IMG/VR virus record: IMGVR_UViG_3300022309_000007
Location: 1-56,472 of that record
Length of the DNA: 56,472 nt
Source of the DNA: a virus
Lineage: Duplodnaviria; Caudoviricetes
Direction: 5' to 3' (one strand)
The translations under genes were made by a program, and so were the position numbers. Positions 1 to 56,472 of the stretch are shown here, in pieces. Each line of letters opens with the position of its first letter. Position 1 is the first letter of the stretch. The notes beneath the pieces are model-generated. The model was not told the origin of the DNA. It was given only the letters and a program-made list of their open reading frames with translations, and ran no database searches.

Positions 1-541
1 TCAGTTGTTTGTTTTGTGCCGACCGGGCCGCCGCCAACCCGGCCGCCGCCAACCAAGCCGACCGGTCCGCCGCCAACCAAGCCGACCGGTCCGCCGCCAA
101 CCAAGCCGACCGGTCCGCCGCCAACCCGACCGCCGCCAACAGTTCAGCGTCAGTAATCTCGCTCTCTCGCCATGCTCGTGTAGCTGCGATAGCCGCAACG
201 CTTCGCGGATCAGGGTTCTTGATGTTCTTCAACGCTTGCTCTTCACACCAACAGGCGAACTCATGCAGAACGGTAGAAGCATCAGCCATAGCAATAACGG
301 TACGCTCGGATGCTACCGACTTGTCGTCTTGATGCAGTATCCTGCCGCCCAACTCCACGCGACAGACCACGGGGCCAGGCGCATACTTCAAAGCATCAAA
401 CAGACGCTTTGTTGCGTGAAAGCCCGACTTGCACATAACCAGTGAGTCGGGATCACATTTGAATGTATGGCCGACTCTAACTAACCGGCCATCCTTGTAG
501 CCGAGTTTCTTGTTCTCGGCCAGAAAATGCCACGCTTTCAT
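1..541 (-). CDS. Early hypothetical protein, truncated by the window edge, with Ala/Trp-rich repeat tail (absent from ORF track)
   Basis: ATG at 541 right after the AGGAGCACTAGAC linker; open frame MKAWHFLAENKKLGYKDG...CKSGFHA...DALKY...PDPRSVAAIAATRAW...(LAADRSAW)n running off position 1. Confidence 0.85.
   Translation of the reverse strand, partial: MKAWHFLAENKKLGYKDGRLVRVGHTFKCDPDSLVMCKSGFHATKRLFDALKYAPGPVVCRVELGGRILHQDDKSVASERTVIAMADASTVLHEFACWCEEQALKNIKNPDPRSVAAIAATRAWRESEITDAELLAAVGLAADRSAWLAADRSAWLAADRSAWLAAAGLAAARSAQNKQL
28..140. repeat. 24-bp tandem repeat CCGCCGCCAACCAAGCCGACCGGT x3 plus degenerate flanking copies
   Basis: Perfect units at 43-66, 67-90, 91-114; core CCGCCGCCAAC also at 28, 115, 130; in-frame coding repeat. 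Confidence 0.95.
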
Positions 542-545
542 CAGT

Positions 546-776
546 CTAGTGCTCCTGTATTTTAGCTCCGATTAGTTCACGGTTGAACCAGCGCACGATA
601 ACACGCAGATCGAAGTCATTGATGCCCTCACCGAGTGACGTAGCTTTCATAAGCCGTCTAGTGAGTCTGTTCGTTTCTTTCAGGTCCCAGGCAGGCAACT
701 TCATATCGTTGCGCATTGCAATGATGCGCCTTCTAACGTTGTTACGCCGGGCCTGAATCAGTTCGGATTCTGTCAC
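546..776 (-). CDS. Hypothetical protein (76 aa)
   Basis: GTG start after linker at 780-792; TAG stop lies inside the next linker. Confidence 0.75.
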   Translation of the reverse strand: MTESELIQARRNNVRRRIIAMRNDMKLPAWDLKETNRLTRRLMKATSLGEGINDFDLRVIVRWFNRELIGAKIQEH

Positions 777-807
777 GCGGTCTAGTGCTCCTAAGCTCCA
801 AGGTCAA

Positions 808-896
808 TGCCGGCCCGCGTCCTACCTCGCAGCAAACGGCGGGAGCTATGCGCCGTTCGGGGGTGCGCCGGTAACATCTAGGGACGCGGACCGGCA
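808..896 (-). ncRNA. Candidate structured RNA element (15-bp closing stem plus inner 7-bp hairpin)
   Basis: 808-822 pairs with 882-896 (one G-U on the minus-strand RNA); AACGGCG/CGCCGTT inner stem. Confidence 0.4.
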
Positions 897-936
897 AAAT
901 TAGTTTAGGTTCGATTTGCCTGGTAGTCAATGCCGT

Positions 937-1308
937 CTAGCAATAAATCAAACCGTCGTCGCCTTGGTACAAGCACAGTTCCCCATACTTTTCGGCGCTT
1001 TTGGTCAATAAGTCGCGATAGCAAGCCGGCCATTCATCATCCCGGAATCCAACGCCATGCCCTTGCCGTGTCATATAAAAGTCGTGACCGGCTTGCGCAA
1101 TCGAATCATCGAAAGCATTCCGGCATACTTCCCCCGTAATATAGCACCTAAAGCGGCGCCAGAATGAGCGACAGTCAGCCTCAATATCAAGTCGGCACTC
1201 TTCGCTTAGGTCCGCATCCCTGTCCGGCTGGCCGTCTTCGCCAGTATCGGCGATATAAAATGCTTCGATAAATGCGTCTGTAAAATGTTTTAAGTCTGAT
1301 TCGTTCAT
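937..1308 (-). CDS. Conserved phage hypothetical protein (AGHDFxxTRxGHGxGF motif)
   Basis: ORF with linker RBS; motif I recognise from other phage early proteins. Confidence 0.8.
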   Translation of the reverse strand: MNESDLKHFTDAFIEAFYIADTGEDGQPDRDADLSEECRLDIEADCRSFWRRFRCYITGEVCRNAFDDSIAQAGHDFYMTRQGHGVGFRDDEWPACYRDLLTKSAEKYGELCLYQGDDGLIYC

Positions 1309-1309
1309 G

Positions 1310-1387
1310 GTCTAGTGCTCCTATTTTGCCAATACTAACCCCAAGGGTATACCCTAGATCGCGTGTCCTGGGGCACTACACGCGGTC
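1310..1387 (-). promoter_or_regulatory. About 78-bp duplicated leader, copy 1 (putative early promoter/RBS module)
   Basis: Aligns with 2851-2927: GTCTAGTGCTCCTwTTTTGCCAATAsTAACCCCAAGGGTA...GGGCA..CACGCGGTC. Confidence 0.65.
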
Positions 1388-1443
1388 GAATCCAAGTGAT
1401 TCGCAGCTAAACCCCGCGTTTGGCAGGGTTTAGCGGCTATCAC

Positions 1444-2298
1444 TCACGCGACCGATTTTTCGCTTTCCGCTTTGATATCGTAATCGAACGGAAATTCAAC
1501 CAGGATATCGAGCAGCGCGCTTTTAACTGCCGCGCTCATTGGTTGCCGCCAGCCGAAACCGAAGCGCCCGGTGCGCGAGTAGTAAATCACGTTGTCAGTC
1601 GGCACGTTGTGATCCATAAGCCACAACATGCCGTCGCGCTCAACGACTGCCGCGCCGGTTTCTTTGGTCACGCTGTCAAGCTTTTCCTGATACTTGTCCA
1701 GCACGCGCTGCCGTTCGCGTTCGCGCCTCTTGACAGCCCGCGAATCCTTGCCGACCGTTTGCCGTTCGATGTACCGCGGTATCAGCCAGGCAGCTTCGGA
1801 ATCCGTGAGCGGTTTACGCTTTGGCAAGTGCTCGGAGCACGGCCGCATACGCAGTAAGAACAGGTCAAACTCTTTTAAGTATACGCTGTCCAAACACTTG
1901 TCGCAAAATGCGTTACCGACCGGTTCGCGGTGTCCGCAATAGCCGCAAACGGCAGTATTCTCACGAATGGCGCGCATTTCGTCGGTAATTTCAAGCCAAT
2001 GCCCGCGCTTGCAAGACTTAGCAATCAATGCCGGATATTCCTCATAGTGATCGAACACGCGGCGCCCGTCGGTCGTATTCCATTGATTCGAGAAAAGGAA
2101 TTCCGTTTCGAGTTCGACGGTTTCGACGTATTCGCGCTCACCGTACGGTATTACGACTCGTTTTGAGCCTTCGCCGCCCCAGGAATTCATCCAGACGCGC
2201 GGACCGTCGGCGTCGATCCGTTCGCGCACGGCCTTATAGGCCGCGTGCTGGTCCGAATCATTAATGTTGAATTGGTAATGATGTAATTGCGTTTTCAT
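1444..2298 (-). CDS. Hypothetical protein with CxxC-x9-CxxC zinc-ribbon motif (284 aa)
   Basis: Long ORF, AGGAG RBS, CGYC...CDKC. Confidence 0.85.
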   Translation of the reverse strand: MKTQLHHYQFNINDSDQHAAYKAVRERIDADGPRVWMNSWGGEGSKRVVIPYGEREYVETVELETEFLFSNQWNTTDGRRVFDHYEEYPALIAKSCKRGHWLEITDEMRAIRENTAVCGYCGHREPVGNAFCDKCLDSVYLKEFDLFLLRMRPCSEHLPKRKPLTDSEAAWLIPRYIERQTVGKDSRAVKRRERERQRVLDKYQEKLDSVTKETGAAVVERDGMLWLMDHNVPTDNVIYYSRTGRFGFGWRQPMSAAVKSALLDILVEFPFDYDIKAESEKSVA

Positions 2299-2459
2299 TT
2301 TCCTATGCTCCTATTGTAAGCCCGCACCAGGTCGCGACGAACCACGACAGGCGACGGGACGTTGTTGCGTTCATTCCAGAATTGGTCTGTTAGTGAATAA
2401 GCTTCCGTACCCTTACGGGATGACGGTATAACCTTTTGACGGGCTGGCGTTGTTTTCAC
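2295..2459 (-). CDS. Small basic hypothetical protein (54 aa, GTG start)
   Basis: AGGAGCTAA linker just upstream of GTG at 2459; ATGA overlap with next gene. Confidence 0.6.
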   Translation of the reverse strand: MKTTPARQKVIPSSRKGTEAYSLTDQFWNERNNVPSPVVVRRDLVRAYNRSIGK

Positions 2460-2463
2460 GTTT

Positions 2464-2637
2464 TTAGCTCCTGTAAAATAGCCGCGCAATGCATTCAAGG
2501 CGCGGCTGTCCAAAATCATGATGCGCCAGCCAATGCCAGAATGCAATATCCTGGCACTCGCCGAGTTCGACGTGTTCAATAATAGCGTAATCCGTTGTTA
2601 CGGTATTACCTTCGAGTGTGATGTGATGTCCTATCAT
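2464..2637 (-). CDS. Small hypothetical protein MIGHHITLEG... (57 aa, absent from ORF track)
   Basis: ATG directly after linker 2638-2650; TAA stop inside next AGGAGCTAA linker. Confidence 0.6.
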   Translation of the reverse strand: MIGHHITLEGNTVTTDYAIIEHVELGECQDIAFWHWLAHHDFGQPRLECIARLFYRS

Positions 2638-2639
2638 GT

Positions 2640-2849
2640 CTAGTGCTCCTTTATCGAACTAGCCGCGTCAAACAGAATCGATCCGCGGTAAGTCCAAATC
2701 CGCGCGGCGGCCGTATACGGCGGACCATTTTCTCGCAGTACATTACCCCGGTTACGGCATATTTCGGCCAAAGCTTCTATGATATAGGGTAGCCCGAACT
2801 GCTCTATTCCTTGCTCCAATACTTCACAAAAGTTCTCTACATTGTTCAT
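2640..2849 (-). CDS. Hypothetical protein (69 aa)
   Basis: Bounded by two linker copies. Confidence 0.75.
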   Translation of the reverse strand: MNNVENFCEVLEQGIEQFGLPYIIEALAEICRNRGNVLRENGPPYTAAARIWTYRGSILFDAASSIKEH

Positions 2850-2850
2850 T

Positions 2851-2927
2851 GTCTAGTGCTCCTTTTTGCCAATAGTAACCCCAAGGGTACCCCCGAGAAA
2901 ATCGATTACAGGGCATCTCACGCGGTC
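2851..2927 (-). promoter_or_regulatory. Duplicated leader, copy 2
   Basis: See 1310-1387. Confidence 0.65.
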
Positions 2928-3591
2928 ACTTTTCAAGAATCCGGCTCCATTGGTCGGCCATTGCGTCCGCAATGCCGGGATATGTGTTACTGCGAATTTG
3001 CCAGCGATCCTCGGACGGTCCAAGCCGGTTCTGTCCCGAGTCAGTCTGATTAGCCCACCGTTCAACAAGCTTGCCGTTGTGCTCAACCTGGCGGCCGGCA
3101 ATCCGTCTAGTGCGCCTCAGCAAAGGAAAGCCGCGAATCCATAAACCGGTCCTTTTGCTGGCATCCTCGCCGAAATCGTATGGCTGTATATATTGCGGCT
3201 TCGGCATATCGGATAGCCGCGAGTTAATGACGCCGACCGGGTTTTCTATGCACAACCGGTCGATGCCGCAGTTCCAAAGATCGAAAACAAACGTTAATGC
3301 CTTTTCACGGGCAGCACGGCGCGCAGCGCCTGTTAACGTGCCCGGCTTGATATTTTTGGTCTGTACGTCTCTGTAGGCCCATTCCGCAGAGCAGCATAGA
3401 TAGGTGCATGGTGGGTGCGCGATCAGCGCGTCCCAATGCCGCGAGGCGATCACGTCTAATACGTCGCCGACAATATGGTAAGGGCTGCCGGACTGATCCG
3501 GCAGCAAGTCACACGAATAGGCGTCAATGCCGCGTGCCCGGAAAGCGTCGCGCACCGTGCCGGATGATTCGCAGCCGACTAGAAGGCTCAT
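2926..3591 (-). CDS. DNA (cytosine-5)-methyltransferase-like protein (short phage type)
   Basis: SAM-binding start LLVGCESSG, CDLLP, catalytic HPPC, IENPVG, K-x-T-x-LW motifs. Confidence 0.8.
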   Translation of the reverse strand: MSLLVGCESSGTVRDAFRARGIDAYSCDLLPDQSGSPYHIVGDVLDVIASRHWDALIAHPPCTYLCCSAEWAYRDVQTKNIKPGTLTGAARRAAREKALTFVFDLWNCGIDRLCIENPVGVINSRLSDMPKPQYIQPYDFGEDASKRTGLWIRGFPLLRRTRRIAGRQVEHNGKLVERWANQTDSGQNRLGPSEDRWQIRSNTYPGIADAMADQWSRILEK

Positions 3592-3971
3592 TCTGTCGGG
3601 TCGAATGAATCAGCAGCCCCGAGCGCATCGGCCAGCGAATCGCCGTTGTACAGTTCCGCGACTTGGTCGCACTCGTCGTAGACGCATACCAGAAACCGCG
3701 CGCCTTGCATTTCACGCTCGCCGGGATCGCGGGCGTCTGACCATATCTTGATGTAGCGTCCGTCCGGTCGGTCATGGAAAAGAATAGGCCGTACAAACGA
3801 GACGCATACGTCATTGTGCCAGCTATCATCTTCAAAGCCGGCAGCCTCAATGGCTGCTACTTCGTTGTAGTGAGGCTGCATATAATCCTCGAATTCACGT
3901 TGTCTTAATGGCAATTGTGCTTCTCGCTCAATTGCTTCTGCGTCCGGTCTGTTCATGCTTATTGTGGTCAT
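3588..3971 (-). CDS. Acidic hypothetical protein (127 aa)
   Basis: AGGAGCTAATACC linker before ATG; ATGA overlap with methylase. Confidence 0.75.
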   Translation of the reverse strand: MTTISMNRPDAEAIEREAQLPLRQREFEDYMQPHYNEVAAIEAAGFEDDSWHNDVCVSFVRPILFHDRPDGRYIKIWSDARDPGEREMQGARFLVCVYDECDQVAELYNGDSLADALGAADSFDPTE

Positions 3972-4044
3972 GGTATTAGCTCCTCATCAGTACCAGCTCT
4001 TAAGGCGGCTGGTAGACACTGGCCAGAGCCAGTGTTTCGGGCGC

Positions 4045-4305
4045 CTAAATATCGCTGTTCACAATTTCAGACATCACGGATTCGATTGCATAGCAATATT
4101 CGAGTGTCCGCATCGCGCCATTGTGCCGTTCAATCGCATTGACGCGGCGAATCGCCCGGTTGGTCACATTGAACCGACCGCGAATAGGCCATAAGTGCGA
4201 TTCATCTTGTGCGCGATACGCTTTGTTGATAATGCGACGCGCTGCCAAGTCGCTTGACGCGCTATCGGCCAGCGCGGCTATATCTTCGGCAGTTTTGATA
4301 TTCAT
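4045..4305 (-). CDS. Hypothetical protein (86 aa)
   Basis: GGAGCTAATGAC linker before ATG. Confidence 0.75.
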   Translation of the reverse strand: MNIKTAEDIAALADSASSDLAARRIINKAYRAQDESHLWPIRGRFNVTNRAIRRVNAIERHNGAMRTLEYCYAIESVMSEIVNSDI

Positions 4306-4333
4306 GTCATTAGCTCCCTCGAAAATACCCTTA

Positions 4334-4684
4334 TTAGCCTATTTGCTCACTACAGTGCGAACAATAATTCGGTTCGTAATCCGGATCACAGTCCGGCTCG
4401 TTTAAGTCTTGATATTCCGTCTCGATATCAAGAGCGATAACGTGCCAACCGTCGCCGGGATTAGAATGCGCGATCTGCCAATACTCGGACCGGCAGCAGT
4501 CCGCGCAAAGCGTGCCACCGTCGTCGGTAATAGCGTATAACGAATAGCCGCCGGGAAACGAATAACGGATACGTGCCACGTAGCGGGCAATATCCGCCGG
4601 TCGGTCCATGTCATACTTATCATTGCGCCATATACAGCCTATTTCCTTAGAAACGGACCGGTAGTTTTCAATAATGTTGTTCAT
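4334..4684 (-). CDS. Phage hypothetical protein with two CxxC pairs (PGGYxLYxxTxDGGxLCxxC)
   Basis: Linker RBS; CADC and CSHC motifs. Confidence 0.8.
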   Translation of the reverse strand: MNNIIENYRSVSKEIGCIWRNDKYDMDRPADIARYVARIRYSFPGGYSLYAITDDGGTLCADCCRSEYWQIAHSNPGDGWHVIALDIETEYQDLNEPDCDPDYEPNYCSHCSEQIG

Positions 4685-4724
4685 GGTATTAGCTCCTATC
4701 TTTTGGTAACTGCAAGCGTTTTTA

Positions 4725-4940
4725 TCATTTCTTATCTAGCCTAGATTGTTCTATCAACTCGAAATAGAAGTCACCACCAAGCTCGCTTGTGTTGAAGTTG
4801 TCGCCGAGTAGCTCATAAAACTGAACAGCCAATCTCATTACAGAAACACTAAGAGCACTGTCATTACTGTGATTGATTGCGAATCGATGTAAAGTTTGTA
4901 GAGCCGCAGAAACGTTTTCTACTTGTTTGTCATATCTCAT
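4725..4940 (-). CDS. AT-rich hypothetical protein (71 aa)
   Basis: GGAG RBS, fills gap in the early string. Confidence 0.65.
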   Translation of the reverse strand: MRYDKQVENVSAALQTLHRFAINHSNDSALSVSVMRLAVQFYELLGDNFNTSELGGDFYFELIEQSRLDKK

Positions 4941-4964
4941 CGCTTCTCTCCCGTCAGTGAACGA

Positions 4965-5171
4965 TTAAAGGCTGAAAAAATTCTCAACCGCTTCGATAGC
5001 GGTTTCAGCGTGACTAAATACCGCGTGCCGCTCAGCTTCCGGTAAATCACAGCTAACTGCTTTCGGCATGCTGCCGTATGTTGTCCATGCGACTTCGTGA
5101 TTTGCAAGCGTCAAGACTAACGTTTGGCCGCCTTTATGTACTTTCATTGTGTAGCGCTTGTTCATTGTCAT
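4965..5171 (-). CDS. First gene of the early arm, hypothetical (start 5171 or 5165)
   Basis: GGAGCTAAT linker; downstream of putative promoter. Confidence 0.7.
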   Translation of the reverse strand: MTMNKRYTMKVHKGGQTLVLTLANHEVAWTTYGSMPKAVSCDLPEAERHAVFSHAETAIEAVENFFSL

Positions 5172-5196
5172 TAGCTCCAGTCAGTGAACGGTTACC

Positions 5197-5224
5197 GTTA
5201 TACGCTCATTCTCAGGGGAAGCAA
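5197..5224 (-). promoter_or_regulatory. Putative sigma70 early promoter (TTGCTT-16-TATAAC)
   Basis: -35 at 5224-5219, -10 at 5202-5197, just upstream of the first leftward gene. Confidence 0.45.
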
Positions 5225-5245
5225 TTAAATACCTGATATCGCTCG

Positions 5246-6287
5246 CAAGCTATTGATTTTAGGTAGCCCCGATAGCGGATACTTTTCGTAATTTGCGCAA
5301 AACGTCTCAAAAACGGCATACCTAAGCCAAAATAATGTCAAAGTAACCCCATTTATTTTCAGAGCCGGTTTTATCGTGTAAACACGAGCCGGAATAGATA
5401 GGTTTACATGAAAATAAATATCCTGGAATATCAATAACTTATGCTTGAAACATAGCTTGCAACACTTGCAACATGGTTTCACGTGCAAGTGTTGCAAATG
5501 GTGTTGCAACGTAAGTTATTGATTCGCCAGGGTAAATCGGCAAGTCGGGCTTATATGTGCAACATCTAATATAAGGGGGTTGTATATACAAGTTAAAACA
5601 CTGTTGCGGGTGTTGGTTTGCAACACCCCATGTTGCAACGTAAATCATTGAAACTTATAAGCTTATGACGGTTGCAACACTTGCAACACGGCTGCAACTG
5701 TTGCAAGTGTTGCAATAGGGCAAAATGGCGTTCTCAACAGTGTCCCCCCACACACTATGTGTGGGGGGACTGTTGAAAGCCAGCGACGCGGATCAGTTGA
5801 AAGGATGTCAACACAAGCACACGGCGCGCTGTCCTACCCTGTGACCATAAGCCCGGCCAGTACGTCACCGTCATACGCTTATAAGGTGTCAACCTAACAT
5901 GTGTCTGATTGACACGCTGATATGCTCAACATGGCCTAGCATTTATGCGGCCTACAGCATGGCGCTGCGACCAGGTTACGTTGACACGGCCAGCCTGGCT
6001 GGCCGTATGACGTTGAGACGGGGGGTAGGGGTCTCGCTGGCGCGCCTCAGAAAAAGGGCTTTCGGAATGCGGATGCCGCGAATATCGTTACCCCTGCCCG
6101 CGCAAAATTCGAATTTTGAAATTAAATCGATGTCAATCAAACACTTAACGTCTAAACGTTACACGCGCACACGCTTTTAAGCGCAGCTTATCCGGGATAG
6201 CCTGCTCTTAAAAGCAGACGATCGTCATACGCTACAACGTATAAGCCGCCGGTATACGCGACAGCGTATCATCGTAACACCTTGATT
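5246..6287. promoter_or_regulatory. Cluster of five IHF-consensus sites (WATCAANNNNTTR)
   Basis: Exact matches at 5246-5258(-), 5429-5441(+), 5512-5524(-), 6135-6147(+), 6275-6287(-). Confidence 0.6.
5429..5776. repeat. TTGCAACA-type repeat and palindrome cluster; candidate replication origin
   Basis: 14-bp IR 5457-5470/5484-5497, perfect 17-bp IR 5672-5688/5699-5715, 19-bp bulged hairpin 5734-5776. Confidence 0.75.
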
Positions 6288-6497
6288 TCGTTCAGGGGAC
6301 ACTTTTCACCATACAAGTTGTGGGGGATATCTCCTGCAAACGTGCGGACCATCAAATCGTAATACCGTCCCCCGGTTAAACGCTCAGCCCTCCGCGGCCG
6401 GCGTGTTACGAGGTCTGCTCGATAAAACGCTCGCCCCTTCGAGTCGCCAAGCGTCTTGAGGGGGCGAGTTCACTCAAAACAGGGTTTCTTACCGATC

Positions 6498-6725
6498 ATG
6501 CACAAACTGCTGCCGCTGTTGCTGATAATGGCCTGTTCGCCGTTAACGGAACAGCAGCGGTATGATAGTGACGATCGGCTGATCCAAGCTCGAGAACAGT
6601 ATGAACTTCGACGCCAGGCGTGCCGGCAGAACGGCGGGATCATGGAGATCAGAAGTCACGGTAAGTTAGGAAGACACGACTATGCAGATTACAAACTGGC
6701 TCATTGCGTTCGCTCTAACCATTAG
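6498..6725 (+). CDS. Putative lipoprotein
   Basis: MHKLLPLLLIMA-C signal/lipobox from ATG 6498; two further Cys. Confidence 0.6.
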   Translation: MHKLLPLLLIMACSPLTEQQRYDSDDRLIQAREQYELRRQACRQNGGIMEIRSHGKLGRHDYADYKLAHCVRSNH

Positions 6726-6727
6726 CG

Positions 6728-7366
6728 ATGTACTCGCAGGTTAACGGTATAAGCTCGGCGGACTTTCTGGACGACGTTCTGCCGAACGACGAGATAACGC
6801 TCGACGACGACTCGTGGCTGGAGATAGAAGCGCCGACCACCGGTTTGTCCAAACGGGCTCCCGTGATGCAATCCGGTGGGCAGAATGGCGTCGATCGGAT
6901 TTGGTGGACCGACGGCGAGTACGTATGGTTCCGTCGTGCTCAGTCCAATCCTGAGACCTTAAAACGTCATAACGACTTCTGCAAGTCCGGTGACTACCGG
7001 CACGTCGAGACGCAGGACGGTGTGGAGATATACCAGCTCCAGCCGCAATCGCCCTTCGCTGTCAAGAAAACTCTCGATATCGGCCAGATGGACATGTACA
7101 ACGTCCGGCGCCAAGCGGTCAAAGCGGCCTGCCGGCGCGACTGGAAGACCTACCGCGACATCATGATGTTTCTGCGGGAACGGGTGGTGGCGAAGCACGG
7201 CGCGAATGCGGCCGGTGCTGAGATGGAGTACGCCGACTTGTATCAGGCCGTGATGGCGGCCATCGACATGCGCCACGGGCCGTCTGCCAACGAGGTTAAC
7301 CAAGAGCTGATGGCTCTGGCTTCTAAGGGCAAGAAGACCGGCTCCATGCTGATATCGGTGGGATGA
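6728..7366 (+). CDS. Hypothetical protein (212 aa)
   Basis: Long ORF in operon, ATGA overlap with TerS candidate. Confidence 0.8.
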   Translation: MYSQVNGISSADFLDDVLPNDEITLDDDSWLEIEAPTTGLSKRAPVMQSGGQNGVDRIWWTDGEYVWFRRAQSNPETLKRHNDFCKSGDYRHVETQDGVEIYQLQPQSPFAVKKTLDIGQMDMYNVRRQAVKAACRRDWKTYRDIMMFLRERVVAKHGANAAGAEMEYADLYQAVMAAIDMRHGPSANEVNQELMALASKGKKTGSMLISVG

Positions 7367-7947
7367 GCGACTTTCTGGACGATGTGCTGCCTTTGGTTGA
7401 AGCGGTACGGGTAAAACCCGAACCGCCGGGGTTGCCGTTAAAAGCGAAATCCCCTGTTGCCAGTAAGAAAAGCAAGCGGGAGCCTGCTTTAGTCGTTGCA
7501 GAACGCAAGTTAAAACCTACCCAACGGTTTTATGCACGGGCATTACTCGAGTGCGATTCTTACGCGCATGCCGAGCGCGTGATGAAGCTGGCCGGCTATC
7601 CTTGTGAGCGTACGACCTTGTATCGCTGGCGCTGTCACCCCGACTTCGTAAAAGCTTTCAAGCTGATGCAGGCCGAGAAAGTGGAGTCGCTGGTGGTCAA
7701 CAAGGACAAGATATTGTCCGACGCCGAGAAGGCTAAAGAGATTGCGCTTAACCCCAAGGCTATTTTGTACAAGGGCGTGCCCACCGGACACGAAGAAGTG
7801 AACGTAGGGGCGTATATCCGGGCGCTGGAGCTGCAAGGCAAGGCGATCGGGGTTGGACAGGACGAGGGCCAGAAGGTGCAGGTTAACATCGACATTGACT
7901 ACTCCGGCCGTGTGGAAGGCTCCGCCGATGTGATCGACGGTGGATAA
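7363..7947 (+). CDS. Terminase small subunit (putative)
   Basis: HTH-like AERVMKLAGYPCERTTLYRW, ALELQGKAIG-type C-terminal motif, position upstream of TerL. Confidence 0.7.
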   Translation: MSDFLDDVLPLVEAVRVKPEPPGLPLKAKSPVASKKSKREPALVVAERKLKPTQRFYARALLECDSYAHAERVMKLAGYPCERTTLYRWRCHPDFVKAFKLMQAEKVESLVVNKDKILSDAEKAKEIALNPKAILYKGVPTGHEEVNVGAYIRALELQGKAIGVGQDEGQKVQVNIDIDYSGRVEGSADVIDGG

Positions 7948-8161
7948 TATCTCGGAAGAGAAGGACATCTGTGTCATCACAATGGATTTGCTCAACGGTG
8001 ACCGGTACGGGTCTTTTATCCGGATGCGGCTTGGCGGGGTTGCTGAAGTGCTGGTCGAGCTGCGGGTGTTGAAAGTGAAGAACTTGGAGACGGGGGAAGT
8101 GGTTGATGTAGCTGATCCGGCCGGGGACTACACCGACGACACGCCCGCGGTTCTGCACTGA
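7940..8161 (+). CDS. Small hypothetical protein
   Basis: Overlap-coupled to both neighbours. Confidence 0.6.
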   Translation: MDNISEEKDICVITMDLLNGDRYGSFIRMRLGGVAEVLVELRVLKVKNLETGEVVDVADPAGDYTDDTPAVLH

Positions 8162-9711
8162 TGGCGAAAGTATCCGGCAGCACGGTCCGGTATCGCCCGC
8201 AGGGTGCGACCCTGCAAGCGCTAGGGCAGAGCACCAAGGACGTACAGATCATTCGCGGGCCGCTGGGTTCGGGTAAAACCAAAGCGGTTGTATTCAAGAT
8301 CATCAAGCTGCTGTGCGAGCAGCGCCCCAACGCCGCTGGCGTCAGGCAGTCTCGTGTAGCCGCTATTCGGAACACTTATCCTGATTTGCAGACTACCACC
8401 ATCCGCGAGTTCAAGGAGTGTGTATCGCCGGTAATGGGTCGACTGATCAACGGGCACCCGCCCATGTTCAAGTTCGATTTCGATCTGCCCGACGGTACCC
8501 GCGTTGAGGCCGAGATCGACTTCCTGGCACTGGACCGTCCGGACGATGTGCGTAAGCTTCGCGGTACCCAATACACCTTCGCCTGGCTGAACGAGGTCAA
8601 GGAGCTGCCTAAAGCGGTTCCCGACATGGTAATGGGTCGTATCGATCGTTACCCGACTCCCGGATTTTCTTCGTGGGTTGGCTGGATCGCCGATACTAAC
8701 GCATGGGACGAGGATCACTGGCTGGTTCAGTGGGAGCAGGACTGGCTCGAAGGTAAGATGCCTGACTACGAGTTCTTCACCCAGCCCGGTGCAGTAATGC
8801 CTTGCGAGGCGGATCACCCGGAGGCGGCGCGCTCGGAGAACGGCACTTACTGGCGGGTCAACCCCGAAGCCGAGAATCTGATCGTTCTGCGCAAGGACTA
8901 CTACCATCGACAGATCGCCGGCCACAAGGACGACTGGATCAAGGTCAACTTGGCCAACGAGATCGGCCTGTCGATAGACGGCAAGCCGGTACATTCGGAC
9001 TACCAGGAATCGGTACATCGCGCCAAGGCTATTTTGAAGCCGATGCTGGGCATTCCCATTTACGTTGGCCTGGACTTTGGTTTAACGCCGGCCGCAGCGT
9101 TCGCGCAACGGATACCGGAAGGCCGCTGGCACGTTCTCGACGAGATCGTGTTCGAGGATGGCGACGCAGTTAAACTGGCCAACGAGTTGAAAGTGAAGTG
9201 CGCCGAGATTCGCGGCGAGATCGGAGTCAACAAGAACGACACCGAGTCGCTTAAATTTGTGTTTCGCGGCGACCCTTCAGGCGACAGTCGTGCCGACTCC
9301 GATTCCAGTACAGCCTTTCAGGTTTTACGGAACAACGGCATACCGGCACTTGCTGCATCCGGTAACGATCCCAGCTTGCGCCGTGGCGCGCTGGATCGGC
9401 CGCTGACTCGCATGGTCAACGGCGGACCGGGCATACTGGTGTCGCCTAAGTGCAAGCACATCCGCAAAGGCTTGGCCGGCGCATTTCAATACAAGCGCAT
9501 CAAGGTATCCGGTACGGAGAAGTTCAAGGACGTACCTGATAAAAATTTATGGTCTCACGTTTGCGAAGCACTGGAGTACGCACTGATGGACGCCGGCGAG
9601 CATTCGGTTGCCGACTCTCCCGTTGGGATGCGAATGCCCAAGGGGCCCATACAACCGCAAGTGGTTAACGCAACCGTAGGAGGTTTCGGATGGTCGCCGT
9701 TCGATGGCTAA
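8161..9711 (+). CDS. terL: Terminase large subunit
   Basis: Walker A GPLGSGKT, Walker B-like AWLNEVKE, nuclease motifs GLDFG, GDPSG, PDKNLWSHVCEALEY. Confidence 0.95.
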   Translation: MAKVSGSTVRYRPQGATLQALGQSTKDVQIIRGPLGSGKTKAVVFKIIKLLCEQRPNAAGVRQSRVAAIRNTYPDLQTTTIREFKECVSPVMGRLINGHPPMFKFDFDLPDGTRVEAEIDFLALDRPDDVRKLRGTQYTFAWLNEVKELPKAVPDMVMGRIDRYPTPGFSSWVGWIADTNAWDEDHWLVQWEQDWLEGKMPDYEFFTQPGAVMPCEADHPEAARSENGTYWRVNPEAENLIVLRKDYYHRQIAGHKDDWIKVNLANEIGLSIDGKPVHSDYQESVHRAKAILKPMLGIPIYVGLDFGLTPAAAFAQRIPEGRWHVLDEIVFEDGDAVKLANELKVKCAEIRGEIGVNKNDTESLKFVFRGDPSGDSRADSDSSTAFQVLRNNGIPALAASGNDPSLRRGALDRPLTRMVNGGPGILVSPKCKHIRKGLAGAFQYKRIKVSGTEKFKDVPDKNLWSHVCEALEYALMDAGEHSVADSPVGMRMPKGPIQPQVVNATVGGFGWSPFDG

Positions 9712-10147
9712 AGGAATTATTCGAGAAGGTCCGTCGCTGGTTGATACCGCGTATCACCACAGTATTGACCTATGGGTCGTCTTTATGGAACTCGATCCGA
9801 AATCGCGTGTTGAAGCTCGTTCGCCGTTCTGGCGGTTCCTGAAAAGCGGCTTTCGGCATGTTGAGTGCTGGAAGTATATTCAGCCTGGCGCTTGGCTGCG
9901 GTTTAATACTGGCGTGGAGCTTATTGCGCCGGAAGTTTATTTACGCCCGCCGTGGGAGCTGATGGCGCACTTGAATCCGACTGTGGTGAAAGTGCAGCGG
10001 ATGGTGCCGCAAGGATTTTGGCGCGAGCCTTTTTTCATCGGGCCTTTGACTTGTGTTGAGCAGGTGAAAGCGTTTTTGGGGGTGTGCAGCTTTTTTGTTC
10101 GTACACCCTTTCAACTTTATAATTTTTTGAGGAACGAGCGTGCATAG
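9704..10147 (+). CDS. Conserved phage protein, possibly permuted papain-like (NlpC/P60) peptidase
   Basis: GFRHV...TCVEQVK...TPFQLY: His before Cys and TPxxL ending. Confidence 0.55.
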   Translation: MAKGIIREGPSLVDTAYHHSIDLWVVFMELDPKSRVEARSPFWRFLKSGFRHVECWKYIQPGAWLRFNTGVELIAPEVYLRPPWELMAHLNPTVVKVQRMVPQGFWREPFFIGPLTCVEQVKAFLGVCSFFVRTPFQLYNFLRNERA

Positions 10148-10319
10148 TGGTGGCGGTGGTGGCGGGTTCAGAAACCTGCTTAATTCGATTCGCGCACGGC
10201 AGGAACGGCAAGCTGCGCTTGATAAGTCTGCGCGCCTGTACGGTTCCGATCCGAAATCCGGGCGTTTGACGCAAGACGCTACAACCGTCAAGAAACGCGT
10301 TTTTCAGCGACTGATTTAA
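10140..10319 (+). CDS. Small basic protein MHSGGGGGGF... (59 aa, absent from ORF track)
   Basis: GAGGA RBS, GTG start, open to TAA 10317-10319. Confidence 0.55.
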   Translation: MHSGGGGGGFRNLLNSIRARQERQAALDKSARLYGSDPKSGRLTQDATTVKKRVFQRLI

Positions 10320-10331
10320 GAGGATTCTATT

Positions 10332-10601
10332 GTGCGAAGAAGTCAACCGGCTCCCCAGGAAGACCCGTCCGTCAAGGTGTTTCGCGAGCGTCAGATTGAA
10401 GATTTGGCGAAGATCGACGAAGAGGAAAACCGGCGTCTGAAGATGGCTTTTCGTTTGACTCGCGGCGTGCGTGCTTTCCGTCCTTCGGCTGCCGGCGGCA
10501 ACGGTTCTACGTCTGGTGGAAGTGGTGGTCCATCCGGCGGGCGTGCCGCAAGTCGTCCCGGTCGTGGTTCGCGCCGCGGCGAAGGCTTTAGAATACCCTA
10601 A
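10332..10601 (+). CDS. Small pre-portal protein (Gly/Arg-rich tail)
   Basis: GAGGA RBS, TAATG coupling to portal; usual position in podoviruses. Confidence 0.65.
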   Translation: MRRSQPAPQEDPSVKVFRERQIEDLAKIDEEENRRLKMAFRLTRGVRAFRPSAAGGNGSTSGGSGGPSGGRAASRPGRGSRRGEGFRIP

Positions 10602-12175
10602 TGCTGATTACTAAGCTTCCACCGACGTTGGAGGATGGCGAGGCGCTGATCAAGCGCCGCGCGAAAGCCGCTCAACGGAAAGAGATGTGGCGCGGGCTGT
10701 ACAAGGACTGCTATCGGTATGCACTGCCGATGCGCGAGACCTTCGACTGGCAGACGCCCGGCACGTTTAAGAATAACATTCTGTACGATTCAACGCTTCA
10801 GGAGGCGACTTACACCGCAGCAAACACAATGGCGGCTTTGTTGTTTCCGTCGTGGCAATACTGGATGAAAGCGGCGCCTGGCGGCAGCATTCCGAAAGAG
10901 TTTCGCACCAAGGAGCTGATCGCCGGTTTGCAGGAAATCACGGAGACGTTCTTCGATTTCTTGGATAACAGCAACTTCAGCACAGTGGCCAACGAGGTTG
11001 CGCTGGACTTGCAGATCGGCACTGGCGCCATGCGTTTCGACGAAGGTCCGACAGATGATAACCCTTTTGTGTTTTCGTCCATTCCTTTATCGGCAATCGA
11101 GTTAGAGGAAGGTCCGAACGGTACGGTTGAGACGACGTGGATGGAGCGAGCGCCGCTGGGGCGTAACTTGGTTCGGATGTATTCTGGTCTTGATACGTTT
11201 GATTTGCCACAAGGGCTTCAGGAAAAGATCGACGCCAAGCCGGATGAACCGGTAAAAATTATTCAGGGTGTTGTTTACGATCCATTGACAGCGCACTACT
11301 ACGGGGTGGTTGTATGGGCTGAGGCCAATACAATAATCTGGCGTTACGACTATGGTAAAACGTCTCCCGATATCGTGGCCAGGGCTAACAAGGCGGCGGG
11401 GGAGATTTACGGGCGCGGGCGTGTAACGCTCGCATTGTCCGACGCACGTACACTGGATCGGATGCAGGAGTTCGTGTTACGGCATTCGGCGTTGCAGGTT
11501 GCTCCGCCGATGACGGGGATTTCTGATGGCGTGCTGAATCCCTATACCGCGGTGCTGCGGCCTAACACGATCTTGCCGGTGGGCAGCAACGATCAGCGGA
11601 ATCCGTCGCTTCGCGTGATGGAGTTCGGTGGTGACTTCCGCATAACGGATACCATCATGCGCGATCTGCGTGATCGCGTTCGGCGCACCATGCTTGGACC
11701 GGAACCTTCAGAGGGTCCGGTCAAGAGCGCGACCGAGATGTCTATCATGGACCGTAACCGCTTGTGGGCGATGGGCGGCGAGTATTCACGGATACAGATC
11801 GAGTTTCTGTTCAAGGTAGTCGCGCGCGGCATGGACATCCTCCAGCGCCGCGGGCTGATTCCGAAATTCAAGGTGGACGGTCGTGAGGTTGCTTTGAAGT
11901 TTACTTCGCCGTTTGCGCGATCGCAGGATGCAGAAGACCTGCTGGCGTTCGAGCGCACAGTCGGGATGATGATGCAGGTAGCACCGGACGGAAGTTCGAT
12001 TCCGGTTCAGTTGAAGTCTGATATGTTCGGTGAGTGGTTATCGCGCAAGACCGGTTTGGATCAAGCTTTGGTGAACAACAAGGCCGAGCGTGAGCAGATT
12101 CAGAAGCAGGCTGCCGAGGCAGCGGCGCAGTTAGCACAGCAAGCGCAGGAAGCGGGAGTAATGCCGAATGGATGA
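10601..12175 (+). CDS. Portal (head-tail connector, T7 gp8-like family)
   Basis: 524 aa; YALPMR, LYDST, DLxxGTG, GEIYGRG, SATE, FTSPFAR motifs. Confidence 0.93.
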   Translation: MLITKLPPTLEDGEALIKRRAKAAQRKEMWRGLYKDCYRYALPMRETFDWQTPGTFKNNILYDSTLQEATYTAANTMAALLFPSWQYWMKAAPGGSIPKEFRTKELIAGLQEITETFFDFLDNSNFSTVANEVALDLQIGTGAMRFDEGPTDDNPFVFSSIPLSAIELEEGPNGTVETTWMERAPLGRNLVRMYSGLDTFDLPQGLQEKIDAKPDEPVKIIQGVVYDPLTAHYYGVVVWAEANTIIWRYDYGKTSPDIVARANKAAGEIYGRGRVTLALSDARTLDRMQEFVLRHSALQVAPPMTGISDGVLNPYTAVLRPNTILPVGSNDQRNPSLRVMEFGGDFRITDTIMRDLRDRVRRTMLGPEPSEGPVKSATEMSIMDRNRLWAMGGEYSRIQIEFLFKVVARGMDILQRRGLIPKFKVDGREVALKFTSPFARSQDAEDLLAFERTVGMMMQVAPDGSSIPVQLKSDMFGEWLSRKTGLDQALVNNKAEREQIQKQAAEAAAQLAQQAQEAGVMPNG

Positions 12176-12443
12176 AGAGGTAGATTGGCTGGATGACGTT
12201 AGCGCGACGCAAGCTCGAAAGGACCAAGAACGTCAGGCGATAGAAGATGCACAACCCTACCTACTGTTCGTTGACGATGAACGTGGTCGGCAGCTAATGC
12301 AGCGTTGGGACCGTGATTTATGGAACCTGCGTACGCCGCCTGACGCGCCTATCCAGCAGTATGCGGCGGACGAGGCGCTTCGTGCGTTCATCGCCAGGTT
12401 GAAAATTCAGATTGAATTAGCGCAACGACGGATGGATGTATAA
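12168..12443 (+). CDS. Small post-portal protein (Bbp19-like)
   Basis: FxxxxGxxLxxxW...E..R.FI..L pattern; position after portal. Confidence 0.65.
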   Translation: MDEEVDWLDDVSATQARKDQERQAIEDAQPYLLFVDDERGRQLMQRWDRDLWNLRTPPDAPIQQYAADEALRAFIARLKIQIELAQRRMDV

Positions 12444-12869
12444 ATGGCTTCTCCTGCAACTCGCAGAGAATTTGTAGACGGTAGATCGTCTCAGAAAAAT
12501 CTGGGCGGGGCCAGCCGGGAAGAAGAGGGCGGTCTTGCTCGTCGCATCGGTGTTGGTTTTAGCACGCTGGTATCGCAAGTGGATGCGGAAGCCGGCACTT
12601 CGCAAGTTATTTATGAGTGGACGCCGGAGCGCGTTGCGCAAGCGATCGTTGCGTTAGGCAGCGGCGCATCTTTTTTGAATATAACCGAGTTCGACGATAC
12701 CGACGCATCCTACTACTTTTATGGTGGGCTTGACGGCGGATCGAGTTGGCAGATAAATCGTTACGATAAGACGACTTTCGTAAAAACCAGTGCCAGGGAA
12801 TCAGGCAACCCGTCCTATATGTCGCTTGCCGCGGCATGGACTGATCGATTAACTTTAACTTATTCCTGA
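12444..12869 (+). CDS. Hypothetical virion-associated protein (WxxRxxLTY C-terminus)
   Basis: ORF in operon; C-terminal motif seen in phage fibre-adjacent proteins. Confidence 0.65.
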   Translation: MASPATRREFVDGRSSQKNLGGASREEEGGLARRIGVGFSTLVSQVDAEAGTSQVIYEWTPERVAQAIVALGSGASFLNITEFDDTDASYYFYGGLDGGSSWQINRYDKTTFVKTSARESGNPSYMSLAAAWTDRLTLTYS

Positions 12870-12884
12870 TAGGGGATTTTACAA

Positions 12885-15050
12885 ATGGCAATGGTAGATG
12901 GTGACTGGAGCATTGATCGGGCAACCGGCAATATCCGATATATTGGAGATGACCACACGCTGTCCGGTGGTTCGCCATCGTATGCAACAGTCATTCAGTT
13001 CCACAGATGGCTGCAAGCCTTTGCCGATGACGCGGAATTTACCGGTGATGACGAGCTGGACATCATTGACCAAAACCCGTCGAATCGCTCGACGGACAAC
13101 ATTATTACGCTGGTCAACGGTTTCAATGTTGACGCAACGGCGATCGAGCATCTGTACGACGGTACGATCATTCAGGGTTCCGGGTTAACCGAGGAACGCT
13201 GGGACGGTATCGTCAACTTCGGTAGCCCGACCAACCACATCCAAGTTATCCAGAACGGCGCGATCCTTTCGGATGACTTCTGGAATTACGGCTGGGAAGC
13301 GGGCACGCACACTGGTGCTAATGACGCATCTGTTCTGACGGATTCCACCCTCGGCGCAACAGTGGATCAGTTCGTTGGCTACACCATCAAGAACATCACT
13401 GATGGCAGCCAGGGCATTATCACGGCGAATACTGCGACAACTGTTACTGCTACGCTCTACGGCGGCACGGATAACGACTGGGATACTGGTGACGTTCACC
13501 ACATCGCAGTCCCGCTGAACGGCGACAGTGCGCAGGGTATCTCGCATCGCTTTATGATTAAGACTCGCGATAATGGCGTAGACATTGACCGCAGGCGATT
13601 GATCGGTACGACCCGTCGCTATGGCAACACCTACTCCGAGTTCAAGATCAATGGCACCGGCCAAGGTAACAACGTATTCGCCCTGAACGATTCCGCTGAC
13701 CTGAACAACACGACTCCGTGGGCTACCATTAACGCGATTGCCGACATCACCAATACGGAAGGTTTGCGCCTGATCGACATTTCAGGCGACGGAAGCACAG
13801 AGGAATACTATTCCGAATGGGACCGTGGCGCGAACAGCATCAACACCTTCTACCAGTATGGTAAGCTGCTGCAAGCGGATGGCTCTGTTTATACGCTGAA
13901 CTCACTCAACGGCGAGAGTTTCCGCGGTATTACCCATCACTACCAGTACGACAACGAAACCGGCACCAACTTCACCACGAACGATGTGGGTTGCTACGGC
14001 ACGAATGTTGTGTTTACGGGCGGGTCCGGTACGGCGGTTCTGGGTGAGGAAATCTTCGAGGACTCGGCAACCCCGACTTGGAAGGGCAGGATTGTTGGCA
14101 TCGATGACAACACCGGCACCGGCTCGATCATTGTCGATGTCGAATCTGGCACTGTAACGACCGCAGAAACCTTCTCAACGACCAATGGCTTCGCCGGCAC
14201 CGTATCAGGTACGCCAACCGCACAGAACGCGGCAGGGCGCCTGATATTCTACGCGGTCGATGATGATGGCACTACGGGCAATATGTACGTGCAGGTATTG
14301 GCTGGCGTTGCGCCGGTAAACAACACTCGCATTTTCTTCGGGAATGCGACTGCGGACGTTGCCAGGTTCCACGATGTCGATACGACCTCGCAGGCGGTAT
14401 TGGAGCGCACCATCTCCACACCGTTCGTGGGTGCGTCTACGGGTTCCGCGCTGATCGGTGCGTACGGTCTGGGTCTGCAAGCTGCTGATACGGCTGCTGC
14501 GGACACGTACTTCGACCTGTCGAACACCGCCATCACACCGCCGAACAACGTCACATTCACGGCATCCGGGTTTATATCCGGTGACTATGTGTTGTGTACC
14601 GAGGACAACGGTGGCGACATCAACTACACGCAGATGGCGCTGAACGCAACCTATAACAGTGCTGGTGTAACGACCATATCTGTTAACGCCATTCCCTCTG
14701 ACACTCCATCGTCGGCGGGTACGAAAGGCGGCATTCGCATACAGCGCGACAACGGCCTGTACAGCCTGCACAGGTATTCTGCTTTCGACACAGGCACCGA
14801 TGACTTCACCATCCCGTCAACGGATTTCAGCAGCAACAACGCGACCTCTGGTAACAACGTGTTCGTGACCTACCTCGACCTCGTGACTTCCGGAACATCC
14901 GAGAACTTCTCGTATGTTTACAGTTCGGATCGAACGCACTTCCTGCGAGTCAGGGATGGCGGCGCGACCCCGATCAAGACGGCGGAAGCTACGGGCGTAA
15001 TGGGTACCAACGGAGGCGTCGCGTCGGTTAACCGAATCAGTGACACCTAA
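12885..15050 (+). CDS. Large acidic Gly/Thr/Asp-rich beta-strand protein, putative fibre/adhesin (721 aa)
   Basis: Composition and position; no signal peptide. Confidence 0.7.
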   Translation: MAMVDGDWSIDRATGNIRYIGDDHTLSGGSPSYATVIQFHRWLQAFADDAEFTGDDELDIIDQNPSNRSTDNIITLVNGFNVDATAIEHLYDGTIIQGSGLTEERWDGIVNFGSPTNHIQVIQNGAILSDDFWNYGWEAGTHTGANDASVLTDSTLGATVDQFVGYTIKNITDGSQGIITANTATTVTATLYGGTDNDWDTGDVHHIAVPLNGDSAQGISHRFMIKTRDNGVDIDRRRLIGTTRRYGNTYSEFKINGTGQGNNVFALNDSADLNNTTPWATINAIADITNTEGLRLIDISGDGSTEEYYSEWDRGANSINTFYQYGKLLQADGSVYTLNSLNGESFRGITHHYQYDNETGTNFTTNDVGCYGTNVVFTGGSGTAVLGEEIFEDSATPTWKGRIVGIDDNTGTGSIIVDVESGTVTTAETFSTTNGFAGTVSGTPTAQNAAGRLIFYAVDDDGTTGNMYVQVLAGVAPVNNTRIFFGNATADVARFHDVDTTSQAVLERTISTPFVGASTGSALIGAYGLGLQAADTAAADTYFDLSNTAITPPNNVTFTASGFISGDYVLCTEDNGGDINYTQMALNATYNSAGVTTISVNAIPSDTPSSAGTKGGIRIQRDNGLYSLHRYSAFDTGTDDFTIPSTDFSSNNATSGNNVFVTYLDLVTSGTSENFSYVYSSDRTHFLRVRDGGATPIKTAEATGVMGTNGGVASVNRISDT

Positions 15051-15055
15051 GAGAA

Positions 15056-16921
15056 ATGGCGGCACCCGTATATGCAACCGACCTTACTGATTTTTGGGTT
15101 ACTGGGGGAACCACCACAGTAACGGCCATCGGTACGGGCGGTGCCGGTCTCGGAAACCCTGAAACCGACTTTTTCATCCAGAGCACCAGTTGTGTCAGTA
15201 AGGCCGCGTGGACGAACGCCACCAAGGGCTTCATCATTGATGGCGTGGCCGGGAACTTCACAGTCCCGACTGACGGCGCGGTTATAGCGTTTATGAAGTA
15301 TGATGCCGCCGGTTCGCTGGATACGAAAGCGAACGGCGGCCTGCAAATGATAATAGGCAGCACTAGTTCTGCGTACTACCATTTCTATGTCGGCGGTAAA
15401 ACGACACTGGCGTTCGATTCGTGGATTCCGTACACGGTAGACCCGAATACGGCTACGGCGGATAACACAACCGGATCGCCGGGCACGAACGAAAGATGGG
15501 TTGGAGTGCTTGCTACTCTGCCCACTACGTCAGGACCGACCAAGGGCAACCCGATCGCGATGGACGCTATTCGATATGGGCGTTGCCGGATTGACTACAC
15601 GGTTGGGGATTCAGGAACGCCAGCCACGTTTGCAGGTGCAGAGGCTTATGGTAATGATGTAAGCCGCCGATGGGGTTTGCTGGAACTTCTTAAAGGCGCG
15701 TACCAGACGCAGGGCTTTCACTCTATCGGTACGTCAGGCACGGCCTGTTATTTCAGTGATGCGAACAGGGTTATTTTCATTCGTCCGTCAGGCGCGAACA
15801 ACGTCAGTAACGACTCGGTATCGAATGCGTTTAACCGCTTTGAAATAATCAACGCATCGACCACCTGCATCTGGGACAACATTCTGTTTCAGGCGCTGGG
15901 AACGCGAGCAAGAGGCCGATTTTACCACACGGCCGGAACATTTACCGTGACCAACTGCCAGTTTGTTAACACTGGCCTGATGTCACTGCTTTCGACCAGC
16001 TCGTTGACCAACTGCATCATGCGTAGCTCAGGCGTGATAACAGCCCCAGGCTCAACGCTGAATGGCACGAAGATTCTGACCAACAGGGCCGGGACCAACT
16101 TGTCCGCTCTGGTGTGGGACGTTGCAACAGACGCAGATGGCAAGCTGGACAACATGGAGTTTTCCAAGGGTACAAACGCGCATCATGCGATAACCTTTGG
16201 CACAAGCTCACCGACCACAATCACGATGCGTGGCGCGGACTTCACTGGCTTTAGTTCGTCCAATGACAATGACGCTTCGGTGTTCAAGTTTCTAAGAACG
16301 TCCGGAAACGTAACACTGAACCTGATTGGCTGCACACACGACGGTTCAGGGTTCACGATTGATGACAGGGCAGGCTGTACGGTCACGGTCGTTATCGATC
16401 CGGTCACGACATCGGTGAACGTCAAGGATCGAAACAAGAACAACATCCAGAACGCCAGGGTGTTTGTCGAAACGGCAGCTACCGCAACGGGCGGCGAAAT
16501 GTTCGAGGCGGCGGTTACGTCTCTTACCCAGTCGGCAGGGACCGCCACTTGTACAATGACGGCTCCGCACAAGCTGGCGACGAACGATTACGTGGTGATT
16601 CGCGGCGCGCAACCGGATGGGTACAACAAGGTCGCACAGGTCACGGTATCCTCGACAACGGTATTCACTTACACAGTGCCGTCAGGGATAGCCGGAACTG
16701 CAACCGGAACGCCGGTGGTATCTCTGGTTCCGCTGTACGGGCTCACGGACGCTTCGGGCAATATATCGTCGTCGAAAACCTGGGGGATAGCACAGGATTT
16801 GAAAGGATGGGCGCGAAAGAAGAACACATCCAGCCCGTTTTACAAGGACGCCGATATTGCTTATACCGTGAATATCACGGCAGGTAACACCACAAATGTC
16901 GTACTACAACCGGATGAATAA
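15056..16921 (+). CDS. Beta-helix-containing fibre/adhesin-like protein (621 aa)
   Basis: Beta-helix-like repeats (TNCQF, TNCIM, DNMEF) and a C-terminal T..H.L...D.V.I.G....YN...V module. Confidence 0.7.
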   Translation: MAAPVYATDLTDFWVTGGTTTVTAIGTGGAGLGNPETDFFIQSTSCVSKAAWTNATKGFIIDGVAGNFTVPTDGAVIAFMKYDAAGSLDTKANGGLQMIIGSTSSAYYHFYVGGKTTLAFDSWIPYTVDPNTATADNTTGSPGTNERWVGVLATLPTTSGPTKGNPIAMDAIRYGRCRIDYTVGDSGTPATFAGAEAYGNDVSRRWGLLELLKGAYQTQGFHSIGTSGTACYFSDANRVIFIRPSGANNVSNDSVSNAFNRFEIINASTTCIWDNILFQALGTRARGRFYHTAGTFTVTNCQFVNTGLMSLLSTSSLTNCIMRSSGVITAPGSTLNGTKILTNRAGTNLSALVWDVATDADGKLDNMEFSKGTNAHHAITFGTSSPTTITMRGADFTGFSSSNDNDASVFKFLRTSGNVTLNLIGCTHDGSGFTIDDRAGCTVTVVIDPVTTSVNVKDRNKNNIQNARVFVETAATATGGEMFEAAVTSLTQSAGTATCTMTAPHKLATNDYVVIRGAQPDGYNKVAQVTVSSTTVFTYTVPSGIAGTATGTPVVSLVPLYGLTDASGNISSSKTWGIAQDLKGWARKKNTSSPFYKDADIAYTVNITAGNTTNVVLQPDE

Positions 16922-16924
16922 CTT

Positions 16925-17266
16925 ATGATAGGCGCAACCACAGGGAAAGAGCTGGACTACGTTGACGACGAAGACCTAAAGACACTCGACGAGCTTCGCG
17001 GCGAGATGAAAACCATCAGCGCGGCAAGGTTGACGATGGGAGAGAAGGCCACCGTCCAAGGCTTGCTGACTGAGATTCAGGTATTGAAGCAGCAGATGGA
17101 GATGACGCACGAGCAGATGCGTCGCTTGATCGGTATGTATTCCACCATGCGTGACGAGTTCAACGTGTTTCAAGCACAACGCGTTAAAGAATTGAATGTT
17201 CGAGTAAACTCAGGATCAACGACGGCGGAAGATATCGATGGCCCTCGCATTAGACCCCGCCACTAA
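16925..17266 (+). CDS. Coiled-coil hypothetical protein
   Basis: Heptad-rich 113-aa ORF in operon. Confidence 0.65.
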   Translation: MIGATTGKELDYVDDEDLKTLDELRGEMKTISAARLTMGEKATVQGLLTEIQVLKQQMEMTHEQMRRLIGMYSTMRDEFNVFQAQRVKELNVRVNSGSTTAEDIDGPRIRPRH

Positions 17267-17702
17267 AGTCATAACGATACCGCAGGCGGATTTAACTTTT
17301 GTCAGCGGGACTCTTTACGAACTAGATACAAACCAATTCCGTAAAGACGTTATGGACTTGCTGGCCAGCGAAGACTACATATGGATGCAGGACGCTTACG
17401 ACCATAATACCCAGTACACGGTACTCGGGGTTACCTACGCCCGCAAAGTAGAGTTTATCAACGGGTTCAGCATCCAGTTCGAAGACACCGCCAGTCAGTA
17501 TTCGGTGCGCATGGCGGGCAGCAACAACAACCTGTTCGATGCGGAAAGCGGCGTTCTTGTACCGACTCCGCTGGTTACGGTGATAGGTCAGAACTCCGCG
17601 GGTCTGGTTTCTGGCGGTGGCGGCTTCACCGGCACGGACCGAACGAAGTTGTCCGATACCTACGACCAGGCACGGATTGGCGCACAGAATACACAAGCAT
17701 AA
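17238..17702 (+). CDS. Conserved phage structural hypothetical protein
   Basis: HNTxxTVxGVTYARxVExINGxSIxFED motif. Confidence 0.7.
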   Translation: MALALDPATKVITIPQADLTFVSGTLYELDTNQFRKDVMDLLASEDYIWMQDAYDHNTQYTVLGVTYARKVEFINGFSIQFEDTASQYSVRMAGSNNNLFDAESGVLVPTPLVTVIGQNSAGLVSGGGGFTGTDRTKLSDTYDQARIGAQNTQA

Positions 17703-17737
17703 AAGTTTCGCGCGCAAGCGCATAGTGGAGAGAGAAA

Positions 17738-18580
17738 GTGACTGAAGTAGTAGCAGAGACACCTGCGGCCGCGGAAGCGGTACCCGCAGCCCCTGAAGCA
17801 GTAACGGAAACACCGGCAGCCGCGCCAGCAGCGCCGGTCGTCAAAGGAACACCGGCTTCGTTGGTGGATGGCGTCAAACCCGGCGAGCCGGCAGAAGCGC
17901 CGAAATGGTTCTTGTCTGAAGGCGTTGGCGGTTCGGGCGATGCGCCTGACTGGTTCAAGGCGGATAAGTACAAGACGGTAGACGAACAAGCTCGCGCGTA
18001 CACGGAACTCGAGAAGAGGTTCGGCGCGTTCGAAGGCGCTCCGAAAGATGGCGTGTACAAGATCAACCCGCCTGAGGGCATCCAAGTAGAGTTCGACACG
18101 GAACACGAGTTGTTCCAAGGACTCAACAAGTGGGCCAAAGAAAGCAACCTGTCCCAGAAGGGTTACGACCAGGTGATCGGAATGCTGGCGAAGTACGAAG
18201 CATCGCTGGCGCCGGACATGGGCGAGATCAAGAAGCAGGTCGGCGAGAACGCAGACGCCCGAATCTCTTCGGCAACGCAATGGGTTAAGTCGAACCTGTC
18301 TACGGACGAGTATTCGGCTTTCTCGAAAGCACTGACCCAGAGTAACGCGGCTGAAGTGTTCAAGGCGTTCGAAGCTGTGATCGCCAAGACACGGCAAGTG
18401 GCTATGCCGAAACCGGGCGAGGATGTAACTTCCGCGGTTGATACCGGCAGAGAGGCGATTCTTGCAGCTCAGAACAAGAAGAACGATAAAGGCGAACGGC
18501 TTTACGATATCGATCCGAAGTACCGGATGGACATTGAAAAGCGGTGGATGGAGTACGCGGCAGCACAGAAAGCTGCCTAG
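17738..18580 (+). CDS. Capsid assembly scaffolding protein
   Basis: Ala/Pro/Glu-rich N-terminus, KYKTVDEQARAYTELEKRFG, C-terminal YxxDPKYR; directly upstream of MCP. Confidence 0.85.
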   Translation: MTEVVAETPAAAEAVPAAPEAVTETPAAAPAAPVVKGTPASLVDGVKPGEPAEAPKWFLSEGVGGSGDAPDWFKADKYKTVDEQARAYTELEKRFGAFEGAPKDGVYKINPPEGIQVEFDTEHELFQGLNKWAKESNLSQKGYDQVIGMLAKYEASLAPDMGEIKKQVGENADARISSATQWVKSNLSTDEYSAFSKALTQSNAAEVFKAFEAVIAKTRQVAMPKPGEDVTSAVDTGREAILAAQNKKNDKGERLYDIDPKYRMDIEKRWMEYAAAQKAA

Positions 18581-18581
18581 T

Positions 18582-18780
18582 TGTTCATCACCTTGGCCTG
18601 CTTACGGGCAGGCTAAGTTAATGAACAGTTTTATCAGAGAAGTATCGGGACCTGCTTTGCAGCCGGTACGGAACTGATCGGAAGAGTCACGAGACGATTC
18701 GAAGCTTGATAGTGCCGGTAATACGGGACCACGATCTAGCTCATGTTGTGAAAGGCAACATTGGTTAAATTTAATCCGTA
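18582..18780 (+). ncRNA. Structured MCP 5-prime leader (hairpin plus multi-stem element)
   Basis: Stems 18582-18627, 18642-18669, 18703-18741, 18743-18761, several with G-U pairs. Confidence 0.5.
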
Positions 18781-18799
18781 AATTACAGGAGACATTACT

Positions 18800-19672
18800 A
18801 TGTCTATCAATCTCGGCGGTGTATTCAGTACGAATACCAATGCCGCAATCATCTCGTATGACAACGAGGTAAAACAGGCGTATCAAGGCGCTGCTTACAT
18901 CCGTAATCGCGTTCGCGTGAAATCGGGTGTTACCGGTCAGACCTACGACTTCCGTACGATGGGAGCAGGTCTTGCCACGCAGCACACGTCGTCTGAACTG
19001 ATCACTCCGCAGGACTACAGCCATGCTAAGAAGCCGGCTACCCTGACCAACTGGAGGGTCGGTGACTACACCGATCTGTTCGACCAGGCGGAAACCACGG
19101 TTGACGAACGTGCTGAACTGGCGAAAGCAAACGGTAAGGCCATTGGCCGTGCCGAAGACCAGCTCATTATCGACGCGCTCGACGCAGCCTCCGGCATTGC
19201 TGGTACGGTTGACGAAGACCTTGGCGGTACGGACAGTCTGATCAACGCAACCAAGCTGCTTCGCGCCAAGCGTTACCTGATGGCGCAGCAGGCCAATGGT
19301 GGCGAGCATACCATTCTGGTGAACGCTGCCGGTCTGGAAGGCGCGCTGTCGGAGACCACGGTTACGTCGGCTGACTATCAGACGTTCCGCGCACTGGTCG
19401 ACGCGAACCTGGACGAGAAAGTGGCGTTCGGCTTCAAGTGGATGGTGATCGAGGATCGTTCGGAAGGCGGCCTGCCGACTGGCTCCAGCAACATTCGTCT
19501 CTGCTTCGCATTCGACAAGTCTGCGGTCGGCCTGGCAGTCGGCATCGAGCCGAAGACGTACGTTGACTGGGTTGGCGAACGGCTGTCGTTCCTGTCGCAG
19601 GCGGTTGTTAAAGCCGGCTCGACGGTTATCGATCCGCTCGGCGTGGTTGAAGTACAGAGCTACGAGGCTTAA
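18800..19672 (+). CDS. Major capsid protein
   Basis: AGGAG RBS; VKQAYQG, YTDLFDQ, DERAEL, AIGRAEDQLIIDAL; between scaffold and terminator. Confidence 0.9.
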   Translation: MSINLGGVFSTNTNAAIISYDNEVKQAYQGAAYIRNRVRVKSGVTGQTYDFRTMGAGLATQHTSSELITPQDYSHAKKPATLTNWRVGDYTDLFDQAETTVDERAELAKANGKAIGRAEDQLIIDALDAASGIAGTVDEDLGGTDSLINATKLLRAKRYLMAQQANGGEHTILVNAAGLEGALSETTVTSADYQTFRALVDANLDEKVAFGFKWMVIEDRSEGGLPTGSSNIRLCFAFDKSAVGLAVGIEPKTYVDWVGERLSFLSQAVVKAGSTVIDPLGVVEVQSYEA

Positions 19673-19676
19673 TTTT

Positions 19677-19710
19677 TCGGGCGGCGGGTAAAACCGTCGT
19701 CCGACTTTTT
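19677..19710 (+). terminator. Rho-independent terminator after MCP
   Basis: TCGGGCGGCGG-GTAAAA-CCGTCGTCCGA followed by CTTTTT. Confidence 0.8.
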
Positions 19711-19745
19711 ACTTCTCGTTTTTCAAATTTTTTGAGGAAATCAAA

Positions 19746-20009
19746 ATGGCATATGAACTCAGTAACCCGGTTCGTCGAATCGGCCCCCAAGGCTCTGGAA
19801 ACTCGCTTTGGATGTACGTGGACGGCGATGCGCTGGCTACGATCGACGGGGCAGATTACTTTCTGCTCGACATTGACAAGTTGAAAGTAGGCGATGTGAT
19901 TATCGCTGTTGGTAACGCGGTATCTGGCATTGGCGTCGTTCTGACGAATAATGGCACCAATATCGACGTATCCAACTTCGCTGGTCAAGCAACGATCGAT
20001 TCCGACTAA
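19746..20009 (+). CDS. Small capsid decoration/minor head protein (putative)
   Basis: GAGGA RBS, post-MCP position, WxYxxxDxxATIxxxxYF...LKVGDVI motif. Confidence 0.75.
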   Translation: MAYELSNPVRRIGPQGSGNSLWMYVDGDALATIDGADYFLLDIDKLKVGDVIIAVGNAVSGIGVVLTNNGTNIDVSNFAGQATIDSD

Positions 20010-20014
20010 TCGCT

Positions 20015-22078
20015 ATGCGATTCGATTGGAAAAAGCAAGGCAGGCTGGCCCTCTTATGGGGGGCCGGCCTTTTTTCGTTTTCAGCAATAGCCGGACCGAC
20101 CGTTCCGGCGCTGATTAACGCGGACGGCACGGTCGACACCGAATACCGTGCCGGCGACAAAACCGCAGGAGACGATCAGGCGATCTGGATTGACACGCCA
20201 AGCCCTACAGCGACCGAAGGCGTGGCGGTCAATTACGACCTGAGACAGGACTGCATCGACCCGGAATCGGCGCCTGTTACGCTCAGTAATCTTGTCTGTG
20301 ACACGGCCCTGCCGACCGGCGTATCCCTGTCCTCGCCCAATATCGTGTTCACGACCGGCACCAGTGCCGGAACGACTACGGGCTGTTCTGCCGATTGCGA
20401 AGACGGCACGACGGCGGCAGTAACGAGCCTTGATTTCAGTATTGTGATATCAGCAGCTCCGGTTGGCATTACAGTCGACGGCGATGGCGGGGCAGATTTC
20501 ACAACGATCCAGGCGGCTGCGAATGCTGCCGTTTGCGGTGACACGATTCTGGTGCGGAATGTCACTGGCGGCGGTGGTAGTTATAACGAGGGTGTAGTCA
20601 CGACCCGTAACTGCACTTCCGGCAATGAGATTGTGATTCAGGCCGACGCCGGGCATGCGCCTGTGTGGACCAAGAGCGGCGGCGGGCTTCATCTGACGTA
20701 TAACCATACCGGATGGGATATAGGTGCCGGCATCCATCTTCAGGGCACTAACCCGTACACGCAAGGCGCTCCATCGAGCGGAAACAACATAGTCGTCATC
20801 AATACCGCCAACAATATCTTTCGTGGCAAGACCACGAAGGCCGGAAACATTGCGGTAGACATTAAGGCCGGTGGAGATAACACCATAATTGCCGACGCCG
20901 ATATCCAGGGATGCGGCTCGGCAGATGACGGCAGTAACGGTGACGGTGGTAACTGTGTCTTTCCGCGCGACGGTATAAATGGATTCTTGCTGGTCAATAC
21001 CCGCGTATCCGAGGGCGGGCACAGCTTGTATCAGTTTTTTCAGGACGACAACTTTCGTTTCGAGAATGTTTTATTTACTAACGACTGGGTACACGCATTC
21101 GGCTGGACCGGGACGATTGGCGTAGGTAATCGCGCCGGTTCGGTTAACAGCAAAGACGGTGGAATCAGCACCAACTATGCCTGGCGCGGTGTTTTAATTA
21201 ACCGGACGCACAGAGCAGTAGATGCCCCAACACAAGCGGCGAAACTTAACGGTTTTGATCTTTCCATTTCGCGCACAATTGTTCTGGATCACAAAGCTGG
21301 CGGTTCTGTGTACTCTATTGCTTCCGGCGGCGGGAATCAGTCGGCTTTTGGTGATATCTTCATTGATCATGAGACGGTCTTCGGGTCTAGCGATGAATAT
21401 ATATTCAGGAACGACAACGGCGGCAGTTCTGCCGGCAGGTTATGGATCAAGAATGTCATTCTGACCAACATCCAAGGTGGTGATGTCATCCAGTTTAACT
21501 ACTGTTCTACGCAGGGCGGGGCGCGAGGGAACTGGCGTCAAAGCCTGTTTGTCGATGGCGTTATTATCGACGCCAACAAGACCGTTGATGTCAATGATAC
21601 TTGCGGCAGCGGCGATGTTACGAACAATATTTTATGGTTCGAGGCGAACGAATCGGGAAACTTTTCCAACATCACGGTAGTAAATCCGAATTTCGTCAGC
21701 ACGACATTGCCGACTTCAACTGTTCCTGCAACGGCTTTATCGCAGGCACGGGCTAACTTCTTGCCGCAGGCAGTCGAGGCCCTTGGTACTGGCAGCCCGT
21801 TGACCACGGTAGTCGGTGCACAGAGCAACGATACTGTCATCGAATTGCCAGCCGATCAGGCGGGTTGGTTCCGCGATGACGATAACAACGGATCGTTTCC
21901 GGATTGGGCTGATTTCGTGGATGGCGACACGATCACGCTCTGCGGGGCGACACGCGAAGTCGTTGGTTACAATCTGACGACCGATACAATAACACTTAAC
22001 TCCGGTGTGACTTGCTCCGGCGGCGAGGGTATCTACCGTGGCAGCGATGCAACGCCTAACATGGGAGCGGTGCTGTGA
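20015..22078 (+). CDS. Signal-peptide-bearing right-handed beta-helix (pectate-lyase-like) protein with Ig-like N-terminal module
   Basis: MRFDWKKQGRLALLWGAGLFSFSAIA signal; LPTGVSL Ig motif; DFTTIQAAANAAVCGDTILV beta-helix cap; 12 Cys. Confidence 0.75.
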   Translation: MRFDWKKQGRLALLWGAGLFSFSAIAGPTVPALINADGTVDTEYRAGDKTAGDDQAIWIDTPSPTATEGVAVNYDLRQDCIDPESAPVTLSNLVCDTALPTGVSLSSPNIVFTTGTSAGTTTGCSADCEDGTTAAVTSLDFSIVISAAPVGITVDGDGGADFTTIQAAANAAVCGDTILVRNVTGGGGSYNEGVVTTRNCTSGNEIVIQADAGHAPVWTKSGGGLHLTYNHTGWDIGAGIHLQGTNPYTQGAPSSGNNIVVINTANNIFRGKTTKAGNIAVDIKAGGDNTIIADADIQGCGSADDGSNGDGGNCVFPRDGINGFLLVNTRVSEGGHSLYQFFQDDNFRFENVLFTNDWVHAFGWTGTIGVGNRAGSVNSKDGGISTNYAWRGVLINRTHRAVDAPTQAAKLNGFDLSISRTIVLDHKAGGSVYSIASGGGNQSAFGDIFIDHETVFGSSDEYIFRNDNGGSSAGRLWIKNVILTNIQGGDVIQFNYCSTQGGARGNWRQSLFVDGVIIDANKTVDVNDTCGSGDVTNNILWFEANESGNFSNITVVNPNFVSTTLPTSTVPATALSQARANFLPQAVEALGTGSPLTTVVGAQSNDTVIELPADQAGWFRDDDNNGSFPDWADFVDGDTITLCGATREVVGYNLTTDTITLNSGVTCSGGEGIYRGSDATPNMGAVL
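20042..20075 (+). terminator. Rho-independent terminator embedded in the signal-peptide codons of 20015..22078
   Basis: AGGCTGGCCCTC-TTATG-GGGGGCCGGCCT-TTTTT. Confidence 0.75.
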
Positions 22079-24426
22079 AGAAGTTAACGGCATTACTTTT
22101 AGCTCTGTTATCGACGGTACAGGCGGTTGCGCAGGTCACGTTTAGCGAAGTCACCGAGTCGATTCGCACCGACACTACAGACCCGTGGACGTTTAACTGC
22201 ACCAATACAGGCACGCCGGAAGGGGTTGCGATACTCATAACCGCAACAGACCCGCAGGCATCGAGCGACATTGATTCTGTCTCGTTCGGCGCGACATCAT
22301 TGTCCCGCGCCGGTTCCGCATACTCTGACACAGCGACCGAACCCGGTACTGTCGAGGGGTGGTTTGCGGGATCGTCCCTGCCGACCGGGGATCAGACCGT
22401 TACCGTTAATTTCGTCTCGGCAAATCCAGCGCCGGATTATTCGTTTGTCTGCGTAACAATACAGGCGAGCACGGATACCGAGGTCATTGACACCGATGGA
22501 CTTAGCGAGAATCAAGCTGATCCGTCCGTAACCTTGCAATACAGTGGACGTACAGCGATAACGCTGGGCGTGTCCTATTGGGGTGCGGGTACGTCGGGTG
22601 TTCCGGCATGGAACGCCAACATGACGGAGTTGGATAATCACGATTTCGGCTCTTTTGTGTACGGTGCCGCTCGTCAGACAACGCCGGGGACCAGCGATTT
22701 CACCTGTTCCGCTACACAAGCGACGGACGACGTGGCCTTTTATTGCATGGCGATCTCGGAAGTGGCTGCTGTTCCGTCGTTTACGAGCGCTCCATCCTGT
22801 TCGGCCACAACGAATGGGGTTTCTTGTAACTACACGGCGAGTGCTGCGTCTACAGCCTATGGCGTGGGGGTTGCTCCGGCAGACGGCGTGCCAACTTGCA
22901 CACAAATAAAAGCGGGCCAGAACGATGGCGGGACCGCTGCCCTTTCAAGCGGCAGTGATGCCAATACAGGCACGGCCGATACGATTAACATAACGGCAAC
23001 CGGGAACATTCCACGACTCGACTATCATTTCTGCCTGAACAATGCGGGCGGCGATAGTGCTGTCGATTCAAGTCAGAGTGACAAGGACCGAAGCGCCAAC
23101 AGTGGCAAGACGCTGACTGCCCTGACTTCGGTTGCCTCTACCTCGTTCCTGGTTAACCCGACCGACGCCACTGGCGACACGGACGGCTCGACTGCCGTTA
23201 TCACGGGCATGACGGACACCAGCGACTTCGAGGTCGGTATGCTGGTCGATGTATCGGCAGGCTTTGCCGATCTGACCGATCTTCTGGTGTTCAACAAGAC
23301 AGCAACTTCATTGACGCTGGAAATCAACTCAAACTCTGTGCAGGCCAATATCACCGTTACGGGTAACGATTACTTTGACCCTGACGCAGCTACCGGAGAC
23401 GTGATCGAGGGCGCAACGACCGCAGTATGCGATGCCGGTACAGATTCTCCTGTAACCTGGGACGTTGATGGCGATTTCAGCTATCCGGCCACCAATTGCG
23501 GGGCGTCGCTGACTACCATCGATTACTGCATCCAGGACGTATCGGCAGCGAACGGGTTGACCACGACACCGGGCGATTGTTTTACGACCTATGACAAGCT
23601 GTACCTGTTCAATTCGGCGCCGACACTGGAAGGGCTGCCGGATATATTGATATGGGATATCAATGTGGCGTTGTCCGGCGTTAGCTTGTCCGGCTATTGC
23701 GGGGACGCAGATTCTCAGCCGCTGACGTACATTACGAGGGCAGGAGCGTGGCCCACTGGCGTATCGTTAGCTGTTGACGGCACGCTTTCCGGTACGCCGA
23801 CAGTAGAGAACGAGTCGGGCGTTACTCTGGACAATATATGTCAAGACCCCGGACTGCTGGCCAGTGCATTCGACGTAACGGTCTACGTGATTGACACATG
23901 GACTATGCCGGACTGCACCGGAGACACGGTAGCGGCTTGTATCACGGCTGTAGATGCTGTGGCGCCGTGGTATGGCGGAGTAGGCATATCCGCCGACGGT
24001 GAGTGCAGTGCGACGGTACCTACAGACGACATCATAAGTCAGTCACCGGTCGAGTTAACAGAAGTCGATAACCCGCTTTCGCTAATCAATGTGTCTGTAT
24101 CGACAGGTTTATGCGCATCATGGGATTTGACGGGGCTTCCATCATCGTGGCGAACTGTGGCGGATGTACTTAGCAATAAGTACTTCGTCGCAATCAAACA
24201 ACAGGAATGCGACGGTGATGGCGTATGGGCCAAATGGCGTGCCGGGACTGAGGTAACGCCTCGCGGTTCATCGAATTGTGTGTTGCAAAGAGATGTTATT
24301 CGAGCAGAGGCTGATGGTGCTGCTACTTGGGCTCGTTGGAGGCCGGGTACTAATCGTAACTCCAGCAATCTTCAATTGAAAGTAAGGTCTGCTTTAACGG
24401 TGGATTTTGTACTAACACCAAACTAA
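22075..24426 (+). CDS. Signal-peptide-bearing multidomain protein with He_PIG-type Ig and PASTA-like domains
   Basis: MKKLTALLLALLSTVQAVA signal; WPTGVSLAVDGTLSGTPT; MPDCTG...SATVPTDDIISQSP...VSVSTG; 20 Cys. Confidence 0.75.
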   Translation: MKKLTALLLALLSTVQAVAQVTFSEVTESIRTDTTDPWTFNCTNTGTPEGVAILITATDPQASSDIDSVSFGATSLSRAGSAYSDTATEPGTVEGWFAGSSLPTGDQTVTVNFVSANPAPDYSFVCVTIQASTDTEVIDTDGLSENQADPSVTLQYSGRTAITLGVSYWGAGTSGVPAWNANMTELDNHDFGSFVYGAARQTTPGTSDFTCSATQATDDVAFYCMAISEVAAVPSFTSAPSCSATTNGVSCNYTASAASTAYGVGVAPADGVPTCTQIKAGQNDGGTAALSSGSDANTGTADTINITATGNIPRLDYHFCLNNAGGDSAVDSSQSDKDRSANSGKTLTALTSVASTSFLVNPTDATGDTDGSTAVITGMTDTSDFEVGMLVDVSAGFADLTDLLVFNKTATSLTLEINSNSVQANITVTGNDYFDPDAATGDVIEGATTAVCDAGTDSPVTWDVDGDFSYPATNCGASLTTIDYCIQDVSAANGLTTTPGDCFTTYDKLYLFNSAPTLEGLPDILIWDINVALSGVSLSGYCGDADSQPLTYITRAGAWPTGVSLAVDGTLSGTPTVENESGVTLDNICQDPGLLASAFDVTVYVIDTWTMPDCTGDTVAACITAVDAVAPWYGGVGISADGECSATVPTDDIISQSPVELTEVDNPLSLINVSVSTGLCASWDLTGLPSSWRTVADVLSNKYFVAIKQQECDGDGVWAKWRAGTEVTPRGSSNCVLQRDVIRAEADGAATWARWRPGTNRNSSNLQLKVRSALTVDFVLTPN

Positions 24427-24427
24427 T

Positions 24428-25027
24428 ATGAAAGCATTGATCGTCGCAGGGAGTGCGCCGTGTGTGTTCGAGGATATAGCTGCCGCCAGAGAGCTGTACC
24501 CGGACGCTGACACGATCACCATCAACGAAGCGTGTGGCGGTGTTGAGAACATTCAGCACATGCTGGCCGGGCATACCGTGAAGGCTGAAGCCTTCGTGGA
24601 GTACCGGCGGGAGAAGTTCCCGAATTGGGAGCAGCCGATAGCGGTACACGCAAGCTGGCATAGATTGAACGAAGCGCCAAGGGACGACTACCCAAGCGTT
24701 ACAGACTGGCACGGTGGCGATGTAATTACCGGCGCCAGCTCTGCCGGTAAAGCAATACAGATTGGATTGAAGCTGGGGTATGAGCCTATCATCTTGGCCG
24801 GTTGCCCCATGAACGGTAGCGGGTACTTCAACCAGGCGGAGACGGATCGATTTCAGAAGGCTTTTATGAAGTTCGGTAAGTGCCGGCGCATCGGGGATGC
24901 AGCCGAACAGCAGCACCGATCGATTCAGAAGTACCGCGAAAAATTCAAAGAACTGTCGGACACCGTTTGGAAAGGCAAGGTGTTCTCTATGTCCGGGTAC
25001 ACACGAGACTGTCTGGGGGCTCCGTGA
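24428..25027 (+). CDS. Sialyltransferase/MptE(DUF115)-like Rossmann-fold protein, putative glycosyltransferase
   Basis: IVAGSAPC, ITINE, SSAGKAIQIGLKLGYEPIILAGCPM motifs. Confidence 0.6.
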   Translation: MKALIVAGSAPCVFEDIAAARELYPDADTITINEACGGVENIQHMLAGHTVKAEAFVEYRREKFPNWEQPIAVHASWHRLNEAPRDDYPSVTDWHGGDVITGASSAGKAIQIGLKLGYEPIILAGCPMNGSGYFNQAETDRFQKAFMKFGKCRRIGDAAEQQHRSIQKYREKFKELSDTVWKGKVFSMSGYTRDCLGAP

Positions 25028-25575
25028 GCTATTCACGCGAAAATGAAATAGGAAGATACCGTGAAGCCTATAAAAGCCCGCGCTACGGTATGGGAGATAA
25101 GCGCAAGCGCAAAGCCGCTGAAGTTCTTGCAGCGTTGGAGCCGGGCTCTCTACTCGATGTGGGCGCTGGCCGCGGTGAGGGTGTCATGCTGGCGCGCGCA
25201 GCCGGGCACGACCCAGTAGTAGGGATCGAGCCGGTGGAGTATCTGGCAGGCAAGAACAACATCATGGTCGGCGTGGCTACTGATCTGCCGTTCGCAACGC
25301 ATTCATGGGATACAGTGATGTGCCTGGACGTACTGGAACATCTGGTTCCGGAGGACGTGGAGCCGGCGCTGCTTGAGTTCCGGCGCGTTGCCAAGAAGAC
25401 CGTTTTCCTCACGGCGAGTGAACGGCCGCATCGGTTCAAGAATCTGGGTGATCTGCACATATCCAAACGGCCGATCGCAGAGTGGCAAGAATTGTTCGAG
25501 AAAGTTTTCACGTTCGCGGAAATCAAACCGCTGGGCATGGTGGGCGTAAGCCCCGGCTGGCTCATAAGAGTTTAA
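25024..25575 (+). CDS. Class I SAM-dependent methyltransferase (GTG start at 25024)
   Basis: LLDVGAGRG, GIEP, DLPF...WDTVMCLDVLEHL. Confidence 0.88.
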   Translation: MSYSRENEIGRYREAYKSPRYGMGDKRKRKAAEVLAALEPGSLLDVGAGRGEGVMLARAAGHDPVVGIEPVEYLAGKNNIMVGVATDLPFATHSWDTVMCLDVLEHLVPEDVEPALLEFRRVAKKTVFLTASERPHRFKNLGDLHISKRPIAEWQELFEKVFTFAEIKPLGMVGVSPGWLIRV

Positions 25576-25576
25576 C

Positions 25577-26143
25577 ATGGCAATCGTAACAAACAGTAAA
25601 ATAGACTTGATCAGCGACGCTTTGATCCTGTGTGGTGAGAAGCCGCTTACGTCGTTGAGCGATAATCGCTATGGCGCCACAGTCGGGTCGAATCTATTCG
25701 AGATCATCTACGAAAACGAACTTCAGTCAAACCGCTGGCGGTTCGCTTGTACCAAGAAGGCTCTTAGCCGGTTGGTTGCTGCGCCGTTGAATCAGTGGTC
25801 TTACGCTTATCAGCTCCCATCGGACATGCTATTGCCGATCGGTGTATACCCGCCCGATCTTCAATACGAGATTTATGCGGACCATCTGTACTCGGACCGT
25901 ACGTCCATTGAGCTGGACTATATGTTCAAGCCGGAAGTAACCGATTGCCCGGCGTACTTCACCAAACTGATCGTATATGCACTGGCAAAGGACATGATCA
26001 AAGCGATCACGGAAAGCGACAACGCTGTGCAGATTATGACTCAGAAGTACAATATGCAAAAAGGTATCGCCATGTACGCGGATGCGCAGGGACGACCGGC
26101 GAAGCCCGTATTCGACTCACCCTATACCGATGTGCGCTATTAA
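25577..26143 (+). CDS. Tail tubular protein A / adaptor (T7 gp11-like)
   Basis: ISDALILCGEKPLTSL, WRFA, YAYQLPSD, final DAQ motif. Confidence 0.85.
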   Translation: MAIVTNSKIDLISDALILCGEKPLTSLSDNRYGATVGSNLFEIIYENELQSNRWRFACTKKALSRLVAAPLNQWSYAYQLPSDMLLPIGVYPPDLQYEIYADHLYSDRTSIELDYMFKPEVTDCPAYFTKLIVYALAKDMIKAITESDNAVQIMTQKYNMQKGIAMYADAQGRPAKPVFDSPYTDVRY

Positions 26144-28660
26144 GTGAGAACGGCTACAGTACAGTCATCCTTTCTTTCCGGGGTTCTCGATCCGAGAGCC
26201 GGAGGCCGGGTAGACGCGGACGCCTATAATTTCGGAATGTTGGTAGGCAACAACGTCATAGTGCACCACCTTGGCGGCGTTGTGCGCCGGCCCGGATTAA
26301 AATACCTGACGCAGCTCCCGAACGTTCTGGAACTGATCACGCCCAGTTCGGCTACGGCACCCAACGGGGGTACCGCTGCGAACGGCTACGACGAAGATTC
26401 GACGACGCTGGTAACCACCACAACCGATATCAACACGATCGACCCTTACGTGGTCATACGATACGACTTGGGCGCCGCCACGGCCGTATCGCATGTTGAT
26501 GTAAAAGACTTCGTTGCTACCGGCAGTTCAAGTACCGAGTTCCGAGTACAAGTATCTCAAGACGACGCGGTGTGGGTGGATTTCGGCGATCCTTTGCCGA
26601 TGGTTGATACTACGTCGAGAACGTATCGCAGAACTTCGTTTTCGGTGGAGGGCTCACCGTCGCCAACGACAGCTCGTTATTGGCGGCTGGTTAAAATAGG
26701 CGGAACGACAATGAGCACTAACACAGTGTCTTTGTCTGAGTTCAACTTATGGTCTGATACTGGTACGATTTCAGAAGTAAAGTTGCTGTCGTTTGAACTT
26801 ACCACCGAGACTCGGTACTTGGTAGCGATAACGGACCGGTCGGCAACTGTGTTCCTGAACGGCGTTGTTCCCGACAGCGGCACGTTTCCGGTCCCTTACG
26901 TCTCGGCGGACATTCCCGACATCGATGCGGTGGTCGGCGCGGACTCACTGTTTATTGTCCACGAGGATTACCCGCCTCGATACGTCGTAGACGAGTTTGC
27001 CGGAGAAGACTTACAAACTGGCGAAGTGGTGTTCGAGTCGCTTCCGCAGTACGATTACGGAGACGACCTGAGCCCGACACCTACTTCTGAGATTCAGGTC
27101 ATTACCTTCGATTCGAACTGGACACAAGGGGATACCTTCCAGCTCGAGCTGGACGGCGCCAGGACAGGATTGATATCTTACGCAGGGGATACCGGCGCGT
27201 TTGATCAGACCACCACGGCGAACAACATCGCACGAGAAGTGCAGAAGTTGTACACGGTGCCGGGGTTCACTGGCGTATCGTGCGCGCGTACCGCGGCTCG
27301 CGAATATACTGTCACATTCGCCGATGCCAGCGCGGATACCTACGAAGGTTTGATGACCGCTATTATAGGTACGGTAGTGTCTACTTCGGCCATATCGCCG
27401 ACTGTAACCCAGTCGCAGGCAGGCGTGCCGCGGTCTGAGGATGTGTGGAGCGCAGTTCGCGGGTACCCGCGGACAGTCACGTTTTTTGAAGGACGGTTCT
27501 ACTTCGGTGGGACGCGCAGTCGGCTCCAGTCTCTGTTCGGCAGCACGGTCAATGATCCGTTCACTTTCGAGCTGCTGGAGCAACTGGATGCGGACCCGAT
27601 CTTCATAACTCTGAACGGGCAGCAGTTGAACGCAATCAACGGGCTGTACTCAGGGCGGACGTTGCAACTGTTTACGTCAGGCGGCGAGTTTCGGTACTTC
27701 AAAGACAAAGGCAACGCGATTACGCCAGCCGATGCGCCTTTGGCACAGACGGAGTTCGGCGCCAAGAAGATAAGGCCGGTGGGTATTGACGGGGCCACCA
27801 TTTATGTTCAGCGGCTCGGCAAGTCTATCCGCGACTTCAAGTATAACTTCGAAGAAGATGCTTACGACTCGCTGGGGCTTTCCAGCCTTGCGCCTCATTT
27901 AATAAACGGCGTGGTTGACTTGGCTGCCTGGCAGGGTTCGTCAACGGACGAGATCAATCTGGTGTACGCGGTGAATGCCGATGGTACCGTTGCGGTATTG
28001 AATATTCGTAAAGAGGCAGAAGTCCGGGCGTGGACAAGCTGGTCTACGGCCGGGTTGTTCAAGGCGGTAGAAACTACAGTCGAAGAGGTTTATTTCGCGG
28101 TAAAGCGGACAATCAACGGTACGGATGTACTGTTTCTGGAACAGACCGACGCGGGTATGTACGTGGACGCCGGGGTGAACGTAAACGGTATGGTGACCGA
28201 TAATGTAGTTCATCTGAACGGAGAAGTATGTCGGGTGCGGCTGAACCCGCAGCATCTGGTGTTGCACGATCAGACTGGTGGTACGGTTACGCCTTCCGAA
28301 CCGGAGTATGCTGCTTCTGCTATCCAGGTGGGGCTAGATTTCAACCCGACAGTTACGCCGATGCCTTTGAACACCATGACTCCGACTGGCGCTAACTTCC
28401 TGAGCAAGCGGCGCATTGTCAAGATCAGGGCCAAGGTGAATAACACATTGGGGTTGCTGGTCAACGGTCGGGAGTTGCCTGATCGGTACTACGATATAGA
28501 CGACTTCGACGATGCAAACCCGACACCGTACAGTGGGAACCACCAGATTGAAGAGACGACCAACTGGGATGAACAAGAAGACAAAACTATTACATTTACA
28601 CAAGTTGATCCGCTGCCGATGAATATCTTGTCGATCGTAGTGGATATGGAGAGTACCTAA
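26144..28660 (+). CDS. Tail tubular protein B / nozzle (T7 gp12-like) with inserted discoidin (F5/8C-like) domain
   Basis: QSSFLSGVLDP, GGVVRRPG, GYPRTVTFFEGRFYFGG, LFTSGGE, C-terminal PLPMNILS. Confidence 0.88.
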   Translation: MRTATVQSSFLSGVLDPRAGGRVDADAYNFGMLVGNNVIVHHLGGVVRRPGLKYLTQLPNVLELITPSSATAPNGGTAANGYDEDSTTLVTTTTDINTIDPYVVIRYDLGAATAVSHVDVKDFVATGSSSTEFRVQVSQDDAVWVDFGDPLPMVDTTSRTYRRTSFSVEGSPSPTTARYWRLVKIGGTTMSTNTVSLSEFNLWSDTGTISEVKLLSFELTTETRYLVAITDRSATVFLNGVVPDSGTFPVPYVSADIPDIDAVVGADSLFIVHEDYPPRYVVDEFAGEDLQTGEVVFESLPQYDYGDDLSPTPTSEIQVITFDSNWTQGDTFQLELDGARTGLISYAGDTGAFDQTTTANNIAREVQKLYTVPGFTGVSCARTAAREYTVTFADASADTYEGLMTAIIGTVVSTSAISPTVTQSQAGVPRSEDVWSAVRGYPRTVTFFEGRFYFGGTRSRLQSLFGSTVNDPFTFELLEQLDADPIFITLNGQQLNAINGLYSGRTLQLFTSGGEFRYFKDKGNAITPADAPLAQTEFGAKKIRPVGIDGATIYVQRLGKSIRDFKYNFEEDAYDSLGLSSLAPHLINGVVDLAAWQGSSTDEINLVYAVNADGTVAVLNIRKEAEVRAWTSWSTAGLFKAVETTVEEVYFAVKRTINGTDVLFLEQTDAGMYVDAGVNVNGMVTDNVVHLNGEVCRVRLNPQHLVLHDQTGGTVTPSEPEYAASAIQVGLDFNPTVTPMPLNTMTPTGANFLSKRRIVKIRAKVNNTLGLLVNGRELPDRYYDIDDFDDANPTPYSGNHQIEETTNWDEQEDKTITFTQVDPLPMNILSIVVDMEST

Positions 28661-29151
28661 TGGCTGTCGCAGTTCCTATCGTAACGGCTATCGGCGGCGG
28701 TTCGCTGGGGGCTGGCATTGTTATCACGGCTGCGGCTGCTGCTTCGGCTGCTGCTGGCGTTGCTTCGGCCAGTGCTCAACGAGCGGCAGGTAGACATGCC
28801 GAAGCCCAATCCGTTATCGACGCAAACGCAGAAGGTGATGCGGCGCGCGAGCGGGAGATTCAGCGCAAGAAAGACCTGCTTCGAGCGATATCTTCGCAAC
28901 AGGCGGCTGCCGGGGCTACCGGAGTTGCCTTCAACCAAGGATCGCCAGCCGCGATTGCCAGGCTGGATATTGCTGAAGCTAATCGTGATCTCGCGATCGA
29001 CAGTTCTACTTCCAAGCAACGCCAGCGATCCTTGCGGGCGCAAGGCCGCGCTGCCCGGTTCGCCGGCAGGGCTCAATCGGCCGCGACGTTGCTGGATACC
29101 GTTGCTGGACTCGGTAAGACAATAGCGCCAGGTGTCGGAGCTATCTTTTAA
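28660..29151 (+). CDS. Small internal virion (ejection) protein, T7 gp14-like
   Basis: Ala/Gly-rich hydrophobic N-terminus, GATGV...GSP motif, position after nozzle. Confidence 0.75.
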   Translation: MAVAVPIVTAIGGGSLGAGIVITAAAAASAAAGVASASAQRAAGRHAEAQSVIDANAEGDAAREREIQRKKDLLRAISSQQAAAGATGVAFNQGSPAAIARLDIAEANRDLAIDSSTSKQRQRSLRAQGRAARFAGRAQSAATLLDTVAGLGKTIAPGVGAIF

Positions 29152-30755
29152 TGGCGACACGATACCGTGATTTGCAACGACCGACGCTGATTGACGTAGC
29201 GGCCCGGTCCACGTCGTCCGGCGCTTCGGAGGCTGCGAGCGCGCTGGCTAATTCGCTGGCGTCTTTCTCCCGTACCGGGTTCAATACGCTGGCGCCGATC
29301 GTTGAGCGGAACCTGATCAAGAGCGGGGCTGAGGCTGGCGCTGCCACGACGGGTACGCCCGAGTTCAAGTCTACCTTGACGGCCTACGGGCGTGCCTACA
29401 ACAATGCAGCACTCAGGAGTTATGCTATCCGCTCCGAGATCGATCTGGACGAGAACGCGGCCCGTGTGGAGGCTCAGGCCGGAACAAACCCCGAGGCGTT
29501 CCGTGCGGCGATGGAAGAGATGCAGAAAGGCGTAATCTCGGAAGCGCCACCGGAGGCCCAAGGTATCCTGAAGGATATGTACAACCAGCGGACTGGCGAC
29601 GGACTCGCCCGTATTCAGACCGCTTTGGCCAACGAGCTGCGCGCAGAGGATCAGAAGCTGGTAGAGGAACAGATCAGCCGCCTGACCGACAAAGTAGCCT
29701 TCCTGCGATCTCAGGACACGCCTGAAGCCCACGCACAGTCGGTCGAGGAAGAGGCTAAGTTGTTCATTTTGCTGGACGCTGCGGTCAATGACGGCACTAT
29801 CTCGGCCGCACAGGGCCGTATGGCGCGCCATGCAGCCGAGCAGGGGATCATAGCCGAGACGGTTATGGCTCGTTTCAAGAACGAGCTGGAGGACCCTTAT
29901 GGCGACCCCATCCGATTTATTCAGGACCTGAAGGAAGTCAACCGAACCGCAGAGTCCCTGTCGCCGGAAGAAGAAGCCAAGCTGGAGAATTCTCTGCTGG
30001 CCGAGCTACGGGACCGGAATGCGCTGGAGAGCGCCAGGCGGTCACAGATGGCGGCTGAAGCACAAGCTCGCTACGACGCCGGCGATCGAGAGGCTACCAC
30101 GGCCATGTTGGCCGGCGAGTTGACCCAGCGCGGGCTTCTGGACCGTATCCGGAACGACAGCATCAGCCCGGCTATCGCCCGGACGTTGCTGAACGAGATT
30201 CAGTCATCGACTGCCGCACCCAAGTCGGACCCAGAGACCTTGTTCAACGTCAGTACCAACGTGCTGGATTACAGCGAACTAGATCTGGCTACCATGCAGA
30301 AATTGACATGGGAAGACCGCGGCAAGATGATTGAGAAACGCCGGGACGAGATAAATAGCTGGAAGAGTACGCAGAATGCCAAAGAGGCATTTGGGCGTAT
30401 CGATCGTGCCCTCGGATTGGTTCCAGGCGTAATGAACCAACTATTATCAGACTCGGAACGGCGCGCCCGTGACACGGCCCGAACGCAGCTATTCGATCAG
30501 ATCGATGCACTCCCGCCGAAAGAACGGGATGCGGCTGTTATCCCTGCTTCTCGCGAAGTCATACGGACTGTTATCAGTACCAACGCCGGTATAAAAGCAG
30601 ACAAGGCCCGAGAGCAGTTACGTCTGTTGGACGAGGGCGTGGATAAGCTGGGCGGCGTTGATGAATTATCGGATCGCAATCGGAAGATTTACGAAACCGA
30701 TCGGGCGCGGCTGGAAAATACTATCCGCGAACTAGAACAGAAGAGTGCTAACTAA
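29151..30755 (+). CDS. Internal virion (ejection) protein
   Basis: Helical, Cys-free 534 aa; T.YGRAYN motif; position. Confidence 0.7.
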   Translation: MATRYRDLQRPTLIDVAARSTSSGASEAASALANSLASFSRTGFNTLAPIVERNLIKSGAEAGAATTGTPEFKSTLTAYGRAYNNAALRSYAIRSEIDLDENAARVEAQAGTNPEAFRAAMEEMQKGVISEAPPEAQGILKDMYNQRTGDGLARIQTALANELRAEDQKLVEEQISRLTDKVAFLRSQDTPEAHAQSVEEEAKLFILLDAAVNDGTISAAQGRMARHAAEQGIIAETVMARFKNELEDPYGDPIRFIQDLKEVNRTAESLSPEEEAKLENSLLAELRDRNALESARRSQMAAEAQARYDAGDREATTAMLAGELTQRGLLDRIRNDSISPAIARTLLNEIQSSTAAPKSDPETLFNVSTNVLDYSELDLATMQKLTWEDRGKMIEKRRDEINSWKSTQNAKEAFGRIDRALGLVPGVMNQLLSDSERRARDTARTQLFDQIDALPPKERDAAVIPASREVIRTVISTNAGIKADKAREQLRLLDEGVDKLGGVDELSDRNRKIYETDRARLENTIRELEQKSAN

Positions 30756-32482
30756 TGCCTGCTGAAATCTCAGATACCTACGCTGCCGATACGCTGGCCC
30801 GGATGCATGATAACACCGAGGAAGCGGATTCGAAGGCGTTTGCCAAAGATGCTGGCTTCGTCAACTCCAGCGGGTTTGGTGGCGGCGGCAACAAGTTAGG
30901 AGCCGGGCTTTTGTCCGGCTGGGGGTTCACCAAGAAGTTGCCGCGTAATATCGGCATGGGCATTTTTCGTGCGGCACTCGAGACGACCGAGACGATCGAC
31001 GATGTGATGGCTGCGGCACCGGACGTAATGCAGTCCGATCTGTTGGGCGACGCACTGGAACCTGGCGGCCCCGGACCGTCAGCGAATGCGACGGCCAAGC
31101 CGCCCAAGTTACCGCCAGTTGAAAAGGTGGAGCCGCTGCGTACCATGTTCCCCGGCGTTTTCGAAGCCGCGCATTCGTTTGCGGATGAAGTGGAGGCGAA
31201 CAACACGACTTCAGACAACCTTGTGCAAGGTATAACGCAGTTCACTATTCCGTTCATTGGGTATCTGAAAGCGTTCGGTGGGCTGAAGCAGGGCCAGAAA
31301 CTATTCAATGCAGCCAAGGCGCTGGGTGCTGAAGGCGTAACGGCTGCGTCAGCATTCGATCCGCACGACGGTAGACTTGGCGATTTGCTGGACATGGGTC
31401 GGCATATGGAGAATCGATTCGGCGAGCTGTTGAACAAAGCGTCGCCCGACGGTTCGTTGGCTAACGCCTACATAGATTACATAGCCAATCGTGATAATGA
31501 AGGCGAGTGGGAAGGCCGATGGAAAAACGCTGTTGATAGCTGGACAGGCACTGCGGCGGTTTACGGGCTGTTGAAAGCTGTTCCTGTTTCATTGAAGATA
31601 GCCAGAGCGGGAATTGAAGATTTCGGTAAAGGCCCGTTGCCCGGAACCAGGCGCGGCCAGCGGGGAATGGTGGCGTTTCACGGATCGCCACACGTATTCG
31701 ATAAATTCGATTTGGCTGCGCTCGGAACTGGAGAGGGTAATCAAGCATATGCACACGGGTTTTATTTTGCTGAGAACAAAGGTGTAGCTCAAGGGTATCA
31801 CCACAAACTAGCTGGCGGTAAGTTTACGTTTCCTGATAGCCCGAAAGCTTTTAGCGTGGGTGAGCTTGCTTTCAGTGATAAAACCAATGGTATTTTAGCC
31901 GCAAAAAAAGTAGCCGATCTTTTGACTTTATATAACGGTGATGTTAACAAGGCATTAAATAAGATAAAAGGGAGTATTTTTAGTGGGGATAAAAGTACAG
32001 ATAAGGCGTTTGTTTTTCTTAATAAGTACAAGGATAAACAAGTCAAGTTAACTGCTACTAGTGGTGCATTGTACGAAGTTGATATCCCCGATAAGCAAGT
32101 AGCGAAAATGCTTGATTGGGATAAACCTATAGAGAAGCAGCCAAGTGTTCTTAAAGCAATTCCCGACGACATGAAAGAAAAAATTCAGTATGAATTGGAT
32201 CATTATGACTTGGGGGATATTCGCGATGTCGATGGAAAAACGATACATAGAGCATTAGAAAGAATTGCCAGCGAAGAGCCGCTTCCCGGTGTTCCTTATT
32301 CGGATAACCTAAAGCAGCAAGTAGCGCAATACTTGGAATCGTTGGGCGTGCCGGGCGTTACGTTCCTGGACGGGGTTTCTCGCAAAGCCGGGGAAGGTAC
32401 GAAAAACATTGTTGTATTCAATCCGGACAAGACGATCAAACAAGTAAAACGTAACGGTGTAGTTACGTCGAAAAAGGATTAA
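30755..32482 (+). CDS. Internal virion protein with C-terminal ADP-ribosyltransferase-like (polyvalent-type) domain
   Basis: FHGSPHVFDKFD...GTGEGNQAYAHGFYFAE...LYEVDI...GVPGV...NIVVF. Confidence 0.7.
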   Translation: MPAEISDTYAADTLARMHDNTEEADSKAFAKDAGFVNSSGFGGGGNKLGAGLLSGWGFTKKLPRNIGMGIFRAALETTETIDDVMAAAPDVMQSDLLGDALEPGGPGPSANATAKPPKLPPVEKVEPLRTMFPGVFEAAHSFADEVEANNTTSDNLVQGITQFTIPFIGYLKAFGGLKQGQKLFNAAKALGAEGVTAASAFDPHDGRLGDLLDMGRHMENRFGELLNKASPDGSLANAYIDYIANRDNEGEWEGRWKNAVDSWTGTAAVYGLLKAVPVSLKIARAGIEDFGKGPLPGTRRGQRGMVAFHGSPHVFDKFDLAALGTGEGNQAYAHGFYFAENKGVAQGYHHKLAGGKFTFPDSPKAFSVGELAFSDKTNGILAAKKVADLLTLYNGDVNKALNKIKGSIFSGDKSTDKAFVFLNKYKDKQVKLTATSGALYEVDIPDKQVAKMLDWDKPIEKQPSVLKAIPDDMKEKIQYELDHYDLGDIRDVDGKTIHRALERIASEEPLPGVPYSDNLKQQVAQYLESLGVPGVTFLDGVSRKAGEGTKNIVVFNPDKTIKQVKRNGVVTSKKD

Positions 32483-32485
32483 CCA

Positions 32486-35230
32486 GTGCCAGATTTCGGT
32501 ATAGCAAAAGGCTTGGAGAAGGGACTGCTTAAAGGTACCAAGAAAGGTGCCAAAGAAGCGGTTGTCAAACGTCCGGGCCAGATCGCAGTTGAAGAAGCTG
32601 CGAAAAAAGAAATGGCACCGAAGATACCGGTGGAGCCGACTGTGCAAGCAGAAGTTCCGCCCGTAAAAGCAACTCCGGAAATCACGCCAGCCGAAAAGGT
32701 AATGACGCCGAAAGAACAGATTGTAGAGAATCTGGACGTTGCTGCTGAAGCCGAAAGACTATCGAAAGTGGAGCTGAAAGACTACGCGCTGGACGAGACC
32801 TTCCAGACCAACTTCGACACTATCAACACGACCGACGGGATCAAGGCAACGATCGCCGATGTCGCCCAGCAGAACGCCGGCAAGATCGATGAAGCGCGGC
32901 GCGGGGTCATTACCAATCAGCAGCTTCAGGGATTAGCCGACGATCTCGATCTGAATACCGACGTGATCAAACAGGTCATAGAGCGTGAGAACGGCGGCAT
33001 CCTGAACGCCGAGACGATTCTGGCTGCTCGTCAGGTATTGAACTCGAGCGCCGAGCGGATACATACGCTGGCGACCAACATCACGAAGGGTACGGCGACG
33101 GACCTGGACCGGTTGAAGTTCCGCCGTCAGCTCCAGTGGCATCGTGAGTACCAGACGCAGTTCATGGGTGCCCGTGCGGAAGCCGGTCGTGCCTTGAACG
33201 CCTTCAACATTCCGACCGAAGCGAACGTGGACTGGAGCCGCATTCGCGAAATGGTGGATGCAGCGGATGGCCATAGCACCGATCGGGTAGCTTCCGCCAT
33301 AGCACTAATGGACAACACAGCGGCCATTTCCAAAGCCTCGCGGAAGTACACTCAGTCCAAACTTATGGGTACGTTGAACGAGCTGTTCATCAACTCGATT
33401 CTGTCCGGTCCGAAGACGCACCTGACCAACACAGCAGGAAACATTATGATGCAAGCGATGGGCATTGCCGAAACGGCGGTGGCTGCGCGCATCGGGCGGT
33501 TCCTGGGTGCCGAAGAGCGGATGCTGGTGGGCGAGGCATCCGCGCTGGCGCACGGCACGATCTCGGCGTGGAAGGACGGCTTTCGCATGTTCGCCAAGAC
33601 CATGAAGACTGGCATCGCGCTGGACGACGTGGTGAAATTCGAGGGCACGCGCCGGCGCTCTATCTCGGCCGAGCATCTACTGTCGCCGGAACAACGCGCA
33701 ACGCCATTGGGCCGGTTTGCTGAAGCGTTGCTGGACGGCCCGAATTGGCGTATACCGATTGGAAAAAAGGGTATACCTATTCCTGGTATCGGACAGATCG
33801 TACGTGCACCGACCGAACGGCTTATGCTGCCGACCGACGAAATGTTCAAGACGCTGGCTTACCGCGGCGAGATAGAACGTCAAGCATTCCTGCACGTTTA
33901 TGACCAAGTAGCCACCGGCGTCGCAACCAAAAAGGAAGCGGCGAGGATTGCTCGGGAGTTCATGGAGGACCCGACTAAAGAAGCAATCAAGGCAGCCGAA
34001 GACTATACTCGCTACGTTACCTTCCAGAACCAACTTGGCGAAGTAGGCCAGAAGGCGCAACTCTTCTTGCGGTCTGCGCCCGTGTTGTCCCTTCTCGCGC
34101 CGTTCATTCGCACCCCGGTCAATATCTTCACGGCCGGTATTCTGGATCGCTCTCCGGTGGCTCTGATCCGCCCGAAGTTCTGGGCGGCCATGAAAGCCGG
34201 CGGCCGGGAGCGTGACATGATGCTGGCTCGCATGACGATGGGCTCGGCAACCGCTGCTGTTGTGGCCAGCTACGCGATGGATGGCACAATCACCGGAGCC
34301 GGTCCGAGCAATCCGGATGCGCGGGCATTGCTCGAGCTGTCCGACTGGCAGCCGTATTCGATCAAGGTCGGCGACAAGTACCACTCGTATGCGCGCATGG
34401 AGCCGCTGGCCTTTGTCATCGGTGCGACTGCGGATGCAGTTGAAATCTTGTCTTACATCAATAGCGATGTAGATGGGTTGGATGACGAGCTTCAGCAGAC
34501 CAACAACGCAGTATCCGCCATCATTATCGGTATCGCAAACAACACCATGTCCAAGACCTATGTCAAGGGTATCGCCGATTTTACAGAGATGCTATCCGAT
34601 CCGCAGCGTTATTTCGCTGGCTGGTCGCGTAACTTTGCGACTGCGTTCGTGCCGTTCTCGGCTTTGCGCTCACAGCTCGGCCAGATAGATGATCCGTACA
34701 TGCGAGAAGCGTGGACGACACTGGACGCTATCCGTAACAAGTCCGGCATCCTCGGTTTGTCGGAAGAGTCGCCACCGCGCCGCGACGTGTTCGGTGAGCC
34801 GCGTAGAGTGTACGCCGGTTCGTTGCTCGGTCCGATGTCACCTATTCCCGATCGTGAAATAAGCAACGATCCGGTTGTTGACGAACTGGTGACGTTGATG
34901 GAGCAAACACGCGACGTGCCGGTTACCATGCCGAGCAAGCGGATTGAGGGGATGCGGCTTGACATGGAAGAATACGATGCGTTGATACGCATTGCCAGAA
35001 CGCGAGCAGCGCCTAACGGCATGACTTTCAAGGAAGCGTTAAGAGACTTGTTTAACCAGCCTGGCTATGCTTTGGCAACGCCCGACATGCGGGTCGAGCT
35101 AGTGAAGAACATCCAGCACAAGTATGACGCAATTGCCAGATTAACCTTGGAAGCGGAAGACCCGCGGTTCGCCGCACGACTCAACACCTACCGTCAGAAG
35201 CGTAATGAGCTTCGATTTGGAGCGCAATAA
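32486..35230 (+). CDS. Large internal virion (ejection) protein
   Basis: 914 aa helical; NSILSGPKTH, PFIRTPVNI, WQPYSI, SYARMEP, RRDVFGEP motifs. Confidence 0.78.
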   Translation: MPDFGIAKGLEKGLLKGTKKGAKEAVVKRPGQIAVEEAAKKEMAPKIPVEPTVQAEVPPVKATPEITPAEKVMTPKEQIVENLDVAAEAERLSKVELKDYALDETFQTNFDTINTTDGIKATIADVAQQNAGKIDEARRGVITNQQLQGLADDLDLNTDVIKQVIERENGGILNAETILAARQVLNSSAERIHTLATNITKGTATDLDRLKFRRQLQWHREYQTQFMGARAEAGRALNAFNIPTEANVDWSRIREMVDAADGHSTDRVASAIALMDNTAAISKASRKYTQSKLMGTLNELFINSILSGPKTHLTNTAGNIMMQAMGIAETAVAARIGRFLGAEERMLVGEASALAHGTISAWKDGFRMFAKTMKTGIALDDVVKFEGTRRRSISAEHLLSPEQRATPLGRFAEALLDGPNWRIPIGKKGIPIPGIGQIVRAPTERLMLPTDEMFKTLAYRGEIERQAFLHVYDQVATGVATKKEAARIAREFMEDPTKEAIKAAEDYTRYVTFQNQLGEVGQKAQLFLRSAPVLSLLAPFIRTPVNIFTAGILDRSPVALIRPKFWAAMKAGGRERDMMLARMTMGSATAAVVASYAMDGTITGAGPSNPDARALLELSDWQPYSIKVGDKYHSYARMEPLAFVIGATADAVEILSYINSDVDGLDDELQQTNNAVSAIIIGIANNTMSKTYVKGIADFTEMLSDPQRYFAGWSRNFATAFVPFSALRSQLGQIDDPYMREAWTTLDAIRNKSGILGLSEESPPRRDVFGEPRRVYAGSLLGPMSPIPDREISNDPVVDELVTLMEQTRDVPVTMPSKRIEGMRLDMEEYDALIRIARTRAAPNGMTFKEALRDLFNQPGYALATPDMRVELVKNIQHKYDAIARLTLEAEDPRFAARLNTYRQKRNELRFGAQ

Positions 35231-37174
35231 GTGACAAGCATAGACGACGTACAGGACCTGTCTCCGCGTGATCAGTACGTGGCGGCGTCCATGCAGACGG
35301 CGTTCGATTACACGTTCCCGATCTTCCTGGACGAAGACCTTGTAGTCGACATCGACGGCGAGGTTCAGGTCCTGACCACCGACTACACGGTTACTGGTAA
35401 GGGGAACGACACCGGCGGCACTGTGACCTTGATCCGGGCCATCGGTGACGAGCTGGTGGGCGGCGAGATCGTCACCATCTACCGCGACATCGCTATCGCG
35501 CGCGATACGGATGTGCAGCAGAACGGGCCGTGGTCCAGCGTCAACTACAATGACGAGATGGACAAAGTGTTCCTGATCATGCAGGAGCTGAAGAATAAAG
35601 TCGGGCGCGCGATCCGCTTCCCAATCACTTCGGCATCCACCAATGCCCAGGCCGAGATGAATCCGATCTCCGGGTTCTTCGGGAAGTTCTTGCGTATCAC
35701 GTCTGCCGGCATTCTTGAAGCGGCTACCGCTTTGGATAACGTTGTCGCTTTAAGCGCAGAAGTTATCGGTGAGCTGTTGAACCCCCAAACTGTGGGAGAG
35801 CTTGCGGCTTCCATAACTCCAGTAGCCTATAGATATGAAGCGGGCGTGGTTGACCGTTACGGAAATAACGGAACCCCCGGCACTACCGATATGACAAGCG
35901 CCGTTCAAGCTGCTTTCGATTCTGGGCACGGGGTCAAGTACCTTTCCGGGTACACATATTTACAAAGAGGCGAAGTCACTGTTACGGCTTCTAACATAAA
36001 AGTCGAAGCATACGGAGCTACAATTATCGGCCATACTGATAATGCTGCCAATCCGATGTTCGATTTTGTCCGCAATTCCGGTTCAACCAGCATCAAAAAC
36101 GTTCATTGGTACGGCGGATCAATAGACCCACAAGGTGCGCTCGGCTGGATCAGGATGCGTAACTGCCTGTATTGCAGTGTAGAAGACTTCATATGCGAGA
36201 CGACGGTAGCGGTTGCCAACAGCTTCGGCATTCATTACATCAACGGTTTCAACTTCTACGTCAAGAAGTTCAATATGCACGGCTCGCAGGGCATTACCGG
36301 GCTTGGTAATGCCGGACTTGCCAGCGGCATTAAGATTGAATCTGACGGTGGCAATGGTTTTACCGTCATCAACAACATATCCATTTCGGATGGTATCGTG
36401 CAACGTTGCGATAAAGACATCGACTTGGTGTTTGCAACCGCAAGTTCTGGCGTTCACTTAGAAAACGTAGCGTTGCTGGATACACAATCCGCGCCACTTG
36501 GAACCAACGGCATTTACCTGACCGGTGTTTTGGACAACCTGAGCATCGTCAATTGCAAATCAGAATACCTTCCGACTTGCGTTAATGTTGATAACGGCAC
36601 CAACCCTGACAGAGCCAAGATCACAGTCGCAGACTTCCGCTTTACTATGAAAGCTGGCCAATATGCCTTCAATATAGAAGGATCGACAGTGACCTTGGTG
36701 CTGACGAACATAGACGCTTTCTCAACCGGGGCCAGTGCTGCGTGGTTTAATAACCATCAAGGCAAAACGGTTTGTACTAATATCCCGGTAGGAATTTCCA
36801 ATATAACCGCATGGGATGGAACCGACGGGGCGTTTTACAATCACGAGCAAGAAATTATTCCAAAGACAAGTGCTTTTTCAATAAAAAGAATACAAGAAAA
36901 TGTTATCTGGACGAATGCTGGGGCGGGCGCTGCGGCTACTTTTACTTTGCCCATTGCTGCCGCTCAGGAGAACTTCCGAGCTACCTTCCGGGTAATGGCA
37001 GCGCAAGCTTTGCGCGTAGACCCGGATGGAACGGATCAGATTATAGGGTTAACCGATGCTGGGGGTGACCGCATTAGCAGTTCTACTATAGGCGATACAA
37101 TCGCACTGGTAAGTGACGGCGTAACTAGCTGGTTTGTGGATAAATCATACGGCACTTGGGCGGACATAAATTAA
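35231..37174 (+). CDS. Tailspike / tail fibre 1 (T7 gp17-like N-terminus plus beta-helix)
   Basis: FDYTFPIF...DYTV...VTIYRD...DKVFLIMQE anchor; DMTSAVQAAFD cap; beta-helix repeats. Confidence 0.88.
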   Translation: MTSIDDVQDLSPRDQYVAASMQTAFDYTFPIFLDEDLVVDIDGEVQVLTTDYTVTGKGNDTGGTVTLIRAIGDELVGGEIVTIYRDIAIARDTDVQQNGPWSSVNYNDEMDKVFLIMQELKNKVGRAIRFPITSASTNAQAEMNPISGFFGKFLRITSAGILEAATALDNVVALSAEVIGELLNPQTVGELAASITPVAYRYEAGVVDRYGNNGTPGTTDMTSAVQAAFDSGHGVKYLSGYTYLQRGEVTVTASNIKVEAYGATIIGHTDNAANPMFDFVRNSGSTSIKNVHWYGGSIDPQGALGWIRMRNCLYCSVEDFICETTVAVANSFGIHYINGFNFYVKKFNMHGSQGITGLGNAGLASGIKIESDGGNGFTVINNISISDGIVQRCDKDIDLVFATASSGVHLENVALLDTQSAPLGTNGIYLTGVLDNLSIVNCKSEYLPTCVNVDNGTNPDRAKITVADFRFTMKAGQYAFNIEGSTVTLVLTNIDAFSTGASAAWFNNHQGKTVCTNIPVGISNITAWDGTDGAFYNHEQEIIPKTSAFSIKRIQENVIWTNAGAGAAATFTLPIAAAQENFRATFRVMAAQALRVDPDGTDQIIGLTDAGGDRISSSTIGDTIALVSDGVTSWFVDKSYGTWADIN

Positions 37175-37720
37175 ATGACAAGCATAGACGACGTACAAGA
37201 CATCAGCCCTCGCGACCAGTATACCGCGTCCGCGGCGCAGACTGATTTCGACTACAGTTTCCCGATCTTCACGCAGGCCGATCTGACGATCTACGTCGAT
37301 GGCGTGCTGCAAGTGTTGACCACCGACTACACGGTAGCGGGCGCCGGCCAGGAGACCGGAGGCACGGTCACGTTCGTCACCCCCATGACCGGCGGTGAGG
37401 TAGTCACCATCTACCGCGATATCGCCATCGCGCGGAACACAGACGTTCAGCAGAACGGCCCGTGGTCGAGCACCAACTACAACGACGAGCTGGACAAAGT
37501 GTTCCTGATCATGCAGGAACTCGAGAACAAGATCGGTCGGGCTATCCGCTTCCCACTCACCGCGGCGATTACGAATGCGCAGGCGGCGCTTGAACCGTTG
37601 TCCGGGTACCTGGGTAAGTTCTTGCGTATCACGTCTGCCGGGATACTGGAGGCTGCGGTCGCACTGGATAACGTTGTCGCTTTAAGCGCAGAAGTTATCG
37701 GTGAGCTGTCGAACCCTCAG
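35231..37720 (+). repeat. Duplicated ~550-bp anchor-domain coding region of the two tailspikes (35231-35790 vs 37175-37720)
   Basis: Near-identical proteins over about 180 aa; includes an identical run TGGATAACGTTGTCGCTTTAAGCGCAGAAGTTATCGGTGAGCTGT. Confidence 0.92.
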
Positions 37721-39316
37721 ACAGCAGCCGAAGTAGCCGCTAGCGTGACACCAACATATTATCGTTATTTACCGGGTGATATTCAACGATACGGCGCTAC
37801 TGTTGTATCAACTACCAATCGAACCGCGGTACAGGCTTCATTGAACCAGTACTCACACGGTGGCTCGCCAACGTTTATTCCGTGGGGTCGCTGGCGCTGC
37901 GAGGGAACGGTCTACGGTTATTACCATGTAACGAACAATCCAGACTTCGCTTCTGCTGATCGCTTGCAGGCAAAAGTTTTTATTCAGGGTGTGGGTCGGA
38001 TTGAAGTCAATCACTATAACAACAGCGAATATTCCGGTTCTGTTCTTCAATTCACATCAGGGCAGCTGGATATCCACGATGGTCATACAACGGCTGCTCG
38101 CGGCTCCATTATGCGCGATTTGGTAATACTGAATAACGATGCCACGGCGAAAACGATTCGTGCCTATTACACGCCGAGCGGTACTCAGTGGTTCAATCTG
38201 TTTGTAGCGAATGCCGGCGATGGAGGTCAGCTGGATTTGCAGGACATATTTAATGCCGAGTTTATGGACATCATGGCGTATGGAAACGGAGCTGGAACGG
38301 GAATCAAGTACGATGCGGTACAGGCCGGAGGCGGCAACGTGACGATGGTCAATGTCACTTCCAGAAACAACGCTATCGACTGGGATTTGGGTTCTGCGTA
38401 TGACGTAGCGCGATCCAACTTTATAAAAAACTGGACTTTCAAGAACTGTCAGGGGGCTGGCAGCCCGATTCATTGGCGGGTACGACACGGCATTGGGCAA
38501 GCTACCTGGGAGAACTGCTGGAACGAAGGCGCGACCGGGGTTGCAGGAAGGGGCTTTGCATTTTCCGATATGGCGGGCTGGCAAGATGCGGGCTCGGTCA
38601 ATCCCGGTCAATTGCTGCTGACAGGCGGCGGCAATTATTCCGATGCTGCTACGGACTCAGGATTCGTACACATCGAAATCGGTGACGATACAGCCACGGA
38701 GACGACTGATGGTGTTGGTCCGATCACGATTCAGGATGTGACGCTCGGGCAGATCGGCAACAACACCATAGGCATTCGGGTTCACAATTCTACTAATGCC
38801 GGTCCACGGGTTCTAAGCAGAATAAACGCACACAACAATGGCGGAGTGTTCTGTGCGCTAGATGACGAGGTGCAGATAGGGCCGGTGATATGGGAAAACT
38901 ACGACGATTCAGAATATGGGTATGCCAACCATGTCACCGATACAACCGGGGCCACTGATTTACGCAGTCGACTGTCTGTCTATATGGATGAATCTTATAA
39001 CATTCGGCCCGCTTCAGAATCGTTCAGTGAGAAGACCATTACCGGCGGGATCGCTGCGGTAACGGCGTTAACGCATTCTATCGACACGCAAGCCGACGCT
39101 TCAAGCGATGATCTGGATACGCTGACTGGAGGAATACCGGGGCAGACGTTAATCCTTCGTGCAGCAGATTCGGCTCGTACTGTTGTTTGTAAGGACGGAA
39201 CAGGGAACCTGCTTCTGGCAGGTGACTTTAGCTTGGACAATGTGGAAGACCGGCTATACTTGCACTATGACGGAGTTAATTACGTGGAAATATCCAGATC
39301 GGATAACGGTGCCTAA
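37175..39316 (+). CDS. Tailspike / tail fibre 2
   Basis: Same anchor domain; NRTAVQASLN cap, FIPWGRW, beta-helix repeats; unrelated C-terminus. Confidence 0.88.
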   Translation: MTSIDDVQDISPRDQYTASAAQTDFDYSFPIFTQADLTIYVDGVLQVLTTDYTVAGAGQETGGTVTFVTPMTGGEVVTIYRDIAIARNTDVQQNGPWSSTNYNDELDKVFLIMQELENKIGRAIRFPLTAAITNAQAALEPLSGYLGKFLRITSAGILEAAVALDNVVALSAEVIGELSNPQTAAEVAASVTPTYYRYLPGDIQRYGATVVSTTNRTAVQASLNQYSHGGSPTFIPWGRWRCEGTVYGYYHVTNNPDFASADRLQAKVFIQGVGRIEVNHYNNSEYSGSVLQFTSGQLDIHDGHTTAARGSIMRDLVILNNDATAKTIRAYYTPSGTQWFNLFVANAGDGGQLDLQDIFNAEFMDIMAYGNGAGTGIKYDAVQAGGGNVTMVNVTSRNNAIDWDLGSAYDVARSNFIKNWTFKNCQGAGSPIHWRVRHGIGQATWENCWNEGATGVAGRGFAFSDMAGWQDAGSVNPGQLLLTGGGNYSDAATDSGFVHIEIGDDTATETTDGVGPITIQDVTLGQIGNNTIGIRVHNSTNAGPRVLSRINAHNNGGVFCALDDEVQIGPVIWENYDDSEYGYANHVTDTTGATDLRSRLSVYMDESYNIRPASESFSEKTITGGIAAVTALTHSIDTQADASSDDLDTLTGGIPGQTLILRAADSARTVVCKDGTGNLLLAGDFSLDNVEDRLYLHYDGVNYVEISRSDNGA

Positions 39317-39723
39317 TGACAACCCTTCTCACAATCCTCAAACATCTATGGCCTACAACATGGTTAAAAGCAATGTTACAAGAAGCTGAACATGCGCCGG
39401 CAACAGTGCTCGGCATCTTCGTCTTATGGTTAACGATCATAGTCCTGTCACTATCCGCGTGGTCTGCTTACTCGAAAGACGCCGAAGCGGCCGATGCGAA
39501 GTTCGCTACAGTACAAACGCTCATAGCCAAAAACACCGAGGCGTTGGATTGCGCTCGCAGAGATCGCGTTATATCCGCCAAGACGCGGGAAGTTAACAAC
39601 TTGTCACGGCTTCTCGAGTTAGCTACTGACGAAAATGAAAAACGCGATATAAATCTGCAACTATCCGAAGCACAGCGCGATCTCAACAAAGCCCAGCAAG
39701 GCTATGACGCCAAATGCTTATAG
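39316..39723 (+). CDS. Single-TM coiled-coil membrane protein (holin/antiholin-like)
   Basis: One hydrophobic helix, two C-terminal Cys, start of lysis cassette. Confidence 0.6.
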   Translation: MTTLLTILKHLWPTTWLKAMLQEAEHAPATVLGIFVLWLTIIVLSLSAWSAYSKDAEAADAKFATVQTLIAKNTEALDCARRDRVISAKTREVNNLSRLLELATDENEKRDINLQLSEAQRDLNKAQQGYDAKCL

Positions 39724-39733
39724 GAGTTAACCT

Positions 39734-39985
39734 ATGTTCATACAGAAAGTAAACAAGGAATGGGTCGTCAAGAAGAAGTTCGCCTTCGCCGCTGTTGCCC
39801 TGGCAGCTATCACCGTGATAGGCTTACACGGTCTGATGCTGGCACAGTCGGTATCCGACACGGCCGTTCTTCTGACGGCTTACACGACAGCCAGCGGCGC
39901 GGTACTGGCGCTCATATTCGCCGCTGACATTACCGACAAGAAACTCAATCAAGGAAGTTACGAGCCCAAGTCCAACAAGGAATAG
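39734..39985 (+). CDS. Holin (two TM helices, putative)
   Basis: AGGAG RBS, two hydrophobic segments, charged tail, upstream of endolysin. Confidence 0.65.
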   Translation: MFIQKVNKEWVVKKKFAFAAVALAAITVIGLHGLMLAQSVSDTAVLLTAYTTASGAVLALIFAADITDKKLNQGSYEPKSNKE

Positions 39986-39988
39986 TTT

Positions 39989-40642
39989 ATGCAAGTGTCG
40001 CTTGAACAACTGAAAGACATCCTTCCGCATTGCCGCTACCCGGAAGATTGGGTAAGACCGCTGAACGATGCCATGTTCAGCAGGGAAATCGCAAACAAGC
40101 TCCAGCGCGTGTGTGCTTTCCTCGGACAAATCGCCGTAGAGTCCGCGGAATTGAACCGAACCGAGGAAAATCTGGCCTACTCGCCGCAGCGCATCATGGC
40201 GGTATGGCCAACCCGATTCAAGGACTTGGAAGAGGCGCTGGCGTACGGGCGGAACCCGGAGCGGCTCGGCAACAAGGTGTACGCCGATCGCATGGGCAAC
40301 GGCCCGGTGGAATCCGGTGACGGCTTCCGTTACCGCGGACGCGGCCTGATCCAGATCACCGGGCGAAGTAACTACAACCGTATCGGCGAACTGATGGGGC
40401 TGCCGGCATTAGCCGAGCACCCGGACAAGCTGGTTACTCCGCGCTACGCTGCGTTGTCGGCCGCGGTCTTCTGGGAAGACAACGGCCTGAATGACATCGC
40501 CGATACCATCACTGCCAAGAACCTGAAGGCGCGGGTAAAAGCCATCACCAAACGGGTGAACGGCGGTGTTCACGGGCTGGACGAACGGCTCGCTTTTACC
40601 GAGAAAGCACTCGAAGTGCTGGACCAAGGGTTTGAACTTTAA
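39989..40642 (+). CDS. Endolysin, glycoside hydrolase family 19
   Basis: AFLGQIAVES, EENLAYS, DGFRYRGRGLIQITGRSNY, ITKRVNGGVHGLDER. Confidence 0.93.
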   Translation: MQVSLEQLKDILPHCRYPEDWVRPLNDAMFSREIANKLQRVCAFLGQIAVESAELNRTEENLAYSPQRIMAVWPTRFKDLEEALAYGRNPERLGNKVYADRMGNGPVESGDGFRYRGRGLIQITGRSNYNRIGELMGLPALAEHPDKLVTPRYAALSAAVFWEDNGLNDIADTITAKNLKARVKAITKRVNGGVHGLDERLAFTEKALEVLDQGFEL

Positions 40643-41046
40643 TGTGGCTGACCTTTCTAAAATCTCTGAAGTCGCTGTTAAACCCCACCGTACTGCTGAC
40701 GGTCACCCTTGCGAGTGCGTCCGCTGCCGGTGTCGGGTACTATCGCGGGGCGACCAACACGCGAAACGCGATCGAGGCCAGCGAGGCGAAGTTGGAGAGG
40801 GTGCGCCAGATAACCTACGACGCAGCCTTGGCGGCAACTGCCGAGGAAATCTCGAAGATTCAGATCGTCAACCGGACGATCCGACAGGAGTTGGAACGTG
40901 AGATCAGGACTGAAACGAAGTACGTTGATTGCCGCAGCAGTGATGATGTTGTGCGGTTGCTCAACGCTGTCCTCGCGGGAGCAGCCCCGGCAGAGTCCGT
41001 TGATAGCGGTGAGCTGCCCGACGTTGACGCCGCTGACGGGCAATAG
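40642..41046 (+). CDS. Rz: Inner-membrane spanin
   Basis: N-terminal TM, coiled coil, C-terminal Cys; follows endolysin. Confidence 0.8.
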   Translation: MWLTFLKSLKSLLNPTVLLTVTLASASAAGVGYYRGATNTRNAIEASEAKLERVRQITYDAALAATAEEISKIQIVNRTIRQELEREIRTETKYVDCRSSDDVVRLLNAVLAGAAPAESVDSGELPDVDAADGQ

Positions 41047-41128
41047 CTTCGGCGAGATCATAGCCAAGCTGGCGGAAGTGGCGGGCCAATACAACGAATG
41101 CCGGCGGGCGGCTTTGGGTGTGGAATAG
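40898..41128 (+). CDS. Rz1: Outer-membrane spanin lipoprotein (overlapped)
   Basis: GGAG RBS, lipobox LCG-C, CPxL and YNEC motifs, overlaps Rz in another frame. Confidence 0.8.
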   Translation: MRSGLKRSTLIAAAVMMLCGCSTLSSREQPRQSPLIAVSCPTLTPLTGNSFGEIIAKLAEVAGQYNECRRAALGVE

Positions 41129-41644
41129 ATGGAACTTTTCTTTCAATGGTTGATTGAAAAGTTCGAGGCGTTTTATTGTGTTTACATAGTACGTCCATAC
41201 GAACGTGCTGTTCATATTCGCGGCGGAAGGCTTCTGAAAGTCAGCCCGCCCGGATGGTACTTCAAACGCCCCTTTGAATACGACGAAATTCATAAGCTTA
41301 ATGTTGTATACGACACAATCAATCTGAATACCCAAGTCGTAACTGACAACAAAAAGCAATCGTACGTCATAAGTTCTGTGATCGGTTGGCAGATTCGAGA
41401 AGAGGCTTGCGCGAAGCTTATAATAGAACTCGAAGATTACGAAGACGTATTAGCCAACACCGTATACGGCGAGCTTGCGCGGGTAGCCAGAGAATACGAT
41501 TTCGATAATGTTAGCCAAATAGAAGAAAAGGCGGCAACGGCTATTCGTAGAAAATTAGGACGTTACGGCGTTGATTTGAAAGATTTGTGGATAACAGACC
41601 TTGCTAAAGCCCGGACTTATCGGCTTGTAACCGGTAACGATTAG
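41129..41644 (+). CDS. SPFH / band 7 (stomatin-like) protein
   Basis: IVRPYERAV...PGWYFKRPF...YGVDLKDLWITDL. Confidence 0.8.
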   Translation: MELFFQWLIEKFEAFYCVYIVRPYERAVHIRGGRLLKVSPPGWYFKRPFEYDEIHKLNVVYDTINLNTQVVTDNKKQSYVISSVIGWQIREEACAKLIIELEDYEDVLANTVYGELARVAREYDFDNVSQIEEKAATAIRRKLGRYGVDLKDLWITDLAKARTYRLVTGND

Positions 41645-43035
41645 ACCCTCTTCCGTAGCGCCCGCATCAGCTTCACCTGGTCAATGTCCTTCCCTTCCAG
41701 CATTGACATGTAATCCTCGTCGATCGTATCGCGAGCCACCAGCACTTGAATCATCAAGTCCTCCGATCCCCGACGATGCCCTCCCGCCAGCCTGGCGATC
41801 AACTGCAACCACCACTCGAGATTGTTGGTCGGCCCGAACCAGATAAGGTCTCGGGCGCCTGACTTGTACAGCTTGTTCAGCCCGTGCCCGCCCGAGGCCG
41901 GGTGGATAATACCATAATCCAGCTCGCCGCGCTCGAAGGCGTTCATGGACGCCTCCGACTTCAATTGAGCCCACCGGCCGCCATAGCGTGTCAGGCGCTC
42001 CCCTATGCGCGCCAGATCGCTTCTGAAGCCGTACCCTATCAGGACCGGTCCTGAGAACGAAAGCTCGTCCAGCGCCTCACAGAGAGCGTCCAGCTTGGCG
42101 TCGTGCAACCGTTCGAAGCTCCCACGGTCATCCGTGTACACGGCCCCGGAGGCGAGCTGGAGCAGCTTCCCGCCAAGGACGCCCGCGTTGGCCGCTGTGA
42201 TCGTATGCGGGTCCAGTTGCAGAATAGCCTCGCGCGCCAGCTTACGGTACTGCCGCATCACGGCCGGTGAGAGCGTGACCTTGATCTGGTTGACCGGGAC
42301 CGCCGGCTGGGCGTCCGGGATGGACAACACGATGTCACTGATAAGACTTTGAATCTCTTCGGCTGCCCCGTCCTTGATCTCGTACTTGAACCCCCACTCC
42401 TGGGGTGCATTGAACCACCTTTTCAGGAAAGCGTCCTCGGTCGCCCCGAGGCGGTGCCCGCCATCCAGCATGTATATCTGGTGCCAGATATCCCGGTAGC
42501 CGTTCGGCGAGGGCGTCCCGGTCAGCTCCAGCACGGTTTGTGCCAGCCCGTAACGGGCGACCCCGGAGGCGGCTACCGAGCACTGGGCCGACTGGCTCTT
42601 GTAACTCTGCGCCTCGTCCATCGTGAACCAGTCCCACGGCCACTTGCGGATTTGCTTGAACTTGGTCTTGGTGCCGACCTCAACGTAGCCTGAGAAGAGC
42701 CAGGCGAGGTTCTCGCGGTTGACGGTGTGGATGTCGGCCGGCACCTTGAGAGCGTCCAGCCGGTTCTGTCTCGAACCGTGAATACGGGAGACGGTCAGTC
42801 CTTGCAGGTGCGCCCACTGTTCGACCTCTTCATGCCACACGTCACGGGCAACCCGGAGTGGCGCCGTGACCAGCATACGGCGGGCGTCGAAAGAGTTGGA
42901 GGCGTCAGCAAAGGCGGTTAGGGCGGTGCCGGTCTTCCCTGTCCCCATGCCCATCCAGAGTGCAGCCTTCGGATGTTGTCTTACATGGTCGATCCCTTGC
43001 AGTTGGGACGGTGTGAGGTTGTTACGATCCAGCAC
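41641..43035 (-). CDS. SNF2-family (DEAD-like) helicase
   Basis: MGMGTGKT, APLRVA, DEAQ, LTGTP, HPASGGHGLN. Confidence 0.92.
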   Translation of the reverse strand: MLDRNNLTPSQLQGIDHVRQHPKAALWMGMGTGKTGTALTAFADASNSFDARRMLVTAPLRVARDVWHEEVEQWAHLQGLTVSRIHGSRQNRLDALKVPADIHTVNRENLAWLFSGYVEVGTKTKFKQIRKWPWDWFTMDEAQSYKSQSAQCSVAASGVARYGLAQTVLELTGTPSPNGYRDIWHQIYMLDGGHRLGATEDAFLKRWFNAPQEWGFKYEIKDGAAEEIQSLISDIVLSIPDAQPAVPVNQIKVTLSPAVMRQYRKLAREAILQLDPHTITAANAGVLGGKLLQLASGAVYTDDRGSFERLHDAKLDALCEALDELSFSGPVLIGYGFRSDLARIGERLTRYGGRWAQLKSEASMNAFERGELDYGIIHPASGGHGLNKLYKSGARDLIWFGPTNNLEWWLQLIARLAGGHRRGSEDLMIQVLVARDTIDEDYMSMLEGKDIDQVKLMRALRKRV

Positions 43036-43225
43036 GGTCGCCGTATGCCCGTATCCCCGAATACGATCGGTCCCACATCCCGGTAGCGATCTCGCGTATT
43101 TCGCGTAAGCGCAGCTCGAGTCCGGTGGTTCTCAACGCCATTTCGCGTATCTTCTCCTGCTGATTCCGGACTCGCTTTCGGAGTTCTGACAGTTCGCCCG
43201 GATAACTTTCCACTTCGTTGTTCAT
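43022..43225 (-). CDS. Small coiled-coil protein
   Basis: AGGAG RBS before ATG 43225. Confidence 0.6.
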   Translation of the reverse strand: MNNEVESYPGELSELRKRVRNQQEKIREMALRTTGLELRLREIREIATGMWDRSYSGIRAYGDRAGS

Positions 43226-43593
43226 GTCAGATTCTCCTGTGCGTAAAGCAACTCTTTGAACTTGTCCACGTCGTCGATCACGTAAACCCATAACCGGACA
43301 GCCCGCATTCGTGCGTGTTCTTTCTGCTGCAACTCAGTAGGTTTGCCACCAGGCCGTTTGAACTCCACAAAGAATACGTGACCTTCCTTGGCGAAGATGT
43401 AATCGGGTACCGACGTGTTACCGGGAGCCGCGCTGAACTTCCTCGCCCACCAGCCTTTACTTCGGGCGTGCTTGACGCTCGGCCCCTGTATGTCTTTCTC
43501 CTTCAACGGCCGTTTCGTCTCTTTCCAGTCGCTCACGTCGAATGCGTCTTTCACGTTTGAATACCCTGTTCCAGTTTCTTTCGAGAGTGTCAT
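43222..43593 (-). CDS. VRR-NUC domain nuclease
   Basis: EKDIQ, VPDYI, FVEFKRPGGKPTELQ. Confidence 0.9.
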   Translation of the reverse strand: MTLSKETGTGYSNVKDAFDVSDWKETKRPLKEKDIQGPSVKHARSKGWWARKFSAAPGNTSVPDYIFAKEGHVFFVEFKRPGGKPTELQQKEHARMRAVRLWVYVIDDVDKFKELLYAQENLT

Positions 43594-43793
43594 TGTCCAC
43601 GAACTGTGGACGGCGTTTGCTGCCTTTGCTCACCCGGCTCCTCCCACATTCGAATGTATTTCATGCCGAAGTCGACATCCTTTTCCGGGTAGCCTTCGTC
43701 AAGCAACCACTGTCTGAAGTCAGTAACGTCTTCAGGCAACACCTTGGGAAAGCCGTACCTCCAACCCGAAGGCGGATCGACGAACTTACTCAT
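43590..43793 (-). CDS. Conserved small phage protein (DPPSGWxYGFPK)
   Basis: Recognisable motif; overlap-coupled. Confidence 0.7.
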   Translation of the reverse strand: MSKFVDPPSGWRYGFPKVLPEDVTDFRQWLLDEGYPEKDVDFGMKYIRMWEEPGEQRQQTPSTVRGQ

Positions 43794-43953
43794 TTCCTGT
43801 AACTCTTCCGATCTTGTTCTCGAGTTCCTGCATGATCAGAAACACTTTATCCAACTCGTAGTCGTACTTAGTGCTCGACCACGCAGCAGCAGCAGCAAGC
43901 ACGGTGAAAACTCCTGCTCCAAACGAAGCCAGCACAAGTAAAAACAAATTCAT
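43786..43953 (-). CDS. 55-aa signal/TM peptide fused to a copy of the tailspike anchor helix
   Basis: ATGA overlap with polymerase stop; MNLFLLVLASFGAGVFTVLAAAAA-WSSTKYDYELDKVFLIMQELENKIGRVTGNE. Confidence 0.75.
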   Translation of the reverse strand: MNLFLLVLASFGAGVFTVLAAAAAWSSTKYDYELDKVFLIMQELENKIGRVTGNE

Positions 43954-45950
43954 TTCCGATACCTCTTCCCACGCCATCCTTCACACTTGACGGGTAATCC
44001 GTCAGCCCATTCGAGCGGCACGGTCATCAACCGCATCGCCTCTTCATCCGATCCGAACCCTTCCGGTACCTCGAACACGCCCTCGTCATGCACGGTAAGG
44101 GTGGTTTTATACCCCTTATCCTCCATATTCATCAAACCAGAAACTAGTAAGTCTCTACCTATTCCCTCGCAGGCGTTCTGCAACCACTTGCCACCATACG
44201 CTGATACGCGCGTCCACTTACGCGAATAGGTGTCGATACCCATGTAGGTGACTTCTTCACCACGGTCGCCCATCTGCACTTCCGGATCGAGATAGGCGAT
44301 CCGACGGCCCGAGGGCAGGCGCATGTACAGCCAGCGCCCTTCAACCTTGAACATGATTTTCTTGTTCGGAATCGCGTACGCCTCGCCTGGGTGCTTGACC
44401 GCGTACATCGCCGTTTCGGTCAGGTCGTACCACAATTGAACCTGTTCCGAGTTCGCTTCGCGCCACTTGCCGGCGATGTCGGCCGGGTCCATGTTCAGCT
44501 TGATACCCATCTGCCGGGCGAACTTCTCGATGGCAACCGCCCAGCCTTGGTAACCGCAAGCCAACTCGCCGATCTTCGCCGCCGTATAAAGCTGGTCCTC
44601 GCCGCTATCGACAACCTCTTCGGGCTTGATACCGAACATCAGGGAGCCGGTAGCGTTGTAAATCTTGATCTTGCCTTCACGAAAGAACTTCAACTTCCAC
44701 TCGGCGCCCGCCAGCCACGCTTGGATGCGTGACTCGATCTGCGCGAAGTCGTACGCCATCAGGTCCTTGCCTTCTCCCGCCACCAGCATACCGCGGGTGC
44801 AGGAGGCCAGCACCTTCATTACGTCGGTGCCATGATACAACCAGCGCAACCAGCCCAAGTTCCGTTCCCGCAGTTCCTCTATCGCATTGTCGGCATCCTT
44901 GATCACCGGGCGCATCATGTTCTGGAGCTGGACGATGCGGGAACTCCAGCGGCCGGGACCGGCGCCGTAGTATTGCAGCATCCCGTGCAGCCGTCCGTCA
45001 TCGCAAACGGCGCGCAGCATAGCGTCGAACTTGGTGACGGCCTTCATGTTGTAAGTGGAGAACAGTCGTAGCAGCTTCTTGATGTTGTCCGGACAACGGC
45101 TGTCCTTCACCACTTCGTCAACGGTCGGCGCTTGCAGGTTTTTAAGCTGCGGATAACCGTTGGCTCTGATCCATTCGGCAAGAGCCCCGGTTTGGGTAGG
45201 TTTGTACCCGGTTTGGGTATGACACAGCTCCGCCAGCTTTTCTTTGTATTCGTCCCGGATCGCCATTGCGTTCTCAACCGATTCGATGTCGACGCCGATA
45301 CCGCGCTCGTTGATCTTCTGATCCAGGAAGTAGATGGACTGCTCGCGCTCCGTCAGGTCCGGGATGTGTTTGTCCAAGTCGCGCTCGGCTTTAACGTCGT
45401 CGATGCAATACCTGACCAGCGTGATAAACCGATCCGTTTCGTCGTACGGCGTGGGGCGGGTACCGTCCTTGCGGGGCTTGGCGAAATAGCGCATCTCGTT
45501 CGCCCCGGACTCACGTTTAGGGAAGGTACCGAGTGCCTTCGCCGCATGTTCCAAGGCTGCCGGCAGGCCGTGGACGGCGGCCTTGGCCATTGTGCAGATT
45601 GTATTCTCTATTCTGATATGCGGAACGCTGTGTCGAATACCGGCTGAATTGTTCAGGACAACTCGCTCGAACTGTGCATTATGCGCTGCTATTTTCGCCT
45701 TCTCTACCGTGAGTTGCAGAACTTGCGGTATAAGATGCCCTTGCAGAAGAGCCCCCTCAACTTCCAACTCCAGCTCGTTGAAAATCTTCTGCGGCAAGTT
45801 TTTCCACGGCATCCACACGTTTACCGGGCCGTCGTCTTCCGCCCAGCACAAGACACTCAGGTCGGTTGAAGGATGTTGCGCATAACGGTACAAGCCCTCC
45901 GTTTTCAGGTTGGCTTCGCTGAATGTTTCGATGTCGATATGGACTTTCAC
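43950..45950 (-). CDS. DNA polymerase family A with 3-5 exonuclease (SPO2/APSE-like)
   Basis: DIET, AHNAQFE, YCIDD; motif A DFAQIESR, motif B KIGELACGY, motif C TVHDE. Confidence 0.93.
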   Translation of the reverse strand: MKVHIDIETFSEANLKTEGLYRYAQHPSTDLSVLCWAEDDGPVNVWMPWKNLPQKIFNELELEVEGALLQGHLIPQVLQLTVEKAKIAAHNAQFERVVLNNSAGIRHSVPHIRIENTICTMAKAAVHGLPAALEHAAKALGTFPKRESGANEMRYFAKPRKDGTRPTPYDETDRFITLVRYCIDDVKAERDLDKHIPDLTEREQSIYFLDQKINERGIGVDIESVENAMAIRDEYKEKLAELCHTQTGYKPTQTGALAEWIRANGYPQLKNLQAPTVDEVVKDSRCPDNIKKLLRLFSTYNMKAVTKFDAMLRAVCDDGRLHGMLQYYGAGPGRWSSRIVQLQNMMRPVIKDADNAIEELRERNLGWLRWLYHGTDVMKVLASCTRGMLVAGEGKDLMAYDFAQIESRIQAWLAGAEWKLKFFREGKIKIYNATGSLMFGIKPEEVVDSGEDQLYTAAKIGELACGYQGWAVAIEKFARQMGIKLNMDPADIAGKWREANSEQVQLWYDLTETAMYAVKHPGEAYAIPNKKIMFKVEGRWLYMRLPSGRRIAYLDPEVQMGDRGEEVTYMGIDTYSRKWTRVSAYGGKWLQNACEGIGRDLLVSGLMNMEDKGYKTTLTVHDEGVFEVPEGFGSDEEAMRLMTVPLEWADGLPVKCEGWRGKRYRK

Positions 45951-46141
45951 TTACCGCGCACCATCCCACACTCCAACGATCGGATAGCCTCTTCAATCAG
46001 CAACTTCGCACCGGTAAGTCCGTACTCGTAATGCCTGATACCTTCGGCGAACATAGCCTCGCTCACTGCGTCAATCACGCCGGCAGCAGAACGCAGCGCG
46101 ATGTCCGCGTCGTTGAACATCAGGGTTTCTATCTTAATCAT
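45947..46141 (-). CDS. Small hypothetical protein
   Basis: AGGAG RBS, GTGA overlap with polymerase. Confidence 0.65.
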   Translation of the reverse strand: MIKIETLMFNDADIALRSAAGVIDAVSEAMFAEGIRHYEYGLTGAKLLIEEAIRSLECGMVRGK

Positions 46142-46152
46142 TGTGTTCTCCT

Positions 46153-46179
46153 AAAAACAGGAGCCCCCGAAGGGGCTCC
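46153..46179 (-). terminator. Rho-independent terminator after SSB
   Basis: GGAGCCCC-TTCG-GGGGCTCC-TGTTTTT on minus strand. Confidence 0.85.
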
Positions 46180-46196
46180 ACAAAGATCATCCTTGA

Positions 46197-46805
46197 TCAG
46201 AAGTTGATGTCGAAATCGTCATCCACACTTCCAGCATCCGCCGGGCTGTTATCTTCCAGTGCTTCGAACTCGTCCTCGACACTCACTGGCCCGGCACCGA
46301 ACGCCTCGCCATCCTTGACGAACTGTACCCCGCGAAGGTTACCGTTGATGCGCTTCCCGTACTTGTTGTTCTGCGCCCACAACGTCAACGTACCGTTCAC
46401 GTAGCAGCCGCCGTACGGGCACTGAGGATCGCCCTCGGCTACCGGCTCTCCCTTCCGGTTCGCCACAGCCGGTCGCACCGTGTTGGTCACACTGATATAG
46501 AACATATCCTTGTAGCCTTCACTGACCGTTCCATCCTCTTTCACTTTCTTGTTACCGTCGCCGAAACAGATGCCCTTCAATCCTGCCGGGGCAAAGTCCG
46601 CACCGTAAGCCTCCCGCATGAGCGCCGCCGCTGTCTTCTTGATCTCCTTGATCTGAACAGCGTGGTCGGCATCACTCGGGTCCAGCAGAAAGGTCGCTTG
46701 GAATTTCTTCTCCTGACCTTCCTGGTAGGCTTCCGGTTTGAACAGCTTCGGGTATGACAGTCGCGCACCCTTCACTTTGATTACTTCACTTGTTTTTGCA
46801 GCCAT
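46197..46805 (-). CDS. ssDNA-binding protein (DUF2815 / T7 gp2.5-like)
   Basis: RLSYPKLFKP, YGGCYVN, LRGVQFVKDGEAFG, acidic tail ending in F. Confidence 0.88.
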   Translation of the reverse strand: MAAKTSEVIKVKGARLSYPKLFKPEAYQEGQEKKFQATFLLDPSDADHAVQIKEIKKTAAALMREAYGADFAPAGLKGICFGDGNKKVKEDGTVSEGYKDMFYISVTNTVRPAVANRKGEPVAEGDPQCPYGGCYVNGTLTLWAQNNKYGKRINGNLRGVQFVKDGEAFGAGPVSVEDEFEALEDNSPADAGSVDDDFDINF

Positions 46806-46850
46806 CGTGTTATCCGTCCTATCGTTTTACCGTATTAGCATCTTAGCGTA

Positions 46851-47024
46851 TTACGTTCCGACGATCGGAGGGTCGTCGGTTCCCTTTGAACTTTCTTTCC
46901 AGTCATGTTCATTATTTTCTGTTTCATTGCAGTAGTTCGGATCGGATGTTTTAGCTCCGAAAGCAATAGCTAAGGCTAACAAAGCTGCCCGTTTAAAATC
47001 CAAACCACAAGCACTACATTTCAT
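46851..47024 (-). CDS. Small CxxC protein
   Basis: AGGAG RBS before ATG 47024; MKCSACG. Confidence 0.5.
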   Translation of the reverse strand: MKCSACGLDFKRAALLALAIAFGAKTSDPNYCNETENNEHDWKESSKGTDDPPIVGT

Positions 47025-47517
47025 CAGCTTTCTCCTTTTCAATCGCTTCCGCCATCTTCGCGTAGAAGTCCAGCGTCCGCCCGTTGAGATGATCTATTTC
47101 ATGCTGGAGCACTCGGGCCACCAGGTCCTTACCGCCGAACGTGACAGCTTCCCAGCGTACACTGAAGCCGCGCACCTTGACCCGCTGAAACCGCGGTACG
47201 AGTACGCGCTCGTCAGGAAAACTAAGGCACCCTTCCTCGCCCAGAACCGGACCGCCTTTCCACCAGATAAGTTCCGGGTTGATGATCGCCGCTTTGGTGC
47301 AGCCAGCCACCATCACGCCGTTCTTGATAGCGGGTACCTGGATGACGATGACACGCTTGTTGACGCCTATCTGCGGCGCGGCCAGCCCGATCCCGTTCGG
47401 GTAGTCCATTGCGTCGAACATGGCATCGACCAGATCGCGAGTCTTCTCGCCGAAGGGGACGGGTTCCGCTACCTTCTCCAACTGTTTGTTCGGCCATGTT
47501 ATTACGCTAGCCATCAC
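47014..47517 (-). CDS. def: Peptide deformylase
   Basis: All three signatures: GIGLAAPQIG, EGCLS, QHEIDHLNG. Confidence 0.96.
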   Translation of the reverse strand: MMASVITWPNKQLEKVAEPVPFGEKTRDLVDAMFDAMDYPNGIGLAAPQIGVNKRVIVIQVPAIKNGVMVAGCTKAAIINPELIWWKGGPVLGEEGCLSFPDERVLVPRFQRVKVRGFSVRWEAVTFGGKDLVARVLQHEIDHLNGRTLDFYAKMAEAIEKEKADEM

Positions 47518-47780
47518 ATCGCATCCGATAAGTGTTCGTCCACGTCATCGTCGATCTGTTTTTGCAGTCGCCATGCTCGTACCCGCAGTCCGATCGCAAC
47601 CAAATAAATGACTGCGTTGACGGAAACGGCAACACGGATACCCCATTGATCCGGCGTGGTCGAGTACAGGACGAACGGTACGCCGATCAGGGCGATGATA
47701 ATTCCTATCAGCATCCGGTAGATCGCGGTGAAAACGAAAAACCCCAGAGCGGATAACGTTATAATTATTTGTTCAATCAT
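47514..47780 (-). CDS. Small multi-TM membrane protein
   Basis: Three hydrophobic segments, overlap-coupled. Confidence 0.65.
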   Translation of the reverse strand: MIEQIIITLSALGFFVFTAIYRMLIGIIIALIGVPFVLYSTTPDQWGIRVAVSVNAVIYLVAIGLRVRAWRLQKQIDDDVDEHLSDAM

Positions 47781-47997
47781 TTTCTCTCTCCATGTTCGTT
47801 AGTTCTCTTCGGGCGAAGCCTAGTTCTGCCTCTCTTATAAACCAAGCCGGGATGACGCCGGGCTCCACGTCTTCATCCAGTCGAACATACGAATACTTTT
47901 CGTCGTTAATAGTGCCGCGCGCTATCAACACCGTTTTTCCGTTGTCCGGGCCTTTCGCCACGCAAATCGTTGAGCTGTACTCGGTGATCTCAATCAT
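47773..47997 (-). CDS. Small hypothetical protein
   Basis: GGAG RBS, overlap-coupled. Confidence 0.6.
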   Translation of the reverse strand: MIEITEYSSTICVAKGPDNGKTVLIARGTINDEKYSYVRLDEDVEPGVIPAWFIREAELGFARRELTNMEREND

Positions 47998-49231
47998 CGT
48001 CTACATCTCCAAACTCGGTTTCAGGATCGATCGCCAGCGACTCCCGCTTGTCGGTGCCAGGCACCAGCACGGGCTTCCCTTGCGGCTTGTGTATCAGGTG
48101 GTCCAGCTTCCCCTTGCCGAACTTCTTCTCGGCCTGCGCCGGCGACACCAGCTTCTTGTTCCAGATAGCATCAGGATCATCGACCTCCAACATCAAGACA
48201 TCCGCCACTTCATCCTCGGCCAGCTTCCAGGCACGCAACGATCGACCCTCCACGAACTTGTAAGGGCCGGTCTCCGGATTCACCACCGGGTTACCTGCGG
48301 CAACCTCCGAGCGGGCGTACGCCAGCATGTCGTTGCACCACTTCTTGATAGCCGGGATGCGTGGCAGCAGCCGACCCAGTTCGTCATTGGTCATAAATTC
48401 AATCATCCTCAGATCGCTGTCCAGATCGGTGAAGTCATCCAGTGCCGCCTCCAGCACATACTGCTCGCGCACCTTGCAAGTGTTCCTGATCGGGCAGAAG
48501 GTGCAGTGGTTGCCAGCCTTGAACGGGGCGCCGGGCTTCAGGGCTATCTCGGCGGTCGGCCGGACCACTTCATCGGCCCACTTCAAAAGGTCTGAGAGTG
48601 TGATCTCAAACGTTTCTACGTGATCCAGCCGCGGTTGATGAATGGCGAGGATGAACTTGTCGAAGATGTACAGATGCTTGTAGTCGTGATAAAGCCCGAG
48701 CGCGTAAATTTTCAACTGATCGCTATCCTCGGCGAACACCTGCACACCCTTGCCGTACTTCAGGTCGGTAACATATATGTTACCATCGTTCAACCTGGCG
48801 TCGTCCAGCGTACCGAAGCCGTTCGGTACCCACTCGTCGTAGTGGATCATCTCTTCGATAAGTCGATCGCCGGGCAGATTTTCGACATATTCGACGAACA
48901 TGTCGATGCCGTCGACCATTTCCTGATCGACCGTGAACTCGAACTCGCCCACTTTGATCGTGTGTCCAAGGAACGTGGACGCGTCGGTATTCTGGACACG
49001 GCACCATTCGCTAAGATCGTGCGCGGCGTTGCCCTCGGCGGCGAAGATGCTGTCCTTCTTTGTCACCCCGCGAGACGCTAACACGGAACCAGGACAGTTC
49101 AACCACCGGGGGGCGGCCGACGGTCCCAGTTCGCTGTGTAGCATTTCAATGACGGTATGATCGGTCACATCGGCACCAGTAAAAGTATCGGTTGCATTTA
49201 TAGCAGAATCGTCTGAGGTAGTCGTGGTCAT
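47990..49231 (-). CDS. DUF2800 / Cas4-like PD-(D/E)XK exonuclease (start may be downstream)
   Basis: PSAAPRWLNCPGS, GFGTLD, DLKYGKG, QLKIYALG, HCTFC..C. Confidence 0.9.
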   Translation of the reverse strand: MTTTTSDDSAINATDTFTGADVTDHTVIEMLHSELGPSAAPRWLNCPGSVLASRGVTKKDSIFAAEGNAAHDLSEWCRVQNTDASTFLGHTIKVGEFEFTVDQEMVDGIDMFVEYVENLPGDRLIEEMIHYDEWVPNGFGTLDDARLNDGNIYVTDLKYGKGVQVFAEDSDQLKIYALGLYHDYKHLYIFDKFILAIHQPRLDHVETFEITLSDLLKWADEVVRPTAEIALKPGAPFKAGNHCTFCPIRNTCKVREQYVLEAALDDFTDLDSDLRMIEFMTNDELGRLLPRIPAIKKWCNDMLAYARSEVAAGNPVVNPETGPYKFVEGRSLRAWKLAEDEVADVLMLEVDDPDAIWNKKLVSPAQAEKKFGKGKLDHLIHKPQGKPVLVPGTDKRESLAIDPETEFGDVDDD

Positions 49232-49326
49232 CCATCTTTATATCCCTGCTAGAGCGCACGCGCTGCCATTGCCCGTAATTGGATTGCCGACTTGTGCGTG
49301 CTATCGCGGATTTGTTTAAGCACGGC

Positions 49327-49512
49327 TTATAAATAGTCATCAGAGATTGCATTATAAATGCGCTTGGCCAGCTCGGAGTTTTCGATATTAAAGCAGTCGC
49401 CCGGAGAGCAGACATTGTAGATCAATTGCCCTACACGCATATCTGGGTACTGTTTAACGTAGGCTTTGATTGCTTTCAGAACATCGGGCATGGTTTCTGC
49501 TCTGTTCTCCAT
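49327..49512 (-). CDS. Small phage protein (YPDMRVGQLIYN motif)
   Basis: AGGAGG RBS; own putative promoter. Confidence 0.7.
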   Translation of the reverse strand: MENRAETMPDVLKAIKAYVKQYPDMRVGQLIYNVCSPGDCFNIENSELAKRIYNAISDDYL

Positions 49513-49528
49513 AACTACCTCCTAAGTA

Positions 49529-49568
49529 GTACACATCGACCTATTAACTAGGTCAATTGACCTATTAA
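49529..49568 (-). promoter_or_regulatory. Putative promoter (TTGACC-17-TGTACT) overlapped by operator-like palindrome and direct repeat
   Basis: Perfect 16-bp palindrome TAGGTCAATTGACCTA at 49549-49564; GACCTATTAA twice. Confidence 0.55.
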
Positions 49569-49707
49569 AGTGACGGTGATCCGGCCCGTAAAGGCGACTC
49601 GTTCTGCGATCGTCCGCACACGTTGCAGTATCCTGCACTCGACGCAAGCGCCACCACCTTATCAGCTAGTTCTTTGTCGTTCATCATCGGTCACTCGCGG
49701 TACGCAA

Positions 49708-49884
49708 CTACGCCGCCAGCGTTTCGTGAACAATGACGGCGACAGCAATGGCAAGCAGCCAGACGATCGGCACCGACCACAAGCCGAACAGGCTGATGGC
49801 CATAAAGACCATCACACCAAACAAAGCGGCAATAAGGACGCTCACGGCAATTATTGCGGTCAGGCACATGTATTTATAGATCAT
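49708..49884 (-). CDS. 58-aa two-TM membrane protein (absent from ORF track)
   Basis: GAGG RBS; MIYKYMCLTAIIAVSVLIAALFGVMVFMAISLFGLWSVPIVWLLAIAVAVIVHETLAA. Confidence 0.6.
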   Translation of the reverse strand: MIYKYMCLTAIIAVSVLIAALFGVMVFMAISLFGLWSVPIVWLLAIAVAVIVHETLAA

Positions 49885-50152
49885 TGGTCTTCACCTCTCC
49901 CTGCTTGGTGGCTGCGAGCGCTATAGCGATCTGCGTCTTGTCCATTGTTCTACAGGCATCCTCAAGCGCCTTGACTCTGGCTTGCAGTTCTGCAATGTGC
50001 GCTATCTGCTCAACATTTTGATCGTACTGTCGATCACGTTCAGCAGTCAGGCGCTCGATTTCGTCACGCGCCAACCGTAGATCGCACCAAGGGCATTCTT
50101 TATCAAGTTCACCATCGACCATGTGCCCACAATCATTACAATGCCATCTCAT
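49874..50152 (-). CDS. Zn-ribbon plus coiled-coil small protein
   Basis: CNDC...CPWC then EIERL heptads; GGAG RBS. Confidence 0.7.
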   Translation of the reverse strand: MRWHCNDCGHMVDGELDKECPWCDLRLARDEIERLTAERDRQYDQNVEQIAHIAELQARVKALEDACRTMDKTQIAIALAATKQGEVKTNDL

Positions 50153-50185
50153 GTAGTTTTCTCTCCCTGCTCTGTGGCTCCGAAT

Positions 50186-50728
50186 CTACTTCTCCGCCAG
50201 CCTCGCAAGCTGTTCGTCAGCGAACTGAACCACTTCGGCGTACTTGTCTTTAGGAACAGCACCCAAGATATCGGTACCGGCTACCTTGTTCAGCAGCTCT
50301 TTGGCTTTGCCCATCGCCTTAGTACCGGCTTCCTTGGCGTCCGTTCCTTTTTCCACCAGTTTCGCCGCCAGCGCGTTCTTGAAGTTGATCAGGGCCTTGC
50401 GAACATCTTCCGGTGAGACGGTTGTGACTGCCGGTGCGTCGTCCAAGAAGTCGTCCAGATCGTCCACTACGGGCGGTTCCGGAACTTCCGGTTCGGGTGC
50501 TGCTTCGGCTGCCTTATCCGCTTCGATCTCGGCCTTGGTCCGACGTTTGCGCTTCTTCTTTTTAGATTGGTTTTTTGTATCGCTCTCGGTGATCGATGCA
50601 GGAGGTGCAGAAACAACCGATAACGGCTCCTGCTTTGTCGAAGTAGCCTCCTCCATCTGATTCACCACCACTTTCCCCAGCGCTGCCGCTGCTGCTTCCA
50701 GACTGTCGAACTGCAATGTCACTTTCAT
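50186..50728 (-). CDS. Hypothetical protein (KRKRRTKAEI motif, Pro/Glu linker, helical C-terminus)
   Basis: GGGAG RBS before ATG 50728; type often found upstream of DUF2800. Confidence 0.75.
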   Translation of the reverse strand: MKVTLQFDSLEAAAAALGKVVVNQMEEATSTKQEPLSVVSAPPASITESDTKNQSKKKKRKRRTKAEIEADKAAEAAPEPEVPEPPVVDDLDDFLDDAPAVTTVSPEDVRKALINFKNALAAKLVEKGTDAKEAGTKAMGKAKELLNKVAGTDILGAVPKDKYAEVVQFADEQLARLAEK

Positions 50729-50933
50729 TGTCGTACTCCCATTCAATTAACATTTCAATACAATGTATTGCTTTTTCCAAATCCTGCCGGCCACCTTTGC
50801 CTTTATACCGGCTGATATAAGACACAGCTTCCGACTGAAGATTGTTCTGTTTGTTCACAAAAGAGAAATAGGCCGGCTGGATGGCCATGCTCTTGTAGTG
50901 GTCGCCGCCGACCTGCTTGTCACTCGGTTTCAT
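50562..50933 (-). CDS. DUF3310 (SaV-like) protein
   Basis: QVGGDHYK..IQP...RYKGKGG..DLEKA. Confidence 0.8.
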   Translation of the reverse strand: MKPSDKQVGGDHYKSMAIQPAYFSFVNKQNNLQSEAVSYISRYKGKGGRQDLEKAIHCIEMLIEWEYDNESDIAVRQSGSSSGSAGESGGESDGGGYFDKAGAVIGCFCTSCIDHRERYKKPI

Positions 50934-51715
50934 TTCAACCCCTTATTCCGTCGTTCCAGGAAGTCCAGCGACACTTCCATCAGGTCGTAATCACCGTTCA
51001 GGACTTCATGCAGCATGATCACGCCGCGCCAGTGATGGTTCGCCTGCGGTCCTTTGTAGTCCTCGTCATGCAGATAGCAACTCCCGGCGATCAACGCCCG
51101 TCTGACATCTCCGGTCGACACGTACAGGTTCGCGTGCTTCAATCCCTGCTGGTGGCCCATCACAAAACTGTGGCCGACGTTCTTCAACCTTGTCTCCGGC
51201 ATCCCGCCCCACGGATGACCCGTCATAGGGTTGTAGAAGTAATGCGCGAAGTGTACGTCATTGATGTTGACCGGCTCAAGGAAAGCATGAACCTCCCAGT
51301 CATATTTGTCAAGGTTAAAATCGTGGTAGCCGATCGTATCCTCGAGGATGGCATCGGCTTGGATAGCACGGTCGATCCGGTTCTCGTGGTTGCCAAGACA
51401 AAACACCAGCCGCGGCTTGTACTGCTTGTGCTTGGTCTCGGCTTGGCGCTTGTTGTAATCGACGAGTGGCGCCATCAGCAAGTCCATCGCGTAATTGCCG
51501 GCATTGATATCAGCCCGGTAACGCCTGCCCTCGAAGCACTTCTTGCCCTTATCATAGGACGACAGGCTCGGCATGTCCCAGTGATCGCCGATATGCACCA
51601 CCACGTCCGGGCGTTTGTCGACGATATACTTTCCGATCCACGTAAAGTGATCCATCCTCACACCGGGCTTTGCCTGTGTGTCGGGGATCAGTAGAATCTT
51701 GAGACGTTTCTTCAT
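50930..51715 (-). CDS. Calcineurin-like metallophosphoesterase
   Basis: IPDTQ, HIGDHWD, LGNHE, FAH, MGHQQ; ATG 51715 overlaps primase stop. Confidence 0.88.
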   Translation of the reverse strand: MKKRLKILLIPDTQAKPGVRMDHFTWIGKYIVDKRPDVVVHIGDHWDMPSLSSYDKGKKCFEGRRYRADINAGNYAMDLLMAPLVDYNKRQAETKHKQYKPRLVFCLGNHENRIDRAIQADAILEDTIGYHDFNLDKYDWEVHAFLEPVNINDVHFAHYFYNPMTGHPWGGMPETRLKNVGHSFVMGHQQGLKHANLYVSTGDVRRALIAGSCYLHDEDYKGPQANHHWRGVIMLHEVLNGDYDLMEVSLDFLERRNKGLK

Positions 51716-53793
51716 AACCAATCTTCCTCTTCTGCTGCGATCGCCGTCGTCAGCGAAACCTTGTTCCCTTTGTGCAGGAACAGCCACTGGTCCGTGACCA
51801 GCTTCTGTACTGCTCGTGAAATCTGTTGCTTGCGAGTGTCGCGCTTGCCCTTCTCAACTTCCGGCAGGGACGCCACTGCTGCCGATATTACCTCGTCCAC
51901 TGCCATCGGCTCACCGCCTTTAAGCAATCGCCTGGCTACGGTCAGCGCGGTCTTGGGGTACAGCCCGGTCGGTTCGACCCGGTTCTTCATCGGCTGCTCT
52001 GGTGAGTCAACGTGCTCGATCACACAAGACGTGATCTCTTCACCGTCCGTGTCAATACCGAGCACCACGGTCCGCAGCTTGAACGACCACTGCCGGCCGT
52101 CGCTGCCATCCTTCATCTTGGTCACGGACGCGGTACGGAAATCACCGTTGCGCGTAATCTCGATCTCGGCGTCCGCCGCGGCCCGCAGTCCGGACCAGCC
52201 GCGCGCTCCACGGCTGGCGTCCTTACCGCTATGGTGAATCAGCATGACCAGCGCGCCGGTCTTCTTGTGGATGAAGCGGCAGTGCTCTACCACCTTGCCT
52301 AAATCCTTGCCGGCGTTCTCGTCAGCACCCGGTATGGACGCGCTCAAGGTATCGATGACCACCAGATCGGCCTTGCCGAACGCAATGATGGCTTGCGCAA
52401 CGCCGGCCACATCCTCCACATCCAGCAGGTTCGGCGTATCGCCTATCACGCCGAACTCGTTCAACTGGATATTATGCTGGACCGCATACGCACGAAGGCG
52501 CTGACGGAAGCCGCCGGCGCCTTCTGCACACACGTACACCACTTGTCCGGGCACGGATCGATGCCCGCGCCACTCCAACCCGCGGCTGATCGCCGCGCAC
52601 AGGTCCAATGCCAGGAAAGACTTGCCCGATCCGGACTGGCCGTACATCACCACCAGTTCTGCCTTGGGCAGTACCGACTTGATCAGCCACTCCATCGACA
52701 CGTCGGACGCGAAGTCAGGCGCCGGGACTACCGTGAACTTGGGTCGTGTTGGATTCTCCGCGTTATCTGCGGATATTCCGACATGATTCTCCGCATCCAA
52801 GTTCTCAAACTCGTTCAATACCCGCTGCGCCTGCACTTCTTTCTGCTCGAGTGCGAGCTGGCACATTGCTTTGTAGGACGGGCGCTCGGTTATTGGTTTT
52901 TCTGCGTCATCTCCAGTATCTTGGTTACCGAAGAGATGAAGCCGGACAAGATCGAATGCGTTGTGCTGTCCGTGTGCAGGGTCTGTATTATGGTCTGAAT
53001 GACCTTTAAGTCCTCCATCGTAAATTCGAAAACCGTCTGGTCGGCTACCAAAGGTATAAGTCCACCTCTCTTCCGAGCTTCCAGAAACGTAGGGCAGCTT
53101 GAATCGATCGATAACATCAGGAATGCTAAAAGCGCGACAAAATTGTCCCACGATCCCCGGCTTCGTATCGGGAGCGGGAATATCGTCTCCGGCGATGTAG
53201 GCGGAGTCTCCTTGCAGTCGCTTGGGCCACTCTTTCCGGTCTGTCCAGTCATCGTATTCCTCCAATACCCCATCCACATCCACCCATTTTCCGTCCGTAA
53301 CCTCGGACCAGAACTCGCCGCCTTTCCGCACCGAGGGCAAGAACATCATCTGTGCCGGCTTGTCCGACTCGCGCGCCAGCTTCTCGATGTCGCACATCGC
53401 CGCTACCTTACGGGTGACCGCACCGAACTCTTCAGCGGTCACCGGTCTCGACAGCGGAAACACGGCGCGCAGCCTGGGCTTCTCCGGCGTGTGCGATGCG
53501 GTCGTGTACAGGATATGCGCCACATCCTTGTAAGCGTCCCTGATCTCTTCCAAGTCCCACTCGTCGATCTCGTCATAGTCGAACGTAAGACAATGCCGGG
53601 CGACCAGGTTCTTGCCGTCCCGGTAGGCCGGCTCGAAGTGGGCCGGGCAATACCAGCCGGGCTTCGCCTTGTCCTGCGTCTTCATCGGCGCACGGGTTAG
53701 GAACTCCACGAATTTAGGCCAGGTTGTTTTGACAACCTTGGTGATGGCGGCCAAGTTCTCCTTGGCGCCTAACGATATGACGATATCACGCAT
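51712..53793 (-). CDS. Primase-helicase (AEP-like N-terminus plus RepA/AAA_25 helicase)
   Basis: LTFDYD, YTTASH..EKPRLR; GQSGSGKS, VVIDT, IHHSGKD..RGARG. Confidence 0.88.
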   Translation of the reverse strand: MRDIVISLGAKENLAAITKVVKTTWPKFVEFLTRAPMKTQDKAKPGWYCPAHFEPAYRDGKNLVARHCLTFDYDEIDEWDLEEIRDAYKDVAHILYTTASHTPEKPRLRAVFPLSRPVTAEEFGAVTRKVAAMCDIEKLARESDKPAQMMFLPSVRKGGEFWSEVTDGKWVDVDGVLEEYDDWTDRKEWPKRLQGDSAYIAGDDIPAPDTKPGIVGQFCRAFSIPDVIDRFKLPYVSGSSEERWTYTFGSRPDGFRIYDGGLKGHSDHNTDPAHGQHNAFDLVRLHLFGNQDTGDDAEKPITERPSYKAMCQLALEQKEVQAQRVLNEFENLDAENHVGISADNAENPTRPKFTVVPAPDFASDVSMEWLIKSVLPKAELVVMYGQSGSGKSFLALDLCAAISRGLEWRGHRSVPGQVVYVCAEGAGGFRQRLRAYAVQHNIQLNEFGVIGDTPNLLDVEDVAGVAQAIIAFGKADLVVIDTLSASIPGADENAGKDLGKVVEHCRFIHKKTGALVMLIHHSGKDASRGARGWSGLRAAADAEIEITRNGDFRTASVTKMKDGSDGRQWSFKLRTVVLGIDTDGEEITSCVIEHVDSPEQPMKNRVEPTGLYPKTALTVARRLLKGGEPMAVDEVISAAVASLPEVEKGKRDTRKQQISRAVQKLVTDQWLFLHKGNKVSLTTAIAAEEEDWL

Positions 53794-54073
53794 TGTCGTC
53801 CTTGACGGCAGTCTCGTTTTCGAATTTATGCGTTACAGCAGAGTTGCCCGACTTCGGATATTTGCGGTAGTTCCCGTCTTTTGCGCCGGGGTCGATAGGG
53901 GTCAATTCTTTTAGCGTAGGATGGATGCTTTTATCCCTCACCAGTGCATCCGTCGTGGGGGTAATCCAGCCCTTCTTGGACTTCTGATAATCCGGGTCGT
54001 TCGCTTTCAACCATGCCTCCGTTTTATCAACCAGTGCGCCTTGTGCCTTCCCTGTCACTTTTTTAACGCTCAT
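53786..54073 (-). CDS. Basic hypothetical protein
   Basis: GGAG RBS; overlaps primase start. Confidence 0.65.
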   Translation of the reverse strand: MSVKKVTGKAQGALVDKTEAWLKANDPDYQKSKKGWITPTTDALVRDKSIHPTLKELTPIDPGAKDGNYRKYPKSGNSAVTHKFENETAVKDDNA

Positions 54074-54133
54074 GTGTATCGAATCTCCAACTTTTTAATA
54101 GAACCCCGGCAACGTAATGGGCAAAAGTGTCCC

Positions 54134-54385
54134 CTATACTGTACGTTTATCCAGTATTTCGCACAGTTGACGCCTACTCTTGACGTTCAGTTCCTTCATG
54201 ATCCGCCGGATGGTCCATCCCAGCGCCTTCAGTTCCCTAGCCCTGCGCGCCCACCGTGGCTCAGGCGGACGCACGGTGACCCGTACCAGTCGCCAGGCGA
54301 GCGGCTGACCTTCGGGCCATGTGACGACCAGCTTCGTTTCTGGGGCTTCTGGGGCGGTCAGGGGCGTTTTGTCAGTCTTTTCCAC
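54134..54385 (-). CDS. Small HTH-like DNA-binding protein
   Basis: GGAGG RBS; ARELKALGWTIRRIMKELNV.SRRQLCEIL. Confidence 0.6.
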   Translation of the reverse strand: MEKTDKTPLTAPEAPETKLVVTWPEGQPLAWRLVRVTVRPPEPRWARRARELKALGWTIRRIMKELNVKSRRQLCEILDKRTV

Positions 54386-54704
54386 AGCGATCCTCCATGA
54401 TACTTGCGGAAACCTTTTTCGATCCAGCAGAAGTTACACCAGATCGTGTTATCGGGCGGGATGTACCAGCCAGCACAAAGCTGGCCGCAGCGGTGGCAGG
54501 TGGGTTGGTTCACTGCTTACTTGGTCCCGAGCTGATCCTCATCAGTAACCGGAAATACTCGCGTATCCTCGGTCGGGTTCCAGTAGGTCATTCCGCATTC
54601 ACAGACTTGCATTCCCGGTCTGTCAGACCAGACCCAGATATGGGCACCAGACCATGATCGCCAACAATTCGTGTCCGTGTTTCCATAGGTTCCGTAGTAA
54701 CCGA

Positions 54705-54905
54705 TCATTGCCTATTACCGACACGCGCTCTGTATCTCGCCAATTCGCCATCGACAATAACTGCCCGCAGCCAATGGTCCCAAGATGGTTCCGATTGAGC
54801 GAACAGCCTCCTTCTCCAAGCAAGCCATCTTTCAGCTTGTGTCATTGAATCGTGAAAATTTTCACGTTCGCAACGCTCAATGAATTGTTCGATTAATTCT
54901 GTCAA
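54705..54905 (-). CDS. Small hypothetical protein
   Basis: Overlap-coupled in minus-strand string. Confidence 0.5.
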   Translation of the reverse strand: MTELIEQFIERCERENFHDSMTQAERWLAWRRRLFAQSEPSWDHWLRAVIVDGELARYRARVGNRQ

Positions 54906-55291
54906 GAGTCCTTCTCCGTCAGCGGTCGCGTTTTGACTTCGCCGCGAGCCTCACGAATCAGCTTGTCGCCAAGTGCGTCGGCCGCTTCGGATACGCCGAA
55001 CCTGTCCGTGTTCTTTGTCGTCTCGGACAATAGTTTCATAGCCTCATCAATATGGCTGTCAATGAATGATTCGTGTCCGGGATAGCAGGCTTGCGGAATA
55101 TGTGGCTGAAGGTTTATTAGGTGGTTGTGGGCCTTTTGCATTCGTTCCTGTAACTGCTCAATCTCGGCAGCGGCTTTTCGCAGCGCGGTCTTGTGCGAGT
55201 CGATGATGGCGATAAGCTCGCGCCTGTCTTGATCGTCATACTCGTGGCCGAGCTTTCGATCCAGCAATACCTGTGGAATGTCAACCATCAC
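54902..55291 (-). CDS. Hypothetical coiled-coil protein
   Basis: AAGGAG RBS; AAAEIEQL motif. Confidence 0.65.
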   Translation of the reverse strand: MMVDIPQVLLDRKLGHEYDDQDRRELIAIIDSHKTALRKAAAEIEQLQERMQKAHNHLINLQPHIPQACYPGHESFIDSHIDEAMKLLSETTKNTDRFGVSEAADALGDKLIREARGEVKTRPLTEKDS

Positions 55292-55300
55292 TGTCTCCTT

Positions 55301-55498
55301 TCAACTCGCACCAACATCAAGCGCCGCTAGCGCCTGCAATAGTTGTTGTCGATCAATGTAGATCGGTCCTTCGAACAGGGCCGGAGCCTCGATTTTTACT
55401 GCATCATCGAAATTCGATAGCGACAATTCGTAGTCATCTTCGCCGCGTGAGTAGTCTATGGTTGCGGTCACATCCATTACGTTCCCTCCTTTCGGCAC
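55301..55498 (-). CDS. Small acidic protein
   Basis: GGAGG RBS; start may be the internal MDVT. Confidence 0.55.
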   Translation of the reverse strand: MPKGGNVMDVTATIDYSRGEDDYELSLSNFDDAVKIEAPALFEGPIYIDRQQLLQALAALDVGAS

Positions 55499-55839
55499 TA
55501 ACCGTGCCGACCTATATCCGGCACATCGTCCGTGTCCTTTGTCTGGAGTGCCTGTCTTGCTATGGAAATCGGGCAGGTTTTTCTATGCTTTGATGCGTTG
55601 CAGTACATACATTCTTGATCATTCTCAGTGTGCGGAGGTTTCGACCTCCAGTGTGTCGTGGACTGAATCAGATCGAGCGCTTTCCGCAGCTCCCCAATCT
55701 CGGCAGCAACCTGTTTCAACCTTTCGGCAGACGGTTGCAACGGACATCCGTTCTCGATGCTGAAAGCTATGTCTCGAAGCCAGGTAACAGTATCACTCAC
55801 GATCATTCCCTCCTTTCGACTCGGGACTACCTGAGACAA
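55498..55839 (-). CDS. Hypothetical protein with CxxC..H..C motif
   Basis: AGGAGG before internal MIVS; AAEIGEL motif. Confidence 0.6.
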   Translation of the reverse strand: MSQVVPSRKEGMIVSDTVTWLRDIAFSIENGCPLQPSAERLKQVAAEIGELRKALDLIQSTTHWRSKPPHTENDQECMYCNASKHRKTCPISIARQALQTKDTDDVPDIGRHG

Positions 55840-56194
55840 ACGCTTTGCTTGGGATCATGTATTCTTTTTTGCATGATCCACAGTAAACCCTATTCATTCC
55901 CACCGGAGACCCAGATATGTACAGATGTTGGCAAACCTGCAAGCGAGCGTTTTTGACTTCAGCAGTCAGGCGCACGTTCTCGCCAGTCACCTGCTCGAAC
56001 TTGTTTTGCAATCGTTCGAGGTTGGCTTCGGCGGTGTCGCGTTCGGTAGTCAGGCGCTCTATTTCGGCAACAGCCCGCTGCAAGTGCTTTGCTCGGATGC
56101 TGTGAGTACGCTGCCTTGATCCCTTTGTTTTCTCCGCCAGTCGCAAATTGCGAGATGCTTCTTCTTTGATGTATTGAATCAGGTCAGCCATCAC
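55793..56194 (-). CDS. Coiled-coil protein with C-terminal CxH/CxxC
   Basis: AEIERL heptads; GGAG RBS. Confidence 0.65.
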   Translation of the reverse strand: MMADLIQYIKEEASRNLRLAEKTKGSRQRTHSIRAKHLQRAVAEIERLTTERDTAEANLERLQNKFEQVTGENVRLTAEVKNARLQVCQHLYISGSPVGMNRVYCGSCKKEYMIPSKAFVSGSPESKGGNDRE

Positions 56195-56406
56195 TGTTCT
56201 CCTTCGTCCCTCTCCGTTTCTCGGCCATTATCTGTGTCCCCGTCCGGCTCGCACCAAACCAATACGGTCGTAGCGTCGTCCGGGTCCGTTACTGTGGTTG
56301 TGATGCCTGGATACTTTTTCTCGATTGCCTCGAACGTGTAGCAATTGTCCGGCAGATCATCACCACATCCAGAAAGCAAAACCGATAAAGCCAGCAGCTT
56401 TTTCAT
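56191..56406 (-). CDS. Putative lipoprotein
   Basis: MKKLLALSVLLSG-C lipobox from ATG 56406. Confidence 0.7.
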   Translation of the reverse strand: MKKLLALSVLLSGCGDDLPDNCYTFEAIEKKYPGITTTVTDPDDATTVLVWCEPDGDTDNGRETERDEGEQ

Positions 56407-56472
56407 TTCGTGTCCCCTGTAGGCACTTGCCATTCACCGCGAATCTGCTTTGTGCCAGTAAGTGCGGCTCGC

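Follow-up and report, generated by a model that had tools for sequence, protein, structure and literature searches.

A predicted polysaccharide lyase and a putative binding protein, both cysteine-rich and leader-bearing, in a variable slot that separates capsid from tail genes in an uncultured phage

Organization of the locus

The window, which is the whole stretch of 56,472 nucleotides analysed here, belongs to an uncultured sediment phage in which two neighbouring genes, P0001 and P0002, lie between the capsid and tail genes (Table 1). The gene order is major capsid protein (MCP), a gene for an 87-aa protein, P0001, P0002, two enzymes, and tail tubular proteins A and B; the MCP and the tail tubular pair (25577..28660) form the upstream and downstream borders of a variable slot. 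The best isolated relatives of the MCP are found in MEP301 (41% identity) and in Vibrio and Pelagibacter podophages. The 87-aa protein is kept behind the MCP across the clade, with counterparts of 88-99 aa in MEP301, in the close relative L006 and in 9/11 listed IMG/VR relatives; L056 and L060 have a different ORF in its place in a greedy ORF list. The 199-aa protein is conserved in the slot across the clade as well (counterparts in L006 and 8/11 IMG/VR relatives), and its match to PF01973 is not significant (E 0.15). The methyltransferase ORF is listed as 24880-25575, and its likely start, read from the sequence, is a GTG at 25024 that overlaps the upstream stop.

The phage encodes a replication module of its own and two fibres whose N-termini are of T7-fibre type, and no integrase was found among the ORFs scanned in this 83% complete record. 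Directly upstream of P0001 there is no sigma-70-like promoter, the nearest plus-strand match (19924-19952) lying inside the 87-aa gene. Elsewhere in the window, overlapping spanin genes (40642..41128), assigned by sequence features with no family match, adjoin a GH19-type endolysin gene (39989-40642; PF00182, 9.2e-05). The spanin pair points to a diderm host, one that has a periplasm and an outer membrane.

Table 1. Features of the slot, its borders and the spanin genes; domain names are fold-level assignments.
Feature	Nucleotides	Strand	Residues	Details
Major capsid protein	18800..19672	+		PF19821 3.1e-54; phrog_3437 1.3e-34
Terminator-like hairpin directly 3' of capsid gene	19677..19704	+		11 pairs, 8 G-C, then CTTTTTAC; pattern match only
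87-aa protein after capsid gene	19746..20009	+		phrog_18004 5.6e-10
P0001	20015..22078	+		687 aa, 12 Cys
P0001 leader	20015..20092	+		codons 1-26, ...FSAIA followed by GP
Strongest terminator-like hairpin of the region, then T-run	20042..20070	+		within codons 10-22 of P0001 leader
P0001 linker motif		+	~33-49	disordered in model
P0001 Ig-like He_PIG-type domain	20177-20449	+	~55-145
P0001 right-handed beta-helix	20459-21784	+	149-~590
P0001 small C-terminal beta domain		+	~600-687
P0002	22075..24426	+		783 aa, 20 Cys
P0002 variable N-domain	22132-22749	+	20-225
P0002 Ig-like domains		+	from ~230
P0002 65-aa 'TGDTDGSTAVITGMTDTSDF' domain	23161-23379	+	363-435
P0002 cadherin/He_PIG-like domain	23608-23895	+	512-607
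P0002 PASTA	23896-24117	+	608-681
P0002 C-terminal extension		+	682-783	fold not assigned
199-aa protein	24428..25027	+		N-terminus M.ALLVVGSAPC; weak MptE/DUF115 resemblance
SAM-dependent methyltransferase	25024..25575	+		PF08241 6e-11
Tail tubular protein A	25577-26143	+		phrog_394 2.8e-38
Tail tubular protein B	26144-28660	+		phrog_376 4.7e-106
i-spanin-like protein	40642-41046	+		N-terminal membrane segment
o-spanin-like lipoprotein	40898-41128	+		...AAVMMLCG followed by C

Leaders and translation starts

Both P0001 and P0002 are genuine late genes, and their translation is coupled. The GTG start of P0002 overlaps the P0001 stop (GTGA) and lies 7 nt past GGGAG. The P0001 ATG at 20015 is preceded by no Shine-Dalgarno sequence, and no in-frame ATG, GTG or TTG occurs between it and the motif LINADGTVDTEYRAGDK, which in homologues stands directly behind their own leaders. 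In the P0001 leader (MRFDWKKQGRLALLWGAGLFSFSAIA, followed by GPTVP), a basic n-region precedes a hydrophobic stretch free of charges, and positions -3 to -1 are A-I-A; that of P0002 (residues 1-19) reads (V/M)KKLTALLLALLSTVQAVA, followed by QVTFS.

Leaders were assessed by a crude home-made rule, which makes some errors (the cytoplasmic-looking 'M.ALLVVGSAPC' enzymes were flagged too), together with conservation in homologues. All 16 aligned P0002 relatives keep a leader that combines basic residues with a hydrophobic stretch and a small-x-small site, and Ala at -1 is invariant in all 16 although the leader sequences differ. Of the 29 P0002 matches nearest to it (P0003-P0031), a stricter rule counts 25 as leader-bearing. 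Many homologues of the P0001 beta-helix body have no leader, and the P0001 leader travels with the linker and He_PIG module at the N-terminus rather than with the enzyme core. The first-pass annotation, whose ORF coordinates, leaders and cysteine counts agree with the translations, had asked whether homologues keep their signals; the 16 aligned relatives of P0002 do, whereas many of the P0001 beta-helix do not. The downstream true starts that it named as a possible refutation find no support, as neither leader is followed by a usable start.

The hairpin within the P0001 leader codons has 13 pairs, 9 of them G-C, and is followed by TTTTTTCGTTT; the RNA fold of 20030-20095 reaches -29.2 kcal/mol (z -2.57). 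The matching hairpin of L006 is intergenic, upstream of the first cassette gene. Because such a strong terminator-like hairpin sits within its first leader, the pair may be expressed at a low level.

Cysteine content and pairing

P0001 and P0002 contain 12 and 20 cysteines, compared with 2 in the 721-aa protein encoded at 12885-15050 and 0-2 each in the portal, MCP, tubular B and internal proteins. In both proteins the cysteines are arranged as neighbouring pairs, as had been claimed: they occupy positions 80, 95, 124, 128, 174, 200, 300, 314, 497, 530, 643 and 667 in P0001, and form the pairs 42/126, 211/224, 242/251, 275/320, 452/475, 485/502, 542/589, 614/622, 644/680 and 712/735 in P0002. 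Partners tend to be gained or lost together among the 16 aligned P0002 relatives. Both cysteines of C242/C251 are present in 7 and neither in 9; C275/C320 and C614/C622 are each complete in 10 and absent from 6, with no relative keeping one alone in any of these three pairs; and for C485/C502 the counts are both 10, neither 5 and one alone 1.

The mature cysteine count is even in 28/33 leader-bearing members of the P0001 family (binomial p 6.6e-5) versus 17/42 leaderless ones, and in 28/38 leader-bearing members of the P0002 family (p 0.005) versus 23/50 leaderless ones. Leader-bearing proteins also have the higher cysteine content (Mann-Whitney p 5e-4 and 6e-4); these parity and content tests used related sequences, and their p-values overstate independence. 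Close full-length P0002 relatives have an even count in 24/25 cases, the lone exception depending on where the rule cuts the leader. Leaderless relatives of the P0002 N-domain (P0032-P0037) contain only 0.4-0.8% cysteine.

Predicted folds

Neither protein matches any Pfam model at E <= 0.1, and the labels beta-helix, Ig and PASTA given to them earlier hold at the level of fold. The P0001 model (pLDDT 83.5) matches, via structure comparison, alginate lyase 6kfn (Z 26.0), RbmB 9ozl (Z 24.6), AlgE4/6 (Z 24.5-24.8) and Pel9A 1ru4 (Z 23.3), as well as the phage tailspikes Sf6 and CBA120 TSP2/3 (Z 22-23; Z 21-23 when Kp32gp38 is included). VexL is among its Foldseek matches, and BFVD returns phage structural and tailspike models. 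Pfam domains in 21 P0001 homologues include He_PIG (4/21), Chondroitinas_B (3/21) and DUF1565 (2/21), and the beta-helix body with its C-terminal domain is common to many leaderless, phage-tailspike-looking proteins. At fold level, P0001 is a predicted polysaccharide lyase in which an Ig-like domain precedes a Pel9A/alginate-lyase-type beta-helix.

The P0002 model is confident for residues 230-680 and poor for the N-domain and C-tail. Its PASTA domain superposes on 3m9g, 3py9 and 5e12 with Z 10.3-11.0 and rmsd 1.4 A over 65-68 residues, its SraP/cadherin-like domain scores Z 11.8, and 8/16 aligned relatives match the PASTA Pfam model (PF03793). The 65-aa domain is C-terminal in tailspike-like proteins encoded in phage structural modules, and T7-tail or P22 head-binding domains occur in some of these proteins. 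At fold level, P0002 is a string of Ig/cadherin-like domains plus PASTA, read here as a putative binding protein.

A variable accessory slot

The place of P0001 and P0002 between the capsid and tail genes is a variable accessory slot. MEP301 has the capsid gene and one small gene before tail tubular A, and a Vibrio phage passes straight from the capsid gene to tail tubular A. Eleven uncultured IMG/VR relatives, examined of 13 returned, hold other cargo there, leaderless and cysteine-poor; among ten such proteins tested, PHROG matches are tail-fibre-like in three (L056, 356 aa; L058, 301 aa; L052, 1041 aa). No cassette match was found in isolated phages.

In L006, whose MCP is 86.5% identical, the first position is occupied by a 604-aa leader-bearing protein with 17 Cys that matches PF14099 Polysacc_lyase (3.5e-12, 47.1 bits vs a 29.9-bit cut-off), its gene coupled by an ATGA overlap to the P0002-family gene P0028. 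L006 has the same cassette, with a predicted polysaccharide lyase of a fold different from that of P0001 in first position. L005 shows the L006 pattern with a weak PF14099 match (E 0.0065, below cut-off). The first-position proteins share the post-leader motif N.DG..DT.[FY]P.G[ND]K and differ in their bodies, and a second copy of the C-part of P0002, 89% identical, occurs in L001, whose phage backbone is different. The earlier description of the pair as lying inside the virion operon is apt for position, from MCP to tail tubular A/B, but not for a core structural place, since the slot is variable. The post-MCP position is kept in L006; other relatives have an empty slot or leaderless fibre-like cargo.

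Proposed role and alternatives

We give roughly even chances to the reading that P0001 and P0002 form an exported, disulfide-bonded, glycan-targeting mobile accessory cassette that is not built into the virion in the cytoplasm. The proteins would most likely be exported by the Sec pathway of a diderm host and would fold in its periplasm with 6 (P0001) and 10 (P0002) disulfide bonds. The first position would hold a leader-bearing polysaccharide lyase of swappable fold and the second a leader-bearing binding protein of Ig/cadherin-like domains plus a PASTA domain, with the host's own surface or secreted polysaccharide as the most likely target. The pair could act in the infected cell, destroying a glycan receptor or thinning the capsule, or could be freed at lysis as stable soluble proteins that strip neighbouring cells. 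The conserved leaders and paired, even cysteines support export and oxidative folding, and PASTA, He_PIG/cadherin-like domains and a secreted-lyase-type beta-helix, all of extracytoplasmic types, support export; the empty slot of MEP301 and the Vibrio phage and the other cargo of the IMG/VR relatives mark the cassette as accessory. With the spanins, the leaders, cysteines and domain types amount to strong indirect support for the exported, oxidatively folded adhesin/lyase-type proteins first proposed. Export itself is our inference, as are cleavage of the leaders, formation of the disulfides, the activity of the lyase and what it cuts, and where and when the pair acts.

It is rather unlikely, though worth weighing, that P0001 and P0002 are virion parts, such as extra spikes or fibres. 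They might be exported, oxidised in the periplasm and docked onto finished particles at lysis, or they might leave their leaders unused, assemble in the cytoplasm and be oxidised after release. Phage tailspikes and structural proteins are among the fold matches of P0001, and the 65-aa domain of P0002 ends many tailspike-like proteins, including ones with particle-binding domains of the T7-tail or P22-head type. In 3/11 loci (L025 and L030/L031, the latter two encoding the same protein), a tailspike-like protein with the 65-aa domain and a leader-like N-terminus lies behind a giant internal-virion-type protein. As the relatives' slot holds fibre-like, presumably virion-bound proteins, position argues equally for and against a role at the virion surface. 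However, neither P0001 nor P0002 has a recognisable particle-binding N-terminal domain or resembles another protein of the phage genome, the phage has its two T7-type fibre genes, and cultured relatives make virions with the slot empty. Conserved leaders and even, covarying cysteines also speak against cytoplasmic folding. Docking after lysis faces a further objection: exported proteins are not known to join tailed virions in this way.

An auxiliary metabolic role, in which a secreted polysaccharide-utilisation pair feeds the infected cell or lysogen and is unrelated to entry or release, is highly improbable. Leader-bearing lyase and binding-protein pairs are typical of bacterial glycan foraging, and in the Atlas P0001 lies near He_PIG and Pel9A-like clusters from bacteria (all scores <0.9, leads only). 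Against this stand the late-operon location in a phage with its own replication module and no integrase among the scanned ORFs of its 83% complete record, the exchange of domains with phage tailspike-type proteins, and the occurrence of the P0002 family only once, as a partial match, in 185,579 species genomes. We give almost no credence to the leaders being annotation artefacts, the P0001 hydrophobic stretch a translated terminator hairpin and the proteins cytoplasmic: P0001 codons 10-22 do coincide with the hairpin and its ATG has no Shine-Dalgarno sequence, but no alternative start precedes the post-leader motif, unrelated leaders stand at the same point before that motif in P0109, P0114 and P0119 as well as in the genes that open the L006 and L005 cassettes, and the P0002 leader combines a good ribosome-binding site with conservation in 16/16 relatives.

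Comparison with known systems

Tailspike depolymerases (P22, Sf6, CBA120 TSPs and Klebsiella phage capsule depolymerases) share with P0001 the right-handed parallel beta-helix, phage origin, proximity to tail genes and module swapping. P0001 differs in its Sec-type leader, its 12 paired cysteines, and a He_PIG-type Ig domain that replaces the particle-binding N-terminus. Exported non-virion cargo is known from phage late regions: lambda Lom and Bor, T5 Llp, Cor and Shiga toxin are Sec-dependent, are encoded among or beside tail and lysis genes, and either work on the envelope or leave the cell at lysis. They are toxins or small proteins, come mostly from temperate phages and often have their own promoter and terminator, whereas P0001 and P0002 are two large, multidomain, predicted glycan-directed proteins, translationally coupled and lacking a sigma-70-like promoter directly upstream. 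PASTA domains are extracytoplasmic, and those of PknB, PrkC/Stk1 and class B PBPs resemble P0002 residues 608-681 in fold at 19-28% identity. In P0002, by contrast, a single PASTA with two covarying or conserved cysteine pairs ends a phage Ig-string protein, no kinase or transpeptidase is attached, and the host is diderm by the spanin evidence.

Among bacteria, secreted or periplasmic glycan enzymes of beta-helix fold (the pectate lyase Pel9A, RbmB of Vibrio cholerae, VexL, the AlgE epimerases, WceF) combine a leader and beta-helix as P0001 does; WceF of Pantoea is described as a biofilm glycan-modifying enzyme of tailspike-like fold (PMC7949094). Unlike these, P0001 is encoded by a podophage that looks virulent, in its late operon beside a coupled Ig/PASTA partner, and has no Pfam match of its own. 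Huge phages encode signal-peptide proteins (sortase B substrates, outer-membrane proteins) for which display on or in the host envelope is proposed, and which share with P0001 and P0002 phage origin and N-terminal leaders but differ in phage size class, families (PXTG sortase substrates, beta-barrels), host type and genome position (bioRxiv 10.64898/2026.10.24.761521). If the exported glycan-targeting cassette is the right reading, the pair would be a swappable kit against host surface sugars rather than ordinary virion parts.

Position of the gene pair in the phage genome

The record is linear (56,472 bp), with an estimated completeness of 83%, and the structural genes of a podophage lie on its plus strand as an operon with T7-like gene order. 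By capsid protein, the closest isolated phages are Methylophilales phage MEP301 (41% identity) and Vibrio and Pelagibacter podophages. An overlapping i-spanin/o-spanin pair adjoins a GH19-type endolysin gene, and the o-spanin bears a lipoprotein signal (...MLCG|C). Because the phage encodes a spanin pair, its host has an outer membrane and a periplasm. Directly 3' of the spanin genes, the plus-strand operon ends with a gene for an SPFH/Band 7 family protein (41129-41644; PF01145, 4e-15). The adjacent fibre genes (35231-37174 and 37175-39316) have the N-terminus MTSIDDVQD.SPRDQY in common and diverge beyond it; the second product, alone among the proteins scanned, weakly matches the T7 tail-fibre N-domain (PF03906, E 0.013). 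The phage is uncultured; its sequence occurs in DNA runs labelled sediment metagenome, two of them possibly the source, and no RNA run is listed with it.

Features of the phage genome and of the P0001 model
Feature	Position	Strand	Evidence
Large terminase	8161-9711	+	
Portal	10601-12175	+	PF12236, 1.9e-65
Scaffold	17738-18580	+	
Major capsid protein	18800-19672	+	PF19821, 3.1e-54
Conserved 87-aa gene	19746-20009	+	
P0001 ORF (687 aa), P0002 ORF (783 aa), then two enzyme genes	20015-22078 (P0001), 22075-24426 (P0002); between 87-aa gene and tail tubular A	+	
Tail tubular A and B	25577-28660	+	
Internal virion proteins, then two paralogous fibre genes, then lysis cassette	3' of tail tubular B	+	
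Replication module (DNA polymerase, helicase, primase-helicase, gp2.5-like SSB, exonuclease)		-	
P0001 Ig-like domain	residues ~55-145		model
P0001 right-handed beta-helix	residues 149-~590		model; VIA structural matches at Z 21-26
P0001 small beta domain	C-terminal to beta-helix		model

The first-pass annotation placed P0001 and P0002 within the virion operon, behind the capsid gene. Both genes do lie between the capsid and tail genes, but this interval is a variable cargo slot rather than part of the structural core. Tail tubular A directly follows the capsid gene in Vibrio phage 1.257.O; in MEP301 one small gene stands between them. Thirteen IMG/VR relatives were found by their capsid protein (68-73% identity), and 11 were examined, the two shortest (L053 and L062) being omitted. 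No protein in the capsid-to-tail intervals of these 11 is both cysteine-rich and equipped with a leader, that is, an N-terminal Sec-type signal peptide. Their slot cargo is leaderless and cysteine-poor, and three of ten cargo proteins scanned match tail or tail-fibre PHROGs. Since relatives leave the slot empty or fill it with other cargo, P0001 and P0002 are assigned to a variable cargo slot.

Two further features of the operon were observed. A 199-aa protein beginning M.ALLVVGSAPC (24428-25027), encoded just 5' of the tail genes, is kept in 8/11 relatives (L050, L054-L058, L060 and L061) and in the metagenome contig L006 (region 10696-12346). Its likeness to MptE/DUF115 is weak and not significant. 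The enzyme beside it varies, being a SAM methyltransferase in the window (25024-25575) and other enzyme-like ORFs elsewhere, and the 199-aa gene and its companions may form a glycan- or virion-modifying module. Between portal and scaffold, two large ORFs without a family match (12885-15050, 721 aa; 15056-16921, 621 aa) occupy an interval that holds small ORFs alone in MEP301 and the Vibrio phage; this region looks like a second cargo slot.

Export signals and start codons

Translation bore out the ORFs and N-termini proposed for both proteins. A Sec/SPI leader was defined by a positive n-region and then an h-region of some 7-15 hydrophobic, uncharged residues, with small side chains at -3/-1 and no cysteine at +1. 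As read from the translations, P0001 satisfies this definition with R2, K6, K7 and R10, the h-region LALLWGAGLFSF and the site A-I-A|G, and P0002 with K2 and K3, LTALLLALL and A-V-A|Q. A lipoprotein signal is ruled out for both by the absence of cysteine at +1, and a Tat signal by the lack of twin arginines.

Starts downstream of the leaders had been named as an observation that would overturn export; none is usable, and both annotated starts are sound. The GTG start of P0002 lies 7 nt 3' of GGGAG and shares nucleotides with the stop codon of P0001 (GTGA). In P0001, no further canonical in-frame start precedes the motif LINADGTVDTEYRAGDK, which homologues have directly after their own, unrelated leaders.

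The expectation that homologues keep their signals held for the aligned relatives of P0002; in the P0001 family, a leader occurs in 33/75 sequences. All 16 of the closest P0002 relatives aligned combine a basic N-terminus with a hydrophobic segment and a small-x-small site, and alanine at -1 is invariant despite sequence drift. In the P0001 family, the leader travels with an N-terminal linker and He_PIG module, and the homologue nearest to P0001 in its leader is P0118. Family-wide leader counts apply a stricter rule of our own to all matches; this rule errs: among the sequences it marked are the non-exported M.ALLVVGSAPC enzymes.

Of the terminator-like hairpins in this region, the best (20042-20070; 13 pairs and a T-run) falls within codons 10-22 of the P0001 leader, with an RNA fold of -29.2 kcal/mol (z -2.57). 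A second hairpin (19677-19704) lies directly 3' of the capsid gene, and in L006 the counterpart of the leader hairpin is intergenic. We read the leader hairpin as an attenuator of the T7 kind, placed after the capsid gene and now overlapping the leader, and not as counter-evidence to the ORF. That the pair is a moron, an independently transcribed insert, is rejected: a scan for sigma-70-type promoters found no sigma-70-like site in the interval from the 87-aa gene to P0001, neighbouring genes overlap or adjoin, and the insert's GC content (0.54-0.565) matches the rest of the genome.

Cysteine pairing and the predicted site of folding

The first-pass annotation had drawn attention to 12 cysteines in P0001 and 20 in P0002, set in neighbouring pairs, against 2 in the 721-aa neighbour, and these counts and pairs were confirmed. 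Portal, capsid, tubular B and internal proteins have 0-2 each. Among the 16 aligned P0002 relatives, cysteines are gained or lost together. Both C242 and C251 are present in 7 and neither in 9; C275/C320 and C614/C622 are each complete in 10 and wholly absent in 6; none of these three pairs is ever split. C485/C502 is complete in 10 relatives and absent in 5, with one member alone in 1.

Parity follows the leader in both families. The mature cysteine count is even in 28/33 leader-bearing members of the P0001 family (binomial p 6.6e-5) and in 28 of the 38 leader-bearing sequences among 88 in the P0002 family (p 0.005); the corresponding figures for leaderless members are 17/42 and 23/50. Close full-length P0002 relatives are even in 24/25 cases, the sole exception hinging on where the rule cuts the leader. 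Leader-bearing members are also richer in cysteine (Mann-Whitney p 5e-4 and 6e-4 in the two families), and leaderless relatives of the P0002 N-domain have just 0.4-0.8% cysteine. Because the sequences are related, the p-values for parity and content overstate independence. Conserved leaders, cysteines gained and lost in pairs, and even totals combine into the hallmark classically associated with folding in an oxidising compartment.

P0001 as a putative polysaccharide lyase

Beta-helix was among the labels first given to the pair, and a parallel beta-helix is indeed found in the structural model of P0001 (pLDDT 83.5; first ~50 residues disordered). The helix aligns with alginate lyase 6kfn at Z 26.0, with ORF18 of Geobacillus virus E2 at Z 25.1, with RbmB, a Vibrio matrix lyase, at Z 24.6 and with pectate lyase Pel9A (1ru4) at Z 23.3 across 341 residues. 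Tailspikes of Sf6 and CBA120 score Z 22-23, and AlgE epimerases also match. On this model, P0001 would work like secreted bacterial beta-helix lyases and phage tailspikes.

An exhaustive HMMER search gave 74 relatives, which with P0001 make up the family of 75 sequences, and a word-indexed search returned P0001 alone. Among 21 aligned relatives, Pfam matches are to He_PIG (4/21), Chondroitinas_B (3/21) and DUF1565 (2/21). Protein Atlas structure rows name Pel9A-like and DUF1565, and every feature match for P0001 scores <0.9. A PDB sequence search found no match for P0001. Neither P0001 nor P0002 matches a Pfam family at E <= 0.1, and a PHROG scan of both gave a single function-unknown PHROG (E 0.053). 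P0001 is assigned to no curated family.

P0002 as a putative binding protein

The Ig and PASTA folds also suggested for the pair both appear in the model of P0002, which is confident for residues 230-680 only. The protein is a string of Ig/cadherin-like domains, with cadherins, SraP, titin and invasin as top Foldseek matches; residues 512-607 match SraP (Z 11.8). Residues 608-681 adopt a PASTA fold (Z 10.3-11.0, rmsd 1.4 A), made up of one helix (619-629) and three strands (638-643, 652-657 and 671-676). The PASTA family PF03793 is matched by 8/16 aligned relatives (best E 1.1e-05) and not by P0002 itself.

A word-indexed protein search with P0002 gave 88 matches. Its 65-aa domain (residues 363-435) recurs with 60-70% identity at the C-terminus of many beta-helix proteins that resemble tailspikes. 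Residues 227-307 gave one weak match in a PDB sequence search (2e-4), to an uncharacterised protein and a narrow-pilus pilin, and Protein Atlas held no usable match. A complex prediction for P0002 residues 20-682 with P0001 residues 27-150 scored 0.00, without controls, and is uninformative on binding either way.

The C-terminal region varies. In L006 and the IMG/VR contig L001, the relatives of P0002 terminate in a short tail (K..L.G..IG.), and a leader-bearing protein of 121-124 aa (mature N-terminus ATCKISEY) is encoded 3' of them (regions L001 3-925 and L006 10283-10657). The window is without this third gene, and P0002 there instead has a Trp-rich C-terminal extension of about 100 aa.

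Recurrence of the gene pair in other phages

The closest relative of the phage is L006, with identities of 86.5% for capsid, 68.6% for portal, 70.1% for tubular A and 68.9% for tubular B. It shows the gene arrangement of the window: the capsid gene, a small gene and a hairpin, followed by a 604-aa leader-bearing protein with 17 cysteines. An ATGA overlap then leads into P0028, a member of the P0002 family, and on to the leader-bearing 124-aa protein, the conserved enzyme genes and tubular A. The 604-aa protein is not a beta-helix; it matches PF14099, Polysacc_lyase (3.5e-12, above cut-off). It has in common with P0001 the motif N.DG..DT.[FY]P.G[ND]K directly after the leader. That a lyase with a different fold takes this position, yet keeps the short post-leader motif and the P0002-family partner, is the strongest sign here that the first gene probably cuts polysaccharide and that both genes act as a unit.

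Similar pairs occur elsewhere. In L005, an unrelated 74.7-kb viral contig, the first protein combines a leader and the post-leader motif with a weak match to PF14099 (E 0.0065, under the cut-off), and the second is a leader-bearing He_PIG protein related to P0002. Contig L003 encodes adjacent leader-bearing proteins with 22 and 24 cysteines. A few kb 3' of that pair lies a nucleotide-sugar epimerase (14222-15127; phrog_540, 4.6e-65), which is a further link of leader-bearing, cysteine-rich pairs to sugar metabolism. L001 (9.2 kb) carries an 89%-identical C-terminal part of P0002 on a different phage backbone, its head module comprising 778-aa and 422-aa head-region genes, a sign that phage lineages may have exchanged the cassette recently.

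A tblastn search of 50,697 isolated-phage records found no match for P0001 or P0002. A degenerate DNA pattern for NDPP[VI]WN retrieved 26 stretches from IMG/VR, 0/26 encoding a relative of either protein. In a collection of 185,579 species genomes, the pattern of the homologue P0013 gave no locus and alignment A2 gave one, holding the 65-aa domain only; because both scans use exact peptide patterns, absence from species genomes is not proven. The family looks phage-specific.

Exported phage proteins are well known and include spanins, exclusion lipoproteins, Lom, Bor and Shiga toxin, and phage depolymerases are usually studied as virion tailspikes made in the cytoplasm. To our knowledge, the exported phage proteins described so far are small lysis, exclusion or conversion factors. 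The recurring cassette, as predicted from sequence, is different: a leader-bearing polysaccharide lyase of exchangeable fold joined to a large Ig/PASTA binding protein. Full-text searches of main texts turned up no account of such a leader-bearing lyase and Ig/PASTA pair in the podophage capsid-tail slot. The nearest case, from a 2026 preprint, is that of huge phages with leader-bearing sortase substrates and outer-membrane proteins (bioRxiv 10.64898/2026.10.24.761521).

Virion attachment as an alternative

The main alternative, that P0001 and P0002 end up on virions, is unlikely but has several observations in its favour. The slot holds fibre-like genes in relatives, and both proteins have domains in common with tailspike-like proteins. 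Moreover, at 3/11 loci (L025, L030 and L031, the last two with the same protein), a tailspike-like protein behind a giant internal-virion-type protein has a leader-like N-terminus. Neither P0001 nor P0002 was found to carry a particle-binding N-domain of the T7 fibre type (PF03906-like) in place of an export signal. Paralogy with other genes of the window is rejected, as no similarity was found, the two MTSIDDVQD... fibre genes included.

The tailspike-like genes in question (L025 5816-8616; L030 7787-10246, equal to L031 1534-3993) end in the 65-aa domain of P0002 and lie directly 3' of giant genes (1,499 and 2,219 aa) on low-GC phage contigs. Given their leader-like N-termini, leader-bearing spike-like genes may be more widespread.

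A combined route is less probable still: both proteins would be exported, oxidised in the periplasm and captured at lysis by finished particles or nearby debris, with the post-leader motif as a docking handle. Under such capture, the virion or its surroundings would gain a disulfide-hardened, swappable coat that cuts and binds glycans, impossible by cytoplasmic assembly.

Proposed export and role of the pair

The reading preferred here is that both proteins act as exported, oxidatively folded proteins, much as the first-pass annotation had proposed. Late transcripts reading through the post-capsid hairpins would be translated, and P0001 and P0002 would cross the inner membrane via Sec, lose their leaders and be oxidised in the periplasm. 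The lyase P0001 would then attack the host's own capsular, matrix or O-type polysaccharide. P0002 would provide binding: its PASTA domain may attach to peptidoglycan, and its variable N-domain to glycan. Acting in the infected cell, the pair could remove a receptor, sparing progeny and late-coming phages from loss on it; after lysis, the stable soluble proteins could strip neighbouring cells.

The cassette appears to move between unrelated phage backbones and occupies the place where relatives keep fibres. If the proposal is true, some virulent phages would route glycan-targeting proteins through the export and disulfide machinery of the host. This would add a route by which phages may condition capsules, biofilm matrix or receptors, and would offer a source of naturally stabilised depolymerases.
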